Program-made: the position numbers and the translations under genes | Shown here: piece by piece, positions 1-64,000 of the stretch | Layout of the letters: each line of letters begins with the position of its first letter | How positions within the stretch are numbered: position 1 is the stretch's first letter | The notes under the pieces: model-generated | What the model saw: the letters and a program-made list of their open reading frames with translations, nothing else | What the model was told of the DNA's origin: nothing | Databases searched by the model: none | Assembly (NCBI GenBank): GCA_964349395.1 | Contig: CAYGGA010000001.1 | Location: forward strand, 65,991 to 129,990 | From: an uncultured Gammaproteobacteria bacterium | GTDB lineage: Bacteria; Patescibacteriota; Microgenomatia; Woykebacterales; RBG-16-39-9b | Direction of reading: 5' to 3' | DNA length: 64,000 nucleotides

Positions 1-96
1 TCCTTCGATAGCCGCATCCTTGCGTTGAGCTTCGCTCTCCTAAAAGATACTGTTGCGTAAAAACTTTTAACTTATTACCATTAACTTTTAACTAAC

Positions 97-669
97 TTAG
101 CACCAATCTTTGCAAGTGTCGATGAAGCTGGAGTAAGCTTTCTGAAGAGTCTCTTCTTCATTATTTACCCTGGTATCTATAATTAAATGAAATAGCTTGG
201 GGTCAAAGTAATCAGCATCCTCATAGATCTTTTTAAAGGAGTCTTTGAGTCCCTGACGACGTTTGGAAATGGTCTCCGGAGTTTCCTCATGGGTATGTTG
301 CCTGTTTAAAATTCTTTCTTCTGTGAGATGGTCGTCACACACTAAAAGGATACGGTAAACATCGGCTAAATCTCTTGAGAAATAACCTTGATAATGACCA
401 TCCACCACTAGTTTTTCTTCTTTTTCTAGCTTTTGGTGAAAAGCTTGATCCATTTGGTGTTCCCACTGGGGTGGAACTTTCATTTTGTCCCAAAGGGGGA
501 TATTTTGGTCCTTCACATATTGGCGAAAATAGTCACCAAAAGAAAGCACTGTCCAGCCTAACTTGTCAGCTAGATTTTTAGCCAAAGTTGAAGTCCCTGT
601 CCCAATGTCACCAGAGATCACAATATTGCGCATTTTCATAGGTTGAATTATATCATCCCTGGAGATCAA
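97..669 (-). CDS. P-loop nucleoside/nucleotide kinase, cytidylate kinase-like family
   Basis: 190 aa ORF. Walker A-like ISGDIGTGTSTLAKNLADKLGW near the N-terminus, small kinase size. Confidence 0.55.
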   Translation of the reverse strand: MISRDDIIQPMKMRNIVISGDIGTGTSTLAKNLADKLGWTVLSFGDYFRQYVKDQNIPLWDKMKVPPQWEHQMDQAFHQKLEKEEKLVVDGHYQGYFSRDLADVYRILLVCDDHLTEERILNRQHTHEETPETISKRRQGLKDSFKKIYEDADYFDPKLFHLIIDTRVNNEEETLQKAYSSFIDTCKDWC

Positions 670-774
670 TTCTCAGTCGTGAGGTTCGAAAAGGTGGTGT
701 GACTTAAGTTCAGGTCCCAAATCCCTAGACAAGAGTGAACTCTTAATTTATACTCTCTCCCAAGGAGAGACAAA

Positions 775-954
775 ATGAGCCGAGAGGAGTGGTTAGACCA
801 CTTGTTCTTCTGGTTTGGAGCTGCTGGCTTTCTTGTCCTATTTGTTGGCTTAGTGGTAGCCTGGGCAGCCAGTGATGTCCGGTATCTAGTGGGCGTCAGT
901 TTTCCGGGTGGGGTAGCTTGGTACCTAGCAATCCAAAGGTTACTTTATTCTTAG
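775..954 (+). CDS. small 2-TM membrane protein (59 aa), below the track's 60-aa cutoff
   Basis: ATG at 775 preceded by AAGGAGAG. Hydrophobic product MSREEWLDHLFFWFGAAGFLVLFVGLVVAW. Paralogous to the next small ORF (both start MSR.E.W). Confidence 0.4.
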   Translation: MSREEWLDHLFFWFGAAGFLVLFVGLVVAWAASDVRYLVGVSFPGGVAWYLAIQRLLYS

Positions 955-968
955 TAAAGGAGGGTCAG

Positions 969-1151
969 ATGTCCAGGGCCGAACATTGGTTCCCGGCTTT
1001 TTTTGGGTTGGCCACTCTAATCATAGTGACTGGGATGGTGCTGTCGGTTGCCACTTCAGATATTACCTTTTTTGTCTTGGGAGGTTGGGTAGGCGTTGTC
1101 ATATTGGTAACCCTAATCCTGTGGGTACAGCGTTCTTTAAAAAGGGAATGA
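969..1151 (+). CDS. small 2-TM membrane protein (60 aa), tandem paralog of 775..954
   Basis: Track ORF 918..1151. The internal ATG at 969 is preceded by a strong RBS AAGGAGGG. Product MSRAEHWFPAFFGLATLIIV... is hydrophobic. Confidence 0.45.
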   Translation: MSRAEHWFPAFFGLATLIIVTGMVLSVATSDITFFVLGGWVGVVILVTLILWVQRSLKRE

Positions 1152-1232
1152 ACCCAGTAGAATTTCAAGCCGTAGGCTAAAAACTTACGGCTTTCTCTTG
1201 TTATATAGGCTATTTTCTGGTAAAATCCACTG

Positions 1233-1994
1233 GTGGAAAATTTGGATTGGCAACTAGAAGACAAAGTTTATATTATCACTGGCAGCGGTGGGGGTATTGG
1301 GTTGGCTATTGCCCTCTTTTTGGTAGCGTGCGGGGCCAAAGTGGTGATCAATGACAAGACCCACTCAAAAGTCCAAGCAGCACTTAAGCAAATCAAAAGC
1401 CTAGGTGGAGAGGGGATAGGGGTAACTGGCAATATTGGGGACAAAATCACCGTTGATCAGATCGTCAAAGACACCCTCCGTCATTTTGGCAGAATCGATG
1501 GTTTGGTAAACAATGTCGGGGTTGGACCAAGGTCAGATTTCCCCAATCTAAGTTCTAAAGATTGGCAAGAAACACTCGATATCAATCTCAATCAGCCCTT
1601 TCAACTTACCCAAAAAGCAGTGCTCCAGATGCAAAAACAAGGAAGTGGGGGAGCAATTATTTTTATATCATCAACTCACACCACTTTCCTGGGAGCCAAC
1701 ACCGCCTATTCTGCTTCCAAGGCAGCAGTTGAACTTCTGGTGAAAGAGCTAGCCCTGAGGTTGGCCAAAGATAAAATCCGGGTAAATAGTGTGGCCCCAG
1801 GAGCAATCCTCAGCCACCCAAAGCTCAGTCCCCATGATTCTCACGTACCTCTGGGCAAGAAAAGGGGGGAACTGACTGATGTTGCCAAGTCGGTGGCCTT
1901 TTTATTGAGCCCTTCCCTGTCAGGGTACACTACTGGTATAATTTTAAGAGTAGACGGCGGTCTGTCCCTAACTAACCCAGTTTCCAAATATTAA
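1233..1994 (+). CDS. short-chain dehydrogenase/reductase (SDR, FabG-like oxidoreductase)
   Basis: TGSGGGIGLAIA Rossmann motif, YSASK catalytic Y-x3-K, 253 aa. Confidence 0.85.
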   Translation: MENLDWQLEDKVYIITGSGGGIGLAIALFLVACGAKVVINDKTHSKVQAALKQIKSLGGEGIGVTGNIGDKITVDQIVKDTLRHFGRIDGLVNNVGVGPRSDFPNLSSKDWQETLDINLNQPFQLTQKAVLQMQKQGSGGAIIFISSTHTTFLGANTAYSASKAAVELLVKELALRLAKDKIRVNSVAPGAILSHPKLSPHDSHVPLGKKRGELTDVAKSVAFLLSPSLSGYTTGIILRVDGGLSLTNPVSKY

Positions 1995-3232
1995 TGATTC
2001 GAACAACTAAAACCATCATCGGCACGGTTTTTCCGGCCCTTACAGTTAGAAATTACCAATTATATTTTACTGGTCAGAGTATTTCTCTGATTGGTTTTTG
2101 GCTCCAACAAGTTGCCCTTGGTTGGTTGATGTTTCAGCTTACTCAGTCCGCTTTTTGGGTTGGGTTGGTAGCTACAGCCTCAGGTTTGCCTTTTTTACTT
2201 TTCTCTACTTTTGCGGGTGTATTTATTGATAGATCTAGTAAAAAGAAGATCCTAATCTGGACCCAGATTTTTGAAGCTCTGATTGCGCTAATTTTAGCTG
2301 TCATGGTGATGACAAATACAATTACTCCAGAAATTGTTTTAGTTTTAGCTTTCTTAACTGGTATCAGTGGATCTTTGGACCTTCCCGCAAGATTCTCTTT
2401 TATTATTGAAATGGTTGGTAAAGGTTATCTAGGCTCAGCGGTATCTATAAACGTGGCGGTTTTCAATGGTGCTCGGTTCGTGGGCCCAGCTTTAGCGGGA
2501 ATACTGATTGCTAGTTTTGGGGTAGGGTGGGCATTTTTACTAAATGCAATTAGCTACTTACCAGGAATTTTGGCAGTTTTGGCCATAAAACCAGTTGAAA
2601 CTCCGGAAAAAACTATTGACCTGCACCCCTGGGAATCATACAAGGAAGGACTTAGATATGCTTTTACCCACGCTCAACTCAGGGTTTTGATGCTTTTAGC
2701 GAGCACCATGGCAATTTTTATCTGGCCTTACACGACACTCATGACCATCATTGCGGAAGTGACCTTTAAAAGTGGGCCATCAGGTTTGGGTAGTTTGCTA
2801 GCCGCCACTGGTTTGGGGAGTTTGTTTGGGGCGATCTTAACTTCAGCAATTTTAGATAAAGTTTCCAGGGTCAAGATGGTATTTGGAGGACTATTTTTAG
2901 GAACTACCAGTTTGTTACTTTTTGCTCTTACCACTAATTTTATTTTTGCCCATATTTTATTATTTCTAGCTGGCTTTGGTATCATAGCTATTGCTTCTAG
3001 CCAGAACACTTTGATGCAGCAGCTCAGCCCACCGCAAATGCGGGGGAGAATCAACTCTGTTTATTTGACTGCCTTTGTGGGCATGATGCCAGTGGGAAAT
3101 GCTTTGGGTGGCTACCTGGCGGACAAAATCTCAGCTCAGTTTAGTATTGGCTTAGGGGCAATAGCCACTTTTCTTTTAGGTCTCTATTTATACGTTAGTC
3201 ACCGAGATAAATTTAGAGATGGAGCTGACTAG
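1994..3232 (+). CDS. MFS transporter
   Basis: 412 aa, about 12 predicted TM segments, MFS-like G-rich loops. Start overlaps the SDR stop (ATGA). Confidence 0.8.
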   Translation: MIRTTKTIIGTVFPALTVRNYQLYFTGQSISLIGFWLQQVALGWLMFQLTQSAFWVGLVATASGLPFLLFSTFAGVFIDRSSKKKILIWTQIFEALIALILAVMVMTNTITPEIVLVLAFLTGISGSLDLPARFSFIIEMVGKGYLGSAVSINVAVFNGARFVGPALAGILIASFGVGWAFLLNAISYLPGILAVLAIKPVETPEKTIDLHPWESYKEGLRYAFTHAQLRVLMLLASTMAIFIWPYTTLMTIIAEVTFKSGPSGLGSLLAATGLGSLFGAILTSAILDKVSRVKMVFGGLFLGTTSLLLFALTTNFIFAHILLFLAGFGIIAIASSQNTLMQQLSPPQMRGRINSVYLTAFVGMMPVGNALGGYLADKISAQFSIGLGAIATFLLGLYLYVSHRDKFRDGAD

Positions 3233-3265
3233 GTTACGAGGTGACCAAGCCAGCTCCATATGGAC

Positions 3266-4153
3266 TTAAACAGAAACGAGGACCCTCTCTTTTTTCTCCG
3301 CTTCCTCTTGTTTAAGCCTGTGTAGGTAGTAGCCCGCCATTTCTTTACGCCCAAAATCGTAGTGAAGGCGAGCCCGAAGCAACCCCAACTCATCCGCGCT
3401 CTCGATATCAGCGCATCGTCTTGGTTCACCAACGATGATAGTCAGAGGATACCAAAACCGTGGTATACCCAAGAAACACTTCTTGAGGAGTCCATTGCCC
3501 GGCTCTTGTGGCGGAAGAATCCTCTCTGTTCCTTCCAGAGCAATCGGTGTCAACCAATCCCCATTCTTGACGAGCAAGATTGCGTTTGGAGCCGGGGCGC
3601 ACTCGATCACGCCACTGCGCTGCCGAGTGCCGTGAGCCGAAAACCAGAGTAGCTTGCCCAGAGCGAGCTGCTCAATGAGCAGGTCAATGGAGATTTGTAC
3701 CTCGCGAGTAATAGCCTCATTACGTGTGTTTACCCGCTCCCGCCTGCCTGCATATGTTTCTCCGACCCGTAGTTTGGGTATCTTCTTGGCCTCAGAGGGT
3801 GGAAAGATATAGCCTCGATCTGCAGTTTTGATGAGCGGTCGTTCTGCCCATCGGTAACCGATCAAGAAGAACATCTTCCTAGTCAAACTTGGGAAACCGT
3901 GCCACCACATGAAAATTAGCGGCAAGGGAATATCCATTGAGCTGAAATGGTCGAAATCCAAGAGAATCTTCGCACCCTGCGAGCGCAGTTCCTGAGTTCT
4001 CTTGAGGTTGGGCTTGCCGATGATCCTGACTCTCCAGATGAAAAAGAGTCCCAGAAAAAGTAGGGCACTCTTCCCCACATACCAAAAGACCCGATGTCCC
4101 GGGCGGTAGCCCAGAGGGACATGCTCAAACCCTTCGATTTTGCTGTACTCCAA
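3266..4153 (-). CDS. hypothetical protein with N-terminal TM segment, GC-enriched relative to neighbours
   Basis: 295 aa ORF. I recognise no family motif. GC by eye is about 50% versus about 40% flanks. Tail-to-tail with the MFS gene. Confidence 0.4.
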   Translation of the reverse strand: MEYSKIEGFEHVPLGYRPGHRVFWYVGKSALLFLGLFFIWRVRIIGKPNLKRTQELRSQGAKILLDFDHFSSMDIPLPLIFMWWHGFPSLTRKMFFLIGYRWAERPLIKTADRGYIFPPSEAKKIPKLRVGETYAGRRERVNTRNEAITREVQISIDLLIEQLALGKLLWFSAHGTRQRSGVIECAPAPNAILLVKNGDWLTPIALEGTERILPPQEPGNGLLKKCFLGIPRFWYPLTIIVGEPRRCADIESADELGLLRARLHYDFGRKEMAGYYLHRLKQEEAEKKERVLVSV

Positions 4154-4184
4154 GACACTCCCTCCAGGATTTATTAGGAAAATT

Positions 4185-4207
4185 ATATTGCGTTAAGCAA
4201 TAGTTGT
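4185..4207. promoter_or_regulatory. operator-like palindrome TATTGC-N5-GCAATA (copy A) upstream of ORF 3266..4153
   Basis: atATTGCGTTAAGCAATAgttgt. Perfect 6-bp inverted arms. A near-identical copy lies 108 bp away. Confidence 0.3.
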
Positions 4208-4292
4208 CTATCGACACCTGTGAAAAATCTAAATTCGCAATTATCTGCGGATATAATCCTAAGAGGATTAATGAGCAACCAAGTTTGCGAAT

Positions 4293-4315
4293 ATATTGCG
4301 TTTAGCAATAGTTGT
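4293..4315. promoter_or_regulatory. operator-like palindrome TATTGC-N5-GCAATA (copy B)
   Basis: atATTGCGTTTAGCAATAgttgt, 22/23 identical to copy A. Abuts the atpC stop. Confidence 0.3.
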
Positions 4316-4319
4316 AGTC

Positions 4320-6946
<2,627 letters not shown>

Positions 6947-6957
<11 letters not shown>

Positions 6958-8464
6958 TTTTACCCTCCAAGAAATGGTCAGTAAATTCGGCCGTTATTTT
7001 TTCCAACTGAGAGGAGAGTTCGTCGGTTAATTTATTTTCTTTTAAAATACTGTCTAGTAGTTTTTGGTGGCGAGTAGTCAGAAAATCTAAATACTTAGTT
7101 TCATAATCCTTGATATCCTCCACTGGCACTTTATCCAAAAACCCTTTGGTCACGGCAAAAATAATGGCAATCTGGCTTTCTACGCTCAGGGGTGAAAACT
7201 GAGGTTGTTTCAAAACCTCTACCACTCTTTTTCCTCTCTCCAGTCTGCTTGAAGTCTCAGGGTCCAAGTCAGAGCCAAACTGGGCAAAAGCCGCGAGTTC
7301 TCGAAATTGAGATAAATCCAATCTGAGGGTACCAGCAACCTTGCGCATAGCTGCAATTTGAGCACTACCACCGACTCGCGAGACGGAGACACCGACATTG
7401 ACCGCAGGTCTGATACCGCTGTAAAACAAGTCACTTTCCAGGAAAATCTGACCATCGGTGATAGAAATCACGTTGGTGGGGATATAGGCCGAAACATCCC
7501 CGGCCTGAGTTTCAATGATCGGTAGGGCTGTTAAAGACCCACCACCATTGGCTTTATTGAGCTTAGCACTTCTTTCAAGGAGCCGCGAGTGAAGATAAAA
7601 GACGTCCCCTGGGTAAGCCTCTCGTCCGGATGGTCGTCTCAAAAGCAAGGAAATTTGGCGGTAAGCCCAGGCATGTTTACTCAAATCATCATAGACTACC
7701 AGCGCATCTTTCCCAGAATCCATAAAGTACTCCCCAAGGGCGGTTCCTGAGTAGGGAGCAATATACTGCATGGAGGCAGAATCAGAGGCGGGGGCGGCCA
7801 CCACTACCGTGTGATCCATGGCCCCGTTCTTTTCCAAAATAGCGACTACTTGAGCAATCTTGGAAGTTTTCTGGCCAATAGCAACGTAAATACACAAAAC
7901 TCCCTTACCTTTTTGGTTGATAATGGCGTCAATTGTTAGTGCTGTTTTACCCAAACCACGATCCCCAATGATTAGTTCCCTTTGTCCTCTCCCAATTGGG
8001 ATCATGGCATCAATACTCTTAATACCTGTCTGCAAGGCCGTATCCACAGACTCGCGGCTGATGACTCCAGGAGCAATCTTTTCCACTGGGTACTGGTCTC
8101 TTGCCTTGATAGGCCCCTTGCCATCAAGTGGATTTCCTAAGCTGTCCACCACTCGGCCAAGCATGGCTTCGCCCACCGGCACTTCCAAGGTTCTACCGGT
8201 CGCGCGAGCCTCGTCCCCTTCTTTTAGGAGTTTATAGTCGCCAAAGATAATGATTCCGACCTGGTAATCTTGTAGATTTAAAGCTAGACCAGTCAAACCA
8301 TGGGGTAGAGAAACAATTTCCCCGTAAGAAAGTTCTGATAAGCCCGAGACAGTAGCAATACCATCACTAACTTCAGAGATAGTGCCGACATTACTTTTTT
8401 GCGCCCCCAAACTCAGGCTGGCAATTTCTTTTTTTAATGAATCTAAAATATCAGTGTCAGACAT
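6947..8464 (-). CDS. atpA: F1 ATP synthase alpha subunit
   Basis: 505 aa, P-loop GDRGLGKT, alpha-subunit signature. Confidence 0.95.
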
Positions 8465-8853
8465 TAATGCAAGTTCCTTATTGTCTCCAGTTTAGCTTTA
8501 AAAGAGTTCTCATACACCATATCCGCAATTTTGACTTTCAAACCAGCGATCAAGTGAGGGTTCACTAAAAATCTAATCTGGGTAACTTGAGGAAATTTAC
8601 TTCTTATTTCTCGTTCGGTGCTGTTGGCCCAGACCTTGTCTGGGGAGAAAGGAGTCTCCACGTACGCTGTCTCGGACTCTATTTTTAGCTCAATTAAGTT
8701 TAAATAACTTTGGTAGATCTCTAAAAGCCTTTGGGGCTGCATTTCCTTCAAACTATCAATTACTAGTTTGACTTTTTTAGGATCAACTCTGTCTTCAGAT
8801 AAACTCTTTTTGAATAATTTTCTTGCAAACATCTCAATTTGTCTGTTTTTCAT
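8464..8853 (-). CDS. atpH: ATP synthase delta (OSCP) subunit, short form
   Basis: 129 aa ORF between atpF and atpA. Assigned by operon position. Weak sequence conservation. Confidence 0.65.
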
Positions 8854-9348
8854 CTAGCTTAGCTCCCTAAGATTACGCTTTGTAATTTCTTCTTTTTCTT
8901 TCTGCGAGAGGGTTTTATCCATAATCTTTTCCGTGGCCACCAAGACGACCTCCATCATCTCCAGGCGCAGAGCTGCTCTCATTTTTTCTCGTTCTAATTC
9001 GATAGTTTCTTTAGTTTTTGCCATTATCTTTTCTGATTCTTCCTTGGCTTTGGCTTGATTTTTAGTTCGGATCTGGGTAGCGGCCTCTTCTGCCTCCAAG
9101 ACAATCAAGTCAGCTCTGGTCTCAGCCTTTTCTACTATTTCTTTACTAGTTTTTTCAGCTCTGGCTAGTTCTTCACTGATTTTTTCAGCCTCTTTTAAAG
9201 AAGTAGCAATCTTGCTTTTACGTTCATCCAAAACTTTCAAAAGCGGCTTGAACAAAATCTTGTTTAGAATAAACAGCAAGATCAAGAAATTTACTATTTG
9301 AGCTAAGAGTAAGACTGGGCTAATCCCAAAGTCTTTTAGAATTTCCAA
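8854..9348 (-). CDS. atpF: ATP synthase Fo subunit b
   Basis: 164 aa. N-terminal TM followed by a long charged coiled coil. Operon position. Confidence 0.8.
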   Translation of the reverse strand: MEILKDFGISPVLLLAQIVNFLILLFILNKILFKPLLKVLDERKSKIATSLKEAEKISEELARAEKTSKEIVEKAETRADLIVLEAEEAATQIRTKNQAKAKEESEKIMAKTKETIELEREKMRAALRLEMMEVVLVATEKIMDKTLSQKEKEEITKRNLRELS

Positions 9349-9362
9349 CTTTTACCTTTCTT

Positions 9363-10474
<1,112 letters not shown>

Positions 10475-10613
10475 TTAATAACTGATTTTAGTCATCAACT
10501 CTGATCCCAAAATCTAAAAAGTGTACCAGATTTGTCCAGGGGTGTCTAGTACCCAGGATCTTGACAAGCCCCATTGTCTTTTATTTCTTTCCCGAATAAA
10601 CTAAAATTCAGCT

Positions 10614-11864
10614 ATGCCCAAGATTGTGGATATTAAAGCCTATGAAGTGCCTGATTCCAAAGGTGATCCCACGATCCAAACTACTGTTTTCCTCGAAAAC
10701 AATGTCACGGGTACCTTTACGGCTCCTTCTGGTTCCTCAGTGGGAGAAAATGAAGCTCTCGATTTAAAAAATGAGGTGGAGGGTAAAAAAACTGTTAGTT
10801 TAGCTATCTCCAACCTGATTAATATTATCCTCCCCCACCTGCGCGGACTAGAATCTAGTGAACAGGAAAAAATCGATTCTTTGCTTCTCCAACTAGATAA
10901 CACTAAAAACAAAAGCAATTTGGGTGGTAATACTATGATCTCCGTGTCGGCCGGTATTGCCGTGGCCACTGCCAATGCCAAAAAAATTCCTCTCTACCGG
11001 TATCTCAATCAGCTTTTTATGAAGTACTACCAGACCAAGCTCGCAGTTCCTCAACCCATGTTTTTGATGATGGAAGGAGGGGTACACGGACTGGCAAATC
11101 TGGATTTTCAGGAGTTTTTGATGATCGCGCCTGGTTTTGCGCGGATATTTGAGGCTCAGGTAGCCGCCAAACAAGTTTTCTATTTTCTTGAAGAAGCTCT
11201 GGATCAATATAAAATTGAGCGCCGTTACGGATTGGAGGGCGGTCTTGCTCCTCTGCTCACTCACAACACCCAAGCTTTGGATTTGATGATGAGGGCAGTT
11301 AAAAAAACCTCTTTCAGAGTAGGAGATGATTTCCACTTAGCCTTAGACTGTGCGGCAAGTCAGTTTAAATTTAGTGATGGTTACCACTTGCGTGATTTTA
11401 ATGGTGTAGTCTCTCCTGGCCAGCTGCAGAATTTTTATAAAGATTTAGTTAGTACTTACCAACTTTTGAGCCTGGAAGATCCATTTGATCAAAATGACGT
11501 GCAAAATTGGCGTATTTTAAAAAACCAAATTTCTGGGGCGGCGATGGTGGTGGGGGATGATCTAACTTGCAGCAATCTACAACTGCTTGATAAGGCGATT
11601 AATCTCGGGTTACTCAACGCCGTTATCATCAAACCCAACCAAATCGGAACCTTGACCGAGGCCTTTCAAACAGCTGCGCTAGCAAAACAGAAGGGTATAA
11701 AAACTGTTGCTTCGCACCGCAGTGGTGAGACTTTTGATATTTTTATTGCTGATTTTGCGGTTGCGATTGGAGCGGATTACATCAAGGTGGGTGGTTTTAC
11801 TCAAAAAGTCAGACAGCTGAAGTATGAGAGACTGATCAAAATTGAAGAAGAACTTTATAGATAG
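10614..11864 (+). CDS. eno: enolase (phosphopyruvate hydratase)
   Basis: 416 aa. SGETEDTFIADLAV-like SHRSGETFDIFIADFAVAIGADYIKVGG. N-terminal enolase signature. Confidence 0.95.
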   Translation: MPKIVDIKAYEVPDSKGDPTIQTTVFLENNVTGTFTAPSGSSVGENEALDLKNEVEGKKTVSLAISNLINIILPHLRGLESSEQEKIDSLLLQLDNTKNKSNLGGNTMISVSAGIAVATANAKKIPLYRYLNQLFMKYYQTKLAVPQPMFLMMEGGVHGLANLDFQEFLMIAPGFARIFEAQVAAKQVFYFLEEALDQYKIERRYGLEGGLAPLLTHNTQALDLMMRAVKKTSFRVGDDFHLALDCAASQFKFSDGYHLRDFNGVVSPGQLQNFYKDLVSTYQLLSLEDPFDQNDVQNWRILKNQISGAAMVVGDDLTCSNLQLLDKAINLGLLNAVIIKPNQIGTLTEAFQTAALAKQKGIKTVASHRSGETFDIFIADFAVAIGADYIKVGGFTQKVRQLKYERLIKIEEELYR

Positions 11865-11972
11865 AGAATTAAGTATTTAGAATTATGAATTAAGGGAGTT
11901 GCTTAATTCTTGATTCCTAATTCTTGATTCAAAAACTTGGCTAGGTGTTTTAGTTGTGCTAAAGTGTAACCA

Positions 11973-12341
11973 ATGGCTAAAAAGATCCTTATTGTTGAAG
12001 ATGACAATTTTATCTCTGATTTGTACGACCGGGAACTGACAAAAGATGGGTTTGAAGTAACCGTCGCTAAAGATGGGATCGAAGGTGAAGTAAAGGCTAA
12101 AGAAATCCAACCAGACTTGATTCTTTTAGACATTATGTTGCCAAATCGTAATGGTTTAGATCTTTTGCAAATCCTCAAACAAGACCCTACCACCCAGAAA
12201 TTAAAAGTTTTGGTTCTGAGCAACCTCGGCCAAGAGGAAGCGATCAAGAAAGCTCTTCACCTTGGGGCCGAAGGGTATCTCATCAAAAGCTCCTATACTC
12301 CCAAAGAGGTTTTGGGAGAAATCAAAACCTTCTTTAAGTGA
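11973..12341 (+). CDS. single-domain response regulator (CheY-like receiver)
   Basis: 122 aa. ILIVEDD...DLILLDIMLP with conserved Asp pocket. No output domain. Confidence 0.85.
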   Translation: MAKKILIVEDDNFISDLYDRELTKDGFEVTVAKDGIEGEVKAKEIQPDLILLDIMLPNRNGLDLLQILKQDPTTQKLKVLVLSNLGQEEAIKKALHLGAEGYLIKSSYTPKEVLGEIKTFFK

Positions 12342-12350
12342 CGAAACCTA

Positions 12351-13760
12351 ATGGCCGAAAAATTGCTAGAAAAAATAGAAGCTTTTCGTTATAAACTTCT
12401 GCGTCGTGCTGCTCCTATCGTCGAAATTCCAACTGTTGTAGTGGAGTCAGCTCTTGAGGAAACAGGAAAACTAAAAGATACATTTGATTCCCAAAAACCA
12501 GTAAAAAAAGCCAAACACTTCTGGAAATTGCTGGGTCCAGGCCTGACCACGGGCGCAGCGGATGATGATCCTTCCGGAGTGGCGACCTATTCCCAAACCG
12601 GCGCGCGCTACGGCTTTCAGCTTTTGTGGCTGGCACTTTTTACTTTCCCGCTGATGGCGGTAGTTCAGGAAATGTGCGCCCGGATCGGACTGGTGACTGG
12701 CCGAGGATTGGCTGCCAATATTCGTCTGCATTTCCCACGTTGGGTCCTGTACCTATGTGCTTTCCTACTGCTGGTGGCCAATAGCTTAAATATTGGGGCT
12801 GACTTGGGAGCGATGGCCAAAGCAACCCAACTAATTTTCCCGCAGCTGAATTTTACAATCGTAATCCTTGGTTTTACGCTTCTGAGTTTGATACTCCAGA
12901 TTTTCGTCTCTTATGAGAGATTCGCGCGTTTTCTCAAGCTAATAGCTTTGATTTTACTAGCTTACGTTTTGACTGCTTTTACCGTCCAACTTGATTGGGT
13001 AGAAGTGATACGCCACACTACAATTCCAAGTATTACCTTCTCCAGTGAACAGATTTTTCTGATTGTGGCAATTTTGGGAACTACGATCTCGCCCTATCTT
13101 TTCTTTTGGCAGACTTCTCAGGAGGTGGAAGAAGAGATATTGGAGGGAAAAACTACCTTAGAAGAAAGACAAAAAACTACTGATAGTCAGATAAAAAATA
13201 TGCGCATTGATGTGTGGAGTGGGATGTTTGTTTCCAATGCAGTAATGTTTTTTATCATCATGGTTTGTGCTGCCACTCTCTATGTAAATGGTGTCACAGA
13301 TATTGAAAGTGCCGAGCAGGCCGCCGCCGCGCTAAAACCGTTAGCAGGGGAAGGTGCTTACTTTTTGTTTGCTTTAGGAATTATTGGCACTGGTCTTTTG
13401 GCAGTTCCCGTACTCGCTGGGTCAGCGGCTTACGCGATCTCGGAAAGCTTTCATTGGAAGGAGGGTTTGTATCGCAAACTGAAAGACGCTTACGCTTTTT
13501 ATGGGGTGATCATTGTCTCCATGGCCATTGGGTTAGGGCTAAATTTCATTGGACTTGATCCGATTGATGCGTTGATTTACTCAGCGGTTTTGAATGGTCT
13601 GGTTTCCCCGGTGATCTTGGTTCTCATACTGCTTCTCAGTCAGAATAAGAAGATCATGGGTGATCGCAAGAACAATCTTTTGACCACTATCCTGGGTTGG
13701 TTCATTACTATTGTCATGATTGTGGCCGGTGGAGCGACAGTTTTTTCCCTAATTTTTTAA
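12351..13760 (+). CDS. mntH: NRAMP-family divalent metal (Mn2+/Fe2+) transporter
   Basis: 469 aa. GPGLTTGAADDDPSGVATYSQTGARYGFQLLW NRAMP signature. About 11 TM segments. About 50-aa N-terminal extension. Confidence 0.85.
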   Translation: MAEKLLEKIEAFRYKLLRRAAPIVEIPTVVVESALEETGKLKDTFDSQKPVKKAKHFWKLLGPGLTTGAADDDPSGVATYSQTGARYGFQLLWLALFTFPLMAVVQEMCARIGLVTGRGLAANIRLHFPRWVLYLCAFLLLVANSLNIGADLGAMAKATQLIFPQLNFTIVILGFTLLSLILQIFVSYERFARFLKLIALILLAYVLTAFTVQLDWVEVIRHTTIPSITFSSEQIFLIVAILGTTISPYLFFWQTSQEVEEEILEGKTTLEERQKTTDSQIKNMRIDVWSGMFVSNAVMFFIIMVCAATLYVNGVTDIESAEQAAAALKPLAGEGAYFLFALGIIGTGLLAVPVLAGSAAYAISESFHWKEGLYRKLKDAYAFYGVIIVSMAIGLGLNFIGLDPIDALIYSAVLNGLVSPVILVLILLLSQNKKIMGDRKNNLLTTILGWFITIVMIVAGGATVFSLIF

Positions 13761-14392
13761 GAGTATTTTCGTATCACACCCACTACCTTACCCTGAATTC
13801 TCACATCTTTAGAGATAATCGGATTCATGCTGGAATTGGCAGGCTCTAGTCGGACGTGATCTGGCTCTTTGTAATATCTTTTAAGAGTCGCAAAATTGTC
13901 ATTTAGGATTGCCACCACAATCTCACCGTTGGAGGCGGTTTGGTTTTCTTCCACGACTACATAGTCTCCATCTTGAATATGCGCCTCAATCATCGAATCA
14001 CCACGAACTTGCAGTACAAAGGTGCGTTTGCGACCCATCATATCGGCGGGGATAGAGATGGTAGTTGTGGTGTCCTCAATAGCCTCAATCGGGTGACCAG
14101 CAGCGATGTAACCCACGAGTGGGACCTCGACCGTGCCGACCCAGCCGGCAATCTTTTGGTCTACTACCTCAATGCCACGTCGGATGCCTTCGATTTTACG
14201 GATAACACCTTTGTCCACCAGATTTTGGACATGTTCATGTACAGTAGCGGGGGAGCGGAGCCCTAAAGCATCACACATTTCTGGGAGGGTAGGGGCGTAG
14301 CCATATTTCTGCATGTAAGAAGAGATGAACTCCATGAGTTCTCGTTGGCGGCGATAGAGGACGGGGGGCATAGTCTTCCTTTCTTCCCCCAT
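13757..14392 (-). CDS. lexA: LexA repressor (S24 peptidase)
   Basis: 211 aa. N-terminal winged HTH. C-terminal VRGDSMIEAHIQDGDYVVV Ser-Lys dyad domain. Divergent from uvrB. Confidence 0.9.
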   Translation of the reverse strand: MGEERKTMPPVLYRRQRELMEFISSYMQKYGYAPTLPEMCDALGLRSPATVHEHVQNLVDKGVIRKIEGIRRGIEVVDQKIAGWVGTVEVPLVGYIAAGHPIEAIEDTTTTISIPADMMGRKRTFVLQVRGDSMIEAHIQDGDYVVVEENQTASNGEIVVAILNDNFATLKRYYKEPDHVRLEPANSSMNPIISKDVRIQGKVVGVIRKYS

Positions 14393-14474
14393 AGCCTTGG
14401 CGAAGGGGGACAGTTGTGAAAATTGTCTCCTGCCTTAAAGGGAGACAAGATTCGGTTAATATTAGTTCTATCTT

Positions 14475-14489
14475 CGGACAATTGTTCGG
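14475..14489. promoter_or_regulatory. Cheo-type SOS box CGGACAATTGTTCGG (GAAC-N4-GTTC-like) in the lexA/uvrB divergent intergenic region
   Basis: One mismatch to the CGAACATATGTTCG consensus. Lies about 85 bp from both divergent start codons. Confidence 0.6.
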
Positions 14490-14576
14490 GGTTGTCAACT
14501 GGGTATAAATAGGTCATATTGGGTCAAATTTCGGTTAATTGTTTCCTAAGGGTAAAAGATAGGGTAAGATTGACTT

Positions 14577-16565
14577 ATGGATTTTAGACTAAAGAGTGTT
14601 TTTAAACCGACTGGGGACCAACCTCAAGCAATTGAAAAACTCACTGAGGGTGTAAAAAGAGGTGACCAATACCAAACTTTGCTAGGAGCCACTGGAACTG
14701 GTAAGACTTTTACTGTCGCCAATGTAATCCAGAATACGCAGAAGCCAACTTTGGTGATGGCCCACAATAAAACATTGGCTGCTCAACTAGCCTCCGAATT
14801 TAGGGAATTTTTCCCAGAAAATGCCGTGGAATATTTTGTTTCTTACTATGACTACTACCAACCTGAAGCTTACGTTGCGAGCAGAGATTTATTTATCGAG
14901 AAAGACTCGACTGTAAATGAAGAGATCGATCGTCTGAGGCTGGCGGCCACCAATGCCTTAGTTAGCCGCAAGGACGTGATCATCGTCGCTTCAGTCTCCT
15001 GCATCTACAATATTGGTTCTCCGGAAGCTTACGTACAAAGTACTTTAAAAGTGGAGGTGGGTCAGACTTATGCACGTGATGAGATCTTTTCAAAACTTAC
15101 TAGTTTGCAGTATGACCGCAATGACACTGATTTAGGCCGCGGTAATTTTAGAGTTAAAGGAGAGATCATCGAGATCCACCCTGCTTATGGACAGTTTGTC
15201 TACCGCCTCGAGTTTTTTGGAGACGAGCTACAAAAAATCACCAGTCGGGAGATTACCACCCAAAATAAATTAGAGGATTTTACGGATATCACTATTTATC
15301 CTGCCCGGCATTATATGATGCCGAGAGAGTCAATGATGGGGCCTTTAAAAGACATACAGGCAGAGCTCAATAGCCGAGTCAAAGATTTCAAAAAGAGCGG
15401 AAAAATAGTGGAAGCCCAAAGGCTGGAGCAGAGGACCAATTATGATCTAGAAATGATTGAACAGCTAGGTTACTGTTCAGGAATTGAAAACTACTCCCGG
15501 TATTTTGATGGTCGAGCACCTGGTCAGGCTCCTTTTACTTTGCTTGATTATTTCCCTAAAGATTATTTACTGGTGGTGGATGAGTCCCATATGAGTTTAC
15601 CTCAGATTAGGGGTATGTGGCATGGTGAGAGAGCTCGGAAAGATGTTTTGATTGATCATGGGTTTAGACTACCGAGCGCGATTGATAATCGCCCGCTTAC
15701 TTATGAAGAATTCCAAAGACGGACTGGTCAGACTATTTACACCTCTGCTACTCCCAATCCATACGAGCTAGGGTTATCTTCTCAGGTAGTAGAGCAAGTC
15801 ATCCGGCCGACGGGGATTGTCGATCCTACCATCGATTTACGTCCGACTGAGGGGCAGATACCTGATTTGATTCAGGAGCTAAATACACGAATTAAAAAAG
15901 GGCAGCGAGTACTTATTACCACCTTGACCAAAAGAATGTCAGAGGAACTGACTACTTATTTGCAAGAGAGAAATATCAAAGTAATGTATCTACACTCTGA
16001 CGTGGAAACTTTGGAGCGGGTGGAGATCCTCAGAGACCTGAGACTGGGTGTTTATGACGTCATTGTTGGAATTAATTTACTTCGGGAAGGGTTGGACCTG
16101 CCAGAAGTATCACTCGTAGCCATTTTGGATGCAGACAAAGAAGGATTCTTGAGAAGTAGGACGAGTTTGATTCAAACTATTGGACGGGCGGCTCGTCACC
16201 TGGAAGGGAGAGTAATTTTATACGCTGACAAAGTAACTGACTCTATGAAATATGCGATGGATGAGACCAATCGTCGCCGCGCAATTCAAGAACAATACAA
16301 CAAAGAACATGGCATCACCCCCACCAAAATTGAGAAAGCAGTCAAAGATATTTCCGAAAGATTACAAGAGCTGCAACCAGACGCTACTACTGCAGAAGAA
16401 CTAGATCTTACCAAAGTCCCACCTGATCAAGTCAAGAGACTGATTAAAGATCTAGAAAGAGAAATGGATTTTGCGGCCAAAAATATGGAATTTGAGAGAG
16501 CCGCCCTAATCCGCGATCAAATCAATGAGCTCAAAAGAGAAGAAATTACTTTGCCGAGCTCGTAG
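14577..16565 (+). CDS. uvrB: excinuclease ABC subunit B
   Basis: 662 aa. Walker A GATGTGKT. Helicase motifs. C-terminal UVR domain [14 protein letters not shown]. Confidence 0.95.
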
Positions 16566-17175
16566 CTAATTTTAACCCCAATAATATAAAGATCACACCA
16601 GTGATTTTAGAAATCGCTCCCTGGAATTTAGCCACTCTTCCTTTAATACTTCCATGAGAAAAAACCGTGGCTACTAAAGCAAACCACAAAAAAGTTACCA
16701 CTGCCATCTCCAAACCCATTAGAATTTTCAAATACAAAGGGGTAGTAGGGCCGATTATCAGGGTAAATAAACTTAAAAAAAATAAAGTTGCTTTAGGATT
16801 GGTGGCATTAGTAATAAAACCCATTCTTACCGCTTTCCTGGGACTAATATCTTTTTCTTGTCCTGCATCTACTGACTGTGGGGAGGAGGTTTTGGCTGTC
16901 AAAGACTTATAACCAATATAAAGAAGGTAGATGGCTCCGACAAATTTGAGGATGGTAAAAAGTAAAATTGACTGAGAAATTAGCAGTCCAATTCCTACCA
17001 AAGAATAAGTAACATGGACCAAAATTCCTAGCCCCAATCCCAAGGCTGAATAAATACCAGTTTTTCTGGAATAAATCAGGCTATTTCTCGTAATCATGAC
17101 AAAATCAGGACCAGGGCTAATAACTGCTAAAAGGTGGGCTAAAGCAACAGTTATAAGAAGCGGAATATACTCCAT
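16546..17175 (-). CDS. LysE/RhtB-family amino-acid exporter
   Basis: 209 aa, 6 TM. N-terminal LysE-type signature [22 protein letters not shown]. Confidence 0.8.
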
Positions 17176-17427
17176 TTACTTTTGGTGCACCTTCTTTTGG
17201 AAATAAAGTAAATAAAGAGCGGGCAGAATACCTAAACTATTGACTACCAGCAAGGCGATGAACCAATAGGTACGTTTAGCCTGGCTTGCTTTCCACAGAG
17301 CTAGGCCTCTCAGACATAGGTCCACTAGGAGGATAATCGGCAGGAGTATTAAAACAATATCTGTAACTGGATGATCAGGTAGATAATCAGTAGGGTTAAA
17401 ATCAGGAATTTGTGATAAATTTGTCAT
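17176..17427 (-). CDS. small membrane protein, hypothetical
   Basis: 83 aa, 2 TM. Translationally coupled between the upstream small ORF and the LysE exporter. Confidence 0.5.
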   Translation of the reverse strand: MTNLSQIPDFNPTDYLPDHPVTDIVLILLPIILLVDLCLRGLALWKASQAKRTYWFIALLVVNSLGILPALYLLYFQKKVHQK

Positions 17428-17678
17428 TAACTGGCTCTTTCAACTTTGATCGTGCACTCAGTCACTAAAGCGGCAATTGCTCCAACTGCTGCTAGAGGTG
17501 GGGCTAAAAGAGCTCCGACTACACCCACAGTCAAGGGTAACTCGATCAAAGATTTACCTGATTTATCCAAAATAATAATGCGGCGAACATTGCCTTCCGA
17601 AACCAATTTCTTTACCTTAGCTAGTAGCTGGTCACCATTAATTTTAAAAGTTTCAGTTTTGGGGGTTTGTTTAGTCAT
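17427..17678 (-). CDS. hypothetical small protein, first gene of the putative operon with the LysE exporter
   Basis: 83 aa. RBS AAAGGA 6 nt upstream. C-terminal Ala/Gly-rich hydrophobic stretch. Confidence 0.5.
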   Translation of the reverse strand: MTKQTPKTETFKINGDQLLAKVKKLVSEGNVRRIIILDKSGKSLIELPLTVGVVGALLAPPLAAVGAIAALVTECTIKVERAS

Positions 17679-17900
17679 TTGGTCCTTTATTTAATTATAT
17701 CAAAAAAAGAGACCGTAGTTGACAATCTTCGCGACGGTCAACTACGGTCATAGGCAGGAAACTTCGAGGAGAACCAGTCCTGCCAAGCTAACACTGAGAA
17801 GCCAGGTCAAACTTCTCAGTAAAAGCCTTAGCCGGGTCCTAAAACCAAGAGTGTTGATCTCAGGACCGGGTTCCCAGCAACCGTTTGTTTTTTATGCAGT
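17679..17900 (-). promoter_or_regulatory. putative structured 5' leader (attenuator/riboswitch-like) ending in an intrinsic terminator immediately upstream of the RBS
   Basis: Four perfect hairpins on the minus strand (17832-17870, 17794-17819, 17753-17784, 17711-17749). The last is a 13-bp stem followed by UCUUUUUUU. The start codon lies 30 nt downstream. Confidence 0.35.
17711..17749 (-). terminator. intrinsic terminator-like hairpin (GACCGTAGTTGAC/GTCAACTACGGTC) plus T7 run, located in the leader
   Basis: Perfect 13-bp stem and 11-nt loop. Followed on the minus strand by TCTTTTTTTG. Confidence 0.5.
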
Positions 17901-18023
17901 TAGCATCCAGGAAGTAAACAAGACTAAAACTATTCCCTGGGGACACTCTGTTTTTAAAGAGGTGCAGTCTCTCGGTCCTCTGTCATTGCTGGTAACTTGA
18001 GATTCTAATCACTTTGTTGTGCC

Positions 18024-18052
18024 TTGTCAAATCTTGACTAATAGACTACAAT
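18024..18052 (+). promoter_or_regulatory. sigma70-like promoter for uvrA (TTGTCA -17- TACAAT)
   Basis: -35 TTGTCA at 18024-18029 and -10 TACAAT at 18047-18052, with a 17-nt spacer. About 30 nt upstream of the uvrA ATG. Confidence 0.4.
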
Positions 18053-18080
18053 TGATGGTTCATTACGCAGGACAGCAGTT

Positions 18081-20960
18081 ATGACTGAGAAGTTAATAAT
18101 TCGTGGTGCTCGGGAGCACAACCTCAAAAATATTGATTTAGAGCTTCCTAAAAACTCTCTGATTGTCTTTACTGGTATTTCTGGTAGTGGCAAGTCTTCT
18201 TTGGCTTTTGACACTATTTATGCTGAGGGGCAAAGGCGTTACGTTGAGTCACTTAGTGCCTATGCTCGCCAATTCCTGGGCTTAATGGAAAAACCAGATG
18301 TCGACCAGATACAAGGTCTTTCTCCCGCTATTTCTATAGATCAAAAAAGTGCGTCTCGGAATCCCCGCTCCACCGTGGGAACGGTCACTGAAATTTATGA
18401 CTACATGCGGCTTTTGTGGGCCCGAGTCGGCCAAACCAATTGCCCAAACTGTGGAACTTTGATTAAGTCCCAGACCGTCCAAGAAATTGTTGATCTTGCT
18501 TACACTGAGGTAGATAAAGCCAAAAAAGACTCTAAGATTTTAATTTTAGCCCCGGTTATTAAGGGTCGAAAAGGGATTTATGAAAATGTTTTTGAAGATT
18601 TAAAGAGAAAAGGTTTTGTCAGAGTCAGAGTGGACAAAAATATTTACGAAATTGAAGAAGCCCCCACTCTTGATAGATATAAAATCCACAATATCGATAT
18701 AGTCATTGATCGTCTTGTCTCACCGGTTGAAAAGCAGAGGATTACTGAGTCGGTGGAGCAGGGTCTCAAAAGTGGTGAAGGTTTGGTCATAATTAACATT
18801 GATGGGCAGGATCATCTTTTTAGTGAGAGACTTTCTTGTTCCAATTGTGGGACCTCACTACCAGAGATTGAACCACGGACTTTTTCTTTCAATTCACCGC
18901 AGGGGGCGTGTACTGGATGTAGTGGTCTGGGGTTCAGAATGGAATTTGACCCAATCCTGATTATCCCCAACAAAGGACTTAGTATTTCTGAAGGTGGCGT
19001 TTTGCCTTGGAATAGAATTTTAAGCCATGACTCTTGGACTACCAAAAGAATCGAGGCTCTATCACAAAGGTTAGATTTTTCTCTCAGCACCCCCCTAAAG
19101 GACCTAAAGGCGGAGGTTTTGGAAGCGATTTTGTATGGGTCTGACAACTCTTTTCGAGTGACAGGCAGAAATAGATTTGGACGAACAGTAAGTTTTAACA
19201 CTAATTTTGAAGGTCTGATTCCTGAGCTAGAAAGAAGATACAAAGAAACTGAAAGTGATTGGACTAGACGGGAATTGGAAAAATACATGCGGGAAGAAAA
19301 ATGCAGCCTCTGCCTGGGCAGCCGTTTAAAGAAAGAAGCACTTAGTGTCACTATAAACTCCAAAAACATTGCCCAAGTATGTGAGTTTAGTATCAATGAA
19401 ACGCTTATTTGGTTTGAAAAACTTGATTTAACTCCCAACCAAAAATTGATTGCCAAGCAAATTTTGAAAGAAATCAATCTCAGATTGAAGTTTTTAAATG
19501 ATGTAGGTCTAAGCTATCTCACCATAAATCGCAACTCCGTGTCTTTGGCAGGCGGGGAAGCCCAACGAATACGTTTAGCTAGTCAGATTGGGTCAGGTCT
19601 TAGTGGAGTCTTGTATGTCTTGGATGAACCTTCCATCGGCCTGCATCAAAAAGATAATGAAAAACTGATTCAAACTTTGAAAGAATTAAAAGAGCTGGGG
19701 AACACCGTGATTGTGGTCGAGCATGACGCTGATACAATCAATAGTGCCGACTACGTAGTTGATATTGGTCCAGGAGCGGGCGAACATGGTGGAAAAGTCA
19801 TTGCCGTGGGTACCCCCCAAGAAATTCAAAAAAATGCCCTTTCAATCACTGGACAATACTTGTCTGGGAAAAAAGAGATCAGTAAAAAGAATTTCAATGG
19901 TCACACCCGCAGCAATGAAGAGACATTAAATTTAAAAGGAGTCAAAGAACACAATCTTAAAAATGTTTCTGTCTCTATCCCATTGGGAAAATTTGTCTGT
20001 ATAACTGGAGTCTCCGGTAGTGGTAAATCTACGTTAGTAGAGGATGTTCTATTTCGTGCTTTAGCTGCGCACTTTTATCAAAGTAAAGATCGGCCCGGAG
20101 AGTTTGAGTCTTTGGAGGGACTAGAAAATATTGATAAAGTTGTCGATATTGATCAGTCTCCGATTGGAAGGACTCCCAGGAGTAATCCCGCTACTTACAC
20201 AGGGGCATTTTCTTATATCAGAGAATTATTTGCCAAGACGCAAGAAGCCCGGTCTCGGGGATATTCTTCCGGCCGCTTCTCCTTTAATGTCAAAGGTGGT
20301 CGGTGTGAAAATTGCCAGGGGGATGGGGTGATAAAAATAGAGATGCAGTTTTTGCCAGACGTCTATGTCACTTGTGAGGTTTGCAATGGGCACCGGTACA
20401 ATCGTGAGGCTCTAGAGATTCTGTACAAAGGTAAGAATATCTCTGAGGTTTTGAATATGACCGTGGAAGAAGCCCATGATTTTTTTACAAATATCCCGGC
20501 AATAAAATCAAAATTGGGAACTTTAAATGATGTTGGGCTAGGTTATATCCGTCTTGGACAGCCAGCGACTACTTTGTCAGGTGGAGAAGCCCAGAGGGTC
20601 AAACTGGCAACTGAACTTTCTAAAAGATCCACTGGTAAAACTTTTTACATTTTGGATGAACCCACAACTGGACTGCACTTTCAAGACGTGGAAAATCTAT
20701 TGTATGTCCTTCATAAACTAGTTGATTTAGGGAATACGGTCCTGATCATTGAACATAATTTGGATGTCATCAAAACTTCCGATTGGATAATTGATTTAGG
20801 ACCTGACGGTGGTCAAGGTGGGGGAGAAGTGATTGCCACAGGGACTCCCGAACAAGTAGCGGCCGTGAAAAAATCGTACACTGGGCAATTTTTAAAAACA
20901 GTTCTGAGTCCCCTTAAGGGGTTGTCATCGCGAGCGAAGCGTGGCGATCTAGACATATAA
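18081..20960 (+). CDS. uvrA: excinuclease ABC subunit A
   Basis: 959 aa. Two ABC ATPase modules (GISGSGKSSL and GVSGSGKSTL). Zn-finger Cys clusters. Confidence 0.95.
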   Translation: MTEKLIIRGAREHNLKNIDLELPKNSLIVFTGISGSGKSSLAFDTIYAEGQRRYVESLSAYARQFLGLMEKPDVDQIQGLSPAISIDQKSASRNPRSTVGTVTEIYDYMRLLWARVGQTNCPNCGTLIKSQTVQEIVDLAYTEVDKAKKDSKILILAPVIKGRKGIYENVFEDLKRKGFVRVRVDKNIYEIEEAPTLDRYKIHNIDIVIDRLVSPVEKQRITESVEQGLKSGEGLVIINIDGQDHLFSERLSCSNCGTSLPEIEPRTFSFNSPQGACTGCSGLGFRMEFDPILIIPNKGLSISEGGVLPWNRILSHDSWTTKRIEALSQRLDFSLSTPLKDLKAEVLEAILYGSDNSFRVTGRNRFGRTVSFNTNFEGLIPELERRYKETESDWTRRELEKYMREEKCSLCLGSRLKKEALSVTINSKNIAQVCEFSINETLIWFEKLDLTPNQKLIAKQILKEINLRLKFLNDVGLSYLTINRNSVSLAGGEAQRIRLASQIGSGLSGVLYVLDEPSIGLHQKDNEKLIQTLKELKELGNTVIVVEHDADTINSADYVVDIGPGAGEHGGKVIAVGTPQEIQKNALSITGQYLSGKKEISKKNFNGHTRSNEETLNLKGVKEHNLKNVSVSIPLGKFVCITGVSGSGKSTLVEDVLFRALAAHFYQSKDRPGEFESLEGLENIDKVVDIDQSPIGRTPRSNPATYTGAFSYIRELFAKTQEARSRGYSSGRFSFNVKGGRCENCQGDGVIKIEMQFLPDVYVTCEVCNGHRYNREALEILYKGKNISEVLNMTVEEAHDFFTNIPAIKSKLGTLNDVGLGYIRLGQPATTLSGGEAQRVKLATELSKRSTGKTFYILDEPTTGLHFQDVENLLYVLHKLVDLGNTVLIIEHNLDVIKTSDWIIDLGPDGGQGGGEVIATGTPEQVAAVKKSYTGQFLKTVLSPLKGLSSRAKRGDLDI

Positions 20961-21014
20961 TAACTGAGATTGCTTCGTCGTTAGAACTCCTCGCAATGAC
21001 AGTTCTATTTGTAG

Positions 21015-22646
21015 TTGCAAACACTAGGGTACTGCGTTATATTGTTACTATCATTATTTCTGACACTATATATGCTATCTCAAACCATGGATTTAGTTAA
21101 AAAAACTATGCCCTCTGATTTTACTTCCAATTCTGACGAACTTCTCCAGACTCTAAACTTGAGTGACAATTTTTTCCAGGTAATCCAAGCCACAATTGTG
21201 GATGGCATTGTGCTCTCTGGTAAAGATGGGAAAATTGTTTACATGAATCGGGCTGCTAGCGAAATGCTTGGTGCCACCCCAGAAGTGATTGGTATCAGCC
21301 GCAGCGAGCTTATCAGTCAACAAGAGAAGTATTTAGCTGTGAAGTTGGAGTATATGTATGACCCCTTTGAAACTTTTAATCGTTGTTTGGAAGGAGAATT
21401 ATTTACCGGGCTAGTTTTAAAGGTGCATGGTGAGACCACCAAGGTTTTGGATGCTAGTTACTCACCTCTTTATGATAAAGACGGCCAGATTGTGGGGGTG
21501 ATTGCTGATTTTCGTGATGTGACGATTCTGCAAGAACAGCAGGAGGTGATTGAAAGACAACTGGGAATTAGTGATAATCGGCGCCGCAGGTGGGACACGA
21601 TTTTTACCAGTGTGGAAGAGGGTATATGTGTGGTGGACAAAACCGGCAGAATCTTGGAAGTTAACCCCGCCCTAGAGCTAATGACTGGGTATTTGGAAAA
21701 AGAAATCATTGGCAAAAAGTACTTTGAAGTTTTTAAATGTCACGACCCAAAGGGGAATATGATCGAAGACACTTTGCTTAAAAAGGCCCTGATTACTGGC
21801 GAGGCCGTCCCTTATGATGAACACCTCCATACCAACCGGGATGGTGAAGAGGGTTGGGTTGGGGCCACTACCGCTCCATTGCGTAATGAAAAAGCAGAAT
21901 TGGAGTGTTTACTAGTAATCAGAGACATTAATAACTATAAACTAGTAGAAAAGCTGAAAAGTGACTTCGTTTCGATCGCTTCTCACGAACTGCGGACGCC
22001 ACTGACGATTGTAAATGGCTACCTTTCACTTTTGACGAGTGGGGATCTAGGAAAACTCTCTGACCCTGAAAAAATAATCCAGAATGAGGCTATTTTGAAA
22101 AAAGTATATGTCGAAACCAAAAGGCTCAGCTCTTTAGTGGAGGATTTACTCAATATTTCCCGGATTGAAGAAGGTAGACTCCGGGTGGACTTAGGTGCCG
22201 TGGATATCGCCAAACTTGCCTCAGAAACCGTGACTGAGTACCAACTTTTAGCGGAAGGTAAAAATCTTACCTTAGAGTTTGTCCCTCCAGGTAAACCCAT
22301 GGTAATAAGTGGAGATGCAAATAGGTTAAAGCAAATTTTTACCAATTTGATTGACAATGCTTTGAAATACACAGAACAAGGTAAAATAATTGTTAAAGTA
22401 GGTAAAGAAGATGGAAAAGTCATTACCAGCGTAACTGATACTGGACCGGGGATACCACCAAAATTAAGAGATATTATCTTTGAAAAATTCCAGCAAGCCC
22501 CTGGCTCATACCTAAAAGAAAACAAAGGGACGGGACTAGGCTTATTTATTGTCAAAGGGATAGTTGAGCTTCACCAAGGAAAAGTGTGGTTGGAGAGTAA
22601 AGCAGGGGTAGGGACAACCTTCTTTTTTTCATTACCTAGCGAGTAG
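21015..22646 (+). CDS. sensor histidine kinase (TM anchor, PAS domains, HisKA, HATPase_c)
   Basis: 543 aa. H-box SHELRTPLTIVNGYLSLL. G-box GTGLGL. TTG start. Confidence 0.85.
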   Translation: MQTLGYCVILLLSLFLTLYMLSQTMDLVKKTMPSDFTSNSDELLQTLNLSDNFFQVIQATIVDGIVLSGKDGKIVYMNRAASEMLGATPEVIGISRSELISQQEKYLAVKLEYMYDPFETFNRCLEGELFTGLVLKVHGETTKVLDASYSPLYDKDGQIVGVIADFRDVTILQEQQEVIERQLGISDNRRRRWDTIFTSVEEGICVVDKTGRILEVNPALELMTGYLEKEIIGKKYFEVFKCHDPKGNMIEDTLLKKALITGEAVPYDEHLHTNRDGEEGWVGATTAPLRNEKAELECLLVIRDINNYKLVEKLKSDFVSIASHELRTPLTIVNGYLSLLTSGDLGKLSDPEKIIQNEAILKKVYVETKRLSSLVEDLLNISRIEEGRLRVDLGAVDIAKLASETVTEYQLLAEGKNLTLEFVPPGKPMVISGDANRLKQIFTNLIDNALKYTEQGKIIVKVGKEDGKVITSVTDTGPGIPPKLRDIIFEKFQQAPGSYLKENKGTGLGLFIVKGIVELHQGKVWLESKAGVGTTFFFSLPSE

Positions 22647-22701
22647 GTAGAACAGTCTTGATCTTGCAAGAAGAAGGAAAAGTGGTTAGAATTAAAAATA
22701 T

Positions 22702-23082
22702 ATGGCTGACGACAAGGTAAGAATTTTATTAGTTGAGGATGAGCCCGAAGTCTTAGAGCTTTACAAGCTTAAACTCACCCTGGATGGTTATGATGTTCTC
22801 ACGGCTGTGAATGGTCAAGAAGGGCTAAAGAAAGCTATTGAAGAGAAGCCGGAGATGATCTTTTTAGATATCAAGATGCCAGAAATGGACGGGTTTGAAG
22901 TGCTAAAAAGACTTAGAAGTGAACCTAAAACCAAATCAATTCCCGTAATAATTCTCTCCAATTTTGATGAGCAAGAAATGATCGAGAAAGGTCTTACTCT
23001 GGGAGCCAATGAGTATCTAGTAAAATCCCAATTCACCCCTGAAGAAATTTCCGGTAAAGCGGATGAGTGGTCCAAATCCTAA
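22702..23082 (+). CDS. single-domain response regulator (receiver only)
   Basis: 126 aa. ILLVEDEPEV...MIFLDIKMPEMDG. Immediately downstream of the kinase. Confidence 0.85.
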   Translation: MADDKVRILLVEDEPEVLELYKLKLTLDGYDVLTAVNGQEGLKKAIEEKPEMIFLDIKMPEMDGFEVLKRLRSEPKTKSIPVIILSNFDEQEMIEKGLTLGANEYLVKSQFTPEEISGKADEWSKS

Positions 23083-23094
23083 TCTGAGTACAGA

Positions 23095-25023
23095 ATGTTT
23101 AAAAACTTAACTGTCATATTTCTTTTTTTCCTACTGAATTTAATATTCTCTAGTTCCCCAATACATGCCCAAGAAAATCCCGCCAAAAATTTCTCGGCAA
23201 ATTTTGATGTTGAATACCATGCCATGCCAGATGGTAAAACCAAAGTAATTCAAAAAATCAGTCTCACCAATCTCACTAGCAATGTTTATGCCAAAGAATA
23301 CAGTTTGTCTTTGGGATCAACCAAAATTGATAAGGTTGTGGCCTCAGATCCACTGGGCAAAATTAATGCGGTGGTGAATAAGGATGATAAAACTACGTCT
23401 ATCAAATTGACTTTTAATGACAAAGTGGTGGGGATAGGTAAGACATTAAATTTTTCCTTAACCTATGAAATCAGCGATATCTTGTCTAAAAATGGGTTGA
23501 TGTGGGAGATTGTGATTCCCAAGCTATCTATTAGTGCTGATATCAAGGACTACAATCTCCGCTTACTAGTCCCGCAGTCTTTCGGAGAGATCCACTATAT
23601 CTCTCCCAACCCAGCCGAGGTAAAAGATGGCACCACCAGGGCCTTTCGTTTTACCCGCGACCAGCTCGAGAGAAGTGGAGTCTCAGCCGCATTTGGTAAG
23701 TACCAATTATTTGATTTTGAACTTAAATACCACCTTCTGAATCCTAATCTGTTTACCTCAGTTGCTCAAATTAGTTTGCCTCCAGATACCAATTCCCAAC
23801 AAGTTATCCTCGATAGCTTAGACCCCGCGCCTTCTAAACTCGAAGTCGATGTTGACGGCAATTATCTGGCTACTTATGAGCTTAAGAGCAGACAAAGGGT
23901 AGATATTTTGGCAAAAGGTAGTATCAAAATGGTGGAGGCGCACCGTGATCTGCAGAAATTCCCACCTGCAGATAAAGACGAATTAAAAAATTACCTAACT
24001 GGTAACCGGTACTGGAATTTAGACCCCGTGATCAAACAAAAAGCCGCAGATCTAACTGACAGCTTAGAGAACAAAAGTACTGACGATAAAGCGCGAGCAC
24101 TGTACGATTATGTGTCCACTGCCTTAAAATATGATTATGACCGGCTGCAACTAGCCACTATTGAGAGACTAGGAGCGCTTGGTGCTCTCAACAATCCTGA
24201 CCAAGCTATCTGTATGGAGTACACCGATTTGTTTATCGCCCTGGCGCGCTCGATTGGGATTCCGGCTCGTGAGGTAAATGGTTTCGCTTATACCCAGAAT
24301 AAAAATCTTCGTCCGACGGCGATTGGGGGTAGGGTCTCCTCGGACATTTTGCATGCTTGGCCTGAATATTATAGTTTAGAAAAGGAAAGATGGATTCAGA
24401 TTGATCCTACTTGGGGGTCAACCACGGGGGGAGTGGATTATTTTGATAAGCTTGATACCAACCACATTACCTTTGTCAGAAAAGGAGTTTCTCCTGATGA
24501 GCCAGTACCGGCGGGAGCTTACAAAATTGACCCTGCGAGTGATAAGGATGTGACCATCACGCCTGCGACAACTTTGCGAGAGGAGTCTCCAAAACTAGAG
24601 ATAAGACTAAAAGAAAATAGTTACCCTTCTGGATTTAGCAGCAATGCCACCTTGGTAATTAAAAATACTGGGAAGAGGGCCTTCTTTGGGGGCCTAGTTC
24701 AGCTTGATAGCCATACTGCTAAGGTCATCTCTACTGATCAAACAAAAGTACCCACTGTTTTGCCCCAAGGGGAAGTTGAAGTTCTTTTTAAAGTGAAGTC
24801 TCCCAATCTGCTCTCAACTGAAGATCTTACTTTTGCTGGCAAAGTAGTTGGGTCAGACGGTGAGAAAGAAATAAGCGTAGACTTTAGTGAAGTTATTCAC
24901 CTGAAGCCCTTTTTTACCCTGGGGTTACTACCTTACTTTTTTGGACTTTTGATTCTGAGTATACTACTAGTTGTCTTTTTCCTTTTCCGCGGTGAGTTGA
25001 AGCGACCCAAAAAAGCTACTTAA
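23095..25023 (+). CDS. transglutaminase-like domain protein, signal peptide plus C-terminal TM anchor
   Basis: 642 aa. Core Cys-His-Asp region: CMEYTDLF...HAWPEYY...IQIDPTWG. Confidence 0.7.
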   Translation: MFKNLTVIFLFFLLNLIFSSSPIHAQENPAKNFSANFDVEYHAMPDGKTKVIQKISLTNLTSNVYAKEYSLSLGSTKIDKVVASDPLGKINAVVNKDDKTTSIKLTFNDKVVGIGKTLNFSLTYEISDILSKNGLMWEIVIPKLSISADIKDYNLRLLVPQSFGEIHYISPNPAEVKDGTTRAFRFTRDQLERSGVSAAFGKYQLFDFELKYHLLNPNLFTSVAQISLPPDTNSQQVILDSLDPAPSKLEVDVDGNYLATYELKSRQRVDILAKGSIKMVEAHRDLQKFPPADKDELKNYLTGNRYWNLDPVIKQKAADLTDSLENKSTDDKARALYDYVSTALKYDYDRLQLATIERLGALGALNNPDQAICMEYTDLFIALARSIGIPAREVNGFAYTQNKNLRPTAIGGRVSSDILHAWPEYYSLEKERWIQIDPTWGSTTGGVDYFDKLDTNHITFVRKGVSPDEPVPAGAYKIDPASDKDVTITPATTLREESPKLEIRLKENSYPSGFSSNATLVIKNTGKRAFFGGLVQLDSHTAKVISTDQTKVPTVLPQGEVEVLFKVKSPNLLSTEDLTFAGKVVGSDGEKEISVDFSEVIHLKPFFTLGLLPYFFGLLILSILLVVFFLFRGELKRPKKAT

Positions 25024-25052
25024 CCCTTCCCAAATAAGGTAAAATTAGCTAC

Positions 25053-26300
25053 ATGGATTTAAACTCTCTCCCCACTGGCCCGGGGGTGTACTTACTAAAA
25101 CGGGGCCGAAAAGTTTTATATGTGGGCAAGGCTCTAAATATTAAGGAAAGAGTCAAAACCCACTTGCTTGCGAGTAGACCTTTGTCTCCCAAAGCTTTTC
25201 AGATGAGGAGCGAAGTTAATAAAGTTGACACCATATCAGTACGCAGTGATTTTGAAGCTTTGCTTTTAGAAATCAATCTCATCAAAAAATTATCCCCAGA
25301 GTACAATATCAAACTTCGTGATGACAAAGATTACCTTTATCTAAAAATCACTCAAGAGGAGTTTCCGCGCGTCTTAGCAGTGCGAAAAAGAGATTTGGAG
25401 GGAAGTAAGTACTATCTAGGGCCTTTTCCCAATGCCACGCTTGTTCGTAAAACGATAAAAAATCTGAGGCGAATTTTCCCCTATTGCTCTGAGAAACAAA
25501 AAAACGGTAAGCCCTGCTTCTACTACCATCTGGGTCTGTGTTCAGGACCCTGTAGTGGGAAAATAAATGAAAAAGACTACCAGAGAATGATTAAGAACTT
25601 AATCATTTTTCTGGAAGGCAAAAGTGAGAAATTACTTATTAGTTGGCAAAAAGAGATGGAGAAAAAAAGCCAGCAGAAGAAGTTTGAAGATGCAGCCCAT
25701 CTGCGAGACAGAATTCAAGGAACCACATACCTTTTGCAGGAAAATAGAACCTTTGACTATTTGAAAAATCCAGATTTATTGGGTGAGCTCATCTGGGCTG
25801 AGACGCAGGAGCTTAAAAAGCTTTTGGGAATAAAGAGTCAGATTCATCGAATCGAATGTTATGATATCTCCCACATTCAGGGATCCCAAATGGTGGGGTC
25901 GATGGTGGTCTTTTATGATGGTCAGCCGGATAAATCAGAGTACCGTCGCTTCCGCATCAAAAGGATCGGGGGCGTAGATGATTATGCCAGTTTGCAGGAA
26001 GTACTGCGTCGGCGTTTCCACAATGATTGGGCACTACCAGACCTTTTGGTGATTGATGGTGGCAAGGGGCAACTCAATGCTTGCCTGGAAGTTTTGAAAG
26101 AGCTAAATATAACTATTCCGATGATCTCTCTAGCTAAAAGAGAAGAGGAGATTTACACCCAAGATGGATCTAAGATAAGATTGGAAAGGACCAATGAGGG
26201 TCTGAAACTTATTCAAAGATTGCGGGATGAAGCCCACCGTTTTGCGATTACCTACCACAGGAAACTTCGCAGCGATGCACTACTGAAACTACATGCGTAA
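25053..26300 (+). CDS. uvrC: excinuclease ABC subunit C, short form lacking the C-terminal (HhH)2 domain
   Basis: 415 aa. GIY-YIG (GVYLLKRGRKVLYVGKA). UVR domain. RNase H-like endonuclease domain (ECYDISHIQG...RDEAHRFAITYHRKLR). Confidence 0.85.
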   Translation: MDLNSLPTGPGVYLLKRGRKVLYVGKALNIKERVKTHLLASRPLSPKAFQMRSEVNKVDTISVRSDFEALLLEINLIKKLSPEYNIKLRDDKDYLYLKITQEEFPRVLAVRKRDLEGSKYYLGPFPNATLVRKTIKNLRRIFPYCSEKQKNGKPCFYYHLGLCSGPCSGKINEKDYQRMIKNLIIFLEGKSEKLLISWQKEMEKKSQQKKFEDAAHLRDRIQGTTYLLQENRTFDYLKNPDLLGELIWAETQELKKLLGIKSQIHRIECYDISHIQGSQMVGSMVVFYDGQPDKSEYRRFRIKRIGGVDDYASLQEVLRRRFHNDWALPDLLVIDGGKGQLNACLEVLKELNITIPMISLAKREEEIYTQDGSKIRLERTNEGLKLIQRLRDEAHRFAITYHRKLRSDALLKLHA

Positions 26301-26694
26301 ACTTGCCCAGTCATTTTTTATTTCTCTGATTGCTTTTTTCATAGTCGCCCAATTTATCCCTGGAATTGACTATGGTGGTGAAAACGTAAACCTGCTTTTG
26401 GTGAGTTTTACTTTTGCCCTCCTGGCAGTCTTTATCAAACCATTTATTAAAATGATCTTGCTGCCTTTCAATCTGGTCACTTTTGGGGCCGTGGGCGCGC
26501 TGATAAACTGGGGAATTATCTTCCTTCTTACTTTTATTTTGCCTTTCTTTAGTATTGGTAGTTTCAATTTTCCGGGGTACGACTTGGTCGGATTTATGAT
26601 TCCCTCTTTTACCTCAACAACATTAGTAACAGCCTCTATTCTCTCTATTGGAGTAAGTTTCACTAGCGCCTTGATCTATTATTTGATGAAATAA
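26293..26694 (+). CDS. small 4-TM membrane protein (DUF360/YvlD-like?)
   Basis: 133 aa, hydrophobic. FIPGIDYGG motif weakly resembles the DUF360 family. Confidence 0.4.
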   Translation: MRKLAQSFFISLIAFFIVAQFIPGIDYGGENVNLLLVSFTFALLAVFIKPFIKMILLPFNLVTFGAVGALINWGIIFLLTFILPFFSIGSFNFPGYDLVGFMIPSFTSTTLVTASILSIGVSFTSALIYYLMK

Positions 26695-26726
26695 CTCAGG
26701 AAATATGGTATTATTGGCCCTAATTC

Positions 26727-26960
26727 ATGTTCAATCTAAAAGACATCTTAACAGTCGCTCAGACTATCATCGCAGTTTTGATTATTGTCTTGGTTATCTT
26801 GCAGAACCGCGGTAGTGGTTTGGGCTCAGCTTTTGCCGGCGGAGAAACCGCGGTCTTCCGGGCTCGCCGGGGAGCAGAAAAACTCATGCACAACACGACC
26901 GTGATTTTGTGTATTCTCTTTTTCTTTCTGTCTATTTTTCTAGTTTGGTACCGAGTCTAG
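26727..26960 (+). CDS. secG: preprotein translocase subunit SecG
   Basis: 77 aa, 2 TM. LQNRGSGLGSAFAGG matches the SecG signature. Confidence 0.75.
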   Translation: MFNLKDILTVAQTIIAVLIIVLVILQNRGSGLGSAFAGGETAVFRARRGAEKLMHNTTVILCILFFFLSIFLVWYRV

Positions 26961-26973
26961 TAACCAAAAACTC

Positions 26974-28572
26974 ATGAAAGCCTTCAGAAGACTTTGGTGG
27001 TATTTCAAAAGTGCCATTTCTCGTTATTACCGGCGCTTTTTGCCGGTTATGCTCATCTTGGCGGGGCTAGTAATGATTTCCCCTTTTGTGAGGAGTACTC
27101 TCAGTCCTCTCTACCATGAATTTATTTCCCCAGTTCAGAAAGCAGTCTTAACTGAAGGTCTAGTCGGGTCAGTGAAGACTTTAAATCCTATCTTAGCCAC
27201 TACTGACAGTGAGCGAGATATTGATCAACTTGTCTTTCGAGGTTTGACCAAAACTGACTCCAGAGGCGATCCGGTGGGGGACCTGGCACGAGATTTCAAC
27301 GTGCAAAATAATAAAGAGTACACCTTTAGACTGCAGGATAATGTTTTTTGGCATGACGGGGAAAAATTCACCGCTGATGATGTGCTCTACACTGTAAAAA
27401 TAGCTCAAAATTCAAGTTTCCATTCACCCTTTTATGAAACCTTAAAAGATGCAGCAGTTACCAAACTCAGCGACTTTGAGGTGAGATTTACTCTAAAAGA
27501 GGAATTTGCCCCCTTTTTATCTTTGACAAATTTTGGCATTATCCCCGAGCACATCCCTCTTAACAAGTATAAACCAGTAGGGACGGGGCGATTTTCGATT
27601 GTGGAATCTAAAGATGATTATGTTTTGCTCAAAGGAGAGAGTTTTAACTTACTTTTTCGTTACTATGCCACTAGAGATTTGGCCTTAACTGCACTAAAAC
27701 TGGGTGAAATCCAATCTTTAGGTGGTCTGTCGTCTTCAGAAGCAGCCGAGGTGAATAACTGGGATAATCTGAAAATCTATAGTCAAAATCTAGCTCAGAG
27801 ATACGTCGGCCTTTTTATCAATGGCAGAAACGATAAACTCCAGGACAAGGCCGTCAGGCAAGCTCTACAAATGTCCACTCCAAAAGCGGATATTATCGCT
27901 TTCACGACTGAGAATAAAGCTCAAGAAGCTACCTCCTCTGTCCCTCTCAACTCTTGGGTACCGATACTTTCTAACACTCGCTATCGCTACAATCCTGAGG
28001 AAGCTAAAAACCTACTCGAGCGGGCGGGGTGGAAAATGGGAGAGGGCTCATATCGCACCAATGAGGGCCGTGAGCTAGCAGTCACAATTACCACTTTGGA
28101 TAACCGGACTTATTTGGAAGCTTTAGAAATGTTAAAAGAAAGTTGGGGCCAGATAGGAATCAGAGTGGAAAAACACACGGTCAGTAGCAACCAACTGCGA
28201 GATACAGTACTACCCAACCATCAATTTGAGATCCTGCTCAACTCCCAAGAAATCCCCGCGGATCCAGATCAGTACAATTTGTGGCACTCTACTCAGATTG
28301 GGGTGAGCAATATTGTGTCTTTAGACTCCCCTAAGATTGATAAAGTTTTGGAAGATGGCCGTCAAAGCCTGGAAAGAGACACCCGCATCAGTCGGTACCA
28401 GGATTTCCAAAGATTTTTGAGTGATGAGGCGCCAGTGATATTCCTTTATTATCCAGATTATTATTATGTGGTTTCAAATCGGGTGACTGGGGTGGATTTG
28501 CAGACATTAGGGCTGCCTAAAGATAGATTTCGCAGCGTAGATAAATGGGTGATTGGCAAAAAGTTTTTCTAG
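26974..28572 (+). CDS. ABC transporter substrate-binding protein, family 5 (oligopeptide/nickel type), membrane anchored
   Basis: 532 aa. N-terminal TM. Family-5 SBP-like sequence throughout. Confidence 0.7.
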   Translation: MKAFRRLWWYFKSAISRYYRRFLPVMLILAGLVMISPFVRSTLSPLYHEFISPVQKAVLTEGLVGSVKTLNPILATTDSERDIDQLVFRGLTKTDSRGDPVGDLARDFNVQNNKEYTFRLQDNVFWHDGEKFTADDVLYTVKIAQNSSFHSPFYETLKDAAVTKLSDFEVRFTLKEEFAPFLSLTNFGIIPEHIPLNKYKPVGTGRFSIVESKDDYVLLKGESFNLLFRYYATRDLALTALKLGEIQSLGGLSSSEAAEVNNWDNLKIYSQNLAQRYVGLFINGRNDKLQDKAVRQALQMSTPKADIIAFTTENKAQEATSSVPLNSWVPILSNTRYRYNPEEAKNLLERAGWKMGEGSYRTNEGRELAVTITTLDNRTYLEALEMLKESWGQIGIRVEKHTVSSNQLRDTVLPNHQFEILLNSQEIPADPDQYNLWHSTQIGVSNIVSLDSPKIDKVLEDGRQSLERDTRISRYQDFQRFLSDEAPVIFLYYPDYYYVVSNRVTGVDLQTLGLPKDRFRSVDKWVIGKKFF

Positions 28573-29501
28573 AAAGTAGTGCTTTGCGCAAACTGCAGCA
28601 AAGCTTCACTGTCACCTTTGCGGTCCTCACTTCCTAAAACGACAATCAAAAATTGGTGGCTCCCCCGTTGTACTAGAGTAACTAGGCACAGTCCAGCTTC
28701 TGGGGTATACCCGGGTTTAATTCCGAGGTAGCCCTCTAGATTTAGAGTCGGGGAATTATTTACCAAGACATAGTCTTTATGATTTTCTTCCTCAGTCACC
28801 GTGAACGGAAAAGTAATTTCTCGGGTGGCGACAATTTTTGCCAAAAGCGGGTAATCTCTGATGAGTTTGACCGAAAAAGCGGCAATATCAAAAGCCGAGC
28901 TGTACTGAAACCCTTCATCAAGGCCATTGGGATTTACAAAATGAGTGTTGTTTAGTCCCAAACTCTCGGCTTTTTTATTCATCTGGGCTACAAATTTGCT
29001 TTCCGATCCAGATGTAGCCTCGGCTAAAGCCACAGCAGCGTCATTGCCGGAGACTAAAATCAACCCATACAAAAGTTGGTTGATAGTAAGTTTTTCTCCT
29101 GGATACAAGCCCATACTGTCTGGGGTCTTGGAGGCAGCATATTTGGTGATTGTAGTGAAAGAATTGGGGTCAAGATGATCTAGAACCACCATACCCGTCA
29201 CTATCTTTTGGACACTGCCCACGGGGGTTCTCAAATCAGGGTTTTTACTCATGAGCAAGGTGTTGGTAGACAGGTCGACCACGTAAGCAGATTTACCAGA
29301 AATAATGGGGTAAGCCTCTTTTGATGGGGTAGCCAGCGTGTGAGGGGTCCAAAAAGGAGTTCTAGCCTGCGCAGCGGCAACATTTCCTTTACTTCCATCA
29401 CTAACAAACTTCGGCAGATCAAATTTAGTGTAAAAAGGAGAGAAGTAGAAAATGATTCCACCAGTTATTAATAAGAAAAAAACTCCAAAAAACTTCTTCA
29501 T
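28569..29501 (-). CDS. D-alanyl-D-alanine carboxypeptidase (S11 peptidase, PBP5-like)
   Basis: 310 aa. SVQK (SxxK), SGN and KPG (KTG-like) motifs. N-terminal TM. Confidence 0.8.
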   Translation of the reverse strand: MKKFFGVFFLLITGGIIFYFSPFYTKFDLPKFVSDGSKGNVAAAQARTPFWTPHTLATPSKEAYPIISGKSAYVVDLSTNTLLMSKNPDLRTPVGSVQKIVTGMVVLDHLDPNSFTTITKYAASKTPDSMGLYPGEKLTINQLLYGLILVSGNDAAVALAEATSGSESKFVAQMNKKAESLGLNNTHFVNPNGLDEGFQYSSAFDIAAFSVKLIRDYPLLAKIVATREITFPFTVTEEENHKDYVLVNNSPTLNLEGYLGIKPGYTPEAGLCLVTLVQRGSHQFLIVVLGSEDRKGDSEALLQFAQSTTF

Positions 29502-29548
29502 AGGACAGTAAACAAGCTTACTAAAAAATGTGAAGATCAGTCAAGGCT

Positions 29549-30058
29549 ATGATATACTACCAGGCAGATTTTTCAGGAGGCAGATCGTTGAAGATCAAGC
29601 TCAGTCGGAGAGACATTGAGGGTGTTATCCCACATCGCCGACACGCCCAATTTCTAGATTGGGCGGTAGTGGACACAGATAGTGGAGAGGTGACGGCTGC
29701 CTTTCGGGCGAGGAAATGGATGTGCGACGGCCACATGGACATCCTTCCTGGACATTTCATGGCGGAAGGGGTAAATCTGGCGATCGCCATAGCCGCAATG
29801 CATGGCAAGCCACCCAAGACCCAGGTCCTTCTGAGAGAAACTGGTAACGGCAAACTTTACCTGAAAGTCCCGCAAGGAGCACTGGTCACCGTGACTGGTC
29901 GAGTCAATAGCTGTGAAGTGGTGCGGAGGATTTTCCTGCGAGTAATCGCTTCGGGTGAGGCTACGGTGGGAGGCAAAAGGGCATTTACTGTACCGGCCGA
30001 AATCAAAGCCGTGATCGAATTGCCGGAAGAATCAGGCGAGAACAAGGCTGAGGAGTAG
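29549..30058 (+). CDS. hotdog-fold (FabZ/FabA-like) dehydratase, GC-enriched
   Basis: 169 aa. IPHRRHAQFLDWAVVD resembles the FabZ LPHRYPFLLVD motif. GC by eye about 55%. Lies on the 3' side of tRNA-Lys. Confidence 0.55.
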   Translation: MIYYQADFSGGRSLKIKLSRRDIEGVIPHRRHAQFLDWAVVDTDSGEVTAAFRARKWMCDGHMDILPGHFMAEGVNLAIAIAAMHGKPPKTQVLLRETGNGKLYLKVPQGALVTVTGRVNSCEVVRRIFLRVIASGEATVGGKRAFTVPAEIKAVIELPEESGENKAEE

Positions 30059-30072
30059 TCTAATCCTACTAG

Positions 30073-30103
30073 GGTGGTTGTGTCTACTGGTACAACCACC
30101 TTT
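30073..30103 (+). terminator. intrinsic terminator after the hotdog-fold gene
   Basis: GGTGGTTGT...ACAACCACC 9-bp stem followed by TTT. Confidence 0.5.
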
Positions 30104-30160
30104 ACTATTTCCGCCCTTCGTATTTAACATAACTTACCTTAGGATTAGCCAAGTGACTTT

Positions 30161-30178
30161 TGGTGAGCCGCAGAGGAA
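30161..30178 (-). repeat. 18-bp direct repeat identical to the 3' end of tRNA-Lys (att-like remnant)
   Basis: tggtgagccgcagaggaa is identical to 30280-30297 (acceptor/T-arm 3' portion plus CCA). It lies 101 bp downstream of the tRNA. Confidence 0.6.
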
Positions 30179-30279
30179 GGGGAAGCTGCGCTTCCTCTCC
30201 AGCTGAGCTGGACCGAACCGGAAGATCCGTCCTCATTGAGACTTACATAAACCAGTTTGGGCGTGGCCCAACTGTTTTA

Positions 30280-30355
30280 TGGTGAGCCGCAGAGGAATCG
30301 AACCTCTAACCGTCTCCTTAAGAGGGAGATGCTCTACCAATTGAGCTAGCGGCCC
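30280..30355 (-). tRNA. tRNA-Lys(CTT)
   Basis: 76-nt cloverleaf. Anticodon stem TCTCC/GGAGA. Loop CTCTTAA. T-loop GGTTCGATTCC. Encoded CCA. Confidence 0.85.
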
Positions 30356-30448
30356 ATAACAACTACATTATACCAATAAAAGAAATTATTAGCACTTTAA
30401 TTAGCTACGGTTCTTTCTTTTTTTATCCCCACCATTTAATATACTTAC

Positions 30449-31414
30449 ATGGTTTCTAGAGAAGAAATTTTAAACTCCCTCCAATATGTGGTTGATAATT
30501 CTAAATTTGTGTCTATCAGCCAAAACGCTATCTTAAAATATGTCCAAAACTTTGTTTTAACTCCTGCTACTCACTGGTCTCACCAAACTCCTTTTAAATA
30601 TCCAGGGCAGAAGACTTTTGAAGAAGAAATTGATTTTCTCTTTTTGATTGGCAACCAAGCTTTTTGCTATTGGGGCAGCCCAAAGTGGACTATTGATTAT
30701 CAAAACCAAAAACTAGATGGCTGGTGGGCAGCAATAGCCAGTTTCCAAAGAGCAATAGAAAGTGGAACATCCATACTAGATGGAAGCTATCTAGCCTCTT
30801 TGTCTGAAGAACAAACTAAGGAACTTTTTGCAGGGACACCAGAAATCCCTCTTTTGATAGAAAGACAAGGTATGCTAAATAAAATTGGTAGAGTTTTGGA
30901 GGCAAAATATGCAGGCAGTTTCCATAACTTTTTTAGCTCAGTAGATAAAACAGCTATTAATCTAGCACAAGCCCTTAGTGATGAGTTTGCTGGGTTTGAT
31001 GATACTGCTAGTTACAAGGGAAAAAGAGTTTATTTTTACAAAAAGGCTCAGTTGGTAGTCAATGACATTTTCTCCAATATTTTAGGTCAAGATAGTAATA
31101 TTACCGGGATTGGTCAACTTCTAGGCACAGCTGATTACAAAATTCCAGCAATACTGAGACAACACTGGATTTTGGAGTACACTACCGACTTGGCAGAAAG
31201 AATTGATAACCAAGTAGAAATCCTTGAGAAGAGTGAGGAGGAAGTGGAAATTAGAGCATCGCAACTAATTGCCGTGAAGCAAATTTCTGACCTCTTAAAA
31301 CCCAAATATCCCCAGCTAACCCCACCTGCAATACAAGATATTCTCTGGCTTTCTACTCAGGGTTTGGGGAGTCTACAAAAACCCTATCATCTGACCAAAA
31401 CAATTTACTACTAG
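30449..31414 (+). CDS. queuosine salvage protein, DUF2419/Qng1-like
   Basis: 321 aa. Family resemblance including the RVYFYKKAQLVVNDI motif. Assignment made from memory of the family. Confidence 0.5.
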   Translation: MVSREEILNSLQYVVDNSKFVSISQNAILKYVQNFVLTPATHWSHQTPFKYPGQKTFEEEIDFLFLIGNQAFCYWGSPKWTIDYQNQKLDGWWAAIASFQRAIESGTSILDGSYLASLSEEQTKELFAGTPEIPLLIERQGMLNKIGRVLEAKYAGSFHNFFSSVDKTAINLAQALSDEFAGFDDTASYKGKRVYFYKKAQLVVNDIFSNILGQDSNITGIGQLLGTADYKIPAILRQHWILEYTTDLAERIDNQVEILEKSEEEVEIRASQLIAVKQISDLLKPKYPQLTPPAIQDILWLSTQGLGSLQKPYHLTKTIYY

Positions 31415-31453
31415 CTTGTTGATTTTAGAATCTATTGGGAGTAAAAAAGACCT

Positions 31454-31726
31454 ATGCAAGAAGAAAATCCCGAAAATATGGATTCTGATAGAGATGGTTT
31501 GAGTGACGCTGATGAAGCCAGGGTGGGTACAGACCCCCTTCACGCGGACACTGATGGGGACCGGATTCCGGACGGGGTAGAAGTTACCAGATACCGTACT
31601 GAGCCGACCAGAGTCGATACTGATGGGGATCGCATTCCTGACGCTCACGAGATCGACACCTATCGCAGCGATCCAAACTCCACTGACACTAACCGAGATG
31701 GAGTCTCAGACAACCAAGAAATCTAA
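31454..31726 (+). CDS. small Ca2+-binding protein with four thrombospondin type-3-like repeats, GC-enriched
   Basis: 90 aa. Repeats DSDRDGLSDADE, DTDGDRIPDGVE, DTDGDRIPDAHE, DTNRDGVSDNQE. No signal peptide. Confidence 0.5.
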   Translation: MQEENPENMDSDRDGLSDADEARVGTDPLHADTDGDRIPDGVEVTRYRTEPTRVDTDGDRIPDAHEIDTYRSDPNSTDTNRDGVSDNQEI

Positions 31727-31773
31727 ACTGCATAACTCTTTCCAAATCACTCAAAAAACCTTATTCTAATAGT

Positions 31774-33024
31774 ATGGATTCAGGAAGTTTTAATGTCTCA
31801 AGTTTAGACACTCAACAAACCACCCCCAAAAGCAGAAGGAAAATTGTTATAACTATTGTAATTTTTATATCCTTGCTGATTGCCGGAGGGATCACTGCAT
31901 TTTTTCTTCTCACTCCAAAAGAAGGCAAAATTGTCTCTCCACTTTCTGTTATCCAAGAAAAACTAGCTCCCAAGAACTGCAACGTGGATCAACCAGACTC
32001 AAATTACCAAAAAGGAACCTCAGCTTACCCTCGTCTGGACTGGGCCAACAACAAAATTGGGGTGTATTCTTTTGCTGACCGCGACTCCCTAGAAAAGGCG
32101 GGGCCCATGGTAAATGGCAATGGGGGAGACTGGGGTTGGGTCTTGATACCTTTTAACATCAAACAAACTTCCGAGCCTTATTGGAACTCTGTTTTTGAGA
32201 TTACCTGCCAGCAACACTTAATACCTATTTTGCAGCTTTTTAATGAGAGCAAACCTCCAACTGAAAGTGAAACTAAAGCGATGGCTGAATTTTTGGCCAA
32301 ACTAAAATGGCCCACCAAACTGAAATTTATCACTGCCTACAATGAGGTGAATGCTTCTGAGTATTGGGGAGGCAAGATTGATCCAGAAGGATATGCGCAG
32401 ACTTTAGATTTGACTATCCGTGAGCTTAAAAACAGGGATAAGGACTTTTTTGTGATGAATGGCGCTTTCAATAGCTCCGCTCGGACCAATCCTGGTTTTA
32501 AAACTGATCTAGGAGTCTTTACTGCTTATTTGGACTTACCAGACTTTTTAGACAGGATGGAAAAGGAAGTTCCGGGTATCTTTAAAAAATTGGATGGCTG
32601 GGCTTCCCACACTTATCCTCACCCCGGGTACAAGGGTAAACCACTGGACACGACTGTCCCTGGGGAAAGTGAGTATGAGAAGGGTAGAAATACCATGCGT
32701 AGCTACCTTTATGACCTAAAGGTAGTCAAAGACAAATTTGGCATCGACTTGCCGGTCTTTATTACCGAAGCTGGTTGGCCTCACCGCGAAGGAACGACTA
32801 CTCACAATGAATGGCTACCTGCTACCACCGTAGCTGAGTACTACAAAACTGTTTTTGAACAGCTCTACCTGACGGACCCGAAAGTTGTAAGCGTCACCCC
32901 ATTTATTATGAAAATGAAAGGGGTAGATAATTTTGCTTTCATTGATAGTAAAGATGCACCTTACCCTCAATACAACATTATTAAAAACCTCCCTAAAACT
33001 GCCGGCCGGCCGGAGCTGGAGTAA
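31774..33024 (+). CDS. membrane-anchored glycoside hydrolase, clan GH-A (GH5-like)
   Basis: 416 aa. N-terminal TM. ITAYNEVN (NEP-like acid/base) and FITEAGWP (nucleophile Glu) motifs. Confidence 0.6.
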   Translation: MDSGSFNVSSLDTQQTTPKSRRKIVITIVIFISLLIAGGITAFFLLTPKEGKIVSPLSVIQEKLAPKNCNVDQPDSNYQKGTSAYPRLDWANNKIGVYSFADRDSLEKAGPMVNGNGGDWGWVLIPFNIKQTSEPYWNSVFEITCQQHLIPILQLFNESKPPTESETKAMAEFLAKLKWPTKLKFITAYNEVNASEYWGGKIDPEGYAQTLDLTIRELKNRDKDFFVMNGAFNSSARTNPGFKTDLGVFTAYLDLPDFLDRMEKEVPGIFKKLDGWASHTYPHPGYKGKPLDTTVPGESEYEKGRNTMRSYLYDLKVVKDKFGIDLPVFITEAGWPHREGTTTHNEWLPATTVAEYYKTVFEQLYLTDPKVVSVTPFIMKMKGVDNFAFIDSKDAPYPQYNIIKNLPKTAGRPELE

Positions 33025-33057
33025 GTTAATAGTTAAAAGTTTAGAATTAAAAGTTAG

Positions 33058-33348
33058 ATGACTTACTACAAAGTTCCGACCAGACAAGAGATTAAAATAG
33101 GTTCTAGAGTTAAAGTTATTGAGAAAGTGAATTATGAAACAGGCGAGGTAACCGAGGGGACAGTGGCACAAATATTAACCTCTAAGCCAAATCATCCACG
33201 CGGAATTAAAGTACGCCTGACAAATGGAATTGTTGGGAGAGTTCAAGCTCTAGGGGGTCAGCCCATTGTGCCAGTGGAAACACAAGAGCCAGAGGTTACG
33301 GATGGACCAAAGGTAGAGTACAATCCTGAGGAAGACGAACTTTTGTAA
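33058..33348 (+). CDS. YwbE-family small protein (DUF2196)
   Basis: 96 aa. TGEVTEGTVAQILTSKPNHPRGIKVRLTNGIVGRVQ matches the YwbE signature. Confidence 0.6.
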   Translation: MTYYKVPTRQEIKIGSRVKVIEKVNYETGEVTEGTVAQILTSKPNHPRGIKVRLTNGIVGRVQALGGQPIVPVETQEPEVTDGPKVEYNPEEDELL

Positions 33349-33396
33349 CATCAAACATCAAAAAGTAAATATTTCATTTTTTCTTTTTTACTATTG

Positions 33397-34464
33397 TCAC
33401 TTCTTTGGCCCCAAGGACCGTTTAACTTCATCAAGAAGTTGTTTCTTAGGGATAGTGGCTACCCCAATCGTCATATCCGCCGCTCCATAGTATATATAGT
33501 ATTCCTCCTCGATCTCCACAGCTCCACAAGTAAAGACAACATTGGGTACAAAACCAAACTTCTCAAAGCTCTCCTGAGGGTCTAGGATGGGTTCTGGGGA
33601 ACGATAAATCACGTCAGTTGGATTATCATGGTCTAGGACCAATAAACCCAAACGGTAGGTGTTGAAAGAGTCGACCCCATGGTAGAAAATCAACCAACCC
33701 ACTTCTGAGTCAATGGGTGGGGACCCAAGACCTACTCTGACACTGTCCCAGTAGCCGCTTCTTTCTCTAAAGACAATATGAGGTTCACTGAGCTCTACTA
33801 AATTTATCGAGTGGGAGAAAAAGGTCTCATTTTGGAAAGTACGGTAAAGAAGCCAGTACTCACCTTTTACCAACATTGGGAAAAGTGAGGCATTTTTAGC
33901 ATTTAAATTGGGGACAATCACATCTTGGTCTTCAAAAGTTTTGAAATCCCGAGTTGTAGCTAGAGCAACTCTGATTCTTTTGGCTACTTTTTCTGGCCAG
34001 TTAGGATTTACCACTCCTTCCGGGTCGATCGAAACGGCGGTGTAGACCACATAAAATAAACCATCAATCTTGACGATGCGCGGATCTTCTACCCCTAGGC
34101 TCTCAAATTCATGCCTCTTATTACCTTCATAGACTGGGTAATCCTGCCTATCAAAGTGAAGACCATCAGTTGAGGATGCATAACCAAATCTGGAGATCCC
34201 ATCTTCCCCCATCGCGCGGAAAAGCATATGGACGACTCCTTGGTCATAAATAACCGCGGGGTTGAAGACCAACCAGTTTTCCCAGGACAGGGAAGTTGGA
34301 GTTAATATTGGGTTGGCGTGGTAGCGTTGTAATTTCACAAAGACAGTTTTGTACCCCTCTAGTGTAAAACAGATTGTGTTGGTATGTAAATTGTTGTTAA
34401 ATATATTCATGCAGAATACGCAGAGAAGAAGACAATTTATCAAATCCATCGAGGCTAAATCCAT
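33397..34464 (-). CDS. GH130-family glycoside phosphorylase/hydrolase (DUF377 fold)
   Basis: 355 aa. RYHANPIL start region. DPRIVKIDGLFYVVYTA. The true start is probably the internal Met (about 34410). Confidence 0.7.
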   Translation of the reverse strand: MDLASMDLINCLLLCVFCMNIFNNNLHTNTICFTLEGYKTVFVKLQRYHANPILTPTSLSWENWLVFNPAVIYDQGVVHMLFRAMGEDGISRFGYASSTDGLHFDRQDYPVYEGNKRHEFESLGVEDPRIVKIDGLFYVVYTAVSIDPEGVVNPNWPEKVAKRIRVALATTRDFKTFEDQDVIVPNLNAKNASLFPMLVKGEYWLLYRTFQNETFFSHSINLVELSEPHIVFRERSGYWDSVRVGLGSPPIDSEVGWLIFYHGVDSFNTYRLGLLVLDHDNPTDVIYRSPEPILDPQESFEKFGFVPNVVFTCGAVEIEEEYYIYYGAADMTIGVATIPKKQLLDEVKRSLGPKK

Positions 34465-35008
34465 TGCTGCCAGGCCAGCTCTGACTCACTTGGCTGATGA
34501 GCTGACTACTTTGTGTGGTTCACCAGTTTTCTTGTTATTAAATGTAATTTTGTTTGCTAGTTGGATTTTAGTAAACTCGGGGATTTTACCCTTGGTGCCA
34601 GTTTTTGACCCTTTTCCCTTTGGGTTACTGACCATGTTGGTGTCCTTGGAGGCAATTATGCTTGCGATTTTAGTCCTGATTTCCCAAAACCGGTCAGCAT
34701 ACATAAATACCATCCGAGATGAAGTCAATCTCCAAATAAACCTTAAATCAGAAGAAGAAATTACTAAAATCTTGGAAGTATTGAAAGAACTTAGGGAAAA
34801 GCAGGGGATTACTACTCCTGATCCAGAGCTAGATCAAATGATTAAAAGAACTGATGCGGGGTATATCGAACAAGCGATCATCAATCAGCTAGTCAAGGCC
34901 AATGGGCCAGTTGTACACCAACTAATCAAGGAATTTCCAGATATTGTGGCTAAATTTGACCCACTAAAACTAGCTGACCTCCTCAAAATTCCCAAAGAAG
35001 ATAAGTAA
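34409..35008 (+). CDS. DUF1003 membrane protein
   Basis: Track ORF 34349..35008. The likely start is the internal ATG at 34409. Two TM segments plus a coiled-coil C-terminus typical of DUF1003. Confidence 0.55.
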   Translation: MQNTQRRRQFIKSIEAKSIAARPALTHLADELTTLCGSPVFLLLNVILFASWILVNSGILPLVPVFDPFPFGLLTMLVSLEAIMLAILVLISQNRSAYINTIRDEVNLQINLKSEEEITKILEVLKELREKQGITTPDPELDQMIKRTDAGYIEQAIINQLVKANGPVVHQLIKEFPDIVAKFDPLKLADLLKIPKEDK

Positions 35009-35129
35009 CTTAGCTTTATTTTCAACTCGAGAAAACCATAGGTTCAAATTCACAACAAAATAGGACCTATAGCATTGACTTTTAATGATAATTGTGCTAA
35101 TATGTTTTTAATCCAATTGGAGGAAGGTT

Positions 35130-35441
35130 ATGAGTTTGGATCACACCCTCGGTATCGTCAGGCGGTATGAACCTGCGTCCGAGGAGCATCGGTACGCAGT
35201 CATCAGCCGCAACCTCTCTGCCGAGACATACGAGGAGAGCGACCATGTCGTCTTTTCCTCGGGTGATCTGGAGGAGGTAGTCGTTCGTTTCATCCAGGAA
35301 GAATCCTGCCACATGTTCGAAGGTCTGTGGTCGGAAGGCTTCCCTGGAACTGAGACAGCGACGCTCCGTGAACTGCACGTCCTTCGCCTTCGCGAGCTTG
35401 CGGTGTACCACGGATTGGATCCTGAACTGGTCACCTCCTAA
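35130..35441 (+). CDS. hypothetical acidic protein, GC-rich
   Basis: 103 aa. Strong RBS GGAGGAAGG. GC by eye about 58%. Confidence 0.5.
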   Translation: MSLDHTLGIVRRYEPASEEHRYAVISRNLSAETYEESDHVVFSSGDLEEVVVRFIQEESCHMFEGLWSEGFPGTETATLRELHVLRLRELAVYHGLDPELVTS

Positions 35442-35545
35442 CGGGAACAACCAGTCTCAAACTCACCCCTGAGAATAGCAATTCTTGGGGGTGTTTCATT
35501 TTAAAAGCATTAATGTAGTTTTTTATGGTAAAATATGCCTATTGT

Positions 35546-35621
35546 GCGCCCATAGCTCAGTGGATAGAGCAGGACGGTTCTAACGTCAAGGTCGGGGGTT
35601 CGAATCCCTCTGGGCGTACCA
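35546..35621 (+). tRNA. tRNA-Arg(TCT)
   Basis: 76 nt. Acceptor GCGCCCA/TGGGCGT. Anticodon loop GTTCTAA. T-loop GGTTCGAATCC. CCA encoded. Confidence 0.85.
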
Positions 35622-35876
35622 ATAATTTAGGCGGAGAGTTGCTTTTTGCGCGAACAAGTAATATAATGTTTACAGGCTTTTTAGTATTGCCTTTTAGAAT
35701 GGAATATTTTGAAAAGCATTTTTTTTTGCTTACTTATTTGGGGACCACAGTAAGATCGACTCAAGATGAGACGGTTTTACTGTGTTTCCTTTTGAGGGAA
35801 GACAAAATCAAGGAAGGGGCAGTCTAAGGGAAACTATCCTTAACGACTAGAGTTCAGAGAAAGAGAGATCCTCAAC

Positions 35877-36368
35877 TTGTTCAAGAAAGTTATCATCTTG
35901 GGCGCGGTTGCGCTGGTTGCCATGCTCGGCATCGTCGCGACAGTCTCGGCCGCCGGCGGGTTTGACGAGTTCGGCTACAACGACACGGCCCGCATCTTCG
36001 TGGGACCCGCAGACGGCGTCGACGGCGTCATGGACGGAATGGTCTGGGGCGACGCTACCTACGCAAACGACCACCTCGTCATGAAGTGGAACGCGGCCTG
36101 GGATGCCTGCAACGATCTGAACACTCCGGAGGCCTGCGCTGGTGCCTGGATTGACAACGAATGGAACGGAAAAGTTCCCGACGGTAGCGGCGAGACCTGG
36201 CATTACAAGATCGTCTGGATCGGAGCCTGCGGAGCTTACGGAACCCCGACTGGTGACGGTGGCTACTGCATCTGGAATAGCTACGAGATGCTGATGTCCC
36301 AAGGAACTGCGGAGAACGTGCACATCTGGGACGCACACGCTATCCCGAACGGCTACGGCGGTCGATAG
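35877..36368 (+). CDS. secreted Trp/Cys/Gly-rich protein of unknown function, very GC-rich
   Basis: 163 aa. TTG start. Signal peptide MFKKVIILGAVALVAMLGIVATVSAAGG. GC by eye about 60%. An overlapping antisense ORF 35847..36338 is judged spurious. Confidence 0.5.
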   Translation: MFKKVIILGAVALVAMLGIVATVSAAGGFDEFGYNDTARIFVGPADGVDGVMDGMVWGDATYANDHLVMKWNAAWDACNDLNTPEACAGAWIDNEWNGKVPDGSGETWHYKIVWIGACGAYGTPTGDGGYCIWNSYEMLMSQGTAENVHIWDAHAIPNGYGGR

Positions 36369-36465
36369 CGCTTTTCCGGTGCAGGTCTTCTTCAGATAGC
36401 ACCGAGCCCTCTCAGGAAAAACAGTTACATAACCTAACTGGCGCTGTCTGTAATTCCGGAGAGTA

Positions 36466-36545
36466 GATCAACTGTGCTGTGTATTATTAAGTCCTCTTTG
36501 ACCCTAACCGGTACATTGAGAACCTAATATACACAGCACTTTTTT
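36466..36545 (+). terminator. long hairpin (11-bp stem GTGCTGTGTAT/ATACACAGCAC) followed by a T-run
   Basis: Perfect inverted repeat with a 44-nt loop, followed by TTTTTT. Confidence 0.35.
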
Positions 36546-36959
36546 AATATATTTTTCAATAATTTCTCCATCCAAACTACCTTGGGAAACTACTATTTGT
36601 CTTTGCATTAGGAAGTTAAACATCTGCTTTTCCCTTCCTAAAACGGTGTTTTGCTTGGAGCTTTCCTGTATAATAGGTGGTATCGAGCGCTTGGAGTTTC
36701 TTGTAGGTTAGGAGTAAACTATCGAAAATGGTGTTCCACCCAGAGACATCCAGGCGTACCAGTTTAAGCTTAGAACTTTAGTTCTAGGTTTAAACTGGGT
36801 CCAGAGTGTGGTGAACCCCCTCGGGTTCGAGTTGGCGAAGCAAACCAAGAGCTTTAGCTCCGGCATCCCTCTGGGCAACCATCCCACAGTAAAACCCATA
36901 GCCTTGACATCAAACTTTAATTATGATATCCTTCATCTACAAAAATTTGGAGAATTGAG

Positions 36960-37334
36960 ATGTGCGAGATTTACCACGGCGCGGTCTGGGAGATTGACGA
37001 GCCAATGAAGAGGGGCTACATCCTGGGTGACGACGGGCAAATGCACGCCTTTTCTCTGGTTGGCTACCGGAGCCTGAGGATCACCAAGAAGGATGGGTTG
37101 CGGTTTGTGGACAAGCCACCTATGAACACGCCGAAATACAAGCTTTGGGTGCACATGAACTTGAAGACTGGAGATCGGGTGGTCTACCAGAAGGCAAGGA
37201 TTCCTGGGCTCAACCACCACATGCCCGACTCTTACAACGCTTTTCCCTGGGTTTTGGAGTCTGTTTACAGCACACACGTTAGGCACGCGGCCAAACGGGG
37301 GATCGCCAACCAATTGCAACCTGTTCCGGTTTGA
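36960..37334 (+). CDS. hypothetical protein, GC-enriched
   Basis: 124 aa. No recognisable motif. GC by eye about 55%. Confidence 0.45.
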   Translation: MCEIYHGAVWEIDEPMKRGYILGDDGQMHAFSLVGYRSLRITKKDGLRFVDKPPMNTPKYKLWVHMNLKTGDRVVYQKARIPGLNHHMPDSYNAFPWVLESVYSTHVRHAAKRGIANQLQPVPV

Positions 37335-37377
37335 CCTACGACCGAACGCCTTTGAGTACACCACTCGGAGGCGGTTT

Positions 37378-39771
37378 TTATGCAGAAATAATTGGCTCTA
37401 CTATAGATTCCGTGGAATCAGTGAAAGTAGTCCCCTTGGCACTAATCAGAGGTTTGATGAGAGCTACCTTTAGAACTTCATCAATGTGTTCGACAAAGTA
37501 AAATTTCAGGTCTTTTAGAGTCTTCTGCGGGATTTCCTCAAGATCTTTTTCATTTCCTTTTGGCAAGATCAGTGTAGTTAGCCCCGCTCGGTGAGCTGCC
37601 AAAACTTTTTCTTTCACCCCACCAATATCTAAGACTTTACCTCTCAGAGTGATCTCACCGGTCATGGCTACTTCTTTCCGCACGGGGATTCGAGAAATCA
37701 TGGAAATGATGCTAGTGGCCATAGTGATACCAGCACTAGGCCCATCCTTTGGAATCGCCCCGGAGGGGACATGAATATGCACATCTTTATTTTTGTAGAA
37801 ATTTTCTGGGATCCCAATCTCACTCGCTTTGCTTCGTGCGTAGGAAAAAGCCGCAGTCGCACTTTCTTTCATAACATCCCCTAAAGATCCAGTCAAAATC
37901 AAAGTTCCTTTCCCAGGCATACTGGTTGATTCCACCCCCAGGACTTCCCCACCAGCCTCTGTCCAGGCTAGACCAGTAGCTACGCCAACTTCATCCTTTT
38001 TCTCTGCCAGCCACGGGCGGAATTTTTCTGGACCTAAATAAGTTTTCAAATCTTTTTCCGTAAGGGATGCTTTTTTGATGTTTTCTTCAGCCACCAGGCG
38101 GGCAATTTTTCTCGAAATAGTGGCAATTTCTCTTTCTAGATTTCTGACCCCGGCTTCACGAGTGTACTTGGTAATGACTGTAGAAAGGGCTTTATTCTCA
38201 ATCGTGAGCTGATCTTTCTTGAGCCCATGGTTTTCAATCTGCTTTGGCAAAAGATAATCAGTGGCGATATGAAATTTCTCTTCCTCGGTGTACCCAGGAA
38301 ATTCAATGATTTCCATACGGTCTCGCAGAGCCGGCGGGATAGTATCCAAATTGTTGGCGGTGGTGATAAACATCACGTCACTTAAGTCAAAAGGAACTTC
38401 TAGATAATGATCCGAGAACGCAAAATTTTGCTCTGGATCCAAAGCTTCTAGCAGGGCGGAAGAAGGGTCCCCTCTAAAGTCGTAACCTAATTTATCAATT
38501 TCGTCCAAAATAAAGACCGGGTTTTTGGTACCTGCATCTTTTACTCCTTGGATGATCCTTCCGGGCAAGGCTCCGACGTAGGTGCGGCGGTGCCCCCTGA
38601 TCTCAGCTTCATCTCGTATGCCACCCAAGGAAACTTTTACAAACTCCCGGTTTAAAGCCTTAGCAATCGATCTAGCAATCGAAGTCTTACCCACCCCTGG
38701 AGGACCAAAAAAGAGAATAATTGGGCCCTTCATTTTACCAGTGAGTTTTTTGACCGCTAAGTATTCTAAAATTCTTTCCTTAACTTTTTTCAAGCCGTAA
38801 TGGTCTTGGTTTAAAACCTTTTCCGCCTGCTTGACATCAATTTTTTCTTCACTTTTCTTTTTCCAAGGCAAAGCAACCAGCGTATCTAAATAAGTGCGGA
38901 TATAGGAGACCTCAGGGCTCATCGATGGCATTTTTTTGAGTCGATCTAACTCCTTAAGAGCCTTGGTCTGGATCTCTTCTGGCATCCCCGCAGTACGGAT
39001 CCCTTTTTCTAATTCCTGGAATTCTTCCTGTTCTTCTTTGATTCCCAATTCTTTTTCAATTGTTTTGAGTTCTTCCCGCAGAAAAGCTTCTTTGGCGCTT
39101 TTGCCGAGCTCTTCGGCGGTCTTATCTTGGATTTTGCGCGCGGTTTGGAAAACACTGAGTTCACGAGAGAGATAACTAGTTACCATATCCAGTCTTTTCT
39201 TAAAACTATCTGCTTCCAGAAGATCCTGCTTTTCTTGCGATTTCAAATCTAAATTGACGACCAATGTGTCTAGTACTCGCAGCGGATTAGAGAAGTCAAA
39301 AACAGCCGAAATTGTGTCTAGAGCCACTGATTTACCCATGGATATAAGTTGTCTAAATTGCTCAACGGCCGCGCGAAGAGTCTCTTCAATCTCTGGATCA
39401 GAGACATAAGTTTCGGGGAGTTCTTCGAGATTTACTTCAAAATAAACTTGGTTTTTGGCGAAAGATTTGATTTTGGCTCTAGTTTCGCCTTCAACCATGA
39501 TATTGATGACGCCATCTGGAAGTCTTTGGACTTGGTTGATCTTGGCAATCGTGCCGACACTATAGAGATCTTCTTCTTTTGGATCATCTTGGTCCTTGTC
39601 TTTTTGCATTACCAAAAAGATCTTTTTACTAGACAGCAGAGAAGCTTCTAAAGCCTTCACACTTTTGTCCCTTTTTAAAGAGATTGGTACTAAAGCATAG
39701 GGAAAAATTACAACATCGCGGACTGGAATTAGGGGAAGTGAAACCACATTCATAGAGTCAGACTTTAGCAT
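37378..39771 (-). CDS. lon: ATP-dependent Lon protease
   Basis: 797 aa. Walker [10 protein letters not shown]. Catalytic PKDGPSAG motif. N-terminal LON domain. Confidence 0.95.
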
Positions 39772-39943
39772 AAGTTAGCAACAATGTCAACAGAGTGCTA
39801 ACAGCCAGCTGATTAAGGAGATTTATTATTACGTACTCCAAAGCGCAACTTTGCCTCTTGCCATTTCCAAACTATAGTTATAGTATAAGTATAACGTATT
39901 GGGATAGTAAATTGTATTACTTCCTTCTGCTCCCATCATATCC

Positions 39944-40858
39944 ATGAGAAATAAGAAAATTGACACACAGACTTCAAGAGCCAGACGAAGTGACCCAGTA
40001 GTGGGTAAATTTGAACACCGCAATCAAATCAAGCTTCAGACTATGGTGTATGTAAAAACTAAAGAGCTTAGAGATACCAATAAAGCCTTAAAAAAAGAGA
40101 TTGAAATGAGGAAAAAGATTGAGGAGAGGCTAAAAGAACTAGAGAGAAGTAAAAATGAGTTTGTCTCCGTCGCATCACATGAATTTAGAACACCACTCAC
40201 GATTGTCAATGGTTATCTGTCTCTACTTTTAAACGGTGACTTAGGTTCTTTTAGAGACGCTCAAGGACAAAAAAATTTAAATTTGATTTTGGGTAGAGTC
40301 TTCAAAGAAACTCAGCGGTTAAATAAGCTGGCCGAGGAGCTTTTAAGTGTTTCTCGGATTGAGAGTGGAAAAATCAAACTCCATTTAACCAGAGTCTTTG
40401 TGGATGAGATGATTGGTGAGGTCCTCGCTGAGTTTCAAACTCTCGCTCGAACAAAAGCTATAAAACTAAAGCTGCATAAACTCGACCCTTCCCACCCAAC
40501 TTTTCAAGTCAGTGCTGACATTGATAAATTGAAGCAAGTTTTAGTAAATCTCATTGAAAATGCCATTAAATTTACTCCCTCAGATGGACAAGTGGTCATC
40601 ACGTGTTTCCGCAATGAAGGCGAAGTGGTTACGGAAATCAAAGATAATGGTGTGGGCATTTCCAGAAATATACTCCCAAGAATTTTTGAGAAATTTCAGC
40701 AGGGGAGTGACAGTTTTGTAAAAGAAAATAAAGGGGCCGGTTTGGGTTTGTATATAGTCAAATCCTTAGTCGAGCTCCATCGTGGTGAAGTCTGGGTCAA
40801 TTCAAAAATTGGCAAAGGGTCCACCTTTAGTTTTTCCTTGCCGCTTCAGGCAAATTAG
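39944..40858 (+). CDS. cytoplasmic histidine kinase (coiled-coil, HisKA, HATPase_c), paralog of 21015..22646
   Basis: 304 aa. H-box SHEFRTPLTIVNGYLSLL is nearly identical to the other kinase. G-box GAGLGL. Confidence 0.85.
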   Translation: MRNKKIDTQTSRARRSDPVVGKFEHRNQIKLQTMVYVKTKELRDTNKALKKEIEMRKKIEERLKELERSKNEFVSVASHEFRTPLTIVNGYLSLLLNGDLGSFRDAQGQKNLNLILGRVFKETQRLNKLAEELLSVSRIESGKIKLHLTRVFVDEMIGEVLAEFQTLARTKAIKLKLHKLDPSHPTFQVSADIDKLKQVLVNLIENAIKFTPSDGQVVITCFRNEGEVVTEIKDNGVGISRNILPRIFEKFQQGSDSFVKENKGAGLGLYIVKSLVELHRGEVWVNSKIGKGSTFSFSLPLQAN

Positions 40859-40936
40859 ATAGCAAATGGTTGGTTAGTTGTTGAAAGAACAACCAAGTAA
40901 AGTTACAATACCAGTATCATAATATGTGATATAAAT

Positions 40937-41173
40937 ATGACAACTTTGGATGTTTTACTCATTACTTTAGCAGTGTGTAGCACGGTTTTGACGGTGGGAG
41001 CTGTATTTTTGACTAAAAGATTATTAGAGACCTTGAATATTTTGAATAAAGTTCTAGCGAGTGTAGAAGATACCACTGCCGATGTCAGGGAGCTTAAAAA
41101 TTCGATCAAGATAGGTGGCCTGTCCGCCCTCAGCAAACTGTTGGGGTTGGTAGGTGGCAAAATAAAAACATGA
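40937..41173 (+). CDS. DUF948 (YtxG-like) membrane protein
   Basis: 78 aa. N-terminal TM plus coiled coil. Confidence 0.5.
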   Translation: MTTLDVLLITLAVCSTVLTVGAVFLTKRLLETLNILNKVLASVEDTTADVRELKNSIKIGGLSALSKLLGLVGGKIKT

Positions 41174-41179
41174 TGGGAG

Positions 41180-41473
41180 GTGACATATATGGCTGATGAA
41201 AAAAGAGGTATCAATCCACTGGGTGCTGCCGTAGTGGGTGCTGCCGTCGGTGCCGCTGCCGTGGCTCTATCAAATAAAGATACTCGGGAGAAAGTCAAAG
41301 CCGAGGTGGATAAAGCCCGCCAAGAGGCCGGTAAAAAGGTAGAACAGTTCCAAAGTCAGATTCAGAAAGCGCGCCACCAGGGAGAAAAAATGGTCGATGA
41401 AACCAAAGCAGAAGTTGACCAAAAGTTAACTCAGGCTAAAAGACAAGTTGACAGTAAAACGAAGAAAAGTTAA
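41180..41473 (+). CDS. YtxH-like general stress protein
   Basis: 97 aa. Gly/Ala-rich TM (LGAAVVGAAVGAAAVAL) then charged helix. Confidence 0.5.
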   Translation: MTYMADEKRGINPLGAAVVGAAVGAAAVALSNKDTREKVKAEVDKARQEAGKKVEQFQSQIQKARHQGEKMVDETKAEVDQKLTQAKRQVDSKTKKS

Positions 41474-41482
41474 CCTAAAATT

Positions 41483-41830
41483 GTGAGACTGATTCTAAAC
41501 CTTCTGATTGGGACGCTGGGAGTTTGGATTACGGGCAGGGTTTTGCCTGGGGTTCATCTGGACAGCTTGCAGGCAGCACTAATCGTGGCCATCCTACTAG
41601 GAATTGTAAATATTGTGGTTAAACCGATTCTGGTGGTGCTAACTTTGCCGATCACTTTAGTTTCTCTTGGACTATTTCTTTTTGTCATCAATGCGTTGAT
41701 GATTTTACTGGTCGACGTCTTTGTGAGTGGGTTTAGTGTGGACAATTTTTGGTGGGCCTTGCTTTTTAGTCTCGTAGTCTCTGTTGTCACGTCGTTTCTT
41801 AATTCTCTTTCCAAACCTGCAGCCGAGTAA
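41483..41830 (+). CDS. DUF360 / phage-holin-family-4-like 4-TM membrane protein
   Basis: 115 aa. LLIGTLGVWITGRVLPGVHLDSLQAALIVAILLGIVN is the typical DUF360 N-terminus. Confidence 0.6.
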   Translation: MRLILNLLIGTLGVWITGRVLPGVHLDSLQAALIVAILLGIVNIVVKPILVVLTLPITLVSLGLFLFVINALMILLVDVFVSGFSVDNFWWALLFSLVVSVVTSFLNSLSKPAAE

Positions 41831-41873
41831 GCTTGTAGTTAAGTAGCGCTACCTTAGCCTGACCAAGGGTTAT

Positions 41874-44063
41874 ATGAGATTATTAATTGTAGCCAATCGA
41901 CTGCCGATAACCTTGGTAGAAAACCAAGATAAAATCTCCATCCATGAGAGTTCGGGCGGGTTAGTGAGTTCAATTGGCTCCTATGTCAAAGGTCTAGGAA
42001 AAGATTTGTATGCTAAAGACTCTTATCTGTGGGTGGGGTGGCCTGGGGGAGACTATCCAAAAGATAAAAAAAGGCAAGTTCAAACTATTTTTGAGAAAGC
42101 CAACAGCTATCCTGTCTATTTAAATCAAGACCAGATAGACAACTTTTATCTGGGATTCTGTAACAAAATTCTCTGGCCACTTTTTCATTATTTCCCAACT
42201 TATTGTGAGTTTTCCGAACCTTACTGGGAAAGCTATAAAGAAGTTAATAGACTGTTTTTGGACAAGGTGCTAAAAAACTACCATCACGATGATGTAGTTT
42301 TAATTCAAGATTACCATTTTATGCTCCTTCCTCAAATGCTTAGGGAAGCGCGGCCAAAAGCGACGATTGGTTTTTTCCTGCATACCCCTTTCCCCTCTTT
42401 TGAGATTTTTCGTCTTTTGCCCAAAAGCTGGCGTGAAGCGATTTTGGAAGGTTTACTGGGAAGTGACCTGATTGGTTTTCATACCCAAGACTATAGTGAT
42501 CATTTTTTGCGATGTGTTTCCCGAATTTTAGGTCAAGAACACCAGCTGGGGCGCTTTTCCTATCAAGAAAGAGTGGTAGAGACATCTGTTTTACCAATTG
42601 GCATTAATTTTGATAAGTTTCATACGTCTTTCAAGCAACCTAAAGTCAAAAAAGAGGAGAAAAGACTTAAAAAACTCATTGGTGATCGAAAGACAATTTT
42701 TTCATTGGATAGACTTGATTACACCAAAGGCCTCAAACAAAGGTTGGAGGGGTTTGAACTCTTTTTAAAAAAACACCCCGCTTTTCATAAAAAAGTCACC
42801 TTAGTCATGGTAGTTATTCCCTCTAGGCAAGATATCCCTCAGTATTTCCAGATCAGACAAGATATTGAGCTTCTAATCAGCAAGATCAATGGCCAGTTTG
42901 GGGATCTAGACTGGACACCCATAAATTACCTCTATAGATCCTTAACTGAAGAAGAATTGACGGCTTTGTATGACTTGGCCGACATTAGTCTAGTGACTCC
43001 CCTGAGAGATGGAATGAATTTAGTTGCCAAAGAATTTATTGCCTCTAAAAGAAGAACCGGGGTTCTCATACTGTCTGAATTTGCTGGTAGTGCCCAGGAA
43101 CTAAAAGAAGCGATCATCGTCAATCCTCATAGTATCACCGAAATTGCTGACGCTATCTACGAAAGTTTGCAAATAAGCCCTACGAAACAGAAGGAAAATC
43201 TCACTGCAATGCAGGCAAGGCTAAAATATTATGATGTCAAACACTGGGCCGCGGAATTCATTGACCAAATCCTCACGGTCAGGCAAGATCAACCCAAACT
43301 GCGCTACTTGCAAGAGGAAAAAAATCTAGTCTCCCTGCAGCAAAAATATCAGCGCGCTACCAATCGACTATTTTTAATTGATTATGATGGCACTTTAACG
43401 CCTTTTTATTCTCATCCAAATTTAGCAAAATTGCCTTCTAAAGCTGCCTCGATTTTGAGAAAACTAGTAAAAGATGAAAAAAATACCGTCTATATTGTCA
43501 GCGCTCGTGACCGGTTCAGTTTGGATACTTGGTTTAGCAATCTAAAAGTCGGGCTGGTCGCAGAGCACGGTGCTTTTATCAAAGATGTCACAGAAGGGTG
43601 GCAATTTCTACATACTATCGAAAAATCCTGGAAGGAAAAAATTCGACCCTTTTTTGAAAAAGCTTGCGACCGCTTGCCCGAGTCTTTTATTGAGGAAAAA
43701 GAATTTTCTATTGTCTGGCACTATCGCAAAAGCGATCCCAAAATCGCTGAGATAGTTGCTTTAGAACTAGCGGATGATTTAAAAAGCTTAACTTCCAATA
43801 TGAATCTTCAAGTTTTGCTGGAGCATAAAGTAGTGGAAGTCAAAAGTTCTTTGGTGAGTAAAGCAGCGGTAGGTTACCACCTTTTAAGTCAAAAGAGTTA
43901 TGAATTTATTTTCTCGATTGGCGATGGCAAGGCGGATGAAGACTTGTTTAGTATGTTGCCTCCCAAGGCGATTACGGTGAGTGTTGGCCAGCAGCAGTCT
44001 TCGGCCAAATACTATCTTCCTGATCAAAAAGAAGTGATCAAAATCCTGGAATCCTTAATTTAA
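41874..44063 (+). CDS. otsA: bifunctional trehalose-6-phosphate synthase (GT20) / trehalose-6-phosphate phosphatase (HAD)
   Basis: 729 aa. N-terminal OtsA-like LWVGWPG...HDYHL region. C-terminal HAD motifs LIDYDGTLTP and GDGKADEDLF. Confidence 0.9.
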   Translation: MRLLIVANRLPITLVENQDKISIHESSGGLVSSIGSYVKGLGKDLYAKDSYLWVGWPGGDYPKDKKRQVQTIFEKANSYPVYLNQDQIDNFYLGFCNKILWPLFHYFPTYCEFSEPYWESYKEVNRLFLDKVLKNYHHDDVVLIQDYHFMLLPQMLREARPKATIGFFLHTPFPSFEIFRLLPKSWREAILEGLLGSDLIGFHTQDYSDHFLRCVSRILGQEHQLGRFSYQERVVETSVLPIGINFDKFHTSFKQPKVKKEEKRLKKLIGDRKTIFSLDRLDYTKGLKQRLEGFELFLKKHPAFHKKVTLVMVVIPSRQDIPQYFQIRQDIELLISKINGQFGDLDWTPINYLYRSLTEEELTALYDLADISLVTPLRDGMNLVAKEFIASKRRTGVLILSEFAGSAQELKEAIIVNPHSITEIADAIYESLQISPTKQKENLTAMQARLKYYDVKHWAAEFIDQILTVRQDQPKLRYLQEEKNLVSLQQKYQRATNRLFLIDYDGTLTPFYSHPNLAKLPSKAASILRKLVKDEKNTVYIVSARDRFSLDTWFSNLKVGLVAEHGAFIKDVTEGWQFLHTIEKSWKEKIRPFFEKACDRLPESFIEEKEFSIVWHYRKSDPKIAEIVALELADDLKSLTSNMNLQVLLEHKVVEVKSSLVSKAAVGYHLLSQKSYEFIFSIGDGKADEDLFSMLPPKAITVSVGQQQSSAKYYLPDQKEVIKILESLI

Positions 44064-44094
44064 ATAATACTTTTATTTTTTTCTGCGTAGTATA

Positions 44095-44436
44095 ATGGGT
44101 CAAATCAAAAGAGAGGTCCAAATTGTGATGGGGGAAACAGTGCCTGAGCTGACCTTGCACATCAGGCCATCTAGGTATGGGTACGACATTTTATTGAGCG
44201 GAGCCCCCGAAGAATTTCGAGCCACTCGTGTCTACTCTTTCTGGAGAGATCCTAAGGAGATTATGATCTGCCGCGAGGAACATTTGGAATATGCCCTTGG
44301 CTTTTGTAACCTCTTCAAGGCAACTTGCCGTTTTCCTGTCAATATTGAGCAGGAGTGCGAGGAGATGGCCGGTCCTGCTAGTCCCGCCGTTGCACTGGCT
44401 CGTGAGATCAATGAACTCCTGATGCAGCCAGCCTAA
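44095..44436 (+). CDS. hypothetical small protein, GC-enriched
   Basis: 113 aa. Followed by a hairpin terminator at about 44449-44475. Confidence 0.4.
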   Translation: MGQIKREVQIVMGETVPELTLHIRPSRYGYDILLSGAPEEFRATRVYSFWRDPKEIMICREEHLEYALGFCNLFKATCRFPVNIEQECEEMAGPASPAVALAREINELLMQPA

Positions 44437-44448
44437 ACCTTCTGACAA

Positions 44449-44475
44449 GCCCCAACTGAACAGCTGGGGCTTTTT
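44449..44475 (+). terminator. intrinsic terminator (AGCCCCAACTG..CAGCTGGGGCT + TTTTT)
   Basis: 11-bp stem with one mismatch, followed by a T5 run. Confidence 0.5.
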
Positions 44476-44493
44476 ATATCCAATCTGCCAGAT

Positions 44494-44529
44494 TAAAAAA
44501 AGAACCCCTCTGAAATTCAGAAGGGTTCG
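44494..44529 (-). terminator. intrinsic terminator for the OmpR-type regulator gene (hairpin GAACCCCTCTGAA/TTCAGAAGGGTTC + T-run on minus)
   Basis: 13-bp stem, followed by A7 on plus (T7 on minus). Confidence 0.5.
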
Positions 44530-44537
44530 GGGTGAAA

Positions 44538-45248
44538 TTAGGTGGGGTTGATTGCCGAGGCAACCAAACGGTAACCAATACCTTCGTGCGTGACGATAAT
44601 CTGCCTTGCGGAATCATCCAATTTTTGACGTAGTCTACCTATCCATTGACGAAGGTAGGCCAAATCATCGCGGTACTCTGGCCCCCAAATTTTGGTCACA
44701 ATCTCCACATTTGAAAGCAACCTACCAGCATTCCTAACCAGATATTCCAATACTTTGGTCTCAGTCGGAGTTAGGCGAATCATTTTTCCAGCTTTCGTCA
44801 AGGTGTGCGTCCGCTGGTCAAAAATAAAATTGCCTAGACTAAAGGAGCGGAGTTGGTAAGCACCTCTGGCCCGACGCAAGACTGCTCTCACCCGAGCCAA
44901 AACCTCGTCTATATCGAAAGGCTTGGTGATGTAGTTATCTGCACCTTCGTCCAGCGTGGCGCAGATTACACTTGGGGTGGCATTCGCTGTGACGATGATG
45001 AAAGGCACATTACCGAGCCGCCTTACTGATTCCATCAGGTCCATCCCACTGCCCCTAGGAAACTTGAGCTCAGATAGTATCAGATCAGGTTGCCGCTCCA
45101 TGGCTATCTGTGAGGCTTCTTCCTGATTGGATGACGTGATGACCCGGAAACCTCGATTCTTTAACTCCATTCTCAGCCAGCGCACAATGACTTCGTCAGG
45201 ATCCACGACCAAGATAGTAGGTTCTAGTTGCATTTTGATCTCTCCCAA
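44538..45248 (-). CDS. OmpR-family response regulator (receiver + winged-helix DNA-binding)
   Basis: 236 aa. Receiver Asp pocket. C-terminal LTPTETKVLEYLVRNAGRLLSNVEI... trans_reg_C signature. Confidence 0.85.
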   Translation of the reverse strand: MGEIKMQLEPTILVVDPDEVIVRWLRMELKNRGFRVITSSNQEEASQIAMERQPDLILSELKFPRGSGMDLMESVRRLGNVPFIIVTANATPSVICATLDEGADNYITKPFDIDEVLARVRAVLRRARGAYQLRSFSLGNFIFDQRTHTLTKAGKMIRLTPTETKVLEYLVRNAGRLLSNVEIVTKIWGPEYRDDLAYLRQWIGRLRQKLDDSARQIIVTHEGIGYRLVASAINPT

Positions 45249-45342
45249 GTTTTGTCGACAGAGTATAAAGTTAATTTGAATTTAAATCAAGGAGACTTGA
45301 AAAACCCGCTCAGTATTTGAACCAAGCGGGTTGATCGGAGGT

Positions 45343-45732
45343 CTATTTTAGTCTTCTCAACTCGCCGCGTCTTTTGACTATATTTTTGTAGTCCCACTGA
45401 ATATCCCTAGATTTCTTCAGCCATCTATGTAAAGCAGCTGTTTTTACTTGATCAACAGTAGTGTACCTAGCCTCTGCTGCCTTGAAAGACCTCTCCTGTT
45501 GTAAATCAGGTTCATTAAAACTCTGGCCACTCCAAAAAAGCAGTCTGACATAATCTTTAAGCTTAGAATAGCCCACAATGGGGTTACCTTCTAGAAACCA
45601 AACTGGATGCCCGTGCCAAAGCTTACTCTCTGCTTCGGGTAGTCCTTTATCAATCTCAGAGCTCAAAAGTTCACAAACTTCTTTGTCTATTGGGGCTTGG
45701 GAATTGCGGTAGGTTTGAATAGATTTGTTCAT
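45343..45732 (-). CDS. DUF1801 (YdhG-like) protein
   Basis: 129 aa. Family-level resemblance only. Confidence 0.4.
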   Translation of the reverse strand: MNKSIQTYRNSQAPIDKEVCELLSSEIDKGLPEAESKLWHGHPVWFLEGNPIVGYSKLKDYVRLLFWSGQSFNEPDLQQERSFKAAEARYTTVDQVKTAALHRWLKKSRDIQWDYKNIVKRRGELRRLK

Positions 45733-45817
45733 AATCCCAAATAAAAAACCAGGTTTGAAGTTTGCACTTCGCCCCTGGTCATGACTCCTAGTTCACATAC
45801 CAACTCCTGACAATCCA

Positions 45818-46099
45818 CTACACCTGGCAGTGAGCACATTGGGCCACATGGATTTCGATGCGCTTCACTACCGCGGGCAGACAATCCTGTGTCAGATCTA
45901 TCACCCTAGCAAACACGCAATCACCTGACTCCATGTGACTAAAGAATTCTACCTCAGAAGCGCAAACCACACAATGTGCATAATGATGTGCTTCCTGGGA
46001 AGTACCCGAAACTTTTCCACCTTCCCTAAAGGAGTGCACCAAGACACCAATTGCCTGGTAGTGAGCTTCGGCTGACCCGTCCCACGTGTAAACTGTCAC
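45818..46099 (-). CDS. Cys/His-rich putative zinc-binding protein
   Basis: 93 aa. HYAHCVVCASE ... AQCAHCQV motifs. Confidence 0.4.
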   Translation of the reverse strand: MTVYTWDGSAEAHYQAIGVLVHSFREGGKVSGTSQEAHHYAHCVVCASEVEFFSHMESGDCVFARVIDLTQDCLPAVVKRIEIHVAQCAHCQV

Positions 46100-46218
46100 T
46101 TTCTCCCTCCAAGTGTAGACATTTTACTAAACTATTTCCCCAAAGTCAATACTATGGGTCCATGAGATGGTTGGGTAGACAAAGTCCGAACCTTCTACCA
46201 AAGTTTATAGGCCCTAAA

Positions 46219-46776
46219 TTATGGTTTTATAAAAGTTGATGCTGAGACTACTAAAAAGATGCCAATGGCATTTAAAATAAAGGAAACAAGCAGGAATTTA
46301 TAAGTCTTCATTTGGGAAATACCCATCAAACTCACCCCAACTTCATCAGGAAATGGTGAAGCAATGATAATCGCACCGATAACTGGTAGTGTCCAACTAA
46401 AATATCTGGAATGCAAGGCCTTAGTTAAGTGGTTGCCACCTAACCTTTCATAAATGGGTGTTATCTCCTCCAAAAGATTGTCTTTCAGGAACTTAAAAAT
46501 TATTAGGTCACCTATAACAGCACCCAAACCTGCAACAATACCAAGTTCTATGGCTGACAATCTTTCAGCTAGAATTAGTAATATTATTGCCCCTGTGGTT
46601 ACAGTAAATGTAGAGACAAACAACATACCGGCAAGAAATGCGCCCAGATAACCTAAATCTCCCAGGTTTAAAAGAAACGAGTGGAATGTTTCATAACCAG
46701 ACAACACTAGAGCTGCCATAATACCAACTGTAAGAAAGAGGAGATTTTTATATTTCCAAATTCGCCAGTATTTCAT
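46219..46776 (-). CDS. YqaA/DedA-like integral membrane protein
   Basis: 185 aa, about 5 TM. Gly-rich TM cores. Confidence 0.5.
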   Translation of the reverse strand: MKYWRIWKYKNLLFLTVGIMAALVLSGYETFHSFLLNLGDLGYLGAFLAGMLFVSTFTVTTGAIILLILAERLSAIELGIVAGLGAVIGDLIIFKFLKDNLLEEITPIYERLGGNHLTKALHSRYFSWTLPVIGAIIIASPFPDEVGVSLMGISQMKTYKFLLVSFILNAIGIFLVVSASTFIKP

Positions 46777-46863
46777 ACAATCATCATACCAGAGGTTCAG
46801 TTAACTTATTAGGGGAATTAAAAATTGAGGCTAAACTAATATAATGGTATAATTAAAAGGATT

Positions 46864-46940
46864 GCGCCCATAGCTCAGCGGATTAGAGTACTTGGCTTCG
46901 AACCAAGGGGTCGGGGGTTCGAATCCCTCTGGGCGCGCCA
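46864..46940 (+). tRNA. tRNA-Arg(TCG)
   Basis: 77 nt. Acceptor GCGCCCA/TGGGCGC. Anticodon stem CTTGG/CCAAG. Loop CTTCGAA. T-loop GGTTCGAATCC. Confidence 0.85.
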
Positions 46941-46991
46941 ATATCAACCCTGAAGCTGGCCTTCTGGGCCTAAGGATAGACTTTTACACTT

Positions 46992-47068
46992 GGTGGCTGT
47001 AGCTCAATTGGCAGAGCAGCAGATTGTGGATCTGCTGGTTGTGGGTTCAAGTCCCATCAGCCACCCCA
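46992..47068 (+). tRNA. tRNA-His(GTG) with G-1
   Basis: Extra 5' G pairs with discriminator C. Anticodon stem GCAGA/TCTGC. Loop TTGTGGA. Confidence 0.85.
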
Positions 47069-47126
47069 AGAACCTATAGTATTGACTTTTTCCCAACTTT
47101 AATTTATACTTCATTCAATCTGCACA

Positions 47127-47549
47127 TTGGAGAAACAAATGCTGTATTCCTCTTCTGAGGTTTGGGAAGATGTCCCTGGTGAATGGAGTAAGTTAATCAA
47201 GAGCAGGAAGTACCGCTTTTGGTCTGATTTAACCAATTGTGGGTATTTTGTTAGCCGAGAGACCGTGCGGCATCCATGGCACCAGTTTGCTGCTGAAGCC
47301 TATGGTGAAGAGGTTGTTCGCTTTGGCGATGGGCTTCTTCAAGTAAATGGAGTTGAGGATATTGCCGTCGACCCCAACTTACTGGAAGTTCATCACGGAG
47401 AAGCTATCGACTGGGATGTCTTTGAAGATAAGCTTCTAGAATTGTTAGCAAGTGTCTATGGCCTTGCTAATCCAAAGATCATTCGCCACGAGGAGCAATG
47501 GCAAAGAGTCAAGCCCTATATTCCTTGGGCCCGCGACACCGACCTCTAA
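47127..47549 (+). CDS. hypothetical protein
   Basis: 140 aa. No recognisable motif. Followed by repeat copy 1. Confidence 0.45.
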   Translation: MEKQMLYSSSEVWEDVPGEWSKLIKSRKYRFWSDLTNCGYFVSRETVRHPWHQFAAEAYGEEVVRFGDGLLQVNGVEDIAVDPNLLEVHHGEAIDWDVFEDKLLELLASVYGLANPKIIRHEEQWQRVKPYIPWARDTDL

Positions 47550-47608
47550 AATCGGGCCGTTAACGCAGAAATGTACGACGGCCTTAATTATTTTCGCTAA
47601 CATAAAAA

Positions 47609-47692
47609 ATTCGAACTCTGTCTACCCAGCCACCCCACGGTTTTTAGGCACAAATTTACATACCCCTGATAAGACAATTGAACCTTTTAGGT
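47609..47692. repeat. ~85-bp intergenic repeat with terminal inverted repeats, copy 1
   Basis: TTCGAACtcTGTCTACCCAGCCACCCCACGGTTTTTAGGCACAAATTTACATACCCCTGATAAGACAATTGAACCTTTTAGG. Near-identical to copy 4. Confidence 0.8.
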
Positions 47693-47773
47693 ATAAAGAA
47701 ACCCCAGACAGTGCATTGCTGCAAAGCTGGGGTATAGTCTCGAAGTTGGCTAAAATGGGTGGCTATTCGGGGG

Positions 47774-48199
47774 TTATCCTTCTTGTGCCCTTTCTTGTGC
47801 CACCTCAAAGTTTATATTTGGGGTGAGTTTACCTGACCGCAGCTTGAGATACATCTCCCGGATGCTTACCATGCTTTGTCCACGAATCCGCAAGACGTAG
47901 TGGTCACCCTGTTCATCAAGATCACCTTCGGTGTCCCCAACTCTGTAGATCCCACAAATTCGTTTGGGTCGGAGGGGGAACCACTCGTAGAAAGAGATTT
48001 CATCAAGGTAATCCTTGATAATCTCGGGAACTGGCTCGGTCAGCTCATGAAGATAAACGTGCCATCTGCCTTTATCCCTAAAGAGAGTGAGCTCAGGAAG
48101 GGAGTACACTGTCCATTCCTGACCCCTATCTTTCATGACTCGTTCTTTGTATCCCGAGATACTCTCCACGCCTTCTTTGAGATAAACAGTTATCGACAC
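47774..48199 (-). CDS. hypothetical protein (cassette gene)
   Basis: 141 aa. Flanked by repeat copies 1 and 2. Confidence 0.45.
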   Translation of the reverse strand: MSITVYLKEGVESISGYKERVMKDRGQEWTVYSLPELTLFRDKGRWHVYLHELTEPVPEIIKDYLDEISFYEWFPLRPKRICGIYRVGDTEGDLDEQGDHYVLRIRGQSMVSIREMYLKLRSGKLTPNINFEVAQERAQEG

Positions 48200-48274
48200 T
48201 CTACTTCTCCTGTTTTTGGTAGAAACATTTTACCACATAGAACGAGCGAAGTCAATTGTTATAGGATATAGAAA

Positions 48275-48356
48275 GTTCGTACTTTGTCTACCCAGCCACC
48301 CCAAGCTTTTTAGGCACAAATTTAGATACCCCTGATAAGACAATTGAACCTTTAGC
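48275..48356. repeat. ~85-bp repeat, copy 2
   Basis: GTTCGtACTTTGTCTACCCAGCCACCCCAaGcTTTTTAGGCACAAATTTAgATACCCCTGATAAGACAATTGAACCTTTAG. About 93% identical to copies 1 and 4. Confidence 0.8.
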
Positions 48357-48399
48357 CAAAGAAAAACCACTGTAACACTATTGATACAGTGGTTTGCTC

Positions 48400-48732
48400 T
48401 CAATCCTCCATCATCCCAAAGACCCGCAGTAGAATCCCCTCCTCGCCTTGGTGTCTGCCCAAAAGTTTCATTGGGGCCTTTCCAGGGTGCTTCCAGGCGA
48501 GCGGGTCGAGGTGTTTACCATCCCCAACGGCAATAACTTGAGCATCGTCTACTACAAGCTCTCTGGCCCGCCTTTCATCTTCGGCAGCAACCAGATAGGT
48601 CAGGACGCCTTCCGCTGGGAAGTCATCAGGATCATAGTTCAGGTCTTCCTATTCCTTTCCAAAGAGTGCATTTACACCGCCAATAATGGCTGCGTAGTCA
48701 CCCGCGGCAGTCAGGCAATAAACTTTCACCAC
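48400..48732 (-). pseudogene. DUF2007-like small protein gene interrupted by an in-frame TAG
   Basis: Manual translation: GTG start, 27 codons, TAG at 48649-48651, then 84 more codons in the same frame (..LVAAEDERRARELV..). Not in the M-start ORF track. Confidence 0.35.
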
Positions 48733-48837
48733 ACCCTACCTCATTGTTTTTTCTTGCTGTATTATACTATTTAATGGGTAACTTACAAGGAAATATGGGA
48801 GTAACTGCTCTACATTTGGCTTAGAGCCTGGATTATT

Positions 48838-48915
48838 GGTTCGAAGTCAGCCTTCTTAAGGACCCCAGCCTTTTTAGGCACGAATTTTAATATCACTGAT
48901 GAGAGGATTGAACCT
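48838..48915. repeat. ~85-bp repeat, copy 3 (diverged)
   Basis: GGTTCGAAgtcag...CTTTTTAGGCACgAATTTtaATAtCaCTGATgAGAggATTGAACCT. Shares end motifs and the TTTTTAGGCAC core. Confidence 0.6.
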
Positions 48916-49690
48916 ATTTTTGTGCCACGATAACTAATCGATGTCTTTTTAACTCTATTCCTTTGTCCGATTCATGTTCCTGCGAGTATCTTTCTAACAA
49001 ATCTTTATCCTTTCCGGTGTCGTAATCTTCAAAAATGGGCACACCTTGTAAAAAGGCATCCAGGTCTTTCTGTGCTAGGTAGTACTCTGAATAGTAAAAA
49101 TCTTTAATCAAAATGATCTTGAAACCAATCTTTTCTAATTCGTATTTGTCTTTTTCAAGTCGAGACTTGTTCCAATTTCCGTAGTCCTGGCCACGCTCAA
49201 AATTCTTCTTTAGCTCAACAGCATCTTTTTCCCCAATCCCAATTTCTAAATAGTAGCCATCAGTGTTCAACAAACGGAAGTATTCTTGGTAAAAACTTGG
49301 CCCACGGCGGTTAAAGATAATATCAAAGCTAGAGTCTTCAAACGGGGTTTTCTCGGCATCACCCAATATAAAAGAAACACTAGTGATATTAAGTTCCTTA
49401 AGCTTTTGATTAGCGACCTTCAAAAGTTCGGCTGAGGAATCAAGTCCGACGATCTTATTAAAATGGTCAGCAACGGAAAAAGCAAACTTACCATCTCCGC
49501 AACCAACGTCAAGAGCAACCCTTTTATCACTGCTCAGCTCCAAGAGCCTAGACTTAAAAATTTCTTCGGGAACACCGTTTTGGTAAACTGAAGAGTATTT
49601 TGGGTCATTAGTTCCATAGGCGTAACCACCAAACTTCTTGGCTACTTTATCATAAAATTCTTTCCCACCAGTTGAGCTGCTCATGAACAA
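48914..49690 (-). CDS. class I SAM-dependent methyltransferase
   Basis: 258 aa. Motif I LDVGCGDGKF. Acidic motif II. Confidence 0.75.
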   Translation of the reverse strand: MFMSSSTGGKEFYDKVAKKFGGYAYGTNDPKYSSVYQNGVPEEIFKSRLLELSSDKRVALDVGCGDGKFAFSVADHFNKIVGLDSSAELLKVANQKLKELNITSVSFILGDAEKTPFEDSSFDIIFNRRGPSFYQEYFRLLNTDGYYLEIGIGEKDAVELKKNFERGQDYGNWNKSRLEKDKYELEKIGFKIILIKDFYYSEYYLAQKDLDAFLQGVPIFEDYDTGKDKDLLERYSQEHESDKGIELKRHRLVIVAQK

Positions 49691-49713
49691 AGTATATCAG
49701 AGAGTAAGGAAAT

Positions 49714-49799
49714 AGGTTCGAACTTTGTCTACCCAGCCACCCCACGGTTTTTAGGCACAAATTTACATACCCCTGATAAGACAATTGAACCTTTTAGGC
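49714..49799. repeat. ~85-bp repeat, copy 4
   Basis: AGGTTCGAACTTTGTCTACCCAGCCACCCCACGGTTTTTAGGCACAAATTTACATACCCCTGATAAGACAATTGAACCTTTTAGGC. Confidence 0.8.
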
Positions 49800-49850
49800 A
49801 TAAAAGAACCCCAACTCTGTTTTGTAAAGTTGGGGTTAACTAACAAAAAG

Positions 49851-50273
49851 TTACATTTTTTCTCCGCAGGATTTACAAATTTCGCGATGCAGATGCTTCA
49901 AGCAAGTCAGTTTACCGCATCTGGAGCATTTATGAAGACCGACTGTCCTCGACCAGTCCTCCTCAAATACAGGGGCATCCCAGGTTGAGTTTTCACCCAT
50001 GTTGTGAAATGAACCCTTTCTAACTAAAATTTTCACTGGACCACTGCTGGCAGATTCATTACACCCATTGATATGACAGGGATATCGATGGTAGTGCGCT
50101 GTCATGTCACGAGACCACTTTTCTCTCTTTGCCTTTTCTTTTTCCTGCTCTATCTCATGGTCACTTTTTCCTTGATGTGATGCTGATCTACGCGCTTCTT
50201 CTTGCATCAACCTATCCTGTATTCTCTTCTTCCAATCTTCCATTGGAGTCCTCCAAGGAATTTTGGAAATCAT
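49851..50273 (-). CDS. Cys-rich (zinc-ribbon-like) hypothetical protein with charged N-terminal coiled coil
   Basis: 140 aa. C-terminal CHINGC ... CSRCGKLTC ... CKSCG clusters. Confidence 0.45.
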   Translation of the reverse strand: MISKIPWRTPMEDWKKRIQDRLMQEEARRSASHQGKSDHEIEQEKEKAKREKWSRDMTAHYHRYPCHINGCNESASSGPVKILVRKGSFHNMGENSTWDAPVFEEDWSRTVGLHKCSRCGKLTCLKHLHREICKSCGEKM

Positions 50274-50336
50274 AGCCTAAATGAAGCTAGTTGTCAAGTA
50301 CTACAGGTTTATGTTGAACAAGTTAAGTGAGAAAAT

Positions 50337-50441
50337 AGGTTCGAACTTTGTCTACCCAGCCACCCCAGTATAGACGTAACCCTACACGAAACCTAAGCTA
50401 AAATTGTGAACCACCCCAAGGTTTTGCCTTGATTGAACTAT
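50337..50441. repeat. ~85-bp repeat, copy 5 (left half intact, right half replaced or diverged)
   Basis: AGGTTCGAACTTTGTCTACCCAGCCACCCCA then unrelated sequence. A GATTGAAC end-like motif appears at about 50431. Confidence 0.55.
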
Positions 50442-50626
50442 TCTGGACCTTTTCCAAACTCAGTCTCTGATTGGGACAATTGGGAAAGCAATGTAGAAGT
50501 GAGAACAAAAAGGTGAACTGACAGGCTATTCTCAATTGGGCCTGAATGTAATAGAATAGGGACCACATCAACCTGCCCATAAAGGTAGGTAATATTTTAA
50601 CCCTAAAAAATGAAAATATCTTAATT

Positions 50627-51292
50627 TTGGCTCCCCATCCAGACGATGAAGTCTTGGGATGTGGTGGGTTGATTTCCAAACTACAGTCCCAGGGGTGCAA
50701 AATTTATGTACTTTATTTTAGTTTAGGAGCCTTGCGTGAATTTTCACCACTGTCCTCAGTGGGACTTGCCACCCGACTGGCTGAACTAGAAAAATGTGCT
50801 AAATTTCTGAAATACTCTGATTATCACCTAGCTTTTCCACCGCAAAAATCACTGTATCTAGACCCAGTCGGAATGCGTGAGGTGATCCATGCGATAAGTG
50901 ACAATGAATCTGGGGTGAGTTTGGCTAAGCTAAAACCTGGTTTGGTCCTGTTACCTTCTCCTCATGCTTCTCATCAAGACCATCGGTTGGTGGCTCAGGC
51001 AGCCATAAGTGCCTTGAAGCCTCAAAAAGGCCCCGTGCCAATAGTTTTAGTTTATGAAGAGAGCACTGATCAATGGACTGAAGGTAATCCTATAAAGCCA
51101 GATTTTTTCATAACTTTAACCGAGGCGCAATTGCGAGCAAAGGTCACCGCCCTGGGAATTTACAAGAGTCAGTTGCAAACTAAAGGCCAAGGTAGAAATA
51201 CTCAGACAGTGACAGCTTTGGCTAGATTGAGGGGCAGTCTGATTGGGACCAATCTAGCCGAAGCCTATCAAACTTTGCGAGTAATTATATGA
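50627..51292 (+). CDS. PIG-L/LmbE-family N-acetylglucosaminyl deacetylase
   Basis: 221 aa. APHPDDEVLGCGG signature. Confidence 0.8.
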   Translation: MAPHPDDEVLGCGGLISKLQSQGCKIYVLYFSLGALREFSPLSSVGLATRLAELEKCAKFLKYSDYHLAFPPQKSLYLDPVGMREVIHAISDNESGVSLAKLKPGLVLLPSPHASHQDHRLVAQAAISALKPQKGPVPIVLVYEESTDQWTEGNPIKPDFFITLTEAQLRAKVTALGIYKSQLQTKGQGRNTQTVTALARLRGSLIGTNLAEAYQTLRVII

Positions 51293-52509
51293 AGTGGGGC
51301 TTTCCAATTGGACTCAGTGTCACTTTTTGGACCTTTGTGGGGTTTATCAGGTCCCTAACTGACCGCTACGATACCAAAGTGCTAGCGGCCTCCAAGGACC
51401 AGCTTCGCCAAGTCGCAGTCTGTCTACCGGCTCACAATGAAGCTCGAGTCATCCGAGGGACCATCAGGAGACTTACGAGACTGGTACATGTCGACCAAAT
51501 TTATGTTGTGTCCGATGGGTCCACTGATCATACTGCTTATCTGGCTGCCAAAACCCGGGTTACTGTATTTGAGCTCAAAAAAAGCCTTGGCAAAGCTTCA
51601 GCACTCGTAATGTTGTTTCGCAAATACAATTTGTTGACCCGCTACAAATATTTATTGATTGTTGATGCTGATACTTTAATCGACAAAAACTACCTAAAAT
51701 ATAGTCTCCCGTTGTTTGAAAACCCTAAAATAGTTGCTGTCGCCGCGCATGCCAGTTCACTCTGGCCAAAGAAATTTGGGGTGGTTAAATTCCTGATCAG
51801 CTCGTATAGGTCCAGACTGTATTTCATCTTGCAGATTATGATGATGTACGGCCTAACATCATCTCTAAACGCGCAACCAGTAATCCCGGGATTTGCCTCT
51901 CTCTATCCTACCAAAGTTCTTAAAAAGCTTAAGCTAAACACTCCTGGTTTGGCGATTGAGGATTTTAATATGGCTTTTCAGGTCCATAAAAAGAAGCTTG
52001 GCAGAATCATTTACTACCCTTTTATTAGAGCTTCCGCTATTGACCCAATTACCTTTGAGGATTACATCAGTCAAGTCAGTCGGTGGAATCTTGGGTTTTT
52101 TCAAACCATTAAACACTTCAAGGTCTGGCCCTCATATTTCTGGCTATTTCTGGCTGTCTTTAGCATTGAAATGATTCTGACATCCATTCTAGTGGCGTAT
52201 AGTTTTTCCTTCGTGCTCGTGGTAGGCGGATACAACTTTGCACTTTTCATGGCTTTCTTTCCACAGCAAATTTCCTACTATTTGCCGGATGTGTTTTTGT
52301 TTAATGTAGAGATTCTAATTGGGTTTATAGTGTTGGATTATATATTTACAGTTTTTGCAGCCGCGATGATCAGAAAACCCTGGCTTTTAGTCTTTGGGTG
52401 GCTGTTCTTTATCATGAGATTTTTGGATTCCATGGTCCTCCTGGCAGCTATTCCCAAAGGATTCTTAACTTTATCGAGCGGAAGATGGGTGAGCCCTGGT
52501 CGGCGTTAG
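51289..52509 (+). CDS. family 2 glycosyltransferase with C-terminal multi-TM domain
   Basis: 406 aa. VVSDGSTDHT and IVDADT (DxD) motifs. Confidence 0.8.
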   Translation: MKWGFPIGLSVTFWTFVGFIRSLTDRYDTKVLAASKDQLRQVAVCLPAHNEARVIRGTIRRLTRLVHVDQIYVVSDGSTDHTAYLAAKTRVTVFELKKSLGKASALVMLFRKYNLLTRYKYLLIVDADTLIDKNYLKYSLPLFENPKIVAVAAHASSLWPKKFGVVKFLISSYRSRLYFILQIMMMYGLTSSLNAQPVIPGFASLYPTKVLKKLKLNTPGLAIEDFNMAFQVHKKKLGRIIYYPFIRASAIDPITFEDYISQVSRWNLGFFQTIKHFKVWPSYFWLFLAVFSIEMILTSILVAYSFSFVLVVGGYNFALFMAFFPQQISYYLPDVFLFNVEILIGFIVLDYIFTVFAAAMIRKPWLLVFGWLFFIMRFLDSMVLLAAIPKGFLTLSSGRWVSPGRR

Positions 52510-53571
52510 GCCGCCAAGAACGTGATAGATAGCTTCACCCTCATTACCTAGATGCCAGATACTCACTCCACCTAGATTTTTGGAATTTACCAAATCAATC
52601 TTTTTTTGAAGACTAACTTTATCCTCGTACCACACCTTGTGAATTACTTCACCCTTTTTATATGAAAAGTAAGGGTTTTGGTGAGAGTCGGTCCGAGTTT
52701 TAACACCTGTGCTCTTTATCAGTGATTCTATTTGGCCCAAGGTAAACCCGACGGATTCCCCATCGGTATAATCATACCCAAATAGCGGTAAGGCCAAAAA
52801 GATCTTGTCTTGCGGTATGAGCGTGAGAGCATAGTTAAGGATATTTTCGACCCATGGCACAGAAGCGATTGGACCAGGATTGGTGCCGGGGCTGTGCTGG
52901 TCAAAAGCCATAATCACCAGCTGATCGGTGACCTTTCCCAATCTAATCCAGTCTTGAGCTTGAGAACCATTTTGCCACTCCTTTTTGTTTTCACCCACCT
53001 TTGGGTGCAGTGAAACCTGTAGCACCTTGCCTTGTTTATGTAATTTGTCTGCTAAACTTTCGATAAAACGGCTAAATGACTCTCTTTGGTTACTATTTAG
53101 ATTCTCATAATCAATATTCACCCCGTCAAAATATTTCTCCCGAAGTAAGGTAAGAATATCCTCAATATGAGCTGTGGTCGCTTGGGGGTTACCAAGCACC
53201 CGACCCACTCGTTTTGGGTCCCAATCACCTTGTTTGTCAGGCAGGTTAGTGAGTGTGACCAGTACCTTGGTACCACTCTTTTTAAGATCATCTACGACTT
53301 TAGGATTGTCATCAGCAAACTGATAATTTGTAATTTGGCCCTGATCGTCCAAGTAATACCAAAATAGGGATACAAAATCAAATTGGCCTTGGTGATTTTT
53401 AATACTGGCAAGGCCAGCTTCTTGTTCCCAATAGGGAATATTGGCAATCTTAATTTTTTGGGTAGGTGTAGCCACACTAGGACTGGGCAGGGACTTTGTT
53501 TGCGGATTAACCATATAAAAGAATAGTCCTGACACTATTATCAAGAGCAAAACAAGGGGGAGATTCTTCAT
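52471..53571 (-). CDS. GH18-like glycoside hydrolase (chitinase-like fold), secreted or anchored
   Basis: 366 aa. N-terminal TM. FDGVNIDYENL resembles the GH18 DGxDxDWE catalytic motif. Confidence 0.6.
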   Translation of the reverse strand: MKNLPLVLLLIIVSGLFFYMVNPQTKSLPSPSVATPTQKIKIANIPYWEQEAGLASIKNHQGQFDFVSLFWYYLDDQGQITNYQFADDNPKVVDDLKKSGTKVLVTLTNLPDKQGDWDPKRVGRVLGNPQATTAHIEDILTLLREKYFDGVNIDYENLNSNQRESFSRFIESLADKLHKQGKVLQVSLHPKVGENKKEWQNGSQAQDWIRLGKVTDQLVIMAFDQHSPGTNPGPIASVPWVENILNYALTLIPQDKIFLALPLFGYDYTDGESVGFTLGQIESLIKSTGVKTRTDSHQNPYFSYKKGEVIHKVWYEDKVSLQKKIDLVNSKNLGGVSIWHLGNEGEAIYHVLGGLTPTRAHPSSAR

Positions 53572-54386
53572 TAATCATCCTGCAAAATTGCAGCTGCTTC
53601 CTCTGGCCCCACATTAAAAAGGAGGTCCAAAATCGAAAGGTTCGGTAGGAAACCAACTTCTTTGGTAAAACGTTGTGTGTAGGGTAGGCATTTCCAATCC
53701 TGAACGCTAATCGATACTCCCGCGGCTTCAAAAACTTCCGGTTTCATATAGGCCTCATGCGCGGTTCCACCACAAAAATACTCCGTCGCACCAAATTTTT
53801 GACAAATCTCAACCATCCACTCATTGGCGGTGTTTTTACCCTCAGGTTTTTTAATACCCGTGTCTGAATCACGCATCAATAATTTTAAGCGGAACTTGTC
53901 AGCTTTTTTAAGATTTTCGCTGGTTATTGATTCAGTCGGGGATTTCCAATCAGTTTTTATCCCCAAGAGATAATTAATTGCCAAATCAATAGTACCACAG
54001 TTCAGATCAGCCAAAGAAGCTGGGTGAGTCTTCAAAAATTTCTCTACAATGGGGAAGAAGTCGGGAAAGTATTTAGCTTTACCATAAGCAGAAGAGAGTG
54101 AGTTAAGATGCGTAGTAACCCAATCAACCTGGTAACCCACTTGAGTAGCAGAAATTGGAGAGAGTTCATTTACTACCGGTACACTCAAATTGTGGGACCC
54201 AATCGCTAGTTTGATGGGAGCATGAACCTGGTGTGACGATGATCTTTTGGGACCATCGGGGAGTTGAAATACTAATTTTTTGGTGTATTGAGCTGAATCT
54301 GACAACACAAAAACATCGGAATTTAGGGCCCGGGCAAAATAATGAAGCCTTGGCCAATACTGAGGTTGGTAAAATGTAATTCTCAT
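53571..54386 (-). CDS. WbqC-family protein (polysaccharide biosynthesis)
   Basis: 271 aa. MRITFYQPQYWPRLHYFARALNSDVFVLSDSAQYTK is the typical WbqC N-terminus. Confidence 0.7.
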   Translation of the reverse strand: MRITFYQPQYWPRLHYFARALNSDVFVLSDSAQYTKKLVFQLPDGPKRSSSHQVHAPIKLAIGSHNLSVPVVNELSPISATQVGYQVDWVTTHLNSLSSAYGKAKYFPDFFPIVEKFLKTHPASLADLNCGTIDLAINYLLGIKTDWKSPTESITSENLKKADKFRLKLLMRDSDTGIKKPEGKNTANEWMVEICQKFGATEYFCGGTAHEAYMKPEVFEAAGVSISVQDWKCLPYTQRFTKEVGFLPNLSILDLLFNVGPEEAAAILQDD

Positions 54387-55669
54387 AGCCGATATAAGCT
54401 AAGGATATCAGAATCGGTCTTTTGTGAGGCAATGACTTGGGGATTATACGCGGTAACTTCCTGGTAGTCGACTTGGTCATGTTTGGTCGCGATCACGATG
54501 AGGTCCTGATCTTCCAGATTCTCCTTGGTTAGTGCCAGTGAAGTGGTGCCTTTGTAAGTAGGTACCAGAGGATCAAAGTAGCTTACCTGGGCGTTGAGCT
54601 TTTCTAAGGCTGTCCAAAGTTTGAGAGAGGCTGATTCGCGAGTGTCACTGATGTTGGGTTTGTAAGTAATTCCTAGCAAAAGAATTTTGGGTGAGTGGGC
54701 ACGACCGTTGGCTTTAGACTGGGCAATTTCAAAAATCTTCTTGGCCATAAGTTTAGGTTGATGCTCATTAATCTTTAGGGCTTCTTCAACCAGTTTTAGT
54801 TTGACGCCATTTTTGCGCGCATGATCAAGTAGATAAAAGGGATCTACAGGAATACAATGCCCACCCACACCAATCGAAGGGTAGTGAGCCAGGAAGCCGT
54901 AGGGTTTGGTTTTTGCCGCCTCAATGACTTCGTGAATGTCCAGGCCAATTTTTGAAGAATACCTAGCTAGTTCATTGATGAAACTAATATTGACCATTCT
55001 AAAGGTATTCTCGAAAAGTTTGGTAAACTCCGCTGCTTCGACCGTAGAGACTTCGACGACCTTCTTGATAAATTTTTTGTAGAAAAGAGTTACGAGCCTA
55101 GTAGCATCTGGAGTCAAGCCCGCCACGATTCGAGGTGTGTTTACTAAATCATACTTATTGTTTCCTGGATCAACCCGCTCCGGCGCGTGAGCGAGATAAA
55201 CCTGAGTATCCAAATCGAGTTTACTTTTGGCCAAGATCGGCAGGCCGACCCTTCGGGTAGTCCCAACGGAAACTGAACTTTCCAAAATTACCAGGGTGCC
55301 AGGTGAAATGTATTTGGCAGTGTCTAAAAAAGCGCGTTTGACAAATTTTAAGTCAGGCTTGTGGTTGGCTTTGACGGGAGTAGGTACACAGATACACACA
55401 ATCTGCGCTTGACTGATGACTGCAAAATCCATAGTAGGAATAAGTCTATCCAGACCAAGCTTTTTGGCAGCGAGGATACGAGTCTTATCAATACCTAGTC
55501 CATAGGTTAAGTACCCAGCTTTGGAGGTCTCCTTGGCCAAAGCACTACCCACATAACCTAAACCTAAGATCGCCACCTTGGCAGATTTATTTTTTAGTGC
55601 CTTTTTTAAATGGATAACCCCTTGAGGGTAAACAGTTGGCAGACTCATATTGATATACAGAGCAAGCAA
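54383..55669 (-). CDS. nucleotide-sugar dehydrogenase (UDP-glucose / UDP-N-acetyl-mannosamine 6-dehydrogenase family)
   Basis: 428 aa. NAD-binding KVAILGLGYVGSALA. Catalytic Cys region GGHCIPVDP. Confidence 0.85.
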   Translation of the reverse strand: MLALYINMSLPTVYPQGVIHLKKALKNKSAKVAILGLGYVGSALAKETSKAGYLTYGLGIDKTRILAAKKLGLDRLIPTMDFAVISQAQIVCICVPTPVKANHKPDLKFVKRAFLDTAKYISPGTLVILESSVSVGTTRRVGLPILAKSKLDLDTQVYLAHAPERVDPGNNKYDLVNTPRIVAGLTPDATRLVTLFYKKFIKKVVEVSTVEAAEFTKLFENTFRMVNISFINELARYSSKIGLDIHEVIEAAKTKPYGFLAHYPSIGVGGHCIPVDPFYLLDHARKNGVKLKLVEEALKINEHQPKLMAKKIFEIAQSKANGRAHSPKILLLGITYKPNISDTRESASLKLWTALEKLNAQVSYFDPLVPTYKGTTSLALTKENLEDQDLIVIATKHDQVDYQEVTAYNPQVIASQKTDSDILSLYRL

Positions 55670-55916
55670 TTCATAACTTCATACTACCCGGGGCAAGCGA
55701 TTGTTGTCAATTGGGAAATGAGGGTTTTGACATCTCTATCTTGCCAATTAGTAGCTTAGTTTATTAAATAACCTTTAGGGTTTGTTTGGAACAAATTGGC
55801 TAGCCCAAGCTAAGTAGGTAAGTGGGGGAGGGTGGAGAATACAGTTGGAGCGTGCAGGTGGAACTAACTACTTGAGTTCTTCGCTATGCTCAGAAACGAG
55901 CCCCTGCGTATCTATC

Positions 55917-55991
55917 TGGAGCGGGTGAACGGAGTCGAACCGTCGTTTTCACCTTGGAAGGGTGATGTAATAGCCGTTATACCACACCCGC
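55917..55991 (-). tRNA. tRNA-Gly(TCC)
   Basis: 75 nt. Acceptor GCGGGTG/CACCCGC. Anticodon stem TCACC/GGTGA. Loop CTTCCAA. T-loop GGTTCGACTCC. Confidence 0.85.
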
Positions 55992-56108
55992 TTATTAATA
56001 CTGCCACTTTTTCGAGCAAAGCGAGAAACGAAATTCGTAAGAATTTCCTACCAATCCCGCTTGTACTGCAGGGGTATTTTAACAGAAAAATAGGAGTTTG
56101 AAAAATAT

Positions 56109-56669
56109 TTAACTTGGTGTTGCTGGAGTAATATCAGACAGCAAGACACCTTCTACAATCAGTCCTTTGGACCCAAATTCACTTTCCAGCTCTTCTTTGA
56201 TCTTTCTTTCAATATCACCTCTATAGCTAGCTAGTTGAGCTGAAGAAACCTGGGAAATGACTTGTCTGATTCTGCTTCTAGAAAATGGTCTGACAATTTT
56301 GGAGACAAAATCTTCCCCAATATTTTCCCAAAGATGGACAATGTGATCTTTATCAATTTTGAATAAAATAGTTCCTTGGATCACGACTTGATGCCCATCT
56401 TGAGTACTGGCACTAATAGGCTCATCCCCCAGATTTTCTTTATTGGTCATGCTAAAACTGGAAGACACCGTGTACTCTAGAGTCTGTGCATTAAAAAGTT
56501 TGGCTGTTTGCCAAAATGGGAGTTTGAAATGAAGACCTGGTCCCCAAGTGTGACGCAAGACTCCACGTCCCCAATCATAAACCGCGGCTACATGTCCGGG
56601 TGGAACCGAGACAAAGAAACCACCGACCACCTCATCTACCAGGAAAGATACTACTAATTTATCAAACAT
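56109..56669 (-). CDS. SPFH/band-7 (prohibitin/HflK-like) domain protein
   Basis: 186 aa. PGHVAAVYDWGRGV ... GPGLHFKLPFWQTAKLFNAQTLEYT is the SPFH core. Confidence 0.7.
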   Translation of the reverse strand: MFDKLVVSFLVDEVVGGFFVSVPPGHVAAVYDWGRGVLRHTWGPGLHFKLPFWQTAKLFNAQTLEYTVSSSFSMTNKENLGDEPISASTQDGHQVVIQGTILFKIDKDHIVHLWENIGEDFVSKIVRPFSRSRIRQVISQVSSAQLASYRGDIERKIKEELESEFGSKGLIVEGVLLSDITPATPS

Positions 56670-57369
56670 GACGTCTTTTTTTACTCCCTAAGGCGAGAGT
56701 GATAACACCCCGCAGAATCAGGCTGAAAAGCACTGATGTAATAATAAACAAAGCCTTGGTGGCTGGCAAGATCACCAGTAGAATAAAAGTAAAAATGGGC
56801 AAAAGAAGGGGAAACCATTTTTCTGATACTGTGGATCTTGGGATATCCTTTTTAGAATTATACTCCAAAACCAGTTCCAAGAACAGTATTCCCGCGGCGA
56901 TAGCAGACAGCAAGCCATTAGTCTGGACCAGGTCAAAGCCATAAAACTCAGAATTAAACTGCTCGGGATGTTGGACAAAAGAGTAAAGCAAGTCAGTTTG
57001 TTTCTCGCCAAAGCCATTCTGAATAACTTGGTAAAGACCAATCAGGAAAATTAACTGGGCCAAGACTGCCCAAATTTCAGCCATCGGGTCAATGGCTTTG
57101 CCTTTTAAAAGTAGGGTGATCTGGTCTCTTTTTTGCTTGCCAGTCAGAATGGAATCATTTTCAATAGCACTTATCTGAGGAGCCAGAGATTCTAAAATAG
57201 CATCAGTTTTGTATCCTCGGATGGAGAAATAAAGAAAAAGTAGTCTGATAAAAATAGCCAATGAGATAATAGCCCACCCTAAGTTTGGACCAGGAGTGAG
57301 ATTATAGGTAAAAATAACAATATTGTATAAGGGGCGGTAAAATAACTCCGTCCAAATAAAATCTAGCAA
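56662..57369 (-). CDS. yidC: YidC/Oxa1-family membrane insertase, short form
   Basis: 235 aa. GWAIISLAIFIRLLFLYFSIR matches the conserved YidC TM2 motif. 5 TM. Confidence 0.6.
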   Translation of the reverse strand: MLDFIWTELFYRPLYNIVIFTYNLTPGPNLGWAIISLAIFIRLLFLYFSIRGYKTDAILESLAPQISAIENDSILTGKQKRDQITLLLKGKAIDPMAEIWAVLAQLIFLIGLYQVIQNGFGEKQTDLLYSFVQHPEQFNSEFYGFDLVQTNGLLSAIAAGILFLELVLEYNSKKDIPRSTVSEKWFPLLLPIFTFILLVILPATKALFIITSVLFSLILRGVITLALGSKKRRHV

Positions 57370-57537
57370 ATATAAGTCCTCTGAGTAAGTAGTTTAGCAG
57401 GAACAAGCTTCTGCCACAAGCTGAGTCGTTGAAAAGAGGATCATTTTGGGTTAAAATAGAGGCTCGCAGTAACCCTTGCCGGGGTGGCGGAAAAGAAGTG
57501 GCAGCCACTTCTGCGCTGCGCTAGTGCAGACGTATGT

Positions 57538-57624
57538 GGGCGGGTGGCGGAACAGGCAGACGCGTTGGACTTAAAATCCAATGGTAGCAATACCGTGTGG
57601 GTTCGATTCCCTCCCCGCCCACCA
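57538..57624 (+). tRNA. tRNA-Leu(TAA), class II with long variable arm
   Basis: 87 nt. Acceptor GGGCGGG/CCCGCCC. Anticodon stem TTGGA/TCCAA. Loop CTTAAAA. T-loop GGTTCGATTCC. Confidence 0.85.
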
Positions 57625-57771
57625 GAGGAGTTCGCTTTTGCGAAGCAAAACTCGCGTAGGCAGCTCTCCCCCTCGGCACCACAGTATAACAAGCTCCAAA
57701 CTTCATAACTATAGGTTGACATACTGATGCTAAACTGATATACTTTTCGTATCTCTATTGGAGGAATTGCC

Positions 57772-58356
57772 TTGACTAATTATTGGTATCCGGTTGAGGA
57801 GCACGAACCTCGTCAGTACCTCACTGGAGAAACCCATACCAAAGGGGGTTTCGTCGACGATGAGATCTACGCTTCGGCACTCGACCATCTAGTCTTGGCC
57901 TGTGTCGATGCGGTCGTTCTCTTCGAAGGGCGAGTGCTGATCGGCAAAAGGGTCGTCGAACCCCAACCCGACTGGTGGATCATTGGTGGGCGCATGCGCA
58001 AAGGTGATCTCTACCAGGAGGCGGCTGTGAGGAATATGAAGCGTGAGCTTCAGGTTGAATTCGCTCCTGACCGCTTCAATTTCCTGAACGCGTACAACCT
58101 TCTCTGGGATAAGCGAGCCCAAGAGCCGACGACTCATGGTTGTCACATGCTCTCAATCACCATGTATCTGCAATTGACCGAGGAGGAGCATCAGCAGATC
58201 AGGTTGAATGAGGAGTATGGCGCTCACAGGTGGGTTGAGCCGAACGAACTGATCTCTGACCCAGAGAAATACCACCCGTGTTTAGTTCAAATGGCTCGAG
58301 ACATCCAGGCAGTTTTGCTCCGACAAAGAGTCCCGTCTCACGAGCTTAGTAACTAA
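57772..58356 (+). CDS. NUDIX hydrolase, GC-enriched
   Basis: 194 aa. GGRMRKGDLYQEAAVRNMKRELQVE fits the GX5EX7REUXEE NUDIX box. GC by eye about 52%. Confidence 0.6.
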   Translation: MTNYWYPVEEHEPRQYLTGETHTKGGFVDDEIYASALDHLVLACVDAVVLFEGRVLIGKRVVEPQPDWWIIGGRMRKGDLYQEAAVRNMKRELQVEFAPDRFNFLNAYNLLWDKRAQEPTTHGCHMLSITMYLQLTEEEHQQIRLNEEYGAHRWVEPNELISDPEKYHPCLVQMARDIQAVLLRQRVPSHELSN

Positions 58357-58397
58357 CAGCTAAGGCGCTTGCTGTAGTCTTCAAGACTCGCAGGCGC

Positions 58398-59003
58398 CTA
58401 AACTTTTACTCCGTGGCTTTTTAGCTCACTGACTGTTTTGGAAATATTTTCCGGGTTGTGGTGAATAGCTCTGAGCCCGACTATCTTGGCACCTTCGACA
58501 TAATCTTCCCGATCATCAATAAAAACTGCTTCTTCTGGTTTTACTCCCAATCTCCCTAAAGTGATCTCGTAGATTTTTCGATCGGGTTTGCGCACTCCCT
58601 CTAAACATGAGAAAACTTTGGCGTCAAAAATAGCATATTCAGGAGATACTGATAGCTCAGTAGTAGGTTTTTCAGTATTGGATAGAAGAGCTAGTTTATA
58701 ACCGTTGCTTTTTAGTTTCCTGGCAATTTCCCACATTTCCTCAAATTCAAAATAAATCTCGTCCCAAGCTTTTTTCCAGATAGTTAGGACTTTGATGTCA
58801 CGAGATCCCAAGTCTTCTTGGACCTTCATCCAAAGCGTTTCCTCATCCAAAGCGCCCGTATCAAATAAAGTTATATATTTAGAAAGTACTGGCTTTAACT
58901 TATCTTCTGACACATTGAGAACCTTGCTAAAATAGTTTAGTCTTTCGACTTCACCATTCCCTATTAAAACATTCCCCCAGTCAAAAATTATGGCTTTGAT
59001 CAC
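58398..59003 (-). CDS. HAD-superfamily hydrolase (subfamily IA)
   Basis: 201 aa. N-terminal IIFDWGNVL (DxG motif I variant). C-terminal FIDDRED motif. Confidence 0.7.
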   Translation of the reverse strand: MIKAIIFDWGNVLIGNGEVERLNYFSKVLNVSEDKLKPVLSKYITLFDTGALDEETLWMKVQEDLGSRDIKVLTIWKKAWDEIYFEFEEMWEIARKLKSNGYKLALLSNTEKPTTELSVSPEYAIFDAKVFSCLEGVRKPDRKIYEITLGRLGVKPEEAVFIDDREDYVEGAKIVGLRAIHHNPENISKTVSELKSHGVKV

Positions 59004-59172
59004 TAGTTAGTATTTTATGTTTATAAACACAAAAAAGCCACCCAAGCTGAATGGCCTTTCTGCAGATTAGTTCAAAAGTTAAGACAGAGCCGCAATAATT
59101 GCTCCAGCAATACTAACAGCTACGACTTGATAACCAGCAGTAAGTGAGGAAGATTTCATTGCAGTACAGCGC

Positions 59173-59957
<785 letters not shown>

Positions 59958-60089
59958 ATATTTAACAAACCCTCTCCACTTCAAAGTTGTACTAAGACGC
60001 TTTAAAAAGCGAGCGGCTTCCTCGGAATTTTTACGCTCGGAGCGAAGTCCTCACTAAAATTCCGATCGGAGCCAAGCAGTTGTCTCCTC

Positions 60090-60112
60090 ACCACTGCGCC
60101 ACGCCCCGATAT
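60090..60112 (-). repeat. 23-bp exact direct repeat of the tRNA-Pro 5' end (att-like)
   Basis: accactgcgccacgccccgatat is identical to 59939-59961 (tRNA 5' 19 nt plus 4 nt flank). The copies are 151 bp apart. Confidence 0.6.
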
Positions 60113-60157
60113 CACAACATATTTTACCAGAAAAGTGTTTCCTGGTAAACTATAGGT

Positions 60158-60625
60158 ATGAACTTAACCACTGGACAGCCAGCACCTGATTTTAATCTTC
60201 CTGATAAAGACGGTAAAACCCATTCCCTCACCGACTACAAAGGTAAATGGCTACTGATCTATTTTTACCCTACTGATGATACACCAGGGTGCACCACTGA
60301 AGCTTGCACCTTTAGGGATAATCTCCCAAAATTTAAAGACCTGAAAGCAGAAGTAGTGGGAATTTCCACTCAAGATTCTGCTTCTCACACTAAATTTGCT
60401 TCTAAATACCAGATTCCCTTTACCCTACTAGCTGATACTGAAAAAGAAGTTGTTAACAAATATGGTGTCTGGGCACCAAAGAAAATGTTTGGGAGAGAAT
60501 TTTTAGGGACTAAAAGGACTAGTTTTTTGATAAATCCGAGCGGAATAATTACGAGGATTTACGAGAATGTCAGACCACTTACCCACCCTGCTCAGGTTTT
60601 AGAAGATCTAAGAGCTCTCCAATAA
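60158..60625 (+). CDS. bcp: thiol peroxidase Bcp (peroxiredoxin)
   Basis: 155 aa. FYPTDDTPGCTTEACTF peroxidatic Cys motif. Confidence 0.9.
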   Translation: MNLTTGQPAPDFNLPDKDGKTHSLTDYKGKWLLIYFYPTDDTPGCTTEACTFRDNLPKFKDLKAEVVGISTQDSASHTKFASKYQIPFTLLADTEKEVVNKYGVWAPKKMFGREFLGTKRTSFLINPSGIITRIYENVRPLTHPAQVLEDLRALQ

Positions 60626-60991
60626 CTCCTTTATAGGCCCAAAGTAGAAATCCTTCCACCCCTCATCAAAATCTTTTTCTTCACCCTCAGGGATGTCCCA
60701 ATGTTTAAGATTGACCATGGTTCCTTTATTTTTGGCCACCAAGGTAATCACTACTTTTGAGGGTTTTGACCACTCTCCGCCATACCAGTCTTGACTTAAC
60801 ATCAGATTGGGGATCACTTCTGTATTTACTCCATGAATATCTCCACCCCAAAGTTTAAAACTAGAATTTGGTATATCACTCATCACTGCTTCAGTTCCAG
60901 ACCATAGTTCAATAACTTTTGGATCCACTAGTGCTTGCCAGACTTTTTCAATTGGAGCTTGGATATGATATGTTTGTTTCAATACTTTCAT
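60608..60991 (-). CDS. SRPBCC-superfamily protein (AHSA1/polyketide cyclase-like)
   Basis: 127 aa. N-terminal IQAPIEKVWQALVDPKVIELW is typical of the family. Confidence 0.6.
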   Translation of the reverse strand: MKVLKQTYHIQAPIEKVWQALVDPKVIELWSGTEAVMSDIPNSSFKLWGGDIHGVNTEVIPNLMLSQDWYGGEWSKPSKVVITLVAKNKGTMVNLKHWDIPEGEEKDFDEGWKDFYFGPIKELLESS

Positions 60992-61011
60992 GCTTTGAGG
61001 ATAATAAATTG

Positions 61012-61335
61012 ATGCAAAATAAACAAGCTGAAATTGTTTACAATATTGTTAGAAACATTCCTAAAGGATATGTGTTGACCTATAAAGCAGTTGCCCAGTT
61101 AGCGGAAGTATCTAATCCTAGGCAAGTGGGACACATCTTGCACCTAAATCCATTTGAAGGTGAAGTTCCCTGCCACCGAGTGGTTTCAAGTTCTGGAAAA
61201 GTAGCTAAAACCTTTGCCTTTGGTGGGGGAAAGGCTCAGCAAAAGCTTTTAGAAAAAGAGGGGATTTTATTTATCAAAGATAAGGTCAATTTAAACATCT
61301 ATCTGTGGAACCCATTCTCAAGGAAAAATTCTTGA
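61012..61335 (+). CDS. methylated-DNA-protein-cysteine methyltransferase, DNA-binding/catalytic domain only (MGMT-like)
   Basis: Track ORF 60919..61335. The likely start is the internal ATG at 61012. Active-site PCHRVV present. Confidence 0.7.
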   Translation: MQNKQAEIVYNIVRNIPKGYVLTYKAVAQLAEVSNPRQVGHILHLNPFEGEVPCHRVVSSSGKVAKTFAFGGGKAQQKLLEKEGILFIKDKVNLNIYLWNPFSRKNS

Positions 61336-61425
61336 GCAGGGATTTGATTGTCTTGGTTGCTTATTTAGCCTAAAATAGATTTATACAAGCTTTAAGGGAA
61401 ATCCCGCGTTTGCCCAAGCAAAACT

Positions 61426-62562
61426 ATGGCTGACAATAAGTCGGAAGCAATTAAAAAACACAGGCAGCTCAATGGCAAGATTGAGGTCAGAAGCAAGGGT
61501 AAAATCTCTACCTTAAAAGATTTAAGTATCTACTACACTCCAGGTGTAGGAGCAGTGTCCAAATATATTGCTGATAATCCCCAGGAATTCAGAAATTTAA
61601 CAATTAAAAAAAATACAGTGGCCGTGGTCACTGATGGGTCTGCAGTCCTTGGTCTTGGAAATATTGGACCCTATGCTGCTTTGCCCGTGATGGAAGGGAA
61701 GGCACAATTGTTCAAGGAACTGGCCAATATTGACGCCTTTCCCATTTGTTTAGACACCCAAGACACCGAAGAAATTATCAGAACTGTCAAAAATATTGCT
61801 CCAGTTTTTGGAGGTATAAATCTAGAGGATATCGCTGCTCCTAGGTGTTTTGAAATCGAAGAAAGATTGAAGGCTGAACTAGATATACCAGTTATGCATG
61901 ATGATCAGCATGGCACCGCCGTAGCAGTTTTAGCCGGAATAATTAACTCCCTGAGTATTGTTCAAAAGTCTTATACAACTATTAGAGTAGTAATCCTTGG
62001 TGCCGGAGCAGCCGGCGTGGCTATCTCTAAGCTTTTGCTTCTCTACGGTATCAGAAACATTGTGGTTGTCGACTCCAAAGGAATAGTGTCTAAATCGAGG
62101 TTCGACCTCAACAATTCGAAGAAAGAGTTGGCTAAGATCACTAATCCTGACAATTTGGGTGGAGATCTCAGGAAAGCCATGATTGGGGCGGATGTTTTTA
62201 TTGGGGTGGCCGGACCAAATCTAGTTACCAAGGAAGACATAAGGTCCATGAACTCTGGGCCCATTGTTTTTAGCATGGCCAATCCAGTGCCTGAGATTTT
62301 ACCTAGTGTAGCTAAAAAAGGGGGCGCACTGATAGTGGCTACTGGTAGAAGTGACTTTCCTAATCAATTAAATAACGCTTTATGTTTTCCCGGCATTTTT
62401 CGAGGCGCTTTGGATCACCAAGTTAGCCAAATCACCGACGAGATGAAGATCCTAGCCGCAGAAAACCTCGCCTCTTTAGTGAAAAAACCCACCCCTAACC
62501 AAATCATTCCCAATGTTTTTGATCCAAAAGTGGTCCCCGCAGTTGCTCGCGCGATCGCTTGA
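61426..62562 (+). CDS. NAD(P)-dependent malic enzyme, short form
   Basis: 378 aa. IYYTPGVGAV. DDQHGTA. GAGAAGVAI Rossmann motif. Confidence 0.9.
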   Translation: MADNKSEAIKKHRQLNGKIEVRSKGKISTLKDLSIYYTPGVGAVSKYIADNPQEFRNLTIKKNTVAVVTDGSAVLGLGNIGPYAALPVMEGKAQLFKELANIDAFPICLDTQDTEEIIRTVKNIAPVFGGINLEDIAAPRCFEIEERLKAELDIPVMHDDQHGTAVAVLAGIINSLSIVQKSYTTIRVVILGAGAAGVAISKLLLLYGIRNIVVVDSKGIVSKSRFDLNNSKKELAKITNPDNLGGDLRKAMIGADVFIGVAGPNLVTKEDIRSMNSGPIVFSMANPVPEILPSVAKKGGALIVATGRSDFPNQLNNALCFPGIFRGALDHQVSQITDEMKILAAENLASLVKKPTPNQIIPNVFDPKVVPAVARAIA

Positions 62563-63052
62563 CAAATACTTGTAAAAAATATATATTTGATCTCCTAAAA
62601 GATGAGAGAGGCACCTGCGGGGGACAAATTGCTTCCAAAATTTGGTAGCAGCTTGTCCTGCGCAGGACCCTCAGACACACGGTCACCTGTCAACCAAGCA
62701 ATTGGAGATAGGTAAGAGCAAAGTGAGAGAATAGCCCAAAACTCTCTGAGCCGCTTCGAAAGGATGCATACCTTCAAGTGGCAATACCTGGCGGACCTGG
62801 CCCGGATTAAACCGAGTCAGCAGGAAGAAGCGCGTGTACTGGGGTATAAAAAAGGCTGGGGAAAAGATGACATAGTAATGGTGTCAAAAAGAGACTCACG
62901 TCTCCTCGGTAAGCAACTGACCGCTGCACTGGTTGGAAGCAAGCCCGCCGTAAACCCCTCCTAAGTAGAGAGAGATCACCGGGTCCGTGCTGACGATGCT
63001 TTTACTACGTGTGTATGTGTGAGGCAAGCGTCAGATCCCGTTATCTAGCAGT

Positions 63053-63064
63053 GAACATTTGTTC
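63053..63064. promoter_or_regulatory. LexA-box-like palindrome GAACATTTGTTC (perfect GAAC-N4-GTTC) in an ORF-poor region
   Basis: tGAACATTTGTTCat is a perfect Cheo-type core. No annotated CDS adjacent. Confidence 0.35.
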
Positions 63065-63539
63065 ATCCGAACAGATCTTCCTGCTTTCCGCCGCTGAAAG
63101 CTGCAGTCTTTCCTCGGCAATTTCAGAAGGCCGGTGCTGAGTTTTGTGTCCGCTCCACGAACTCACACCGGCCTTACCTCTTTAATATGAGCTAATGAGA
63201 AGCAAATTGGTTTCAAAATTTGAAATTAGTTTGCTCTTCACTGAGCCCTGCAGTCTATCGTCACGATAAAAGGCACCTCCCAAGCTTTCCATCGCGATTT
63301 GGTAGCTGCAGGTAAAAAGAGATCCAGAGTCCCCGTGACAGCTTCTGCTAGACTCTGCTCTAGTGGTGATGAGATCCCTCACTAGGGTCCGGAGACACCA
63401 CTTGCCCGACTGTAATCACGGATAGCAGTAGGGCATAAATATAGGGTCGGTATGTGTACAGACGACTTGTTTGAGTTCTGTTCACCTCTACCGGCCCTCT
63501 TCTTTTTATAAATAGATTTCCTTTCATGACCAAAAAACT

Positions 63540-63568
63540 AGCCCCGGGTGGGGGCTAGTTTTACTTAG
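63540..63568. terminator. bidirectional intrinsic terminator (CTAGCCCCGGGTGGGGGCTAG flanked by A-run and T-run)
   Basis: aaaaaaCTAGCCCCgggtgGGGGCTAGtttt. Confidence 0.6.
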
Positions 63569-63741
63569 TCGTTAAAATCTACACTCTCTTTTTCAAGAGG
63601 TTCTTTTAATCTATCAATCACCGTGATATCAATATCATGAGCCGTGACTTGATCAGGAGAGGCTCGTTCACTTGTGGGGCTCAGTTCTCGAAACTTTTCT
63701 GAGTCCACCGAGACTGGGTGACGTGCTTTTTCTTCGATCAC
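63565..63741 (-). CDS. small acidic hypothetical protein (58 aa, below track cutoff)
   Basis: GTG start with strong SD GGAGGTG 6 nt upstream. Ends at the bidirectional terminator. Confidence 0.4.
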   Translation of the reverse strand: MIEEKARHPVSVDSEKFRELSPTSERASPDQVTAHDIDITVIDRLKEPLEKESVDFND

Positions 63742-63878
63742 TATTCACCTCCTCTTGCAGCAGGACCTTAATCTAAATCTTGGCACCCAATACTGTCAAC
63801 AAAGAAGCATCTAATAGGTTCGGGTTTATGCACTAATTGAAGCTTAAAAAAGATAAGTTCAACCAGTCGGCTATCTGG

Positions 63879-64000
63879 TTTAAACAGTTTTGCGGACAAT
63901 TAGAAATAAAGCGAGTATAGAAATGGCTAAGGCTGACCAAGAAACCCATTCAAATTTATCCACTGGGCTGGCTTTGGCTGTTAGATCATCAACTACTTTA
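63879..64000 (-). CDS. 3' end of a gene running off the window (C-terminal TM segment)
   Basis: Open minus-strand frame ...SWSALAISILALFLIVRKTV with stop at 63879-63881. Partial. Confidence 0.3.

Follow-up and report, generated by a model that had tools for sequence, protein, structure and literature searches.

The 3' end of the tRNA-Lys(CTT) gene is present twice in the window, i.e. in the whole 64-kb stretch of DNA analysed here: once in the intact gene and once as an exact 18-nt copy displaced downstream of it. This repeat is probably, with a likelihood that we put at about 60%, the trace left by a mobile element that integrated site-specifically into the part of the gene that runs from the T loop to the 3' end, the element having then been mostly deleted. 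The features of the locus are distributed as follows:

28569..29501, minus strand: D-Ala-D-Ala carboxypeptidase gene (Peptidase_S11, called DacC below), a core gene
29588..30058, plus strand: predicted divergent FabZ/FabA-like hotdog gene, 156 aa, TTG start after a strong AGGAGG, outside the interval bounded by the repeats
30071..30102, plus strand: terminator-like hairpin downstream of the hotdog gene
30161..30178, minus strand: attR-type copy, the displaced 3' fragment of tRNA-Lys (tRNA positions 59-76, 18/18 identical)
30280-30297, minus strand: attL-type copy, the 3'-terminal 18 nt of tRNA-Lys (exact 18-mer)
30280..30355, minus strand: intact tRNA-Lys(CTT) with encoded CCA (ARAGORN; Rfam tRNA, 69.3 bits)

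On the plus strand the order is DacC (minus), the hotdog gene (plus), the terminator hairpin, 58 nt, the fragment, 101 bp, tRNA-Lys (minus), a promoter and the queuosine salvage gene Q_salvage (plus). The plus-strand text of the tRNA-Lys 3' end, TGGTGAGCCGCAGAGGAA, has exactly two copies in the 64-kb window (30161-30178 and 30280-30297), and an earlier reading made from the sequence alone (the sequence-only reading) had located this exact repetition correctly. The displaced copy lies on the 3' side of tRNA-Lys, has the same orientation, ends in ...CACCA and is separated from the gene by 101 bp (30179-30279). Read from the letters themselves, the block of identity spans T-loop position 59 to the CCA. 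On the inner side the two copies part at once (...GGTTCGA/TTCCTCT in the tRNA, ...GCTTCCCC/TTCCTCT in the fragment); on the outer side, beyond the tRNA 3' end, the similarity found by BLAST goes on to a total length of 30 nt (30149-30178 and 30268-30297, 4 mismatches), 8/12 of the further nucleotides being alike. A simple tandem duplication of the tRNA-Lys end was considered and rejected, because the sequences that follow the two 18-mers on the inner side are unrelated and the outer 12 nt agree only to the extent just given.

No third copy of TGGTGAGCCGCAGAGGAA was detected in the window with up to 3 mismatches, including towards 28.5 kb where a search for further copies had been proposed; with up to 4 errors, we obtained other tRNAs and scattered weak matches at chance level, and nothing else. 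That the repeat is due to chance or to an assembly artefact has a negligible probability: none is expected from 100 dinucleotide-preserving shuffles, and an identical structure is found in four independent metagenome contigs (L001, L003, L004 and L005, with 99-100% identity), which argues against an artefact. In L003 and L004 the sequence 5' of the tRNA differs, maybe because these contigs are chimeras formed via the conserved tRNA, and that difference was left unused as evidence. When a metagenome collection was scanned for TGGTGAGCCGCAGAGGAA without the preceding T loop, the 25 matches were all unrelated chance matches, mostly on contigs of much higher GC. There was no match in the viral contigs of IMG/VR.

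The rules for islands in tRNA genes are that the fragment is terminal and that, if it is a 3' fragment, it is found downstream with the orientation of the gene (PMC4383910; PMC7192596). Crossover subsites are known in the anticodon loop, in the T loop and at the T/acceptor junction, and islands are called at sizes of 2-200 kb (PMC4383910). The tRNA-Lys locus resembles such islands in its intact gene, in the terminal fragment of the same gene placed downstream in the same orientation, and in the identity that runs from the T loop to the 3' end; it differs from them in that the scar contains neither integrase nor cargo and in that 101 bp, instead of 2-200 kb, separate the repeats. With no integrase and an interval of only 101 bp, the structure is therefore to be seen as a relic and not as a live island. 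The sequence-only reading had recognized the footprint of an integration into a tRNA 3' end, and this is supported: the fragment is arranged as above, and a contig from a sister species (L006) has an integrase at the same tRNA. Its description as a collapsed island is also fair, the 101 bp being without a gene.

The history that we propose is the following. The attachment site of the element would have carried tRNA positions 59-76 and, past the end of the gene, a few bases that match in part. A crossover within the T loop would have joined the 5' part of the chromosomal tRNA to the copy brought by the element, giving the present intact gene (30280-30355), while the original 3' end with its own flank would have been pushed to the far side of the element, at 30161-30178, from where this flank would run leftwards to the hotdog terminator. 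Nearly the whole element, integrase included, would have been deleted later, leaving 101 bp of former att-arm DNA, an origin that would explain why this segment contains a terminator-like hairpin and short palindromes. The hotdog gene would belong to the chromosomal flank of the integration event and would have come to lie between tRNA-Lys and DacC at an earlier time, when the two sister species had not yet separated. The model predicts the empty-site junction as ...GCCAAGTGACTTT + TGGTGAGCCGCAGAGGAA + TCGAACCTCT... and the circle junction as ...CCCAACTGTTTTA + TGGTGAGCCGCAGAGGAA + GGGGAAGCTGCG....

We infer integration followed by deletion as the source of the repeat. The recombinase that acted may have been a tyrosine or a serine one: the start in the T loop fits the classical subsite of tyrosine integrases, yet all the tRNA-linked integrases that we saw in the lineage belong to the large serine recombinases. 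In relatives, tRNA-Lys and other tRNAs are integrase-adjacent sites, which supports integration. Among the same-species contigs and the one short, differently arranged contig of the sister species, neither an empty site nor a full element between the same repeats was found; the empty tRNA-Lys site that the earlier reading had suggested looking for in related genomes was thus found in none of the relatives compared.

The spacer and other repeats of tRNA ends

The segment between the two copies contains the following features:

30179..30279, no strand: spacer of 101 bp, 54% GC, without ORF of note
30257-30271: hairpin, terminator-like on both strands, right beside the tRNA-Lys end
30181-30195: palindrome GGAAGC-TGC-GCTTCC
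30198-30212: palindrome TCCAGC-TGA-GCTGGA
30172-30179 / 30191-30198: 8-bp inverted repeat AGAGGAAG/CTTCCTCT, which uses the T-stem strand of the fragment
30214-30219, minus strand: T-loop-like GGTTCG, 35 nt upstream of the fragment

No integrase gene is present between tRNA-Lys and the fragment. A tblastn search with 24 recombinase homologs revealed no recombinase remnant near tRNA-Lys, its weak 19-aa match lying within the tRNA gene. The spacer has no second copy in the window or in any of the loci fetched, including the element end of L006 and the recombinase homologs, and it has no similarity to the corresponding spacer at tRNA-Pro or to the repeat unit at tRNA-His.

Three other tRNA genes of the window are accompanied by repeats of their own ends, two of them with the following coordinates:

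59883-59957, minus strand: tRNA-Pro
60090-60112: exact repeat of the first 19 nt of tRNA-Pro and of 4 upstream bases (23 nt), 151 nt further upstream
36865-36881: degenerate copy of the 3' end of tRNA-Arg(TCT), ATCCCTCTGGGC-AACCA, 1.2 kb downstream of the gene

The repeat at tRNA-Pro corresponds to the 5'-fragment configuration, which is the rarer one. The copy at tRNA-Arg starts at position 59, is surrounded by very GC-rich ORFs and has the layout GGGTTCGA + 34 nt + ATCCCTCTGGGC, as at tRNA-Lys. The tRNA-His gene is followed by five direct repeats, beginning with GGTTCGAACTTTGTCTACCCAGCCACCCCA, that separate single small ORFs; they are about 100 nt long and imperfectly palindromic and start with a motif resembling a tRNA 3' half, which is followed in four of the five by about 70 conserved nt. 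Upstream of the tRNA pair, another ORF lies between inverted half copies. A search for the repeat unit in viral contigs gave nothing relevant.

The layout of the tRNA-His array, and of this array only, with its single ORFs between imperfect palindromes of about 100 nt, is similar to that of integron cassette arrays (ORF + attC). It differs from them in that the repeats mimic a tRNA 3' half, in that the array is anchored at a tRNA gene, and in that no integron integrase was seen; the end motifs are GTT...AAC here, compared to RYYYAAC...GTTRRRY for attC of integrons.

A motif GGTTCG is found 34-35 nt upstream of the fragment at both tRNA-Lys and tRNA-Arg, and the simple integration model gives no account of it. 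This shared spacing keeps two other explanations alive, neither of which passes its statistical or structural test. According to the first, the spacer and the fragment together would be a decayed second tRNA-Lys, either a tandem duplicate or a captured gene, its T loop interrupted by an insertion of about 35 nt and its last 18 nt preserved by gene conversion or by recency. The spacer does align, weakly and colinearly, to tRNA positions 1-57, starting 10 nt after the tRNA (GGGCCAC... GGTTCG), its GGTTCG has the position relative to the Lys fragment that is found again in the tRNA-Arg copy, and the upstream spacer of tRNA-Pro contains a 13/14 match to positions 20-33 of tRNA-Pro (p about 0.05). 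However, the alignment at tRNA-Lys is not significant (p = 0.08) and is no better than those against tRNA-His or tRNA-Arg; no such tRNA is called by ARAGORN, with relaxed thresholds and the insertion removed, or by Rfam with E up to 10; and an identity of 18/18 beside one of roughly 60% is unlike uniform decay. We regard a decayed tRNA as an unlikely origin.

According to the second explanation, the 101 bp and the fragment would form a working site, either an attP-like or "empty cassette" site for small integrase-less cassettes directed to tRNA 3' ends, or a structured RNA co-transcribed with the tRNA. The predicted fold of the spacer, with three adjacent 6-bp hairpins, is stronger than that of shuffled sequences (z = -2.85; 2/200 shuffles fold as well), the 8-bp inverted repeat involves the fragment itself, and the tRNA-His array offers an example of repeats that start with a tRNA-3'-half-like motif and enclose single ORFs. 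Yet the spacer at tRNA-Lys is similar neither to the His repeat unit nor to anything else, no copy of it was found across species, it belongs to no Rfam family, and contigs from other samples are collinear over the part of the His array that they cover, so that no mobility of cassettes was seen. A working site is accordingly quite unlikely.

The FabZ-like hotdog gene

The gene next to the repeat had been proposed as the cargo of the island. Seen from the tRNA, the hotdog gene comes after the displaced fragment and is on that side of the attR-like site which belongs to the chromosome; in the standard model, the DNA originally downstream of the tRNA gene stays attached to this fragment (PMC7192596; PMC4383910). 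Being outside the interval bounded by the repeats, the hotdog gene is therefore not the cargo of the event behind the present repeat. On the sister-species contig L006 the hotdog ortholog also adjoins DacC, with homologous intergenic DNA, and a similar hairpin, GGTGGTTGT...ACAACCACC, follows it. Between the window and L006 the amino acid identity is about 72-74% for the hotdog protein and 69% for DacC, with 60% and 49% of differences at third positions, respectively. Since the gene stands beside DacC in the sister species with a DacC-like divergence, it predates the split of the two species.

DacC anchors the hotdog gene in both species and directly follows tRNA-Lys in Woykebacteria, where the block of L009 reads Lon-tRNA-Arg(TCT)-tRNA-Lys(CTT)-55 nt-DacC-SBP5 and has no room for a hotdog gene. 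Candidatus Woykebacteria and Woesebacteria MAGs, with 47-52% identity, are the nearest species-representative genomes in a DacC search, which assigns the window to the Microgenomates group of CPR bacteria. Among the neighbouring genes in the window are those of a family-5 solute-binding protein, of the Peptidase_S11 protein DacC and of a queuosine salvage protein. Compared to the Woykebacteria block, three tRNA flanks of the window have gained about 0.8 kb, 5.2 kb and 1.75 kb of extra DNA (~7.7 kb in total), and tRNA-Arg is inverted.

From these comparisons the hotdog gene would be at most an older insertion into the tRNA-Lys/DacC interval. The suggestion that it is a neighbouring insertion is thus plausible, with a GC-rich gene that is absent from the compact Woykebacteria block, but lacks the older att fragment that would go with it: in the DacC/hotdog interval of the window and of L006, the best matches to the tRNA-Lys end are not significant (p about 0.1-0.9). 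It is very unlikely that the gene was carried by an island with the two 18-mers as its ends, or by one single island at tRNA-Lys. Its GC content, the highest among the long ORFs, its scarcity (5.8 billion proteins include no more than two close homologs) and its absence between tRNA-Lys and DacC in Woykebacteria would suit this reading; its position outside the attL-attR interval, its place beside DacC and DacC-like divergence in the sister species and the missing older att fragment speak against it. In L006, moreover, the tRNA stands between the two, with the gene 5' of it and the integrase 3' of it.

The order on L006 is the hotdog gene (plus), a terminator, a promoter, tRNA-Lys (plus) and the recombinase (minus), the tRNA being identical to that of the window. 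The orientation of tRNA-Lys relative to the hotdog gene is therefore opposite in L006 and in the window, and the simple integration model leaves this inversion unexplained. An inversion of the whole unit formed by the promoter, the tRNA, the element and the fragment would link the two layouts.

The composition of the gene is indeed unusual. The ORF from 29549 to 30058 has 53.3% GC (54.1% counted from 29588) and a GC3 of 56.5%, against 43.0 +/- 3.5% and 41.9 +/- 5.7% for the 37 window ORFs that are 150 aa or longer, among which it ranks first; the window as a whole has 43.2% GC, and the flanks of the gene have 44% towards DacC and 38% towards Q_salvage. The enrichment noticed from the sequence, given as about 55% against about 40% in the flanks, is real, with figures that were slightly generous, and the check that had been proposed, made here on GC and GC3, does make the ORF stand out. 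The window has further GC-rich patches: LexA and a response regulator reach 49%, and the small ORFs beside tRNA-Arg(TCT) are richer still, with 54-60% GC and 65-77% GC3.

The mechanical ORF opens at the ATG at 29549, but the sister species shows no conservation of its first 13 codons, and in both hotdog orthologs a TTG follows GGAGG/AGGAGG. These two observations make 29588 the likely start, and the true start of the gene is probably this TTG. Compared to the L006 ortholog, the differences at codon positions 1, 2 and 3 number 31, 19 and 90; the ORF is a real, conserved gene.

The label of FabZ-like hotdog gene given by the sequence-only reading proved correct, by way of remote profile and fold matches. 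The protein has no match in Pfam (including PF07977), even with E up to 10, nor in NCBIfam. A profile search of 1.84 billion representatives returned 7 remote relatives (E from 7e-8 to 6e-5), and five of the six that were scanned (P0003-P0007) contain the Pfam FabA-like domain, in three cases (P0003, P0006 and P0007) above the cut-off set by Pfam itself. A profile built on these relatives and the hotdog query matches FabZ crystal structures with E = 3e-21. G48, H49 and E60 (numbering of the 156-aa protein) do not vary in the alignment and correspond to the GHFPG...PG..xxE stretch of FabZ chains. FabZ uses the GH-motif His and the central-helix Glu in catalysis. The AlphaFold2 model, of low confidence (pLDDT 55), has a central helix wrapped by a sheet in the hotdog topology, and when this model was compared to the PDB with Foldseek the top 19 matches were all FabZ (E from 9e-6, TM 0.5-0.65).

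By remote methods only, the protein is thus predicted to be a very divergent member of the FabZ-like dehydratase family. It is similar to the FabZ/FabA (3R)-hydroxyacyl-ACP dehydratases (PF07977) in fold, in profile match and in the conserved His and Glu, and unlike them it is below Pfam detection when taken alone, has two close homologs, is isolated among the annotated ORFs and belongs to a CPR host. No gene of type II fatty-acid synthesis was found among the annotated ORFs of the 64-kb window, part of which were scanned. This CPR lineage is usually described as being without fatty-acid synthesis. A rare, isolated FabZ-like hotdog enzyme in a CPR genome is a modest lead for the lipid biology of this group.

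Large serine recombinases at tRNA 3' ends

On the contig L006, the ORF of a large serine recombinase reads into the 3' end of tRNA-Lys. It contains Recombinase and Zn-ribbon domains, and the contig stops before its N terminus. Full-length homologs, about 510 aa long, occur on a Gottesmanbacteria genome and on other contigs. In the three cases looked up, the 3' end of the recombinase gene overlaps a convergent tRNA: tRNA-Lys(CTT) in L015, tRNA-Glu in L016 and tRNA-Ala in L017. The window itself contains the following homolog:

59173-59904, window: truncated recombinase homolog, Zn ribbon and coiled coil only, which runs into tRNA-Pro

A recombinase gene running into a tRNA 3' end is hence observed at all 5 of the 5 loci examined (L006, L015, L016, L017 and tRNA-Pro of the window). 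Resolvase, Recombinase and Zn-ribbon domains form the make-up of these tRNA-abutting recombinases. No tyrosine integrase is present among the annotated ORFs of the window.

These loci are similar to known elements of large serine recombinases (S-Int) in that, in the sister species and at four homologous loci, the recombinase gene borders the island and ends, on its 3' side, at the att site. Unlike in S-Int elements, the att sites are here the 3' ends of tRNAs, no recombinase is left at tRNA-Lys of the window, and the intact islands examined are without a long displaced fragment. Within 10 kb of the intact recombinase islands of L015-L017 no displaced tRNA fragment of at least 12 nt was found, and for this reason the recombinase family is not obviously the maker of the 18-nt repeats. 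Serine integrases at tRNA genes are rare (14/297) and were stated as not previously reported (PMC7192596).

One could also bring the end fragments at tRNA-Lys, tRNA-Pro and tRNA-Arg together with the five-repeat array at tRNA-His into one system of small, mostly integrase-less cassettes. Their sites would mimic the tRNA 3' half from the GGTTCG T-loop motif onwards, they would be inserted in trans by the large serine recombinases that abut tRNAs, and the 101 bp beside tRNA-Lys would represent a minimal cassette site or an empty one. We consider such a system, like the working site discussed above, to be quite unlikely.

Under the preferred reading, i.e. integration at tRNA-Lys followed by deletion, the scar is an ordinary relic of a textbook kind and is of little weight by itself. 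It is a marker that tRNA genes are active points of integration and rearrangement in this small CPR genome. The recombinase family at tRNA 3' ends is of some interest, this class of target being reported as rare and as unproven for serine integrases (PMC7192596). The value of the scar is mainly that of a pointer to the tRNA-targeted serine recombinases and to the arrays of tRNA-end repeats in a CPR genome.

Relatives and strain contigs at the tRNA-Lys locus

The compact block Lon-tRNA-Arg(TCT)-tRNA-Lys(CTT)-DacC-SBP5 is kept in Woykebacteria (L009, 5198-10376), and the window has the same gene order (26974-39771). Compared with L009, the tRNA flanks in the window hold about 0.8, 5.2 and 1.75 kb of inserted DNA, and tRNA-Arg is inverted. 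Two other relatives were compared through the queuosine salvage gene. In L043, where this gene is 83% identical to that of the window, an IS200-like transposase lies upstream of it and tRNA-Lys is absent there. The more distant relative L044 (57% identity in the same gene) carries a FabA/ApeI-like hotdog gene (3799-4266) at 1.7 kb from the queuosine salvage gene; its protein is weakly similar to the FabZ-like hotdog protein of the window (25% identity, pairwise E 0.03).

The orientation of tRNA-Lys relative to the hotdog gene is reversed between the window (30058-30355) and the sister-species contig L006 (803-950), in which the tRNA gene comes straight after the terminator of the hotdog gene. 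These opposite orientations imply that the tRNA unit would have been inverted in one of the two lineages, that of the window or that of L006.

Three contigs from other metagenome samples depart from the window, or end, at or near tRNA-Lys. L004 (829-901) departs from the window precisely at the 5' end of tRNA-Lys, L003 (963-1061) departs within the anticodon stem, where compensatory changes are present, and L002 ends at window position 30151, 10 nt short of the displaced tRNA-Lys 3'-end fragment. These differences represent either strain variation at tRNA-Lys or chimeric joins via the conserved tRNA.

Flanks of tRNA-Arg and tRNA-Leu

Small, very GC-rich ORFs lie on both flanks of tRNA-Arg(TCT) (window 35100-37377), and none has a Pfam match:

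35130-35441, ORF, GC3 0.65
35877-36368, ORF, GC 0.60, GC3 0.77
36960-37334, ORF, GC3 0.72

At 36865-36881 the 3' end of tRNA-Arg recurs in degenerate form, with identity starting, as for tRNA-Lys, from T-loop position 59. The motif GGGTTCGA is present 34 nt upstream of this copy, and a further GGCGTACCA close to 36753. The region between tRNA-Arg and Lon is probably a decayed island.

At tRNA-Leu(TAA), a NUDIX gene (57772-58356) adjoins the tRNA on its downstream side; its GC content is raised (52.5%, GC3 0.61).

Serine recombinases at tRNA 3' ends

Members of a large serine recombinase family (about 510 aa, one assigned to Gottesmanbacteria) have coding regions that overlap a convergent tRNA gene at the tRNA's 3' end, the tRNAs being Lys-CTT (twice), Glu-CTC and Ala-GGC:

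L006, 1-1828
L015, 10001-11542
L016, 3177-4735
L017, 10001-11539

According to PMC7192596, tRNA genes are a rare and unproven location for serine integrases. In the window, the 3' end of tRNA-Pro is entered by a truncated ORF of this type:

59173-59904, large serine recombinase ORF, truncated, with Zn ribbon and coiled coil
59883-59957, minus strand, tRNA-Pro

On the side opposite the recombinase ORF, the first 19 nt of tRNA-Pro plus ATAT are exactly repeated at 60090-60112, beyond a 128-nt spacer in which tRNA-Pro positions 20-33 are matched at 13 of 14 nt.

The tRNA-His repeat array

Five direct repeats are located on the downstream side of tRNA-His, the whole region spanning 46161-50367:

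47596-47706, direct repeat 1
48262-48372, direct repeat 2
48826-48936, direct repeat 3
49703-49813, direct repeat 4
50326-50367, direct repeat 5
46161-46199 and 46789-46835, inverted half copies of the repeat unit

Every repeat of the array starts with GGTTCGAACTTTGTCTACCCAGCCACCCCA, a tRNA-3'-half-like motif whose final 11 nt are identical to the 3' end of tRNA-His, followed in four of the five by about 70 conserved nt. The unit belongs to no Rfam family and had no match in viral contigs. Each interval between repeats holds one small ORF, a methyltransferase among them, and one further ORF lies between the inverted halves, upstream of the tRNA pair. Where contigs from other samples cover part of the array, they are collinear with the window. 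The repeats and ORFs look like a tandem array of cassettes or islands without an integrase.

Follow-up and report, generated by a model that had tools for sequence, protein, structure and literature searches.

The 64,000-nt stretch of DNA analysed here (the window) comes from a ~43%-GC Patescibacteria genome that is probably Levybacteria-like in its placement. Between a DUF1003 gene, which ends at 35008, and lon (37378–39771, minus strand, ending at 37378), it carries tRNA-Arg(TCT) and three GC-rich ORFs, ORF1 to ORF3 (Table 1). All the features reported in the initial annotation were found where it had placed them. The Pfam neighbours of this interval are GH130, DUF1003, Lon, a histidine kinase and others, and no integrase, transposase or other mobility gene was found inside or adjoining it. 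Several assemblies made independently contain the same junctions (identity is 100% for L004, L006 and L007), which excludes an assembly chimera. Rfam covariance models run over 35000–37500, a region that includes the 590-nt spacer and the ORF2 leader, returned only tRNAs at gathering score and nothing credible up to an E-value of 5.

Table 1. Features of the DUF1003–lon interval, in window coordinates.
Feature	Position	Strand	Basis or remark
Sigma-70-like promoter of ORF1	35075–35103	+	Promoter scan: TTGACT-17-TAATAT, TG before -10
ORF1, 103 aa, ORFan	35130–35441	+	GGAGG 7 nt before ATG
ORF1 intrinsic terminator	35464–35503	+	13-bp stem plus T-run
tRNA-Arg(TCT), CCA encoded	35546–35621	+	Last 9 and 12+ nt repeated downstream
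Putative ORF2 promoter	35639–35667	+	TTGCTT-17-TATAAT; read from sequence and alignments
Long hairpin in ~200-nt ORF2 leader	35739–35791	+	RNAalifold, BLAST, alignment
ORF2, 163 aa, TTG start	35877–36368	+	TTG start conserved in L012 and L031
Likely ORF2 terminator, long hairpin and T6	36474–36545	+	Fold energy against shuffles
PLD-like nuclease gene remnant	36602–36624	-	First ~7 codons plus upstream region
H1, 75-nt tRNA-sized conserved hairpin element	36687–36761	+	Behind TATAAT box
Direct repeat b: ATCCCTCTGGGC + AACCA	36865–36881	+	Copies T-stem/acceptor 3' strand of tRNA-Arg
Sigma-70-like promoter of ORF3	36904–36932	+	TTGACA-17-, TG; motif search and promoter scan
ORF3, 124 aa, ORFan	36960–37334	+	GGAG 8 nt before ATG
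ORF3 intrinsic terminator	37347–37380	+	Abuts lon stop codon

The GC content of ORF1, ORF2 and ORF3 (0.564, 0.604 and 0.544, respectively) exceeds the window mean of 0.432, and the highest 300-bp value of the entire 64 kb, 0.643 (window sd 0.044), falls in the ORF2 region. Third-position GC (GC3) reaches 0.654, 0.768 and 0.720, corresponding to z-scores of 5.5, 8.2 and 7.1 when compared to the 34 long genes of the same window (mean 0.418, sd 0.043, maximum 0.527). Their codon choice is also foreign: AGA, TTA and CTA are absent, GAC is preferred over GAT and AAG over AAA. The ORFs are thus compositionally foreign as well as GC-rich, in line with what the initial annotation had seen by eye. It had also grouped them into a single islet; however, the spacers between them show a host-like GC of 0.37–0.42, indicating three separate GC spikes instead of one continuous GC-rich block, that is, a composite of three independent cassettes.

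ORF1 and ORF3 each appear to possess their own host-style promoter, SD, ATG and intrinsic terminator, and judging from these signals both are probably expressed. The motif ATAGCATTGAC, which has 12 matches in the window versus 3.5 expected, precedes the ORF1 promoter, and ATAGCCTTGAC precedes that of ORF3. Public gene calls likewise put ORF1 on the plus strand, where it lies upstream of tRNA-Arg and outside any attL/attR-like interval. Among 5.8 billion proteins ORF1 matched only itself, and the protein search with ORF3 also returned only a self match. Moreover, neither matched Pfam, NCBIfam, PHROG, PADLOC, PDB or plasmids (by tblastn), nor, for ORF3, phages, and the single-sequence AF2 model of ORF3 was unusable (pLDDT 50.6). 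No relatives of either were found beside the closest ORF2 homologs, so they do not travel with ORF2. Given that both lack any homolog, it is their composition that marks them as foreign.

ORF2 would likewise form a unit of its own, with a promoter, a ~200-nt structured leader, a TTG start and a long hairpin terminator. Its promoter is absent from the promoter-scan list because the -35 box matches at only 3 of 6 positions; the -10 box and the sequence 3' of it are kept in L012 and L031/L005. With L012, the identity over promoter, leader and coding sequence is ~77% at the nucleotide level, dN/dS is 0.19 and dS is 0.84. RNAalifold of the leader from three sequences gave 37 pairs, 7 of them with compensatory changes, and 74 nt of it (35773–35846) are 100% identical to the leader of the paralogous L031, whose coding sequence is only 59% identical. 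A covariance model of the leader matches only the three Levybacteria-type loci used to build it, indicating that the leader is lineage-specific and not family-wide; a riboswitch was rejected on this restricted distribution and on the negative Rfam result. The long hairpin recorded in the initial annotation is real: a stem at 36474–36539 is followed by TTTTTT at 36540–45, and the fold energy of the 121-nt region is -36 kcal/mol (z = -4.7 versus shuffles). The antisense ORF (35847–36338), which had been put forward as a possible real gene, is a shadow ORF: it is the plus frame that has the homologs, the dN/dS of 0.19 and the GC3 maximum.

ORF2 is a genuine gene and encodes a Sec-exported, single-domain protein of ~14.5 kDa. 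As had been noted, it begins with a signal peptide (residues 1–25), which by inspection comprises MFKK, a 19-residue hydrophobic core and a VSA/A cleavage site; the Sec signal is conserved across the family, some members of which carry a lipobox (LVAC, VVAC) instead. The mature part of 138 aa contains 9 W, 7 Y, 22 G, 13 D and 4 C, and Y34, N35, W71, W75, W91, N94, N97, W114 and W133 are invariant in the family. These aromatic and Asn/Asp residues seem compatible with glycan binding, for which they are not diagnostic, and a lectin-like role is possible. The AF2 model is confident (pLDDT 86.9 overall, ~95 in the mature part) and has no structural neighbour among solved structures. ORF2 matched no known lectin/CBM fold or sequence family and no known toxin or defence family or fold, and gave no significant match in Pfam, NCBIfam, PHROG (two matches at E 0.05–0.2), PADLOC (none) or PDB sequences.

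The description of a secreted, Trp/Gly/Asp-rich protein outside any recognisable annotated family therefore stands. That ORF2 "matches nothing" was too strong, since more than 700 close homologs occur in two domains of life, and being Cys-rich is not a trait of the family: cysteines come and go in two pairs and are absent from 26 of the 174 members.

We found more than 735 homologs of ORF2 at 50–75% identity. The family forms 309 clusters at 50% identity, nearly all of them single-domain proteins of 150–200 aa; a few longer members have extra unannotated beta domains, an inserted domain or a tandem copy, and a Pfam search of these for domain fusions as a functional clue gave no match. The 199 loci identified among 185,579 species genomes span CPR, DPANN and other archaea, Chloroflexota, Acidobacteriota, Gemmatimonadota, Caldisericota, Atribacterota and more. 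Given this small number and the dispersal of the Levybacteria copies in the tree, ORF2 is not the conserved core protein that the initial annotation had considered as an alternative. A neighbour-joining (NJ) tree interleaves taxa, phyla and domains. Levybacteria copies fall into several separate clades (at least 4), mixed with other phyla and archaea, and the nearest non-CPR relatives of ORF2 come from Anaerolineae and Gemmatimonadota. No neighbour family is present in more than 6 of 82 loci, and this lack of conserved genomic context points to a function as an autonomous single gene. Searches of phages and plasmids by tblastn gave nothing, and the family is absent from IMG/VR viral contigs; carriage by phage is therefore rejected as far as this test reaches.

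Across 80 loci, the GC of the gene follows that of its flanks (r = 0.80, slope 0.54). The gene lies more than 5 points above its flanks in 37 of them, almost all in low-GC hosts, while the excess is ~0 in high-GC hosts. A spike confined to ~500 bp occurs in L012, L014, L015, L016 and L087. Ameliorated copies exist in other low-GC hosts (GC3 of 0.25 in L013 and 0.22 in L069; 0.22–0.29 over L013, L059, L069, L071 and L028), indicating that the protein does not require GC-rich codons. Three Levybacteria-type copies keep a GC3 of 0.69–0.77 at a dS of 0.84–1.14. It should be noted that amino-acid composition alone raises the GC of the family ~0.03–0.10 above the flanks, even in ameliorated copies.

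The tRNA neighbourhood matters, as the initial annotation had supposed. The sequence GGCGTACCA at the 3' end of tRNA-Arg (35613) recurs at 36753 (0.13 expected), and ATCCCTCTGGGC, within tRNA-Arg at 35604, recurs at 36865 (0.00 expected); the latter has 3 exact copies in the window, 2 of them within tRNA-Arg genes. These two partial copies, of 9 nt and 12+4 nt, sit 1.1 and 1.25 kb downstream, so that a tRNA 3'-end direct repeat, albeit a short one, is present at the distal border as in an island. No tyrosine or serine integrase was found at either end, ORF1–3 being without Pfam match and the neighbours having been checked. H1 begins with GCGC and ends with GGCGTACCA, like tRNA-Arg, and its last 9 nt are direct repeat a. 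A tRNA or tmRNA identity was rejected, as ARAGORN gave no detection even at relaxed settings, and no compensatory pairs were found across the three copies (the other two, in L008 and L092, are 87% and 83% identical).

The PLD-like gene is intact in L092 (160 aa, PF13091 match), where it adjoins, together with H1, a TraG/AAA_10 conjugative ATPase, an M23 peptidase, a GIY-YIG gene and a tRNA; positions 8496–8653 of L092 match 36602–36759 of the window at 83% by BLAST. In related strains, different left flanks appear to adjoin the ORF2 unit, meeting it exactly at the short repeats or within the leader, and in L008 H1 is fused to it exactly at GGCGTACCA. The left flanks of L005 and L008 differ from that of the window, and no locus with an empty site turned up; L005 may be a chimera produced in assembly through the 74 nt of leader that the loci share.

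Taken together, these findings make it likely that the DUF1003–lon interval is a small hotspot of foreign DNA around tRNA-Arg(TCT), holding three separate, self-contained expression cassettes. The ORF2 family would have spread horizontally, gene by gene, between CPR bacteria, archaea of the DPANN group and many phyla of high GC, and the high GC of ORF2 in the window would stem from its entry into the Levybacteria lineage from a high-GC donor, followed by only partial amelioration. This acquisition appears older than the split from the L012 lineage, with which promoter, leader and gene are shared (dS = 0.84). Downstream of the tRNA, the two partial tRNA copies and the PLD-like gene cut to 7 codons would be scars of recombination. 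Uptake followed by recombination, or a tRNA-integrating element that has since decayed, probably brought the DNA in; we infer this mechanism for an interval that contains no mobility gene. The ORF2 protein itself would most likely work outside the cell, as a stable module binding an invariant ligand, for which a glycan, an envelope component or a metal ion would be candidates, and not as a toxin. Single-gene transfers and islands have been documented in groundwater Patescibacteria (PMC12455944).

The interval might instead be the decayed remnant of one mobile element that had integrated at tRNA-Arg and lost its integrase, with ORF2, the PLD-like gene, H1 and perhaps ORF3 as surviving cargo. 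We regard this as possible but on balance unlikely; it overlaps with the hotspot reading, the main difference being one event versus several. The direct tRNA 3'-end copies and the conjugative neighbourhood of the PLD-like gene and H1 in L092 fit such an element, as does the finding that 6 of 31 CPR loci have a tRNA no more than ~600 bp away from their ORF2 homolog. The L008 fusion is also what a circle or tandem junction would produce; however, its left arm is only 87% identical to the window and it is thus not a junction from the window's strain. Moreover, no integrase was found, the repeats are short, ORF1 lies on the opposite side of the tRNA, and each ORF has a host-type promoter separately, while ORF2 homologs elsewhere are single-gene spikes beside different tRNAs or none.

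Improbable, in our view, is that ORF2 is a long-resident native gene whose GC3 is kept high by selection, e.g., on mRNA stability, structure or translation. The unit shared with L012 agrees with long residence, the contribution of amino-acid composition accounts for part of the excess, and the GC3 retained at a dS of 0.84–1.14 could also mean that selection keeps it high. The same retention nevertheless fits partial decay from a donor with an estimated GC3 of 0.85–0.98, the same protein is encoded at low GC3 in other low-GC hosts, no long gene of the window exceeds 0.53, and the tree mixes phyla and domains.

Even less probable is a secreted toxin or bacteriocin-like effector, as the initial annotation had proposed, with ORF1 or ORF3 as immunity or accessory protein. 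ORF2 is indeed small, secreted, patchy in distribution, horizontally mobile and flanked by two small unknown genes. Yet ORF1 and ORF3 are found nowhere else, no partner or immunity gene is conserved across 80 loci, every gene is a separate transcription unit, and neither PADLOC, PHROG nor the known toxin folds offered a significant similarity; identities of 50–75% across domains together with a dN/dS of 0.19 are atypical for arms-race effectors. We found no evidence in favour of a toxin or bacteriocin. The foreign, secreted protein near a relevant tRNA that the initial annotation had described is thus retained, and its lack of matches, Cys-richness and toxin function are not.

We give almost no credence to an artefact (mis-assembly, GC-rich contamination or non-coding GC-rich DNA staying open by chance): GC-rich DNA does yield long ORFs on both strands, shadow ORFs are present and ORF1 and ORF3 lack homologs, but the junctions are identical in independent assemblies, ORF1 and ORF3 are each framed precisely by promoter, SD, ATG and terminator, and for ORF2, with hundreds of homologs under purifying selection, this reading is already refuted.

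In tRNA-linked islands and islets, an integrase mediates insertion at the 3' end of a tRNA gene. The interval resembles them in its tRNA adjacency, partial tRNA 3'-end repeats, foreign composition and apparently strain-variable left flank. It differs in the absence of an integrase, the very short repeats, a total of only ~1.2–2.3 kb and one cassette located upstream of the tRNA, and promoters of native appearance speak for a long residence. In itself, the presence of small genes of horizontal origin beside a tRNA is ordinary. A further parallel is found in groundwater Patescibacteria, streamlined CPR genomes with compositionally deviant single genes, for which donors inside and outside Patescibacteria, archaea included, were described and DNA uptake or competence was proposed as the route (PMC12455944). 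Unlike that case, promoter, leader and gene are resolved within the unit described here, the ORF2 family recurs as a 500-bp GC spike in many hosts, and two of the three genes have no detectable relatives. The ORF2 family also recalls the FESNov-type dark-matter families (PMC10849945), being conserved, known from metagenomes only, under purifying selection and without a Pfam or NCBIfam model; unlike these, it is not lineage-specific and crosses the boundary between bacteria and archaea at 50–75% identity.

We also considered, as a speculative and rather unlikely reading, that the family represents an extracellular protein of new fold, which moves as an autonomous single gene between bacteria and archaea and has a shared cell-surface or ligand-binding role in consortia; it would be particularly frequent in ultra-small, surface-attached symbionts (CPR, DPANN) and in the high-GC organisms that are likely to be their neighbours or hosts. 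If so, the GC-rich copies and the neighbouring GC-rich ORFans would have been taken from the DNA of host or partner cells and could reveal on whom the symbiont lives. The recurrent single-gene spike offers a clean, naturally occurring marker for genes flowing into ultra-small symbionts and could help to identify their donors or hosts. The family itself is compact, highly conserved, exported, unannotated and common to CPR, DPANN and many other anaerobes, and with 138 residues and 0–2 disulfides the ORF2 protein is tractable for structural and binding studies.

The three ORFs around tRNA-Arg(TCT), in the interval between the DUF1003 gene and lon, are far richer in GC than the window as a whole (mean GC 0.432), and nowhere in the 64 kb is GC higher than in the ORF2 region. 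Their codon choice is clearly deviant as well, with AGA, TTA and CTA absent and GAC, AAG and GAG favoured. The ORFs, the tRNA and the hairpin lie where the initial annotation had placed them. It had described a single GC-rich islet; the non-coding DNA between the ORFs is, however, host-like (GC 0.37–0.42), so the islet consists of three sharp spikes, each about one ORF in size. Mis-assembly of the interval was rejected, since the junction sequence is identical in several independent assemblies (loci L004, L006 and L007). Raised GC3 (0.56–0.66) without a Pfam domain was also observed for ORFs at 3266-4153 (-), 29549-30058 (+) and 48448-48774 (+), and more such genes, foreign or orphan, may be present in the host genome.

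Features of the interval and their counterparts at other loci (GC3 z-scores refer to 34 long window genes, GC3 0.418 ± 0.043, maximum 0.527)
Feature	Window position	Strand	Other copies	Details
ORF1	35130-35441	+		GC 0.564, GC3 0.654, GC3 z = 5.5
ORF2	35877-36368	+		GC 0.604, GC3 0.768, GC3 z = 8.2
ORF3	36960-37334	+		GC 0.544, GC3 0.720, GC3 z = 7.1
ORF1 cassette, predicted from sequence signals	promoter 35075-35103; terminator 35464-35493	+		TTGACT-17-TAATAT; GGAGG; ATG
ORF3 cassette, predicted from sequence signals	promoter 36904-36932; terminator 37347-37373	+		TTGACA-17; GGAG; ATG
ORF2 leader	35739-35846	+	L031:4003-4152; L012:4822-5006	~20-bp hairpin, some compensatory changes
ORF2 terminator hairpin	36474-36545			probable terminator, from folding analysis
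PLD-like (PF13091) nuclease gene start	36602-36624	-	L092:8035-8517 (intact, 160 aa)	first ~7 codons
H1, conserved tRNA-sized hairpin	36687-36761	+	L008:103-177; L092:8581-8655	75 nt; TATAAT box 36669-36674

A word-seeded search with ORF2 returned 735 proteins, the best 120 of which are 54–100% identical; all are annotated as hypothetical, with no Pfam domain in any of them. An exhaustive profile search yielded 309 family clusters at 50% identity (154 with E ≤ 1e-10), almost all single-domain proteins of 150–200 residues. Only a few members are longer, either through an additional or inserted beta domain that lacks annotation or through a tandem copy; Pfam matches are absent here too. In the family proteins P0127, P0138, P0156 and P0236, an unannotated beta domain of ~100 aa is inserted or N-terminal, and one protein consists of two tandem ORF2-type domains. 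Scanning one genome per species revealed 199 loci, all at ~50–75% identity, including loci in CPR bacteria (Levy-, Woese-, Roizman-, Kaiser- and Jorgensenbacteria, Saccharibacteria, Paceibacterota), archaea (Nanoarchaeota, Woesearchaeota, Bathyarchaeota, one Methanosarcinales MAG) and other bacteria (Anaerolineae and other Chloroflexota, Acidobacteriota, Gemmatimonadota, Caldisericota, Ignavibacteriales, Spirochaetota, Actinomycetota); a cultured Atrimonadaceae chromosome carries one locus. In a distance tree the taxa are interleaved, and the copies from Levybacteria are spread over several clades. At most 6 of 82 loci have any one neighbouring gene family in common, and the family was not found in IMG/VR viral contigs, phage records or plasmid records. 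Of 31 CPR loci, 6 have a tRNA no more than ~600 bp away from the gene, each time a different one. At L047, a Patescibacteria MAG locus, ARAGORN called a tRNA with a four-base anticodon (ctta) at 4877-4952 (+), directly upstream of the ORF2 homolog. Against the ortholog at L012 (Levyibacteriota), dN/dS in the plus-strand frame is 0.19, indicating that the plus strand is coding; the antisense ORF was thus rejected as a shadow ORF.

Over 80 family loci, gene GC follows flank GC (r = 0.80, slope 0.54), and in 37 of them, nearly all in hosts of ~30–50% GC, the gene is richer than its flank by over 5 GC points; in high-GC hosts the difference is ~0. The largest excess is 24.5 points (L015, GC3 0.88), and at five loci (L012, L014, L015, L016 and L087) the excess forms a spike of ~500–600 bp limited to the gene. 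These patterns are most simply read as repeated transfers out of high-GC lineages into low-GC ones, with amelioration afterwards. Selection maintaining the high GC3 of ORF2 is a weaker alternative: copies in other low-GC hosts have a GC3 of 0.22–0.29, so the protein does not need GC-rich codons. Consistent with transfer and amelioration, the present GC3 of 0.7–0.77 would fit partial decay from a donor GC3 of ~0.85–0.98, by our own estimate rather than a fitted model. The window copy groups with L012, then with an Anaerolineae copy, and then with a clade that joins GC-rich copies from Saccharibacteria and Paceibacterota with Gemmatimonadota. The gene (77.5% nucleotide identity), the -10 box and the long leader are common to the window and L012, and a dS of 0.84 between them indicates that the acquisition is old.

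The final 9 nt of tRNA-Arg (GGCGTACCA) are repeated at 36753-36761 (0.13 expected). The T-stem/acceptor strand of this tRNA, ATCCCTCTGGGC, is found again at 36865-36876, where AACCA follows it (0.00 expected); the second tRNA-Arg gene contains the window's only other copy. Both the PLD-like remnant and H1 lie between the ORF2 terminator hairpin and these repeats; the truncation shows that most of the nuclease gene was replaced by the ORF2 unit, which lies to the left of the remnant. The ends of H1 resemble tRNA-Arg (5' GCGC, 3' GGCGTACCA, a 7-bp acceptor-like stem); it has no cloverleaf and was detected by neither ARAGORN nor Rfam. In other contigs H1 is always divergent from a PLD-like nuclease gene. 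On the groundwater contig L092 (3885-9087) both occur with a TraG/AAA_10 conjugative ATPase, an M23 peptidase, a GIY-YIG gene and tRNA-Lys, a conjugative-element-like setting and possibly an integrative or conjugative element of Patescibacteria. The ORF-poor spacer at 36676-36885 (+) has an unusually stable fold (-89.6 kcal/mol, z = -6.1), contains a near-perfect 18-bp hairpin (36759-36798) and has no Rfam match; L092 conserves only its H1 part. A 100-aa ORF over tRNA-Arg (35525-35827, +), called in the public annotation of an identical contig (L004 6629-6931), is almost certainly spurious.

Two population variants have an altered left flank of the ORF2 unit. In L008, an 87%-identical H1 is joined to the sequence from window 35622 onward (99.9% identical), with the junction exactly at GGCGTACCA. 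In L005, the left side is 100% of the L031 type and the right side 99.8% of the window type, the switch occurring inside a 74-nt leader stretch common to both; either recombination or a chimeric assembly accounts for L005. L031 (CAYGIG010000039.1, 686-3432 and 4147-4617), from the same or a sister population and also seen in L005, encodes two secreted proteins of ~425 aa without Pfam domains, then the leader and an ORF2-family gene. This paralogous or allelic locus has the leader and signal-peptide coding sequence of the window and a different mature domain (59% identity). The 74 nt are 100% identical although the coding regions are just 59% identical, which implies that the leader has undergone gene conversion or is strongly constrained. 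L031 has one more GC-rich secreted ORF, at 4994-5530 (-).

Together, the repeats, the PLD remnant, H1 and the strain variants mark a recombination hotspot and perhaps also a decayed tRNA-integrating element. The interval differs from a classical, integrase-mediated tRNA island, as family searches of its ORFs and neighbours found no integrase in or beside it. It is a clear example of the single-gene transfers and small islands documented in groundwater Patescibacteria, for which uptake or competence has been proposed as a route (PMC12455944). More unusual is the protein family of ORF2, which is unannotated, cross-domain at high identity, mobile as a single gene and confidently modelled without a solved neighbour.

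By inspection, ORF2 has a predicted Sec signal peptide (MFKK, a hydrophobic core, VSA|A), replaced by a lipobox in some homologs, and a mature domain of 138 residues starting from a conserved GFDxxGYN motif. Across 174 members, G33, Y34, N35, A38, F41, G43, G58, D65, M69, K70, W71, W75, A90, W91, N94, N97, G98, G103, K111, W114, G128 and W133 are at least 90% conserved. The protein had been described as secreted and Cys-rich; the export signal stands, but the family does not retain the four cysteines together (CCCC in 43 members, --CC in 54, CC-- in 42, none in 26, odd in 9). Their gain and loss in pairs indicates two independent, dispensable disulfides, C78-C87 and C118-C131. AlphaFold2 (57-sequence alignment) predicts a mainly beta domain with short helices (mean pLDDT 86.9, ~95 over the mature domain), and a profile search of PDB sequences was empty, so the modelled fold has no detectable solved relative.

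The toxin or bacteriocin-like role initially suggested is unlikely: the finding shows none of the testable hallmarks of a toxin–immunity pair, nor those of a known lectin family. Very high conservation across domains, single-gene autonomy, export, many invariant Trp/Tyr/Asn/Asp residues and an ADGVDxxLDG stretch agree better with a stable module that binds an invariant ligand outside the cell than with an arms-race toxin or adhesin, although we give this functional reading a fairly low probability. It is improbable that the family will turn out to be a surface or ligand-binding factor with a new fold and a link to the symbiotic lifestyle.

Among 5.8 billion proteins, ORF1 and ORF3 matched only themselves in a search sensitive to word-sharing relatives. 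Neither had a match in Pfam, NCBIfam, PHROGs, PADLOC, PDB or plasmids, nor ORF3 in phages, and the single-sequence structure model of ORF3 was too poor for use. They do not accompany ORF2 homologs elsewhere, which leaves an immunity or partner role unsupported; composition suggests a foreign origin. Both are on the plus strand in public gene calls too, and each probably forms a complete cassette, judging from its signals. ATAGCNTTGAC stands ahead of both promoters. This extended -35 motif, ATAG(C/T)NTTGAC, has 12 matches in the window against 3.5 expected (including 29540, 35069, 36898, 46145, 47076 and 57766) and seems to characterise promoters in this organism. Unrelated to the GC-rich interval, a superfamily IV holin-like protein (PF04020) is encoded at 41483-41830 (+), beside a trehalose-phosphate synthase/phosphatase fusion.

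Follow-up and report, generated by a model that had tools for sequence, protein, structure and literature searches.

In a 64-kb stretch of bacterial DNA (the window, meaning all of the sequence that was analysed), single genes beside tRNA-His are separated by repeats of about 80 bp whose centre exactly matches the 3' end of that tRNA gene. The left and right halves of these repeats assort independently at one fixed junction, a variant from the population carries a different cassette from that junction onwards, and a related site lies beside other genes elsewhere. On balance, the repeats are probably att-like sites of a site-specific recombination that targets tRNA-His, with the single-gene cassettes mobilised in trans.

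Repeats and cassette genes

The features of the locus are as follows, with coordinates given in the window.

46121-46199, minus: R0, left half and core (46199-46163), inverted and diverged, followed by a copy of the arm that lies downstream of tRNA-His
46149-46121, minus: promoter-like site inside the R0 element, facing a 93-aa gene
46789-46835, minus: degenerate inverted right half, between a VTT-domain gene and tRNA-Arg
46864-46940, plus: tRNA-Arg(TCG) (ARAGORN; Rfam tRNA, 68.5 bits)
46993-47068, plus: tRNA-His(GTG) (ARAGORN; Rfam)
47069-47110, plus: short "type-2" arm directly 3' of the tRNA-His core, with an outward promoter-like TTGACT-17-TATACT
47139-47549, plus: 136-aa gene between tRNA-His and R1, with no known function and a singleton in the protein collection
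47609-47685, plus: R1, full site (left half, core 47627-47637, right half)
47701-47733, minus: terminator-like hairpin with T tract for the 141-aa gene, immediately before R1 along transcription (sequence reading)
47774-48199, minus: cassette gene, a 141-aa ORFan
48255-48227, minus: promoter-like site of the 141-aa gene, TTGACT-17-TAAAAT with TG
48275-48351, plus: R2, full site, core 48293-48303; the strain variant L006 departs from 48305
48365-48394, minus: terminator-like hairpin of the TAG-bearing gene
48400-48732, minus: cassette gene interrupted by a single in-frame TAG (48649-48651); it matches no family
48788-48761, minus: promoter-like site of the TAG-bearing gene
48838-48915, plus: R3, divergent full site, core GGACCCCA
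48914-49684, minus: cassette gene, a class I SAM-dependent methyltransferase
49714-49792, plus: R4, full site, core 49734-49744
49807-49837, minus: intrinsic terminator of the Cys-rich gene
49851-50243, minus: cassette gene for a Cys-rich protein of 130 aa that matches no family significantly
50297-50269, minus: promoter-like site of the Cys-rich gene, TTGACA-17-TATGAT
50337-50367, plus: R5, left half and core only, with unrelated DNA right after CCCCA
50411-50441, plus: possible vestigial core and shortened right end, CCACCCCAAGGTTTTGCCTTGATTGAAC, weak (E 3.5; sequence reading)

Three copies (R1 at 47609, R2 at 48275 and R4 at 49714) are near-identical full sites of ~79 bp, 90-100% alike. The first-pass annotation had reported five copies with a consensus that turns out to be exactly R4. 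All five were located, but R3 at 48838 is a divergent full site (~61-65% identity over the left half, 76% over the right) and R5 at 50337 is a left half only. Across the array, site size can be given as about 80 bp, with a range of ~80-105 bp. The copies are not due to chance, since shuffled sequences give an expectation of 0.01 matches for a 21-mer of the repeat and 0.00 for a 45-mer.

The array of one gene per site, all in the same orientation, is real: the five copies share a single orientation and occupy successive intergenic regions. Two further pieces are inverted, namely the diverged left half in R0 (46161-46199; nhmmer, E 1.5e-10) and the degenerate right half at 46789-46835, which has E 0.003 and agrees at ~32 of 43 positions. 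Outside this locus, the remaining 60 kb of the window, with ~60 other intergenic regions, contains zero further copies. The inverted ends described earlier are present but short and imperfect: the terminal inverted repeat is 8 bp (AGGTTCGA / TTGAACCT), or up to ~13 bp with a bulge. Each full copy lies no more than ~20 nt from a terminator T tract, and the repeats lie 30-106 bp before the minus-strand gene starts, not 20-60 bp as previously described.

Each unit comprises a predicted promoter, one gene and a terminator, and is 0.56-0.88 kb long. The cassette genes are mutually unrelated singletons or ORFans with GC contents of 0.39-0.53 (window 0.43); for example, a search with the 141-aa protein returned only a match to itself. 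The gene first described as a DUF2007-like pseudogene does have its single in-frame TAG, but the family assignment fails, with zero Pfam or NCBIfam matches. The methyltransferase assignment and both tRNA calls, in contrast to that family assignment, were borne out. Ahead of the methyltransferase gene, an extended -10 read from the sequence (TGATATACT, 49691-49699) stops 6 nt ahead of the ATG, which suggests that the mRNA may be leaderless. All predicted promoters and terminators of the cassette genes are located outside the repeat; a promoter within the repeat was considered and dropped, as good -35/-10 pairs fall outside. The first-pass annotation did not include the plus-strand 136-aa gene, the inverted R0, the right-half remnant or the tRNA-His 3' end as the centre of the repeat.

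The tRNA-His core and the fixed junction

The last 11 nt of tRNA-His (47058-47068), CAGCCACCCCA, form the centre of R1, R2, R4 and R5. In the window this sequence occurs five times, all on the plus strand (the tRNA-His end and these four sites), with 0.03 occurrences expected, and the tRNA end plus its flank has 13 nt in common with R2. The first 21 nt of the type-2 arm agree with the R0 flank at 18 of 21 positions. tRNA-His is joined to this 21-nt promoter-bearing arm, common with R0, without a full right half, and the tRNA/right-half junction expected from simple serial integration is absent at tRNA-His. The 93-aa and 136-aa proteins, each encoded behind a type-2 arm, have no homology to each other. 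No inverted recombinase-binding sites are recognisable on the flanks of the core. A minus-strand tRNA pseudogene was also considered and was dropped, as ARAGORN and Rfam detect none.

The two halves of a site assort independently of each other, and each switch occurs directly after CCCCA. For example, R1 and R4 have right halves that are 100% identical and left halves that are 90% identical, while R4 and R5 have left halves that are 100% identical and right halves that are unrelated (16%). Between R2 and the contig L006, identity is 100% in the left half and 72% in the right half; between the two L011 copies (L011a and L011b), it is 90% in the left half and the right halves are unrelated. R0 couples a left half to a copy of the tRNA-His downstream arm. 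An identity boundary of this kind marks where donor and recipient differ, not where strands were cut, so homologous recombination via the 31-42-nt left half could look alike.

Contig L006 (ENA ERZ27247820) matches the window without a single difference over 2161 nt (46144-48304) and departs from it 1 nt past the R2 core. In the rest of the site (48305-48351) ~28% of positions differ, and beyond the site are an unrelated terminator and an unrelated cassette, so the check for cassette turnover that the first-pass annotation had proposed is positive. Because the shared stretch includes R2-specific variants, repeat-induced misassembly is unlikely, and because the 2.2-kb flank has zero substitutions, the cassette exchange is recent. 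L006 is the one case of a variant junction that was found. Public contigs were looked up with six proteins of the window and with two members of a cluster; apart from L006, L028 (2 SNPs) and L029, they are identical to the window.

A related site is present in L011/L029 (JGI Ga0265296, ENA ERZ27249422), with the same core and a right half that is 80% identical. Terminator, minus-strand gene, promoter and left half are arranged as in the window array, and its flanking genes (one NYN domain, one HTH) are unrelated to the window cassettes. In JGI metagenomes, a degenerate 25-mer spanning the core brought up L011 as the one true relative, besides two chance matches. Three repeat patterns had zero matches in viral contigs, and a protein search with two open translations of the repeat, aimed at spurious ORFs elsewhere, gave no candidates. 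The host belongs to a poorly sampled lineage; its OtsAB proteins have no homologue more than 49% identical, and these matches are too distant to give synteny of orthologous loci.

Explanations for the array

If the repeats are att-like, the tRNA-His 3' end would be the crossover core, and a cassette between two cores would consist, in plus orientation, of a right half, a terminator, a minus-strand gene, its own promoter and the next left half. A tyrosine or large serine recombinase encoded elsewhere would excise, insert or exchange cassettes via two cores. Each right half would then move with the gene that lies upstream of that half, and each left half with its downstream gene. We infer that such an enzyme acts on the core and that it is of one of these types; the tRNA gene may itself be an entry site, and the array may still be active.

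The 64-kb window contains no intact recombinase, and a Pfam scan of its ORFs gave no Phage_integrase match; a PIG-L deacetylase is encoded next to the array. Elsewhere in the window there are two other traces of integration, which fit the att-like reading: a truncated large-serine-recombinase C-terminal fragment (59266-59904) abuts tRNA-Pro, and the 3' end of tRNA-Lys has an 18-nt duplicate 102 nt downstream of the gene. A dif/Xer site was dropped as a candidate, as the resemblance to a XerD arm (TATGTAAA, in one copy) is not conserved among copies.

A rather unlikely alternative is that the repeats are inert scars, i.e., attL/attR/attP-type junctions of larger tRNA-His elements which decayed to single genes, with variation arising by homologous recombination only. 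The tRNA-identical core, the uniform orientation and the place beside the tRNA all fit this explanation, as do a window without an integrase, a pseudogene among the cassettes and the decayed state of R3, R0 and the right-half remnant. Similar islands, in which elements are degraded and partial tRNAs lie scattered, are on record (bioRxiv 10.1101/2020.12.28.424599). However, three sites, with unrelated genes between them, have kept 90-100% identity over 80-97 nt; multi-kb elements that decayed independently would be unlikely to leave such tidy promoter-gene-terminator units; and the recent date of the L006 exchange does not suit inert remains.

It is improbable that the repeat is a lineage-specific MITE/REP-like element with ends AGGTTCGA...TTGAACCT which inserts after terminators and is clustered here by local accident. 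Like MITEs and REP/BIMEs, it is small, has short imperfect terminal inverted repeats and is intergenic near terminators; L011/L029 retain the inverted-repeat motifs while the interior varies in length, and metagenome assemblies are broken at copies. Unlike them, it has no target-site duplications (there are no duplicated bases in the flanks of R1-R4) and no stable imperfect palindrome of the REP/BIME type, its five array copies are, within the 64 kb, clustered, consecutive and in one orientation, and its half copies stop exactly at the core, where halves are also swapped. The interior holds the 3' end of the neighbouring tRNA, and an exact left-half 19-mer has one match in 185,579 species-representative genomes, a chance match in a Poribacteria coding region without a nearby tRNA. 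The MITE-like promoter delivery proposed in the first-pass annotation finds no support, as target-site duplications are lacking and the promoter-like sites lie between repeat and gene.

We give very little weight to a cis-acting RNA or regulatory DNA (a UTR structure, sRNA, insulator or terminator module) duplicated with local genes. The constant place of the repeat between a terminator and the next promoter would suit such an element, as would TTTTAGGCACRAATTT, the one 16-mer conserved among the repeats. However, Rfam searches in both gathering and E-value modes (E up to 10) matched tRNAs only, the RNA folds of most copies are no better than those of shuffles, and half copies and exchanged halves exist. 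Local duplication does not account for the repeats either, since the genes on their flanks are unrelated.

A sedentary integron or CALIN with unusual attC sites, the membership raised by the first-pass annotation, is largely refuted and now barely credible: the one unidirectional gene per site, the ORFan-rich content and a Vibrio-like similarity among sites are countered by the absence of R''/R' cores (RYYYAAC/GTTRRRY; the repeat ends are AGGTTCGAAC and ATTGAACCT, and the sole TTAGGC is 10 nt off centre without an inverted partner), by single-strand DNA folds of R1-R4 that are not significant on either strand (-1.8 to -8.4 kcal/mol, z -1.5 to +0.6), by a mosaic junction in mid-site and not at an end, by cassettes with their own promoters and terminators, and by the lack of intI in the window, although a CALIN does not need an adjacent IntI.

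Relation to known systems

Among well-characterised systems, only integrons are known to accumulate single genes in the form of mobile cassettes. The array resembles theirs in the features named above, in having most of each site at a gene's 3' end and in cassette replacement between strains, whereas its exchange point is derived from a tRNA gene and it has neither IntI nor a folded hairpin. The pdif modules of Acinetobacter plasmids, which are Xer-dependent, are small gene modules with short bounding sites and a recombinase encoded elsewhere. At 28 bp (11-6-11) and with alternating orientations, their sites differ from those of the window, which are ~80 bp and direct.

tRNA-targeted islands are normally multi-gene elements with their own integrase. 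Like integrase-less cis-mobilizable elements (CIMEs), the Dehalococcoides ssrA islands and the Prochlorococcus tycheposon islands, the window array has direct repeats of an RNA-gene 3' end, in the same orientation and stacked downstream of the gene, with strain-variable content between repeats and units without recombinase genes. However, the units of those tRNA/tmRNA islands are several to tens of kb in size, while the window units hold a single gene in less than 1 kb and have no integration or replication genes. The window array also keeps full two-arm sites at high identity, and no full right half directly follows its tRNA-His. Tandem elements with partial tRNA/tmRNA repeats at their ends, some without an integrase, are already known (PMC3146451; PMC5704250; bioRxiv 10.1101/2020.12.28.424599), and in the Dehalococcoides ssrA genomic islands ~85 bp of extra conserved sequence surrounds the repeat (PMC3146451).

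A broader and more tentative proposal is that the array represents a non-integron form of gene capture, in which self-expressing cassettes with ~80-bp sites made from the tRNA-His 3' end and its flank may be moved in trans by an unlinked, non-IntI recombinase. For recombinase hunting, the site can be defined as the core CCACCCCA with ~31 nt on the left and ~48 nt on the right. If this proposal is true, sub-kilobase, single-gene, integrase-less units with tRNA-derived sites would bridge integrons and tRNA islands and would suggest that cassette-style gene capture can arise from ordinary tRNA-targeting integration.

Repeat copies and their two halves

The first-pass annotation described an ~85-bp element occurring five times, and reading positions 47000-51200 alongside a repeat finder recovered every copy (R1-R5), with a consensus that is exactly R4. 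The repeat array is thereby confirmed. nhmmer profiles run over the whole window added two pieces which that annotation had missed, and the remaining 60 kb held no match better than chance.

Copies of the repeat in the window (R1-R5 from sequence reading and a repeat finder, the others from nhmmer)
47609-47685, R1, near-identical to R2 and R4
48275-48351, R2, near-identical to R1 and R4
48838-48915, R3, full copy, divergent
49714-49792, R4, near-identical to R1 and R2
50337-50367, R5, left part only
46161-46199, R0, inverted, diverged left half (E 1.5e-10)
46789-46835, inverted, degenerate right half (E 0.003)

The window matches a 21-nt left motif at 5 places (0.01 expected) and a 45-nt right motif at 3 (0.00 expected). 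The left half ends with a core, the 11-mer CAGCCACCCCA, whose last bases are CCCCA, and identities were counted pair by pair on either side of the final A.

Identity of repeat halves on either side of the junction
R1 vs R4: left half 90%, right half 100%
R4 vs R5: left half 100%, right half 16% (unrelated)
R2 vs variant contig L006: left half 100%, right half 72%
L011a vs L011b (a relative from another metagenome): left half 90%, right half 36%

The switch point is constant, falling after CCCCA every time, and judged from these identities the left and right halves have separate histories. R0 consists of a left half plus a 21-nt arm, 18 of whose 21 positions match the sequence immediately downstream of tRNA-His, and both arms carry TTGACT, the -35 of an outward promoter-like site. 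What follows this one junction may be a complete right half, a short arm with its promoter-like site, or unique DNA.

The tRNA-His 3' end and its promoter arm (47058-47110, plus strand) have an inverted duplicate 0.9 kb away at 46121-46199 (minus strand), left of the tRNA pair, and contigs L006 and L028 (the latter near-identical to the window) stop at or near it. The mutually inverted cores of R0 and tRNA-His could invert the segment containing both tRNA genes. Across the tRNA pair from the array, R0 and the inverted piece at 46789-46835 flank a VTT-domain gene; we speculate that they are the remnant of an older unit, possibly with inversion between inverted cores.

The core, tRNA-His and replacement at R2

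tRNA genes beside the array
46864-46940, tRNA-Arg(TCG)
46993-47068, tRNA-His

The tRNA-His gene ends in this same 11-mer. It occurs five times in the window, always on the plus strand (0.03 expected by chance): at the tRNA-His end, R1, R2, R4 and R5. Aligning the left half and tRNA-His at their right ends gives 14 identities over the final 18 nt, with a T-loop-like GGTTCRA motif further upstream in both, and R2 shares 13 nt with the tRNA-His end and its first flanking bases.

Public contigs encoding the cassette proteins tend to break at repeats and are 100% identical to the window, with the exception of L006 (ENA ERZ27247820, k141_672421). This contig has 0 differences from window positions 46144-48304 (2161 nt) and diverges from 48305, one base past CCACCCCAA of R2. 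Beyond that point the rest of its repeat is only ~72% identical, and its terminator and next 227 nt are unrelated to the window. A k-mer misassembly is unlikely because the shared part contains R2-specific bases (GTTCGTAC) and R2's own flank, and because only ~10-30 nt at the join is shared with other copies. The occupancy polymorphism between strains that the first-pass annotation proposed to look for is seen, as occupied versus differently occupied. L006 holds the only variant junction among these contigs, and its sharp identity boundary marks the extent of sequence difference rather than a site of DNA cleavage. Together, this junction and the mosaic halves support exchange at the core, without proving an enzyme.

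Single-gene units and a related site

Read on the minus strand, as transcribed, each unit runs from left half through promoter and gene to a terminator hairpin plus T tract, then right half and core. Units are 0.56-0.88 kb long with one gene each, and none carries integration genes.

Predicted expression signals of the units
50297-50269, minus strand, promoter-like site of the Cys-rich gene
48788-48761, minus strand, promoter-like site of the gene with an in-frame stop
48255-48227, minus strand, promoter-like site of the 141-aa gene
49684-49699, minus strand, start region of the methyltransferase gene with an extended -10 (TGATATACT, 49691-49699, read from sequence)
49807-49837, terminator (predicted)
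48365-48394, terminator (read from sequence)
47701-47733, terminator (read from sequence)

The promoter-like sites have 10-11/12 consensus matches and lie between repeat and gene, none within the repeat, so the proposal that the repeat delivers promoters does not hold. The methyltransferase's extended -10 ends 6 nt ahead of the ATG and its start region has no Shine-Dalgarno sequence, which suggests a leaderless mRNA.

The genes encode a class I SAM methyltransferase, a 141-aa ORFan and a Cys-rich 130-aa protein for which a family search gave no significant match. The remaining frame (110 codons, one in-frame TAG) has no family match, so its earlier 'DUF2007-like' label is dropped. All cassette proteins are singletons at 90% clustering, and gene GC is 0.39-0.53 vs 0.43 for the window.

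A JGI metagenome scan with CCCCANNNNTTTTAGGCACRAATTT found one true relative (contig L011) and two chance matches, and ENA contig L029 extends L011. L011 begins with an NYN-domain gene and a full site whose core is the same and whose right half is 80% identical. There follow a terminator, a 131-aa minus-strand gene with weak helix-turn-helix matches (Pfam E ~0.01), a promoter, a left half with core and an outward promoter; none of its genes is related to the window's. Its left half gains length from hairpin modules lying between the terminal AGGTTCGAAC and the core; at L011 574-700 and 1262-1336 the inserted module is a perfect hairpin (GGGTAGTCAGCTAAGCTGACTAAACCC; minus-strand fold z-score -3.5). 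The left arm therefore tolerates insertions there.

L029 240-600, the end region of L011, has a TTGACA-17-TAAAAT promoter after the half site, then ~300 nt with no ORF or Rfam match, closed by a strong terminator-like hairpin and ATTGAACCTT, the repeat's right-end motif. It is possibly a non-coding cassette.

Origin of the array

We favour a putative site-specific recombinase that would target the tRNA-His 3' end, with the repeats as its att-type sites. Several features suggest this reading: a core identical to the tRNA end, arms conserved to its left and right, a junction that stays fixed, a common orientation, replacement between strains, and edge sites reduced to halves. If elements integrated serially into a site already present, the internal junctions would carry left half, core and right half, as R1-R4 do. 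A weak point is that tRNA-His has no full right half joined to its end.

The earlier cassette-array reading is partly supported, by the single-gene units and strain replacement; integron membership is rejected, given no attC features and no integrase in the window. When folded as single-stranded DNA or RNA, neither strand of the repeat sites outperforms shuffles; RYYYAAC/GTTRRRY cores are absent and the exchange point is mid-site, so attC identity is rejected. A typical MITE is unlikely: the array copies have no target-site duplications and fill five consecutive intergenic regions in one orientation, while ~60 other regions in the window are empty. Rfam yielded only tRNAs, with no match to the repeats even with E up to 10, which excludes a known RNA family.

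Pfam scans of the window ORFs found no intact recombinase. They identified housekeeping functions, among them ATP synthase, enolase, UvrABC, LexA, Lon and OtsAB. The only recombinase-related ORF in the window (59266-59904, plus strand; alternative start 59173; 212-243 aa) overlaps the 3' end of tRNA-Pro (59883-59957, minus strand). It comprises just the C-terminal part of a large serine recombinase (zinc-ribbon and coiled-coil; PHROG 95 'integrase', E 1.4e-11, profile positions 364-562 of 651; Pfam Zn_ribbon_recom below threshold), and the catalytic N-terminal domain is absent. It is probably the integrase stump of an element formerly inserted at tRNA-Pro.

At tRNA-Lys (30280-30355, minus strand), the last 18 nt, TTCCTCTGCGGCTCACCA, are perfectly repeated 102 nt downstream (30161-30178, minus strand), and the intervening stretch contains the tRNA-D-arm-like AGCTCAGCTGGAGAG. 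It resembles a very small leftover, with att sites at its ends, from integration or excision at a second tRNA. Two small Phage_holin_4_2 family genes (26293-26694 and 41483-41830, both plus strand) have otherwise housekeeping surroundings.

The lineage behind this DNA is poorly sampled: it was seen only in a single group of samples from ENA and Logan and in one unannotated 148.8-kb NCBI contig, and clustering at 90% identity leaves most window proteins as singletons. Its fused trehalose-6-phosphate synthase/phosphatase (41874-44063, plus strand) has no homologue above ~50% identity among 5.8 billion clustered proteins.

Known analogues include the tandem ssrA islands of Dehalococcoides, with a 20-bp bounding repeat, ~85 bp of conserved context and some possibly cis-mobilizable members (PMC3146451), CIME accretion (PMC5704250) and the tycheposon islands of Prochlorococcus, in which elements are stacked and both partial tRNAs and degraded integrases occur (bioRxiv 10.1101/2020.12.28.424599). 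Unlike these, each 0.56-0.88-kb unit here has one self-expressed gene and no integration genes, and the 80-100-nt sites are well kept. The array is most likely a product of tandem integration at a tRNA, pared down to single-gene cassettes that lack an integrase. While not an integron, it would be functionally integron-like because of its single self-expressed genes, lack of integration genes and well-kept sites.

What the first reader, a model, noticed from the sequence alone, without database searches (positions are those of the whole stretch)
62563..63540. ~1-kb ORF-poor, GC-enriched, hairpin-rich region carrying a perfect LexA-box-like palindrome
Between the malic enzyme gene and a bidirectional terminator lies about 980 bp with no ORF over 66 aa on either strand. 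GC is visibly elevated, and there are many inverted repeats, for example GTCCTGCGCAGGAC at 62655 and GGCCGGTG...CACCGGCC at about 63130-63176. It also contains tGAACATTTGTTCat at 63053-63064, a perfect Cheo-type SOS box like the one between lexA and uvrB. Candidate explanations are a degraded foreign gene, an SOS-controlled small toxin/antitoxin or ncRNA, or a large structured RNA. I checked for RNase P, tmRNA and SRP hallmarks and found none.
Basis: seen in the sequence. Interest (0 to 1): 0.55.

Follow-up and report, generated by a model that had tools for sequence, protein, structure and literature searches.

The report
Unclassified large pseudoknotted RNA gene, CPR bacterium
The gene-free kilobase after the malic enzyme gene is most likely a separately transcribed, highly folded non-coding RNA built from pseudoknotted modules; it matches no catalogued RNA family, and its "LexA box" is just part of one RNA hairpin.

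Summary
Window 62563-63540 has no ORF over 66 aa, slightly raised GC (0.478 vs 0.432), many inverted repeats, and GAACATTTGTTC at 63053-63064.

The + strand folds far better than shuffles (z -8.9; malic CDS control -0.42). It starts with an 11/12 sigma-70 promoter (62559-62587) and ends at a terminator hairpin (63534-63562).

Three relatives whose malic enzyme is 80-86% identical (L083, L084, L193) carry a gene-free, structured stretch at the same place, each with the same kind of promoter. The sequences are almost unalignable, but they share a ~150-nt module:
- P1 (GAUCA-C-AGGGU / ACCCU-UGGUC) encloses a variable hairpin P2.
- Two more hairpins, P3 and P4, follow.
- The internal loop (CCGUG) pairs with the P4 loop (CACGG) as a pseudoknot that covaries.

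A covariance model built only from the relatives finds the window's copy (62970-63122) and nothing else in the window.

Rfam 15, Pfam on six frames, tblastn between loci, and phage and plasmid searches give nothing.

The palindrome lies inside hairpin P3, about 465 nt downstream of the -10 box, and is absent from the relatives. The SOS and pseudogene readings are therefore not supported; "large structured RNA" is. Function is unknown and only four lineages carry it.

The parts
62559..62587 (+). Sigma-70-type promoter TTGACA-17 nt-TATATT (11/12); the -35 box overlaps the malic enzyme stop codon
   Evidence: Equivalent 11/12 promoters with a perfect TTGACA and a 17-nt spacer sit at the 5' edge of the homologous gaps: L083 3923-3951, L084 7143-7171, L193 1566-1594.
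62595..63565 (+). Predicted non-coding transcript of about 0.97 kb. The ends are inferred from the promoter and terminator, not mapped.
   Evidence: Fold z -8.87. The + strand MFE is lower than the - strand MFE in all four loci. No ORF over 66 aa. No Rfam hit.
62592..62609 (+). Unit-1 leader CTCCTAAAAGATGAGAGA, repeated at the start of unit 2
   Evidence: Direct repeat D3; coordinates.
62608..62672 (+). Long 5' hairpin (GAGGCACCUGCG...CGCAGGACCCUC). Part of it is duplicated at 63203-63249.
   Evidence: MFE and centroid structures; repeat D1, 47 nt, 70%.
62679..62683 (+). CACGG in a mostly unpaired stretch; a candidate partner for a CCGUG loop (inference only)
   Evidence: Sequence, coordinates, MFE.
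62970..63122 (+). Module W2, the conserved pseudoknot-type domain. P1 is 62974-62984 paired with 63036-63045. J1 (CCGUG) is 62985-62989. P2 hairpin is 62990-63034. P3 hairpin is 63047-63085. P4 hairpin is 63090-63118.
   Evidence: Hand segmentation verified against the sequence. Model R1, built without any window sequence, finds it: E 0.021 with filters off in 92 kb, and 23.8 bits, E 0.0028 and 0.00011, on the identical contig L001. Pair counts.
63047..63085 (+). Hairpin P3 of module W2 (AGCAG...CUGCU). It contains the LexA-box-like palindrome GAACATTTGTTC (63053-63064).
   Evidence: Folds alone at -16.6 kcal/mol, z -5.67. AUUUGUUC pairs with the downstream GAACAGAU, so the palindrome does not pair with itself. 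The equivalent position in relatives holds unrelated hairpins closed by CGGUU/AACCG.
63127..63175 (+). GC-rich hairpin AAGGCCGGUG...CACCGGCCUU
   Evidence: Inverted repeat I11; MFE.
63196..63240 (+). AT-rich hairpin, paralogous to part of the unit-1 hairpin
   Evidence: Inverted repeat I1 and direct repeat D1.
63312..63433 (+). Variant module W3. Leader GUAAAAAGAGAUC. P1b is 63325-63331 paired with 63351-63357. J1 (CCCGUGAC) is 63332-63339. P2 is 63340-63349. P3 is 63360-63385. P4 is 63405-63433, with loop UAAUCACGGAUAG (CACGG at 63417-63421).
   Evidence: Read from the sequence and located; repeat D7. Its J1 CCGUGA is complementary to its loop UCACGG. Model R1 gives only a noise-level hit here (63369-63438, E 3.5), so this part is tentative.
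63444..63497 (+). 3' domain closed by GGGUCGGUA/UACCGGCCC, with conserved UGUGU and ACCUCU. It is shared with the closest relative L083 (GGCCGGUAUGUGU...ACCUCUGCCGGCCC).
   Evidence: Sequences; coordinates. The differences are U.G vs C-G and U-A vs U.G, which keep pairing only on the + strand (direct reading).
63534..63562 (.). 12-bp perfect hairpin with an A-run before and a U-run after: a bidirectional intrinsic terminator that ends the RNA and the convergent 58-aa ORF (63565-63741, -)
   Evidence: Inverted repeat I5. The consensus scan did not score it because the U-run is part of the stem. Hairpins followed by U-runs close the L084 and L193 loci, and a hairpin followed by AAUUUUUU closes L083.

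Best explanation
The region is a gene for non-coding RNA. A sigma-70 promoter that overlaps the malic enzyme stop codon drives a + strand transcript of about 0.95 kb, which ends at the 63534-63562 hairpin.

The transcript is built from two or three diverged tandem units. Its conserved functional core is a ~150-nt module:
- P1 is a 10-bp helix with a bulged C that encloses hairpin P2.
- The 5-nt internal loop between P1 and P2 (CCGUG) pairs with the loop of a downstream hairpin P4 (AUCACGG) to form a pseudoknot.
- A variable hairpin P3 sits between P1 and P4.

Selection acts on the fold rather than the sequence, so the hairpins differ completely between relatives while the pairing is kept.

Shown: absence of coding signal, excess structure, conserved promoters, strand preference, homologous modules, compensatory changes and a covarying pseudoknot.

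Inferred: the region is transcribed as described. The RNA acts in trans, because in the window and in L084 there is no same-strand gene after the terminator. The pseudoknotted core is the site that binds a partner (protein, ligand or another RNA module) or catalyses processing.

Within the ncRNA reading, my preferred mechanism is a trans-acting scaffold or decoy RNA whose repeated pseudoknot modules bind a partner. I give that roughly 0.35 of the total. A multi-sRNA locus and a self-processing ribozyme array are the other readings within it.

The GAAC-N4-GTTC palindrome is a by-product of hairpin P3 and is not a LexA operator.
For: Structure:
- Fold z is -8.87 for the + strand, against -0.42 for the neighbouring CDS.
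- The homologous gaps give z -3.70 (L084) and -4.14 (L193).
- The + strand MFE beats the - strand in all four loci, by 10.7 to 35.7 kcal/mol.

Transcription signals:
- An 11/12 promoter with a perfect -35 box and a 17-nt spacer sits at the 5' edge of all four loci.
- Terminator hairpins with U-runs close all four.

Conserved module:
- It is present in L083, L084 (twice) and L193, and in the window.
- Model R1, built from the four non-window copies, finds window 62970-63057 as the best window hit (E 0.021; the next hit is 2.3).
- R1 finds the full module at 23.8 bits on the identical contig L001. It finds nothing in 884 kb of more distant malic enzyme loci.

Pair counts:
- On the model alignment of five real sequences, 92.8% of cells are paired and 9 pairs have changes on both sides. 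0/500 shuffles reach the observed value on any of the five measures. Slid controls give 27-45% paired.
- The pseudoknot pair 16-79 reads C-G, C-G, A-U, G-U in the four relatives.
- RNAalifold predicts P1-P4 again on that alignment.

No coding signal.

No known RNA family.
Against: - No expression data exist; the transcript ends are inferred.
- Only four lineages carry the locus (five to seven module copies). The core alignment was first made by hand with the structure in mind, and the model alignment leans towards that structure, so the covariation statistics are supportive, not decisive.
- The window's module W2 lacks the CACGG partner in its own P4 loop. Its pseudoknot would need a partner elsewhere in the transcript (62679-62683 or 63417-63421).
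- Units 1 and 3 of the window have only weak or partial homologs.
- L083 contains internal terminator-like hairpins and a second promoter. The locus may therefore encode several RNAs rather than one large one.
- Relatives with 72-78% identical malic enzyme lack the locus at this position, so it is not essential there.
- The function is unknown.
Confidence: 0.8

Rival explanations
1. SOS-regulated element: LexA binds GAACATTTGTTC and controls a small toxin/antitoxin or ncRNA encoded here.
For: - The 12-mer is a perfect GAAC-N4-GTTC.
- The genome encodes LexA.
- The lexA-uvrB intergenic region has a similar site, GAACAATTGTCC on the - strand.
- Perfect sites are over-represented in the window, 4 against 0.78 expected.
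Against: - The site is about 465 nt downstream of the only promoter-like site on the + strand, and no promoter-like site lies near it on either strand.
- It sits inside RNA hairpin P3, where GUUC pairs with a downstream GAAC.
- None of the three homologous loci has the motif, even allowing one mismatch in an equivalent position.
- The other three perfect copies lie in CDSs or in another hairpin, not at SOS genes.
- No conserved small ORF exists.
Confidence: 0.03
2. Degraded foreign gene: a pseudogene that has accumulated stops and frameshifts.
For: GC is slightly above the genome background. Closely related genomes lack the segment at this locus.
Against: - Each frame has 11-21 stops, and no frame hits any Pfam family at E <= 0.1.
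- tblastn of all stop-to-stop pieces between the four loci finds only the short nucleotide-conserved block, in several frames and on both strands.
- A pseudogene would not keep an 11/12 promoter, a terminator, compensatory base pairs and a fold z-score of -8.9.
Confidence: 0.03
3. Cis-acting leader or attenuator: a long structured 5' UTR that controls the gene downstream (the 64-aa DUF2795-like gene in L083 and L193).
For: In L083 and L193 a small same-strand gene follows the locus within about 80-90 nt. Terminator hairpins could act as expression platforms.
Against: - In the window and in L084 the next gene is on the opposite strand.
- Relatives express the same small gene directly after the malic enzyme gene without the RNA (L086, L266).
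- In L193 a separate promoter-like site precedes that gene.
Confidence: 0.06
4. DNA-level element: a cluster of hairpin-forming repeats (MITE- or REP-like, or recombination sites) rather than an RNA.
For: Both strands fold well (z -8.9 and -8.1). The locus is present or absent between close relatives.
Against: - No other copy occurs in the remaining 63 kb of the window or in any other fetched locus.
- There are no terminal inverted repeats of note.
- 9 of 115 helix cells in the hand alignment are G-U pairs, and these would be A-C mismatches on the other strand.
- The + strand is more stable in all four loci.
- A pseudoknot covaries.
- Promoter and terminator orientation is conserved.
Confidence: 0.05

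Closest known systems
Orphan large structured bacterial ncRNAs (OLE, GOLLD, ROOL, raiA motif RNA)
   Same: - Hundreds of nucleotides long, ORF-free and with many helices.
- Has its own transcription signals.
- Structure is conserved through compensatory changes.
- Function is not evident from the gene neighbourhood.
   Different: - No covariance-model similarity to any of them (Rfam 15).
- Found only in four closely related uncultured lineages instead of across orders or phyla.
- Built from diverged tandem modules.
- Sequence diverges very fast: neighbours are 80-86% identical in protein, yet the RNA is nearly unalignable.
HDV-like self-cleaving ribozymes (nested pseudoknot fold)
   Same: The order of pairing elements is the same: P1 5' strand, pseudoknot 5' strand, hairpin, P1 3' strand, hairpin, pseudoknot 3' strand preceded by (G)AAU. 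The first P1 pair is often G-U. This comparison rests on my own knowledge of the HDV fold, not on a tool result.
   Different: - P1 is 5+5 bp with a bulge, not a continuous 6-7 bp helix.
- The enclosed hairpin is long and variable, not a 3-bp P3 with a conserved L3, so no P1.1 can form.
- No conserved C lies in the position of the catalytic J4/2 cytosine.
- The pseudoknot 3' strand sits inside a hairpin loop.
- The Rfam HDV-type models give no hit at E <= 10.
Multi-hairpin decoy RNAs (CsrB/RsmZ type)
   Same: One transcript presents the same short motif (AUCACG) repeatedly in hairpin loops: window 63415-63420, L083 4192, L084 7413 and 7697, L193 2002.
   Different: The loop motif pairs with an internal loop of the same module and covaries with it. 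That points to RNA-RNA tertiary structure rather than protein titration. No candidate binding protein is known.
Cheo-box (GAAC-N4-GTTC) LexA operators of Gram-positive-type SOS regulons
   Same: The 12-mer at 63053-63064 fits the core consensus perfectly.
   Different: - It does not overlap a promoter.
- It is not conserved in homologous loci.
- It is embedded in an RNA helix.
- It lacks the flanking C...G of the site in the lexA-uvrB spacer.

Membership tests
Any Rfam 15 family (including ROOL, GOLLD, OLE, HEARO, raiA, RNase P, tmRNA, SRP, 6S, group I/II introns, known ribozymes and riboswitches) | Covariance-model score at or near the family's gathering threshold | tested here: not met
   Gathering scan of the whole window returned only 7 tRNAs. 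An E <= 10 scan of 62300-63800 returned two chance-level hits, SNORA16 at 15 bits and U1 at 12.9 bits. An E <= 5 scan of L083, L084 and L193 found nothing in the homologous gaps.
LexA (SOS) regulon operator | Sequence matches GAAC-N4-GTTC | tested here: met
   GAACATTTGTTC at 63053-63064.
LexA (SOS) regulon operator | Overlaps or closely adjoins a promoter so that binding blocks transcription | tested here: not met
   The only + strand promoter-like site is at 62559-62587, about 465 nt upstream. No promoter-like site lies near the box on either strand.
LexA (SOS) regulon operator | Conserved at the orthologous position in related genomes | tested here: not met
   No GAAC-N4-GTTC in the L083, L084 or L193 gaps. 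The only one-mismatch site (L084 7602) is the P1 3' strand of a module.
LexA (SOS) regulon operator | Bound by LexA; transcript induced by DNA damage | not testable with these tools
   Needs EMSA or footprinting and expression data.
HDV-like ribozyme | Nested double pseudoknot with continuous P1, 3-bp P3 plus L3 forming P1.1, and catalytic C in J4/2 | tested here: not met
   The order of helices is similar. However, the hairpin enclosed by P1 is 12-45 nt and variable. No conserved C precedes the pseudoknot 3' strand. No Rfam HDV-type hit.
HDV-like ribozyme | Self-cleavage at the 5' end of P1 | not testable with these tools
   Needs an in vitro transcription and cleavage assay.
Protein-coding gene or pseudogene | ORF or frame-consistent similarity to a protein family; protein-level conservation between relatives | tested here: not met
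   Longest ORF is 66 aa. No Pfam hit for the ORFs or for six whole-frame translations. No tblastn similarity between loci beyond the 20-nt conserved RNA block.
Structured ncRNA (generic criteria) | Fold stability beyond composition, own transcription signals, homologs with compensatory changes | tested here: met
   z -8.87. Promoters. 92.8% of cells paired, 9 pairs with double changes, 0/500 shuffles. The model built without window sequences recovers the window copy.
Type III toxin-antitoxin antitoxin RNA (ToxI-like) | Short near-identical tandem repeats immediately upstream of an endoribonuclease toxin gene | tested here: not met
   The units are hundreds of nucleotides long and highly diverged. 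No same-strand ORF follows in the window.

The most novel reading that the evidence does not exclude
The locus encodes a previously undescribed class of large modular RNA confined to a small clade of probable Patescibacteria (CPR) bacteria. Its pseudoknotted modules share the helix order of HDV-like ribozymes. They might be self-processing ribozymes that cut the tandem transcript into unit RNAs. Alternatively, they might pair with each other (CCGUG with CACGG between modules) to build a higher-order RNA assembly, as recently seen for ROOL, GOLLD and OLE.
Probability: 0.12. Interest if true: 0.85.

Novelty: new member of a known kind. Interest (0 to 1): 0.6.

Why it matters
Large structured bacterial RNAs of unknown function are rare. 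Each one found so far (OLE, GOLLD, ROOL, raiA) has opened new structural or mechanistic questions.

This candidate comes from an uncultured, probably Patescibacteria lineage with a reduced genome, where keeping about 1 kb of non-coding but strongly folded DNA with its own promoter implies a real function.

Three features make it a compact test case for how an RNA fold is kept while sequence turns over:
- the modular tandem design;
- the covarying loop-to-internal-loop pseudoknot;
- the very fast sequence turnover.

It also gives a concrete target for in vitro cleavage, probing or cryo-EM work.

The result is also a caution: a perfect transcription-factor consensus inside a hairpin-rich RNA gene can be a by-product of helix formation.

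Tried and rejected
- nhmmer of the region against 80 malic enzyme loci from GTDB genomes (best 63% protein identity) and against the closer loci: no similarity beyond the identical contigs.
- Whole-locus blastn between the four gaps: only 20-90-nt blocks.
- Viral scan with ATCACNGGGNNCGTGCTG: 104 hits, all chance, because none has the downstream half of the motif.
- Metagenome scan with ATCACMGGGNNCGTGCWG-N{6,36}-CWGANCYC: 71 hits, all in high-GC coding sequence (an I-T-G-x-V-L peptide), none a module.
- MAFFT on raw module sequences misaligned the variable hairpins. N-padded input was partly re-gapped. The model seed was therefore four relatives with the variable hairpin interiors and a few linker bases trimmed and one N placeholder added. 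It was then re-aligned to real sequences.
- My own dinucleotide-shuffle script timed out; the fold tool's z-scores were used instead.
- A search through the downstream DUF2795-like protein found relatives but no further RNA loci.
- Hammerhead-like CUGANGA in P2 of two copies is not conserved, so it was rejected.
- RNase P P4-like strings (CAGAACCC) are not conserved and there is no covariance-model support, so this was rejected.
- An alternative pairing of the P4 loop (AUCACGGGU) with the P1 3' strand works in L083 and L193 but not in L084, so it was not adopted.
- Literature searches for structured RNAs in Patescibacteria found nothing relevant.
Full report
**1. What is in the sequence**

The malic enzyme gene (61426-62562, +; Pfam malic and Malic_M) is followed by about 1 kb in which the longest ORF on either strand is 66 aa. 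GC is 0.478 for 62563-63540 against 0.432 for the window, which places it in the top 8% of windows of that size. The rise is real but modest.

GAACATTTGTTC is at 63053-63064.

Folded as RNA, the 976-nt + strand reaches -375.2 kcal/mol against -300.0 +/- 8.5 for dinucleotide-preserving shuffles (z -8.87). The - strand gives z -8.09. An equal length of the malic enzyme CDS gives z -0.42. The excess of structure is therefore large and specific to the region.

**2. Transcription signals**

TTGACA-17 nt-TATATT (11 of 12) lies at 62559-62587 on the + strand, overlapping the malic stop codon. It is the only promoter-like site on that strand between 62300 and 64000.

The region ends with a perfect 12-bp hairpin flanked by an A-run and a U-run (63534-63562). 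This hairpin also serves the convergent 58-aa ORF at 63565-63741.

**3. Not a known RNA and not a gene remnant**

- Rfam 15 at gathering thresholds finds only seven tRNAs in the window.
- At E <= 10 the region gives two chance-level hits to eukaryotic families.
- The ORFs and all six whole-frame translations (11-21 stops each) match no Pfam family.
- blastn in distant mode finds nothing in the phage or plasmid collections.

**4. Relatives**

The organism is probably a member of the Patescibacteria (CPR). The best malic enzyme matches among GTDB species genomes are mostly Patescibacteria MAGs, at 63% identity or less. None of those 80 loci resembles the region.

Closer malic enzymes exist in metagenome assemblies.

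| Locus | Malic enzyme identity | Stretch after the gene |
|---|---|---|
| L083 | 86% | gene-free, 1349 bp |
| L193 | 81% | gene-free, 670 bp |
| L084 | 80% | gene-free, 670 bp |
| L191, L192, L085, L086 | 72-78% | no such stretch |

The same contig as the window occurs in two ENA assemblies (L001, L002) with identical sequence.

Shared properties of the three gaps:
- Each begins with an 11/12 promoter with a perfect TTGACA and a 17-nt spacer.
- Each ends with a hairpin followed by a U-run.
- L084 and L193 fold better than shuffles, z -3.70 and -4.14. L083 is too long for the shuffle test.
- In all four loci the + strand is more stable than the - strand, by 10.7 to 35.7 kcal/mol.

The neighbouring proteins are similar, yet the gaps are nearly unalignable. 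nhmmer finds nothing and sensitive blastn finds only 20-90-nt blocks.

**5. The conserved module**

The blocks belong to a module of about 150 nt that I segmented by hand and checked against the sequences.

Its order is:
1. leader;
2. P1a (GAUCA);
3. bulged C;
4. P1b (AGGGU);
5. J1 (CCGUG);
6. hairpin P2 (CUG...CAG, with an interior of 4 to 33 nt);
7. a single A;
8. P1b' (ACCCU);
9. P1a' (UGGUC);
10. hairpin P3 (CGGUU...AACCG, with an interior of 29 to 60 unrelated nt);
11. hairpin P4 (GCCG...CGGC) with a loop containing AUCACG.

Copies:

| Copy | Coordinates |
|---|---|
| W2 | window 62970-63122 |
| L083a | L083 4050-4213 |
| L193b | L193 1884-2023 |
| L084a | L084 7291-7433 |
| L084b | L084 7571-7718 |

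Weaker variants are L083 4589-4670 (model R1, E 0.056), L193 about 1615-1800, and window 63312-63433.

In the hand alignment 109 of 115 helix cells are standard pairs. There are two-sided changes in P1b (A-U to C-G in the window copy), P2 and P3. Nine cells are G-U, which would be mismatches on the other strand. Most of the variable P2 and P3 hairpins fold better than shuffles on their own.

**6. Pseudoknot**

J1 is complementary to the P4 loop, and the two covary:

| Copy | J1 | P4 loop |
|---|---|---|
| L083a | CCGUG | CACGG |
| L193b | CCGUG | CACGG |
| L084a | ACGUG | CACGU |
| L084b | GCGUG | CACGU (G-U) |
| W3 (window variant) | CCGUGA (63333-63338) | UCACGG (63416-63421) |

On the four-sequence seed alignment the full structure with the pseudoknot has 96.4% of cells paired (1 of 500 shuffles reaches this). 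The pseudoknot helix is 100% paired, and its first pair reads C-G, C-G, A-U, G-U.

The window's W2 copy lacks CACGG in its own P4 loop. The window has two CACGG elements, at 62679-62683 and 63417-63421. Which of them pairs with J1 of W2, if either, is unknown.

**7. Independent recovery**

Covariance model R1 was built only from the four non-window copies. Their variable hairpin interiors and a few linker bases were trimmed and one N placeholder was added.

- With filters off it finds window 62970-63057 at E 0.021 in 92 kb. This is the best window hit, and the next is E 2.3.
- With default settings it aligns the whole module on the identical contig L001 at 23.8 bits (E 0.0028 in 884 kb; E 0.00011 in 35 kb).
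- It finds no copy elsewhere in the window, in the 80 distant loci, or in eight further loci reached through the downstream gene.

On the model alignment of the five real sequences (A7):
- 92.8% of cells are paired;
- 9 pairs have changes on both sides;
- 0 of 500 shuffles reach the observed value on any of the five measures;
- sliding the 3' partners by 1-3 columns drops pairing to 27-45%.

RNAalifold predicts P1, P2, P3 and P4 again on that alignment. These alignments were fitted to the structure and hold few sequences, so I treat the statistics as supportive rather than decisive.

**8. Architecture of the window locus**

Three unit starts share a purine-rich leader:
- 62592: CTCCTAAAAGATGAGAGA;
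- 62958: CTCCTAAGTAGAGAGAGATC;
- 63312: GTAAAAAGAGATC.

These are repeats D3 and D7, with coordinates. Part of the unit-1 hairpin (62625-62671) is duplicated at 63203-63249.

The 3' domain (63444-63497: GGGUCGGUAUGUGU...CACCUCUACCGGCCC) is shared with the closest relative L083 (GGCCGGUAUGUGU...ACCUCUGCCGGCCC). The differences keep pairing through G-U.

L083 contains a second 11/12 promoter (4546-4574) and internal terminator-like hairpins. The locus may therefore give several RNAs in some lineages. The window has only one promoter-like site.

**9. The LexA-box-like palindrome**

LexA (13757-14392, -) and UvrB (14577-16565, +) are present. Their spacer holds GGACAATTGTTC, one mismatch from the consensus.

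Four observations count against the site at 63053-63064 being an operator:
- It lies inside hairpin P3 of module W2. That hairpin folds at -16.6 kcal/mol (z -5.67), with AUUUGUUC pairing to the downstream GAACAGAU.
- It is about 465 nt downstream of the -10 box.
- It is absent from L083, L084 and L193.
- The other perfect copies in the window are inside a small membrane-protein ORF (981), inside a hairpin in another gene-free region (36773), and inside a trehalose-phosphate synthase/phosphatase CDS (43054).

I conclude that the palindrome is a by-product of helix formation.

**10. Mechanism**

Shown:
- an ORF-free segment flanked by a promoter and a terminator;
- strong, strand-biased structure;
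- a module conserved by compensatory change, including a pseudoknot.

Inferred:
- it is transcribed;
- it acts in trans, because in the window and L084 no same-strand gene follows, and relatives express the downstream small gene without it;
- the pseudoknotted core is the functional site.

The helix order (P1 5' strand, pseudoknot strand, hairpin, P1 3' strand, hairpin, pseudoknot strand preceded by AAU) recalls HDV-like ribozymes. That comparison is from my own knowledge. The defining P3/L3/P1.1 elements and the catalytic C are not present, and the Rfam HDV-type models are silent. Membership is therefore rejected, while a catalytic or self-processing role stays possible.

Repeated AUCACG loops also recall decoy RNAs. 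Their covariation with J1, however, points to RNA-RNA contacts.

I put about 0.8 on "structured ncRNA gene". Within that, roughly 0.35 goes to a trans-acting scaffold or partner-binding RNA. The remainder is divided between a multi-sRNA locus and self-processing or assembling modules (about 0.12).

**11. Novelty and limits**

No catalogued family matches. Scans of the viral and metagenome collections with motif patterns returned only chance hits, so the known distribution is four uncultured lineages.

This is a candidate new class within the known category of orphan structured bacterial RNAs. It is not a new kind of system. Expression, exact ends, the pseudoknot partner of W2 and the function all remain to be tested.

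Noticed in passing
window 36340-36930: A second gene-free stretch is strongly structured (z -6.20 on +, -6.19 on -). It includes an 18-bp near-perfect hairpin at about 36759-36798 that carries another GAAC-N4-GTTC (GAACTTTAGTTC). A terminator-like hairpin with a U-run lies at about 36473-36545. There is no Rfam hit and no match to model R1. It may be another unclassified ncRNA.
   Followed up: partly
window 35130-35441 and 35877-36368, flanking tRNA-Arg 35546-35621: This is the highest-GC part of the window (0.50-0.52). It has two ORFs that overlap opposite-strand ORFs, and the 163-aa ORFs tested have no Pfam hit. The 163-aa + strand ORF starts with a signal-peptide-like hydrophobic segment. 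It looks like a small acquired island next to a tRNA gene.
   Followed up: partly
window 14474-14489: CGGACAATTGTTCG lies in the lexA-uvrB divergent spacer. It is one mismatch from the Cheo-type consensus and is the likeliest real LexA operator in the window. Two further GGTTAAT-containing repeats lie nearby (14454-14470, 14532-14548).
   Followed up: partly
window 776-955 and 970-1150: Two tandem small ORFs encode similar hydrophobic peptides (paralogous small membrane proteins). The list of ORFs of 90 aa or more shows only an opposite-strand ORF here. One of them contains the GAACATTGGTTC site.
   Followed up: no
L083 3962-4050 and 4250-4580: In the closest relative, module a is directly preceded by a branched hairpin closed by AAGGCGCA/UGCGCCUU plus U6, which is terminator-like. 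The middle of the locus holds two more terminator-like hairpins and a second 11/12 promoter. The homologous locus therefore appears to be split into several transcription units.
   Followed up: partly
window 62974-62980, 62614-62621, 63481-63488: Short strings (GAUCACC, ACCUGCGG, UCACCUCU) resemble the 3' terminal region of bacterial 16S rRNA (…ACCUGCGGUUGGAUCACCUCCUUA, recalled from memory). GAUCAC is conserved in most module copies. This may be coincidence. The organism's 16S rRNA is not in the window, so it could not be checked.
   Followed up: no
window 63565-63741 (-): A 58-aa acidic ORF converges on the shared terminator. It has no Pfam hit, but gene callers called it in the ENA contig (L001 12140-12316).
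   Followed up: no
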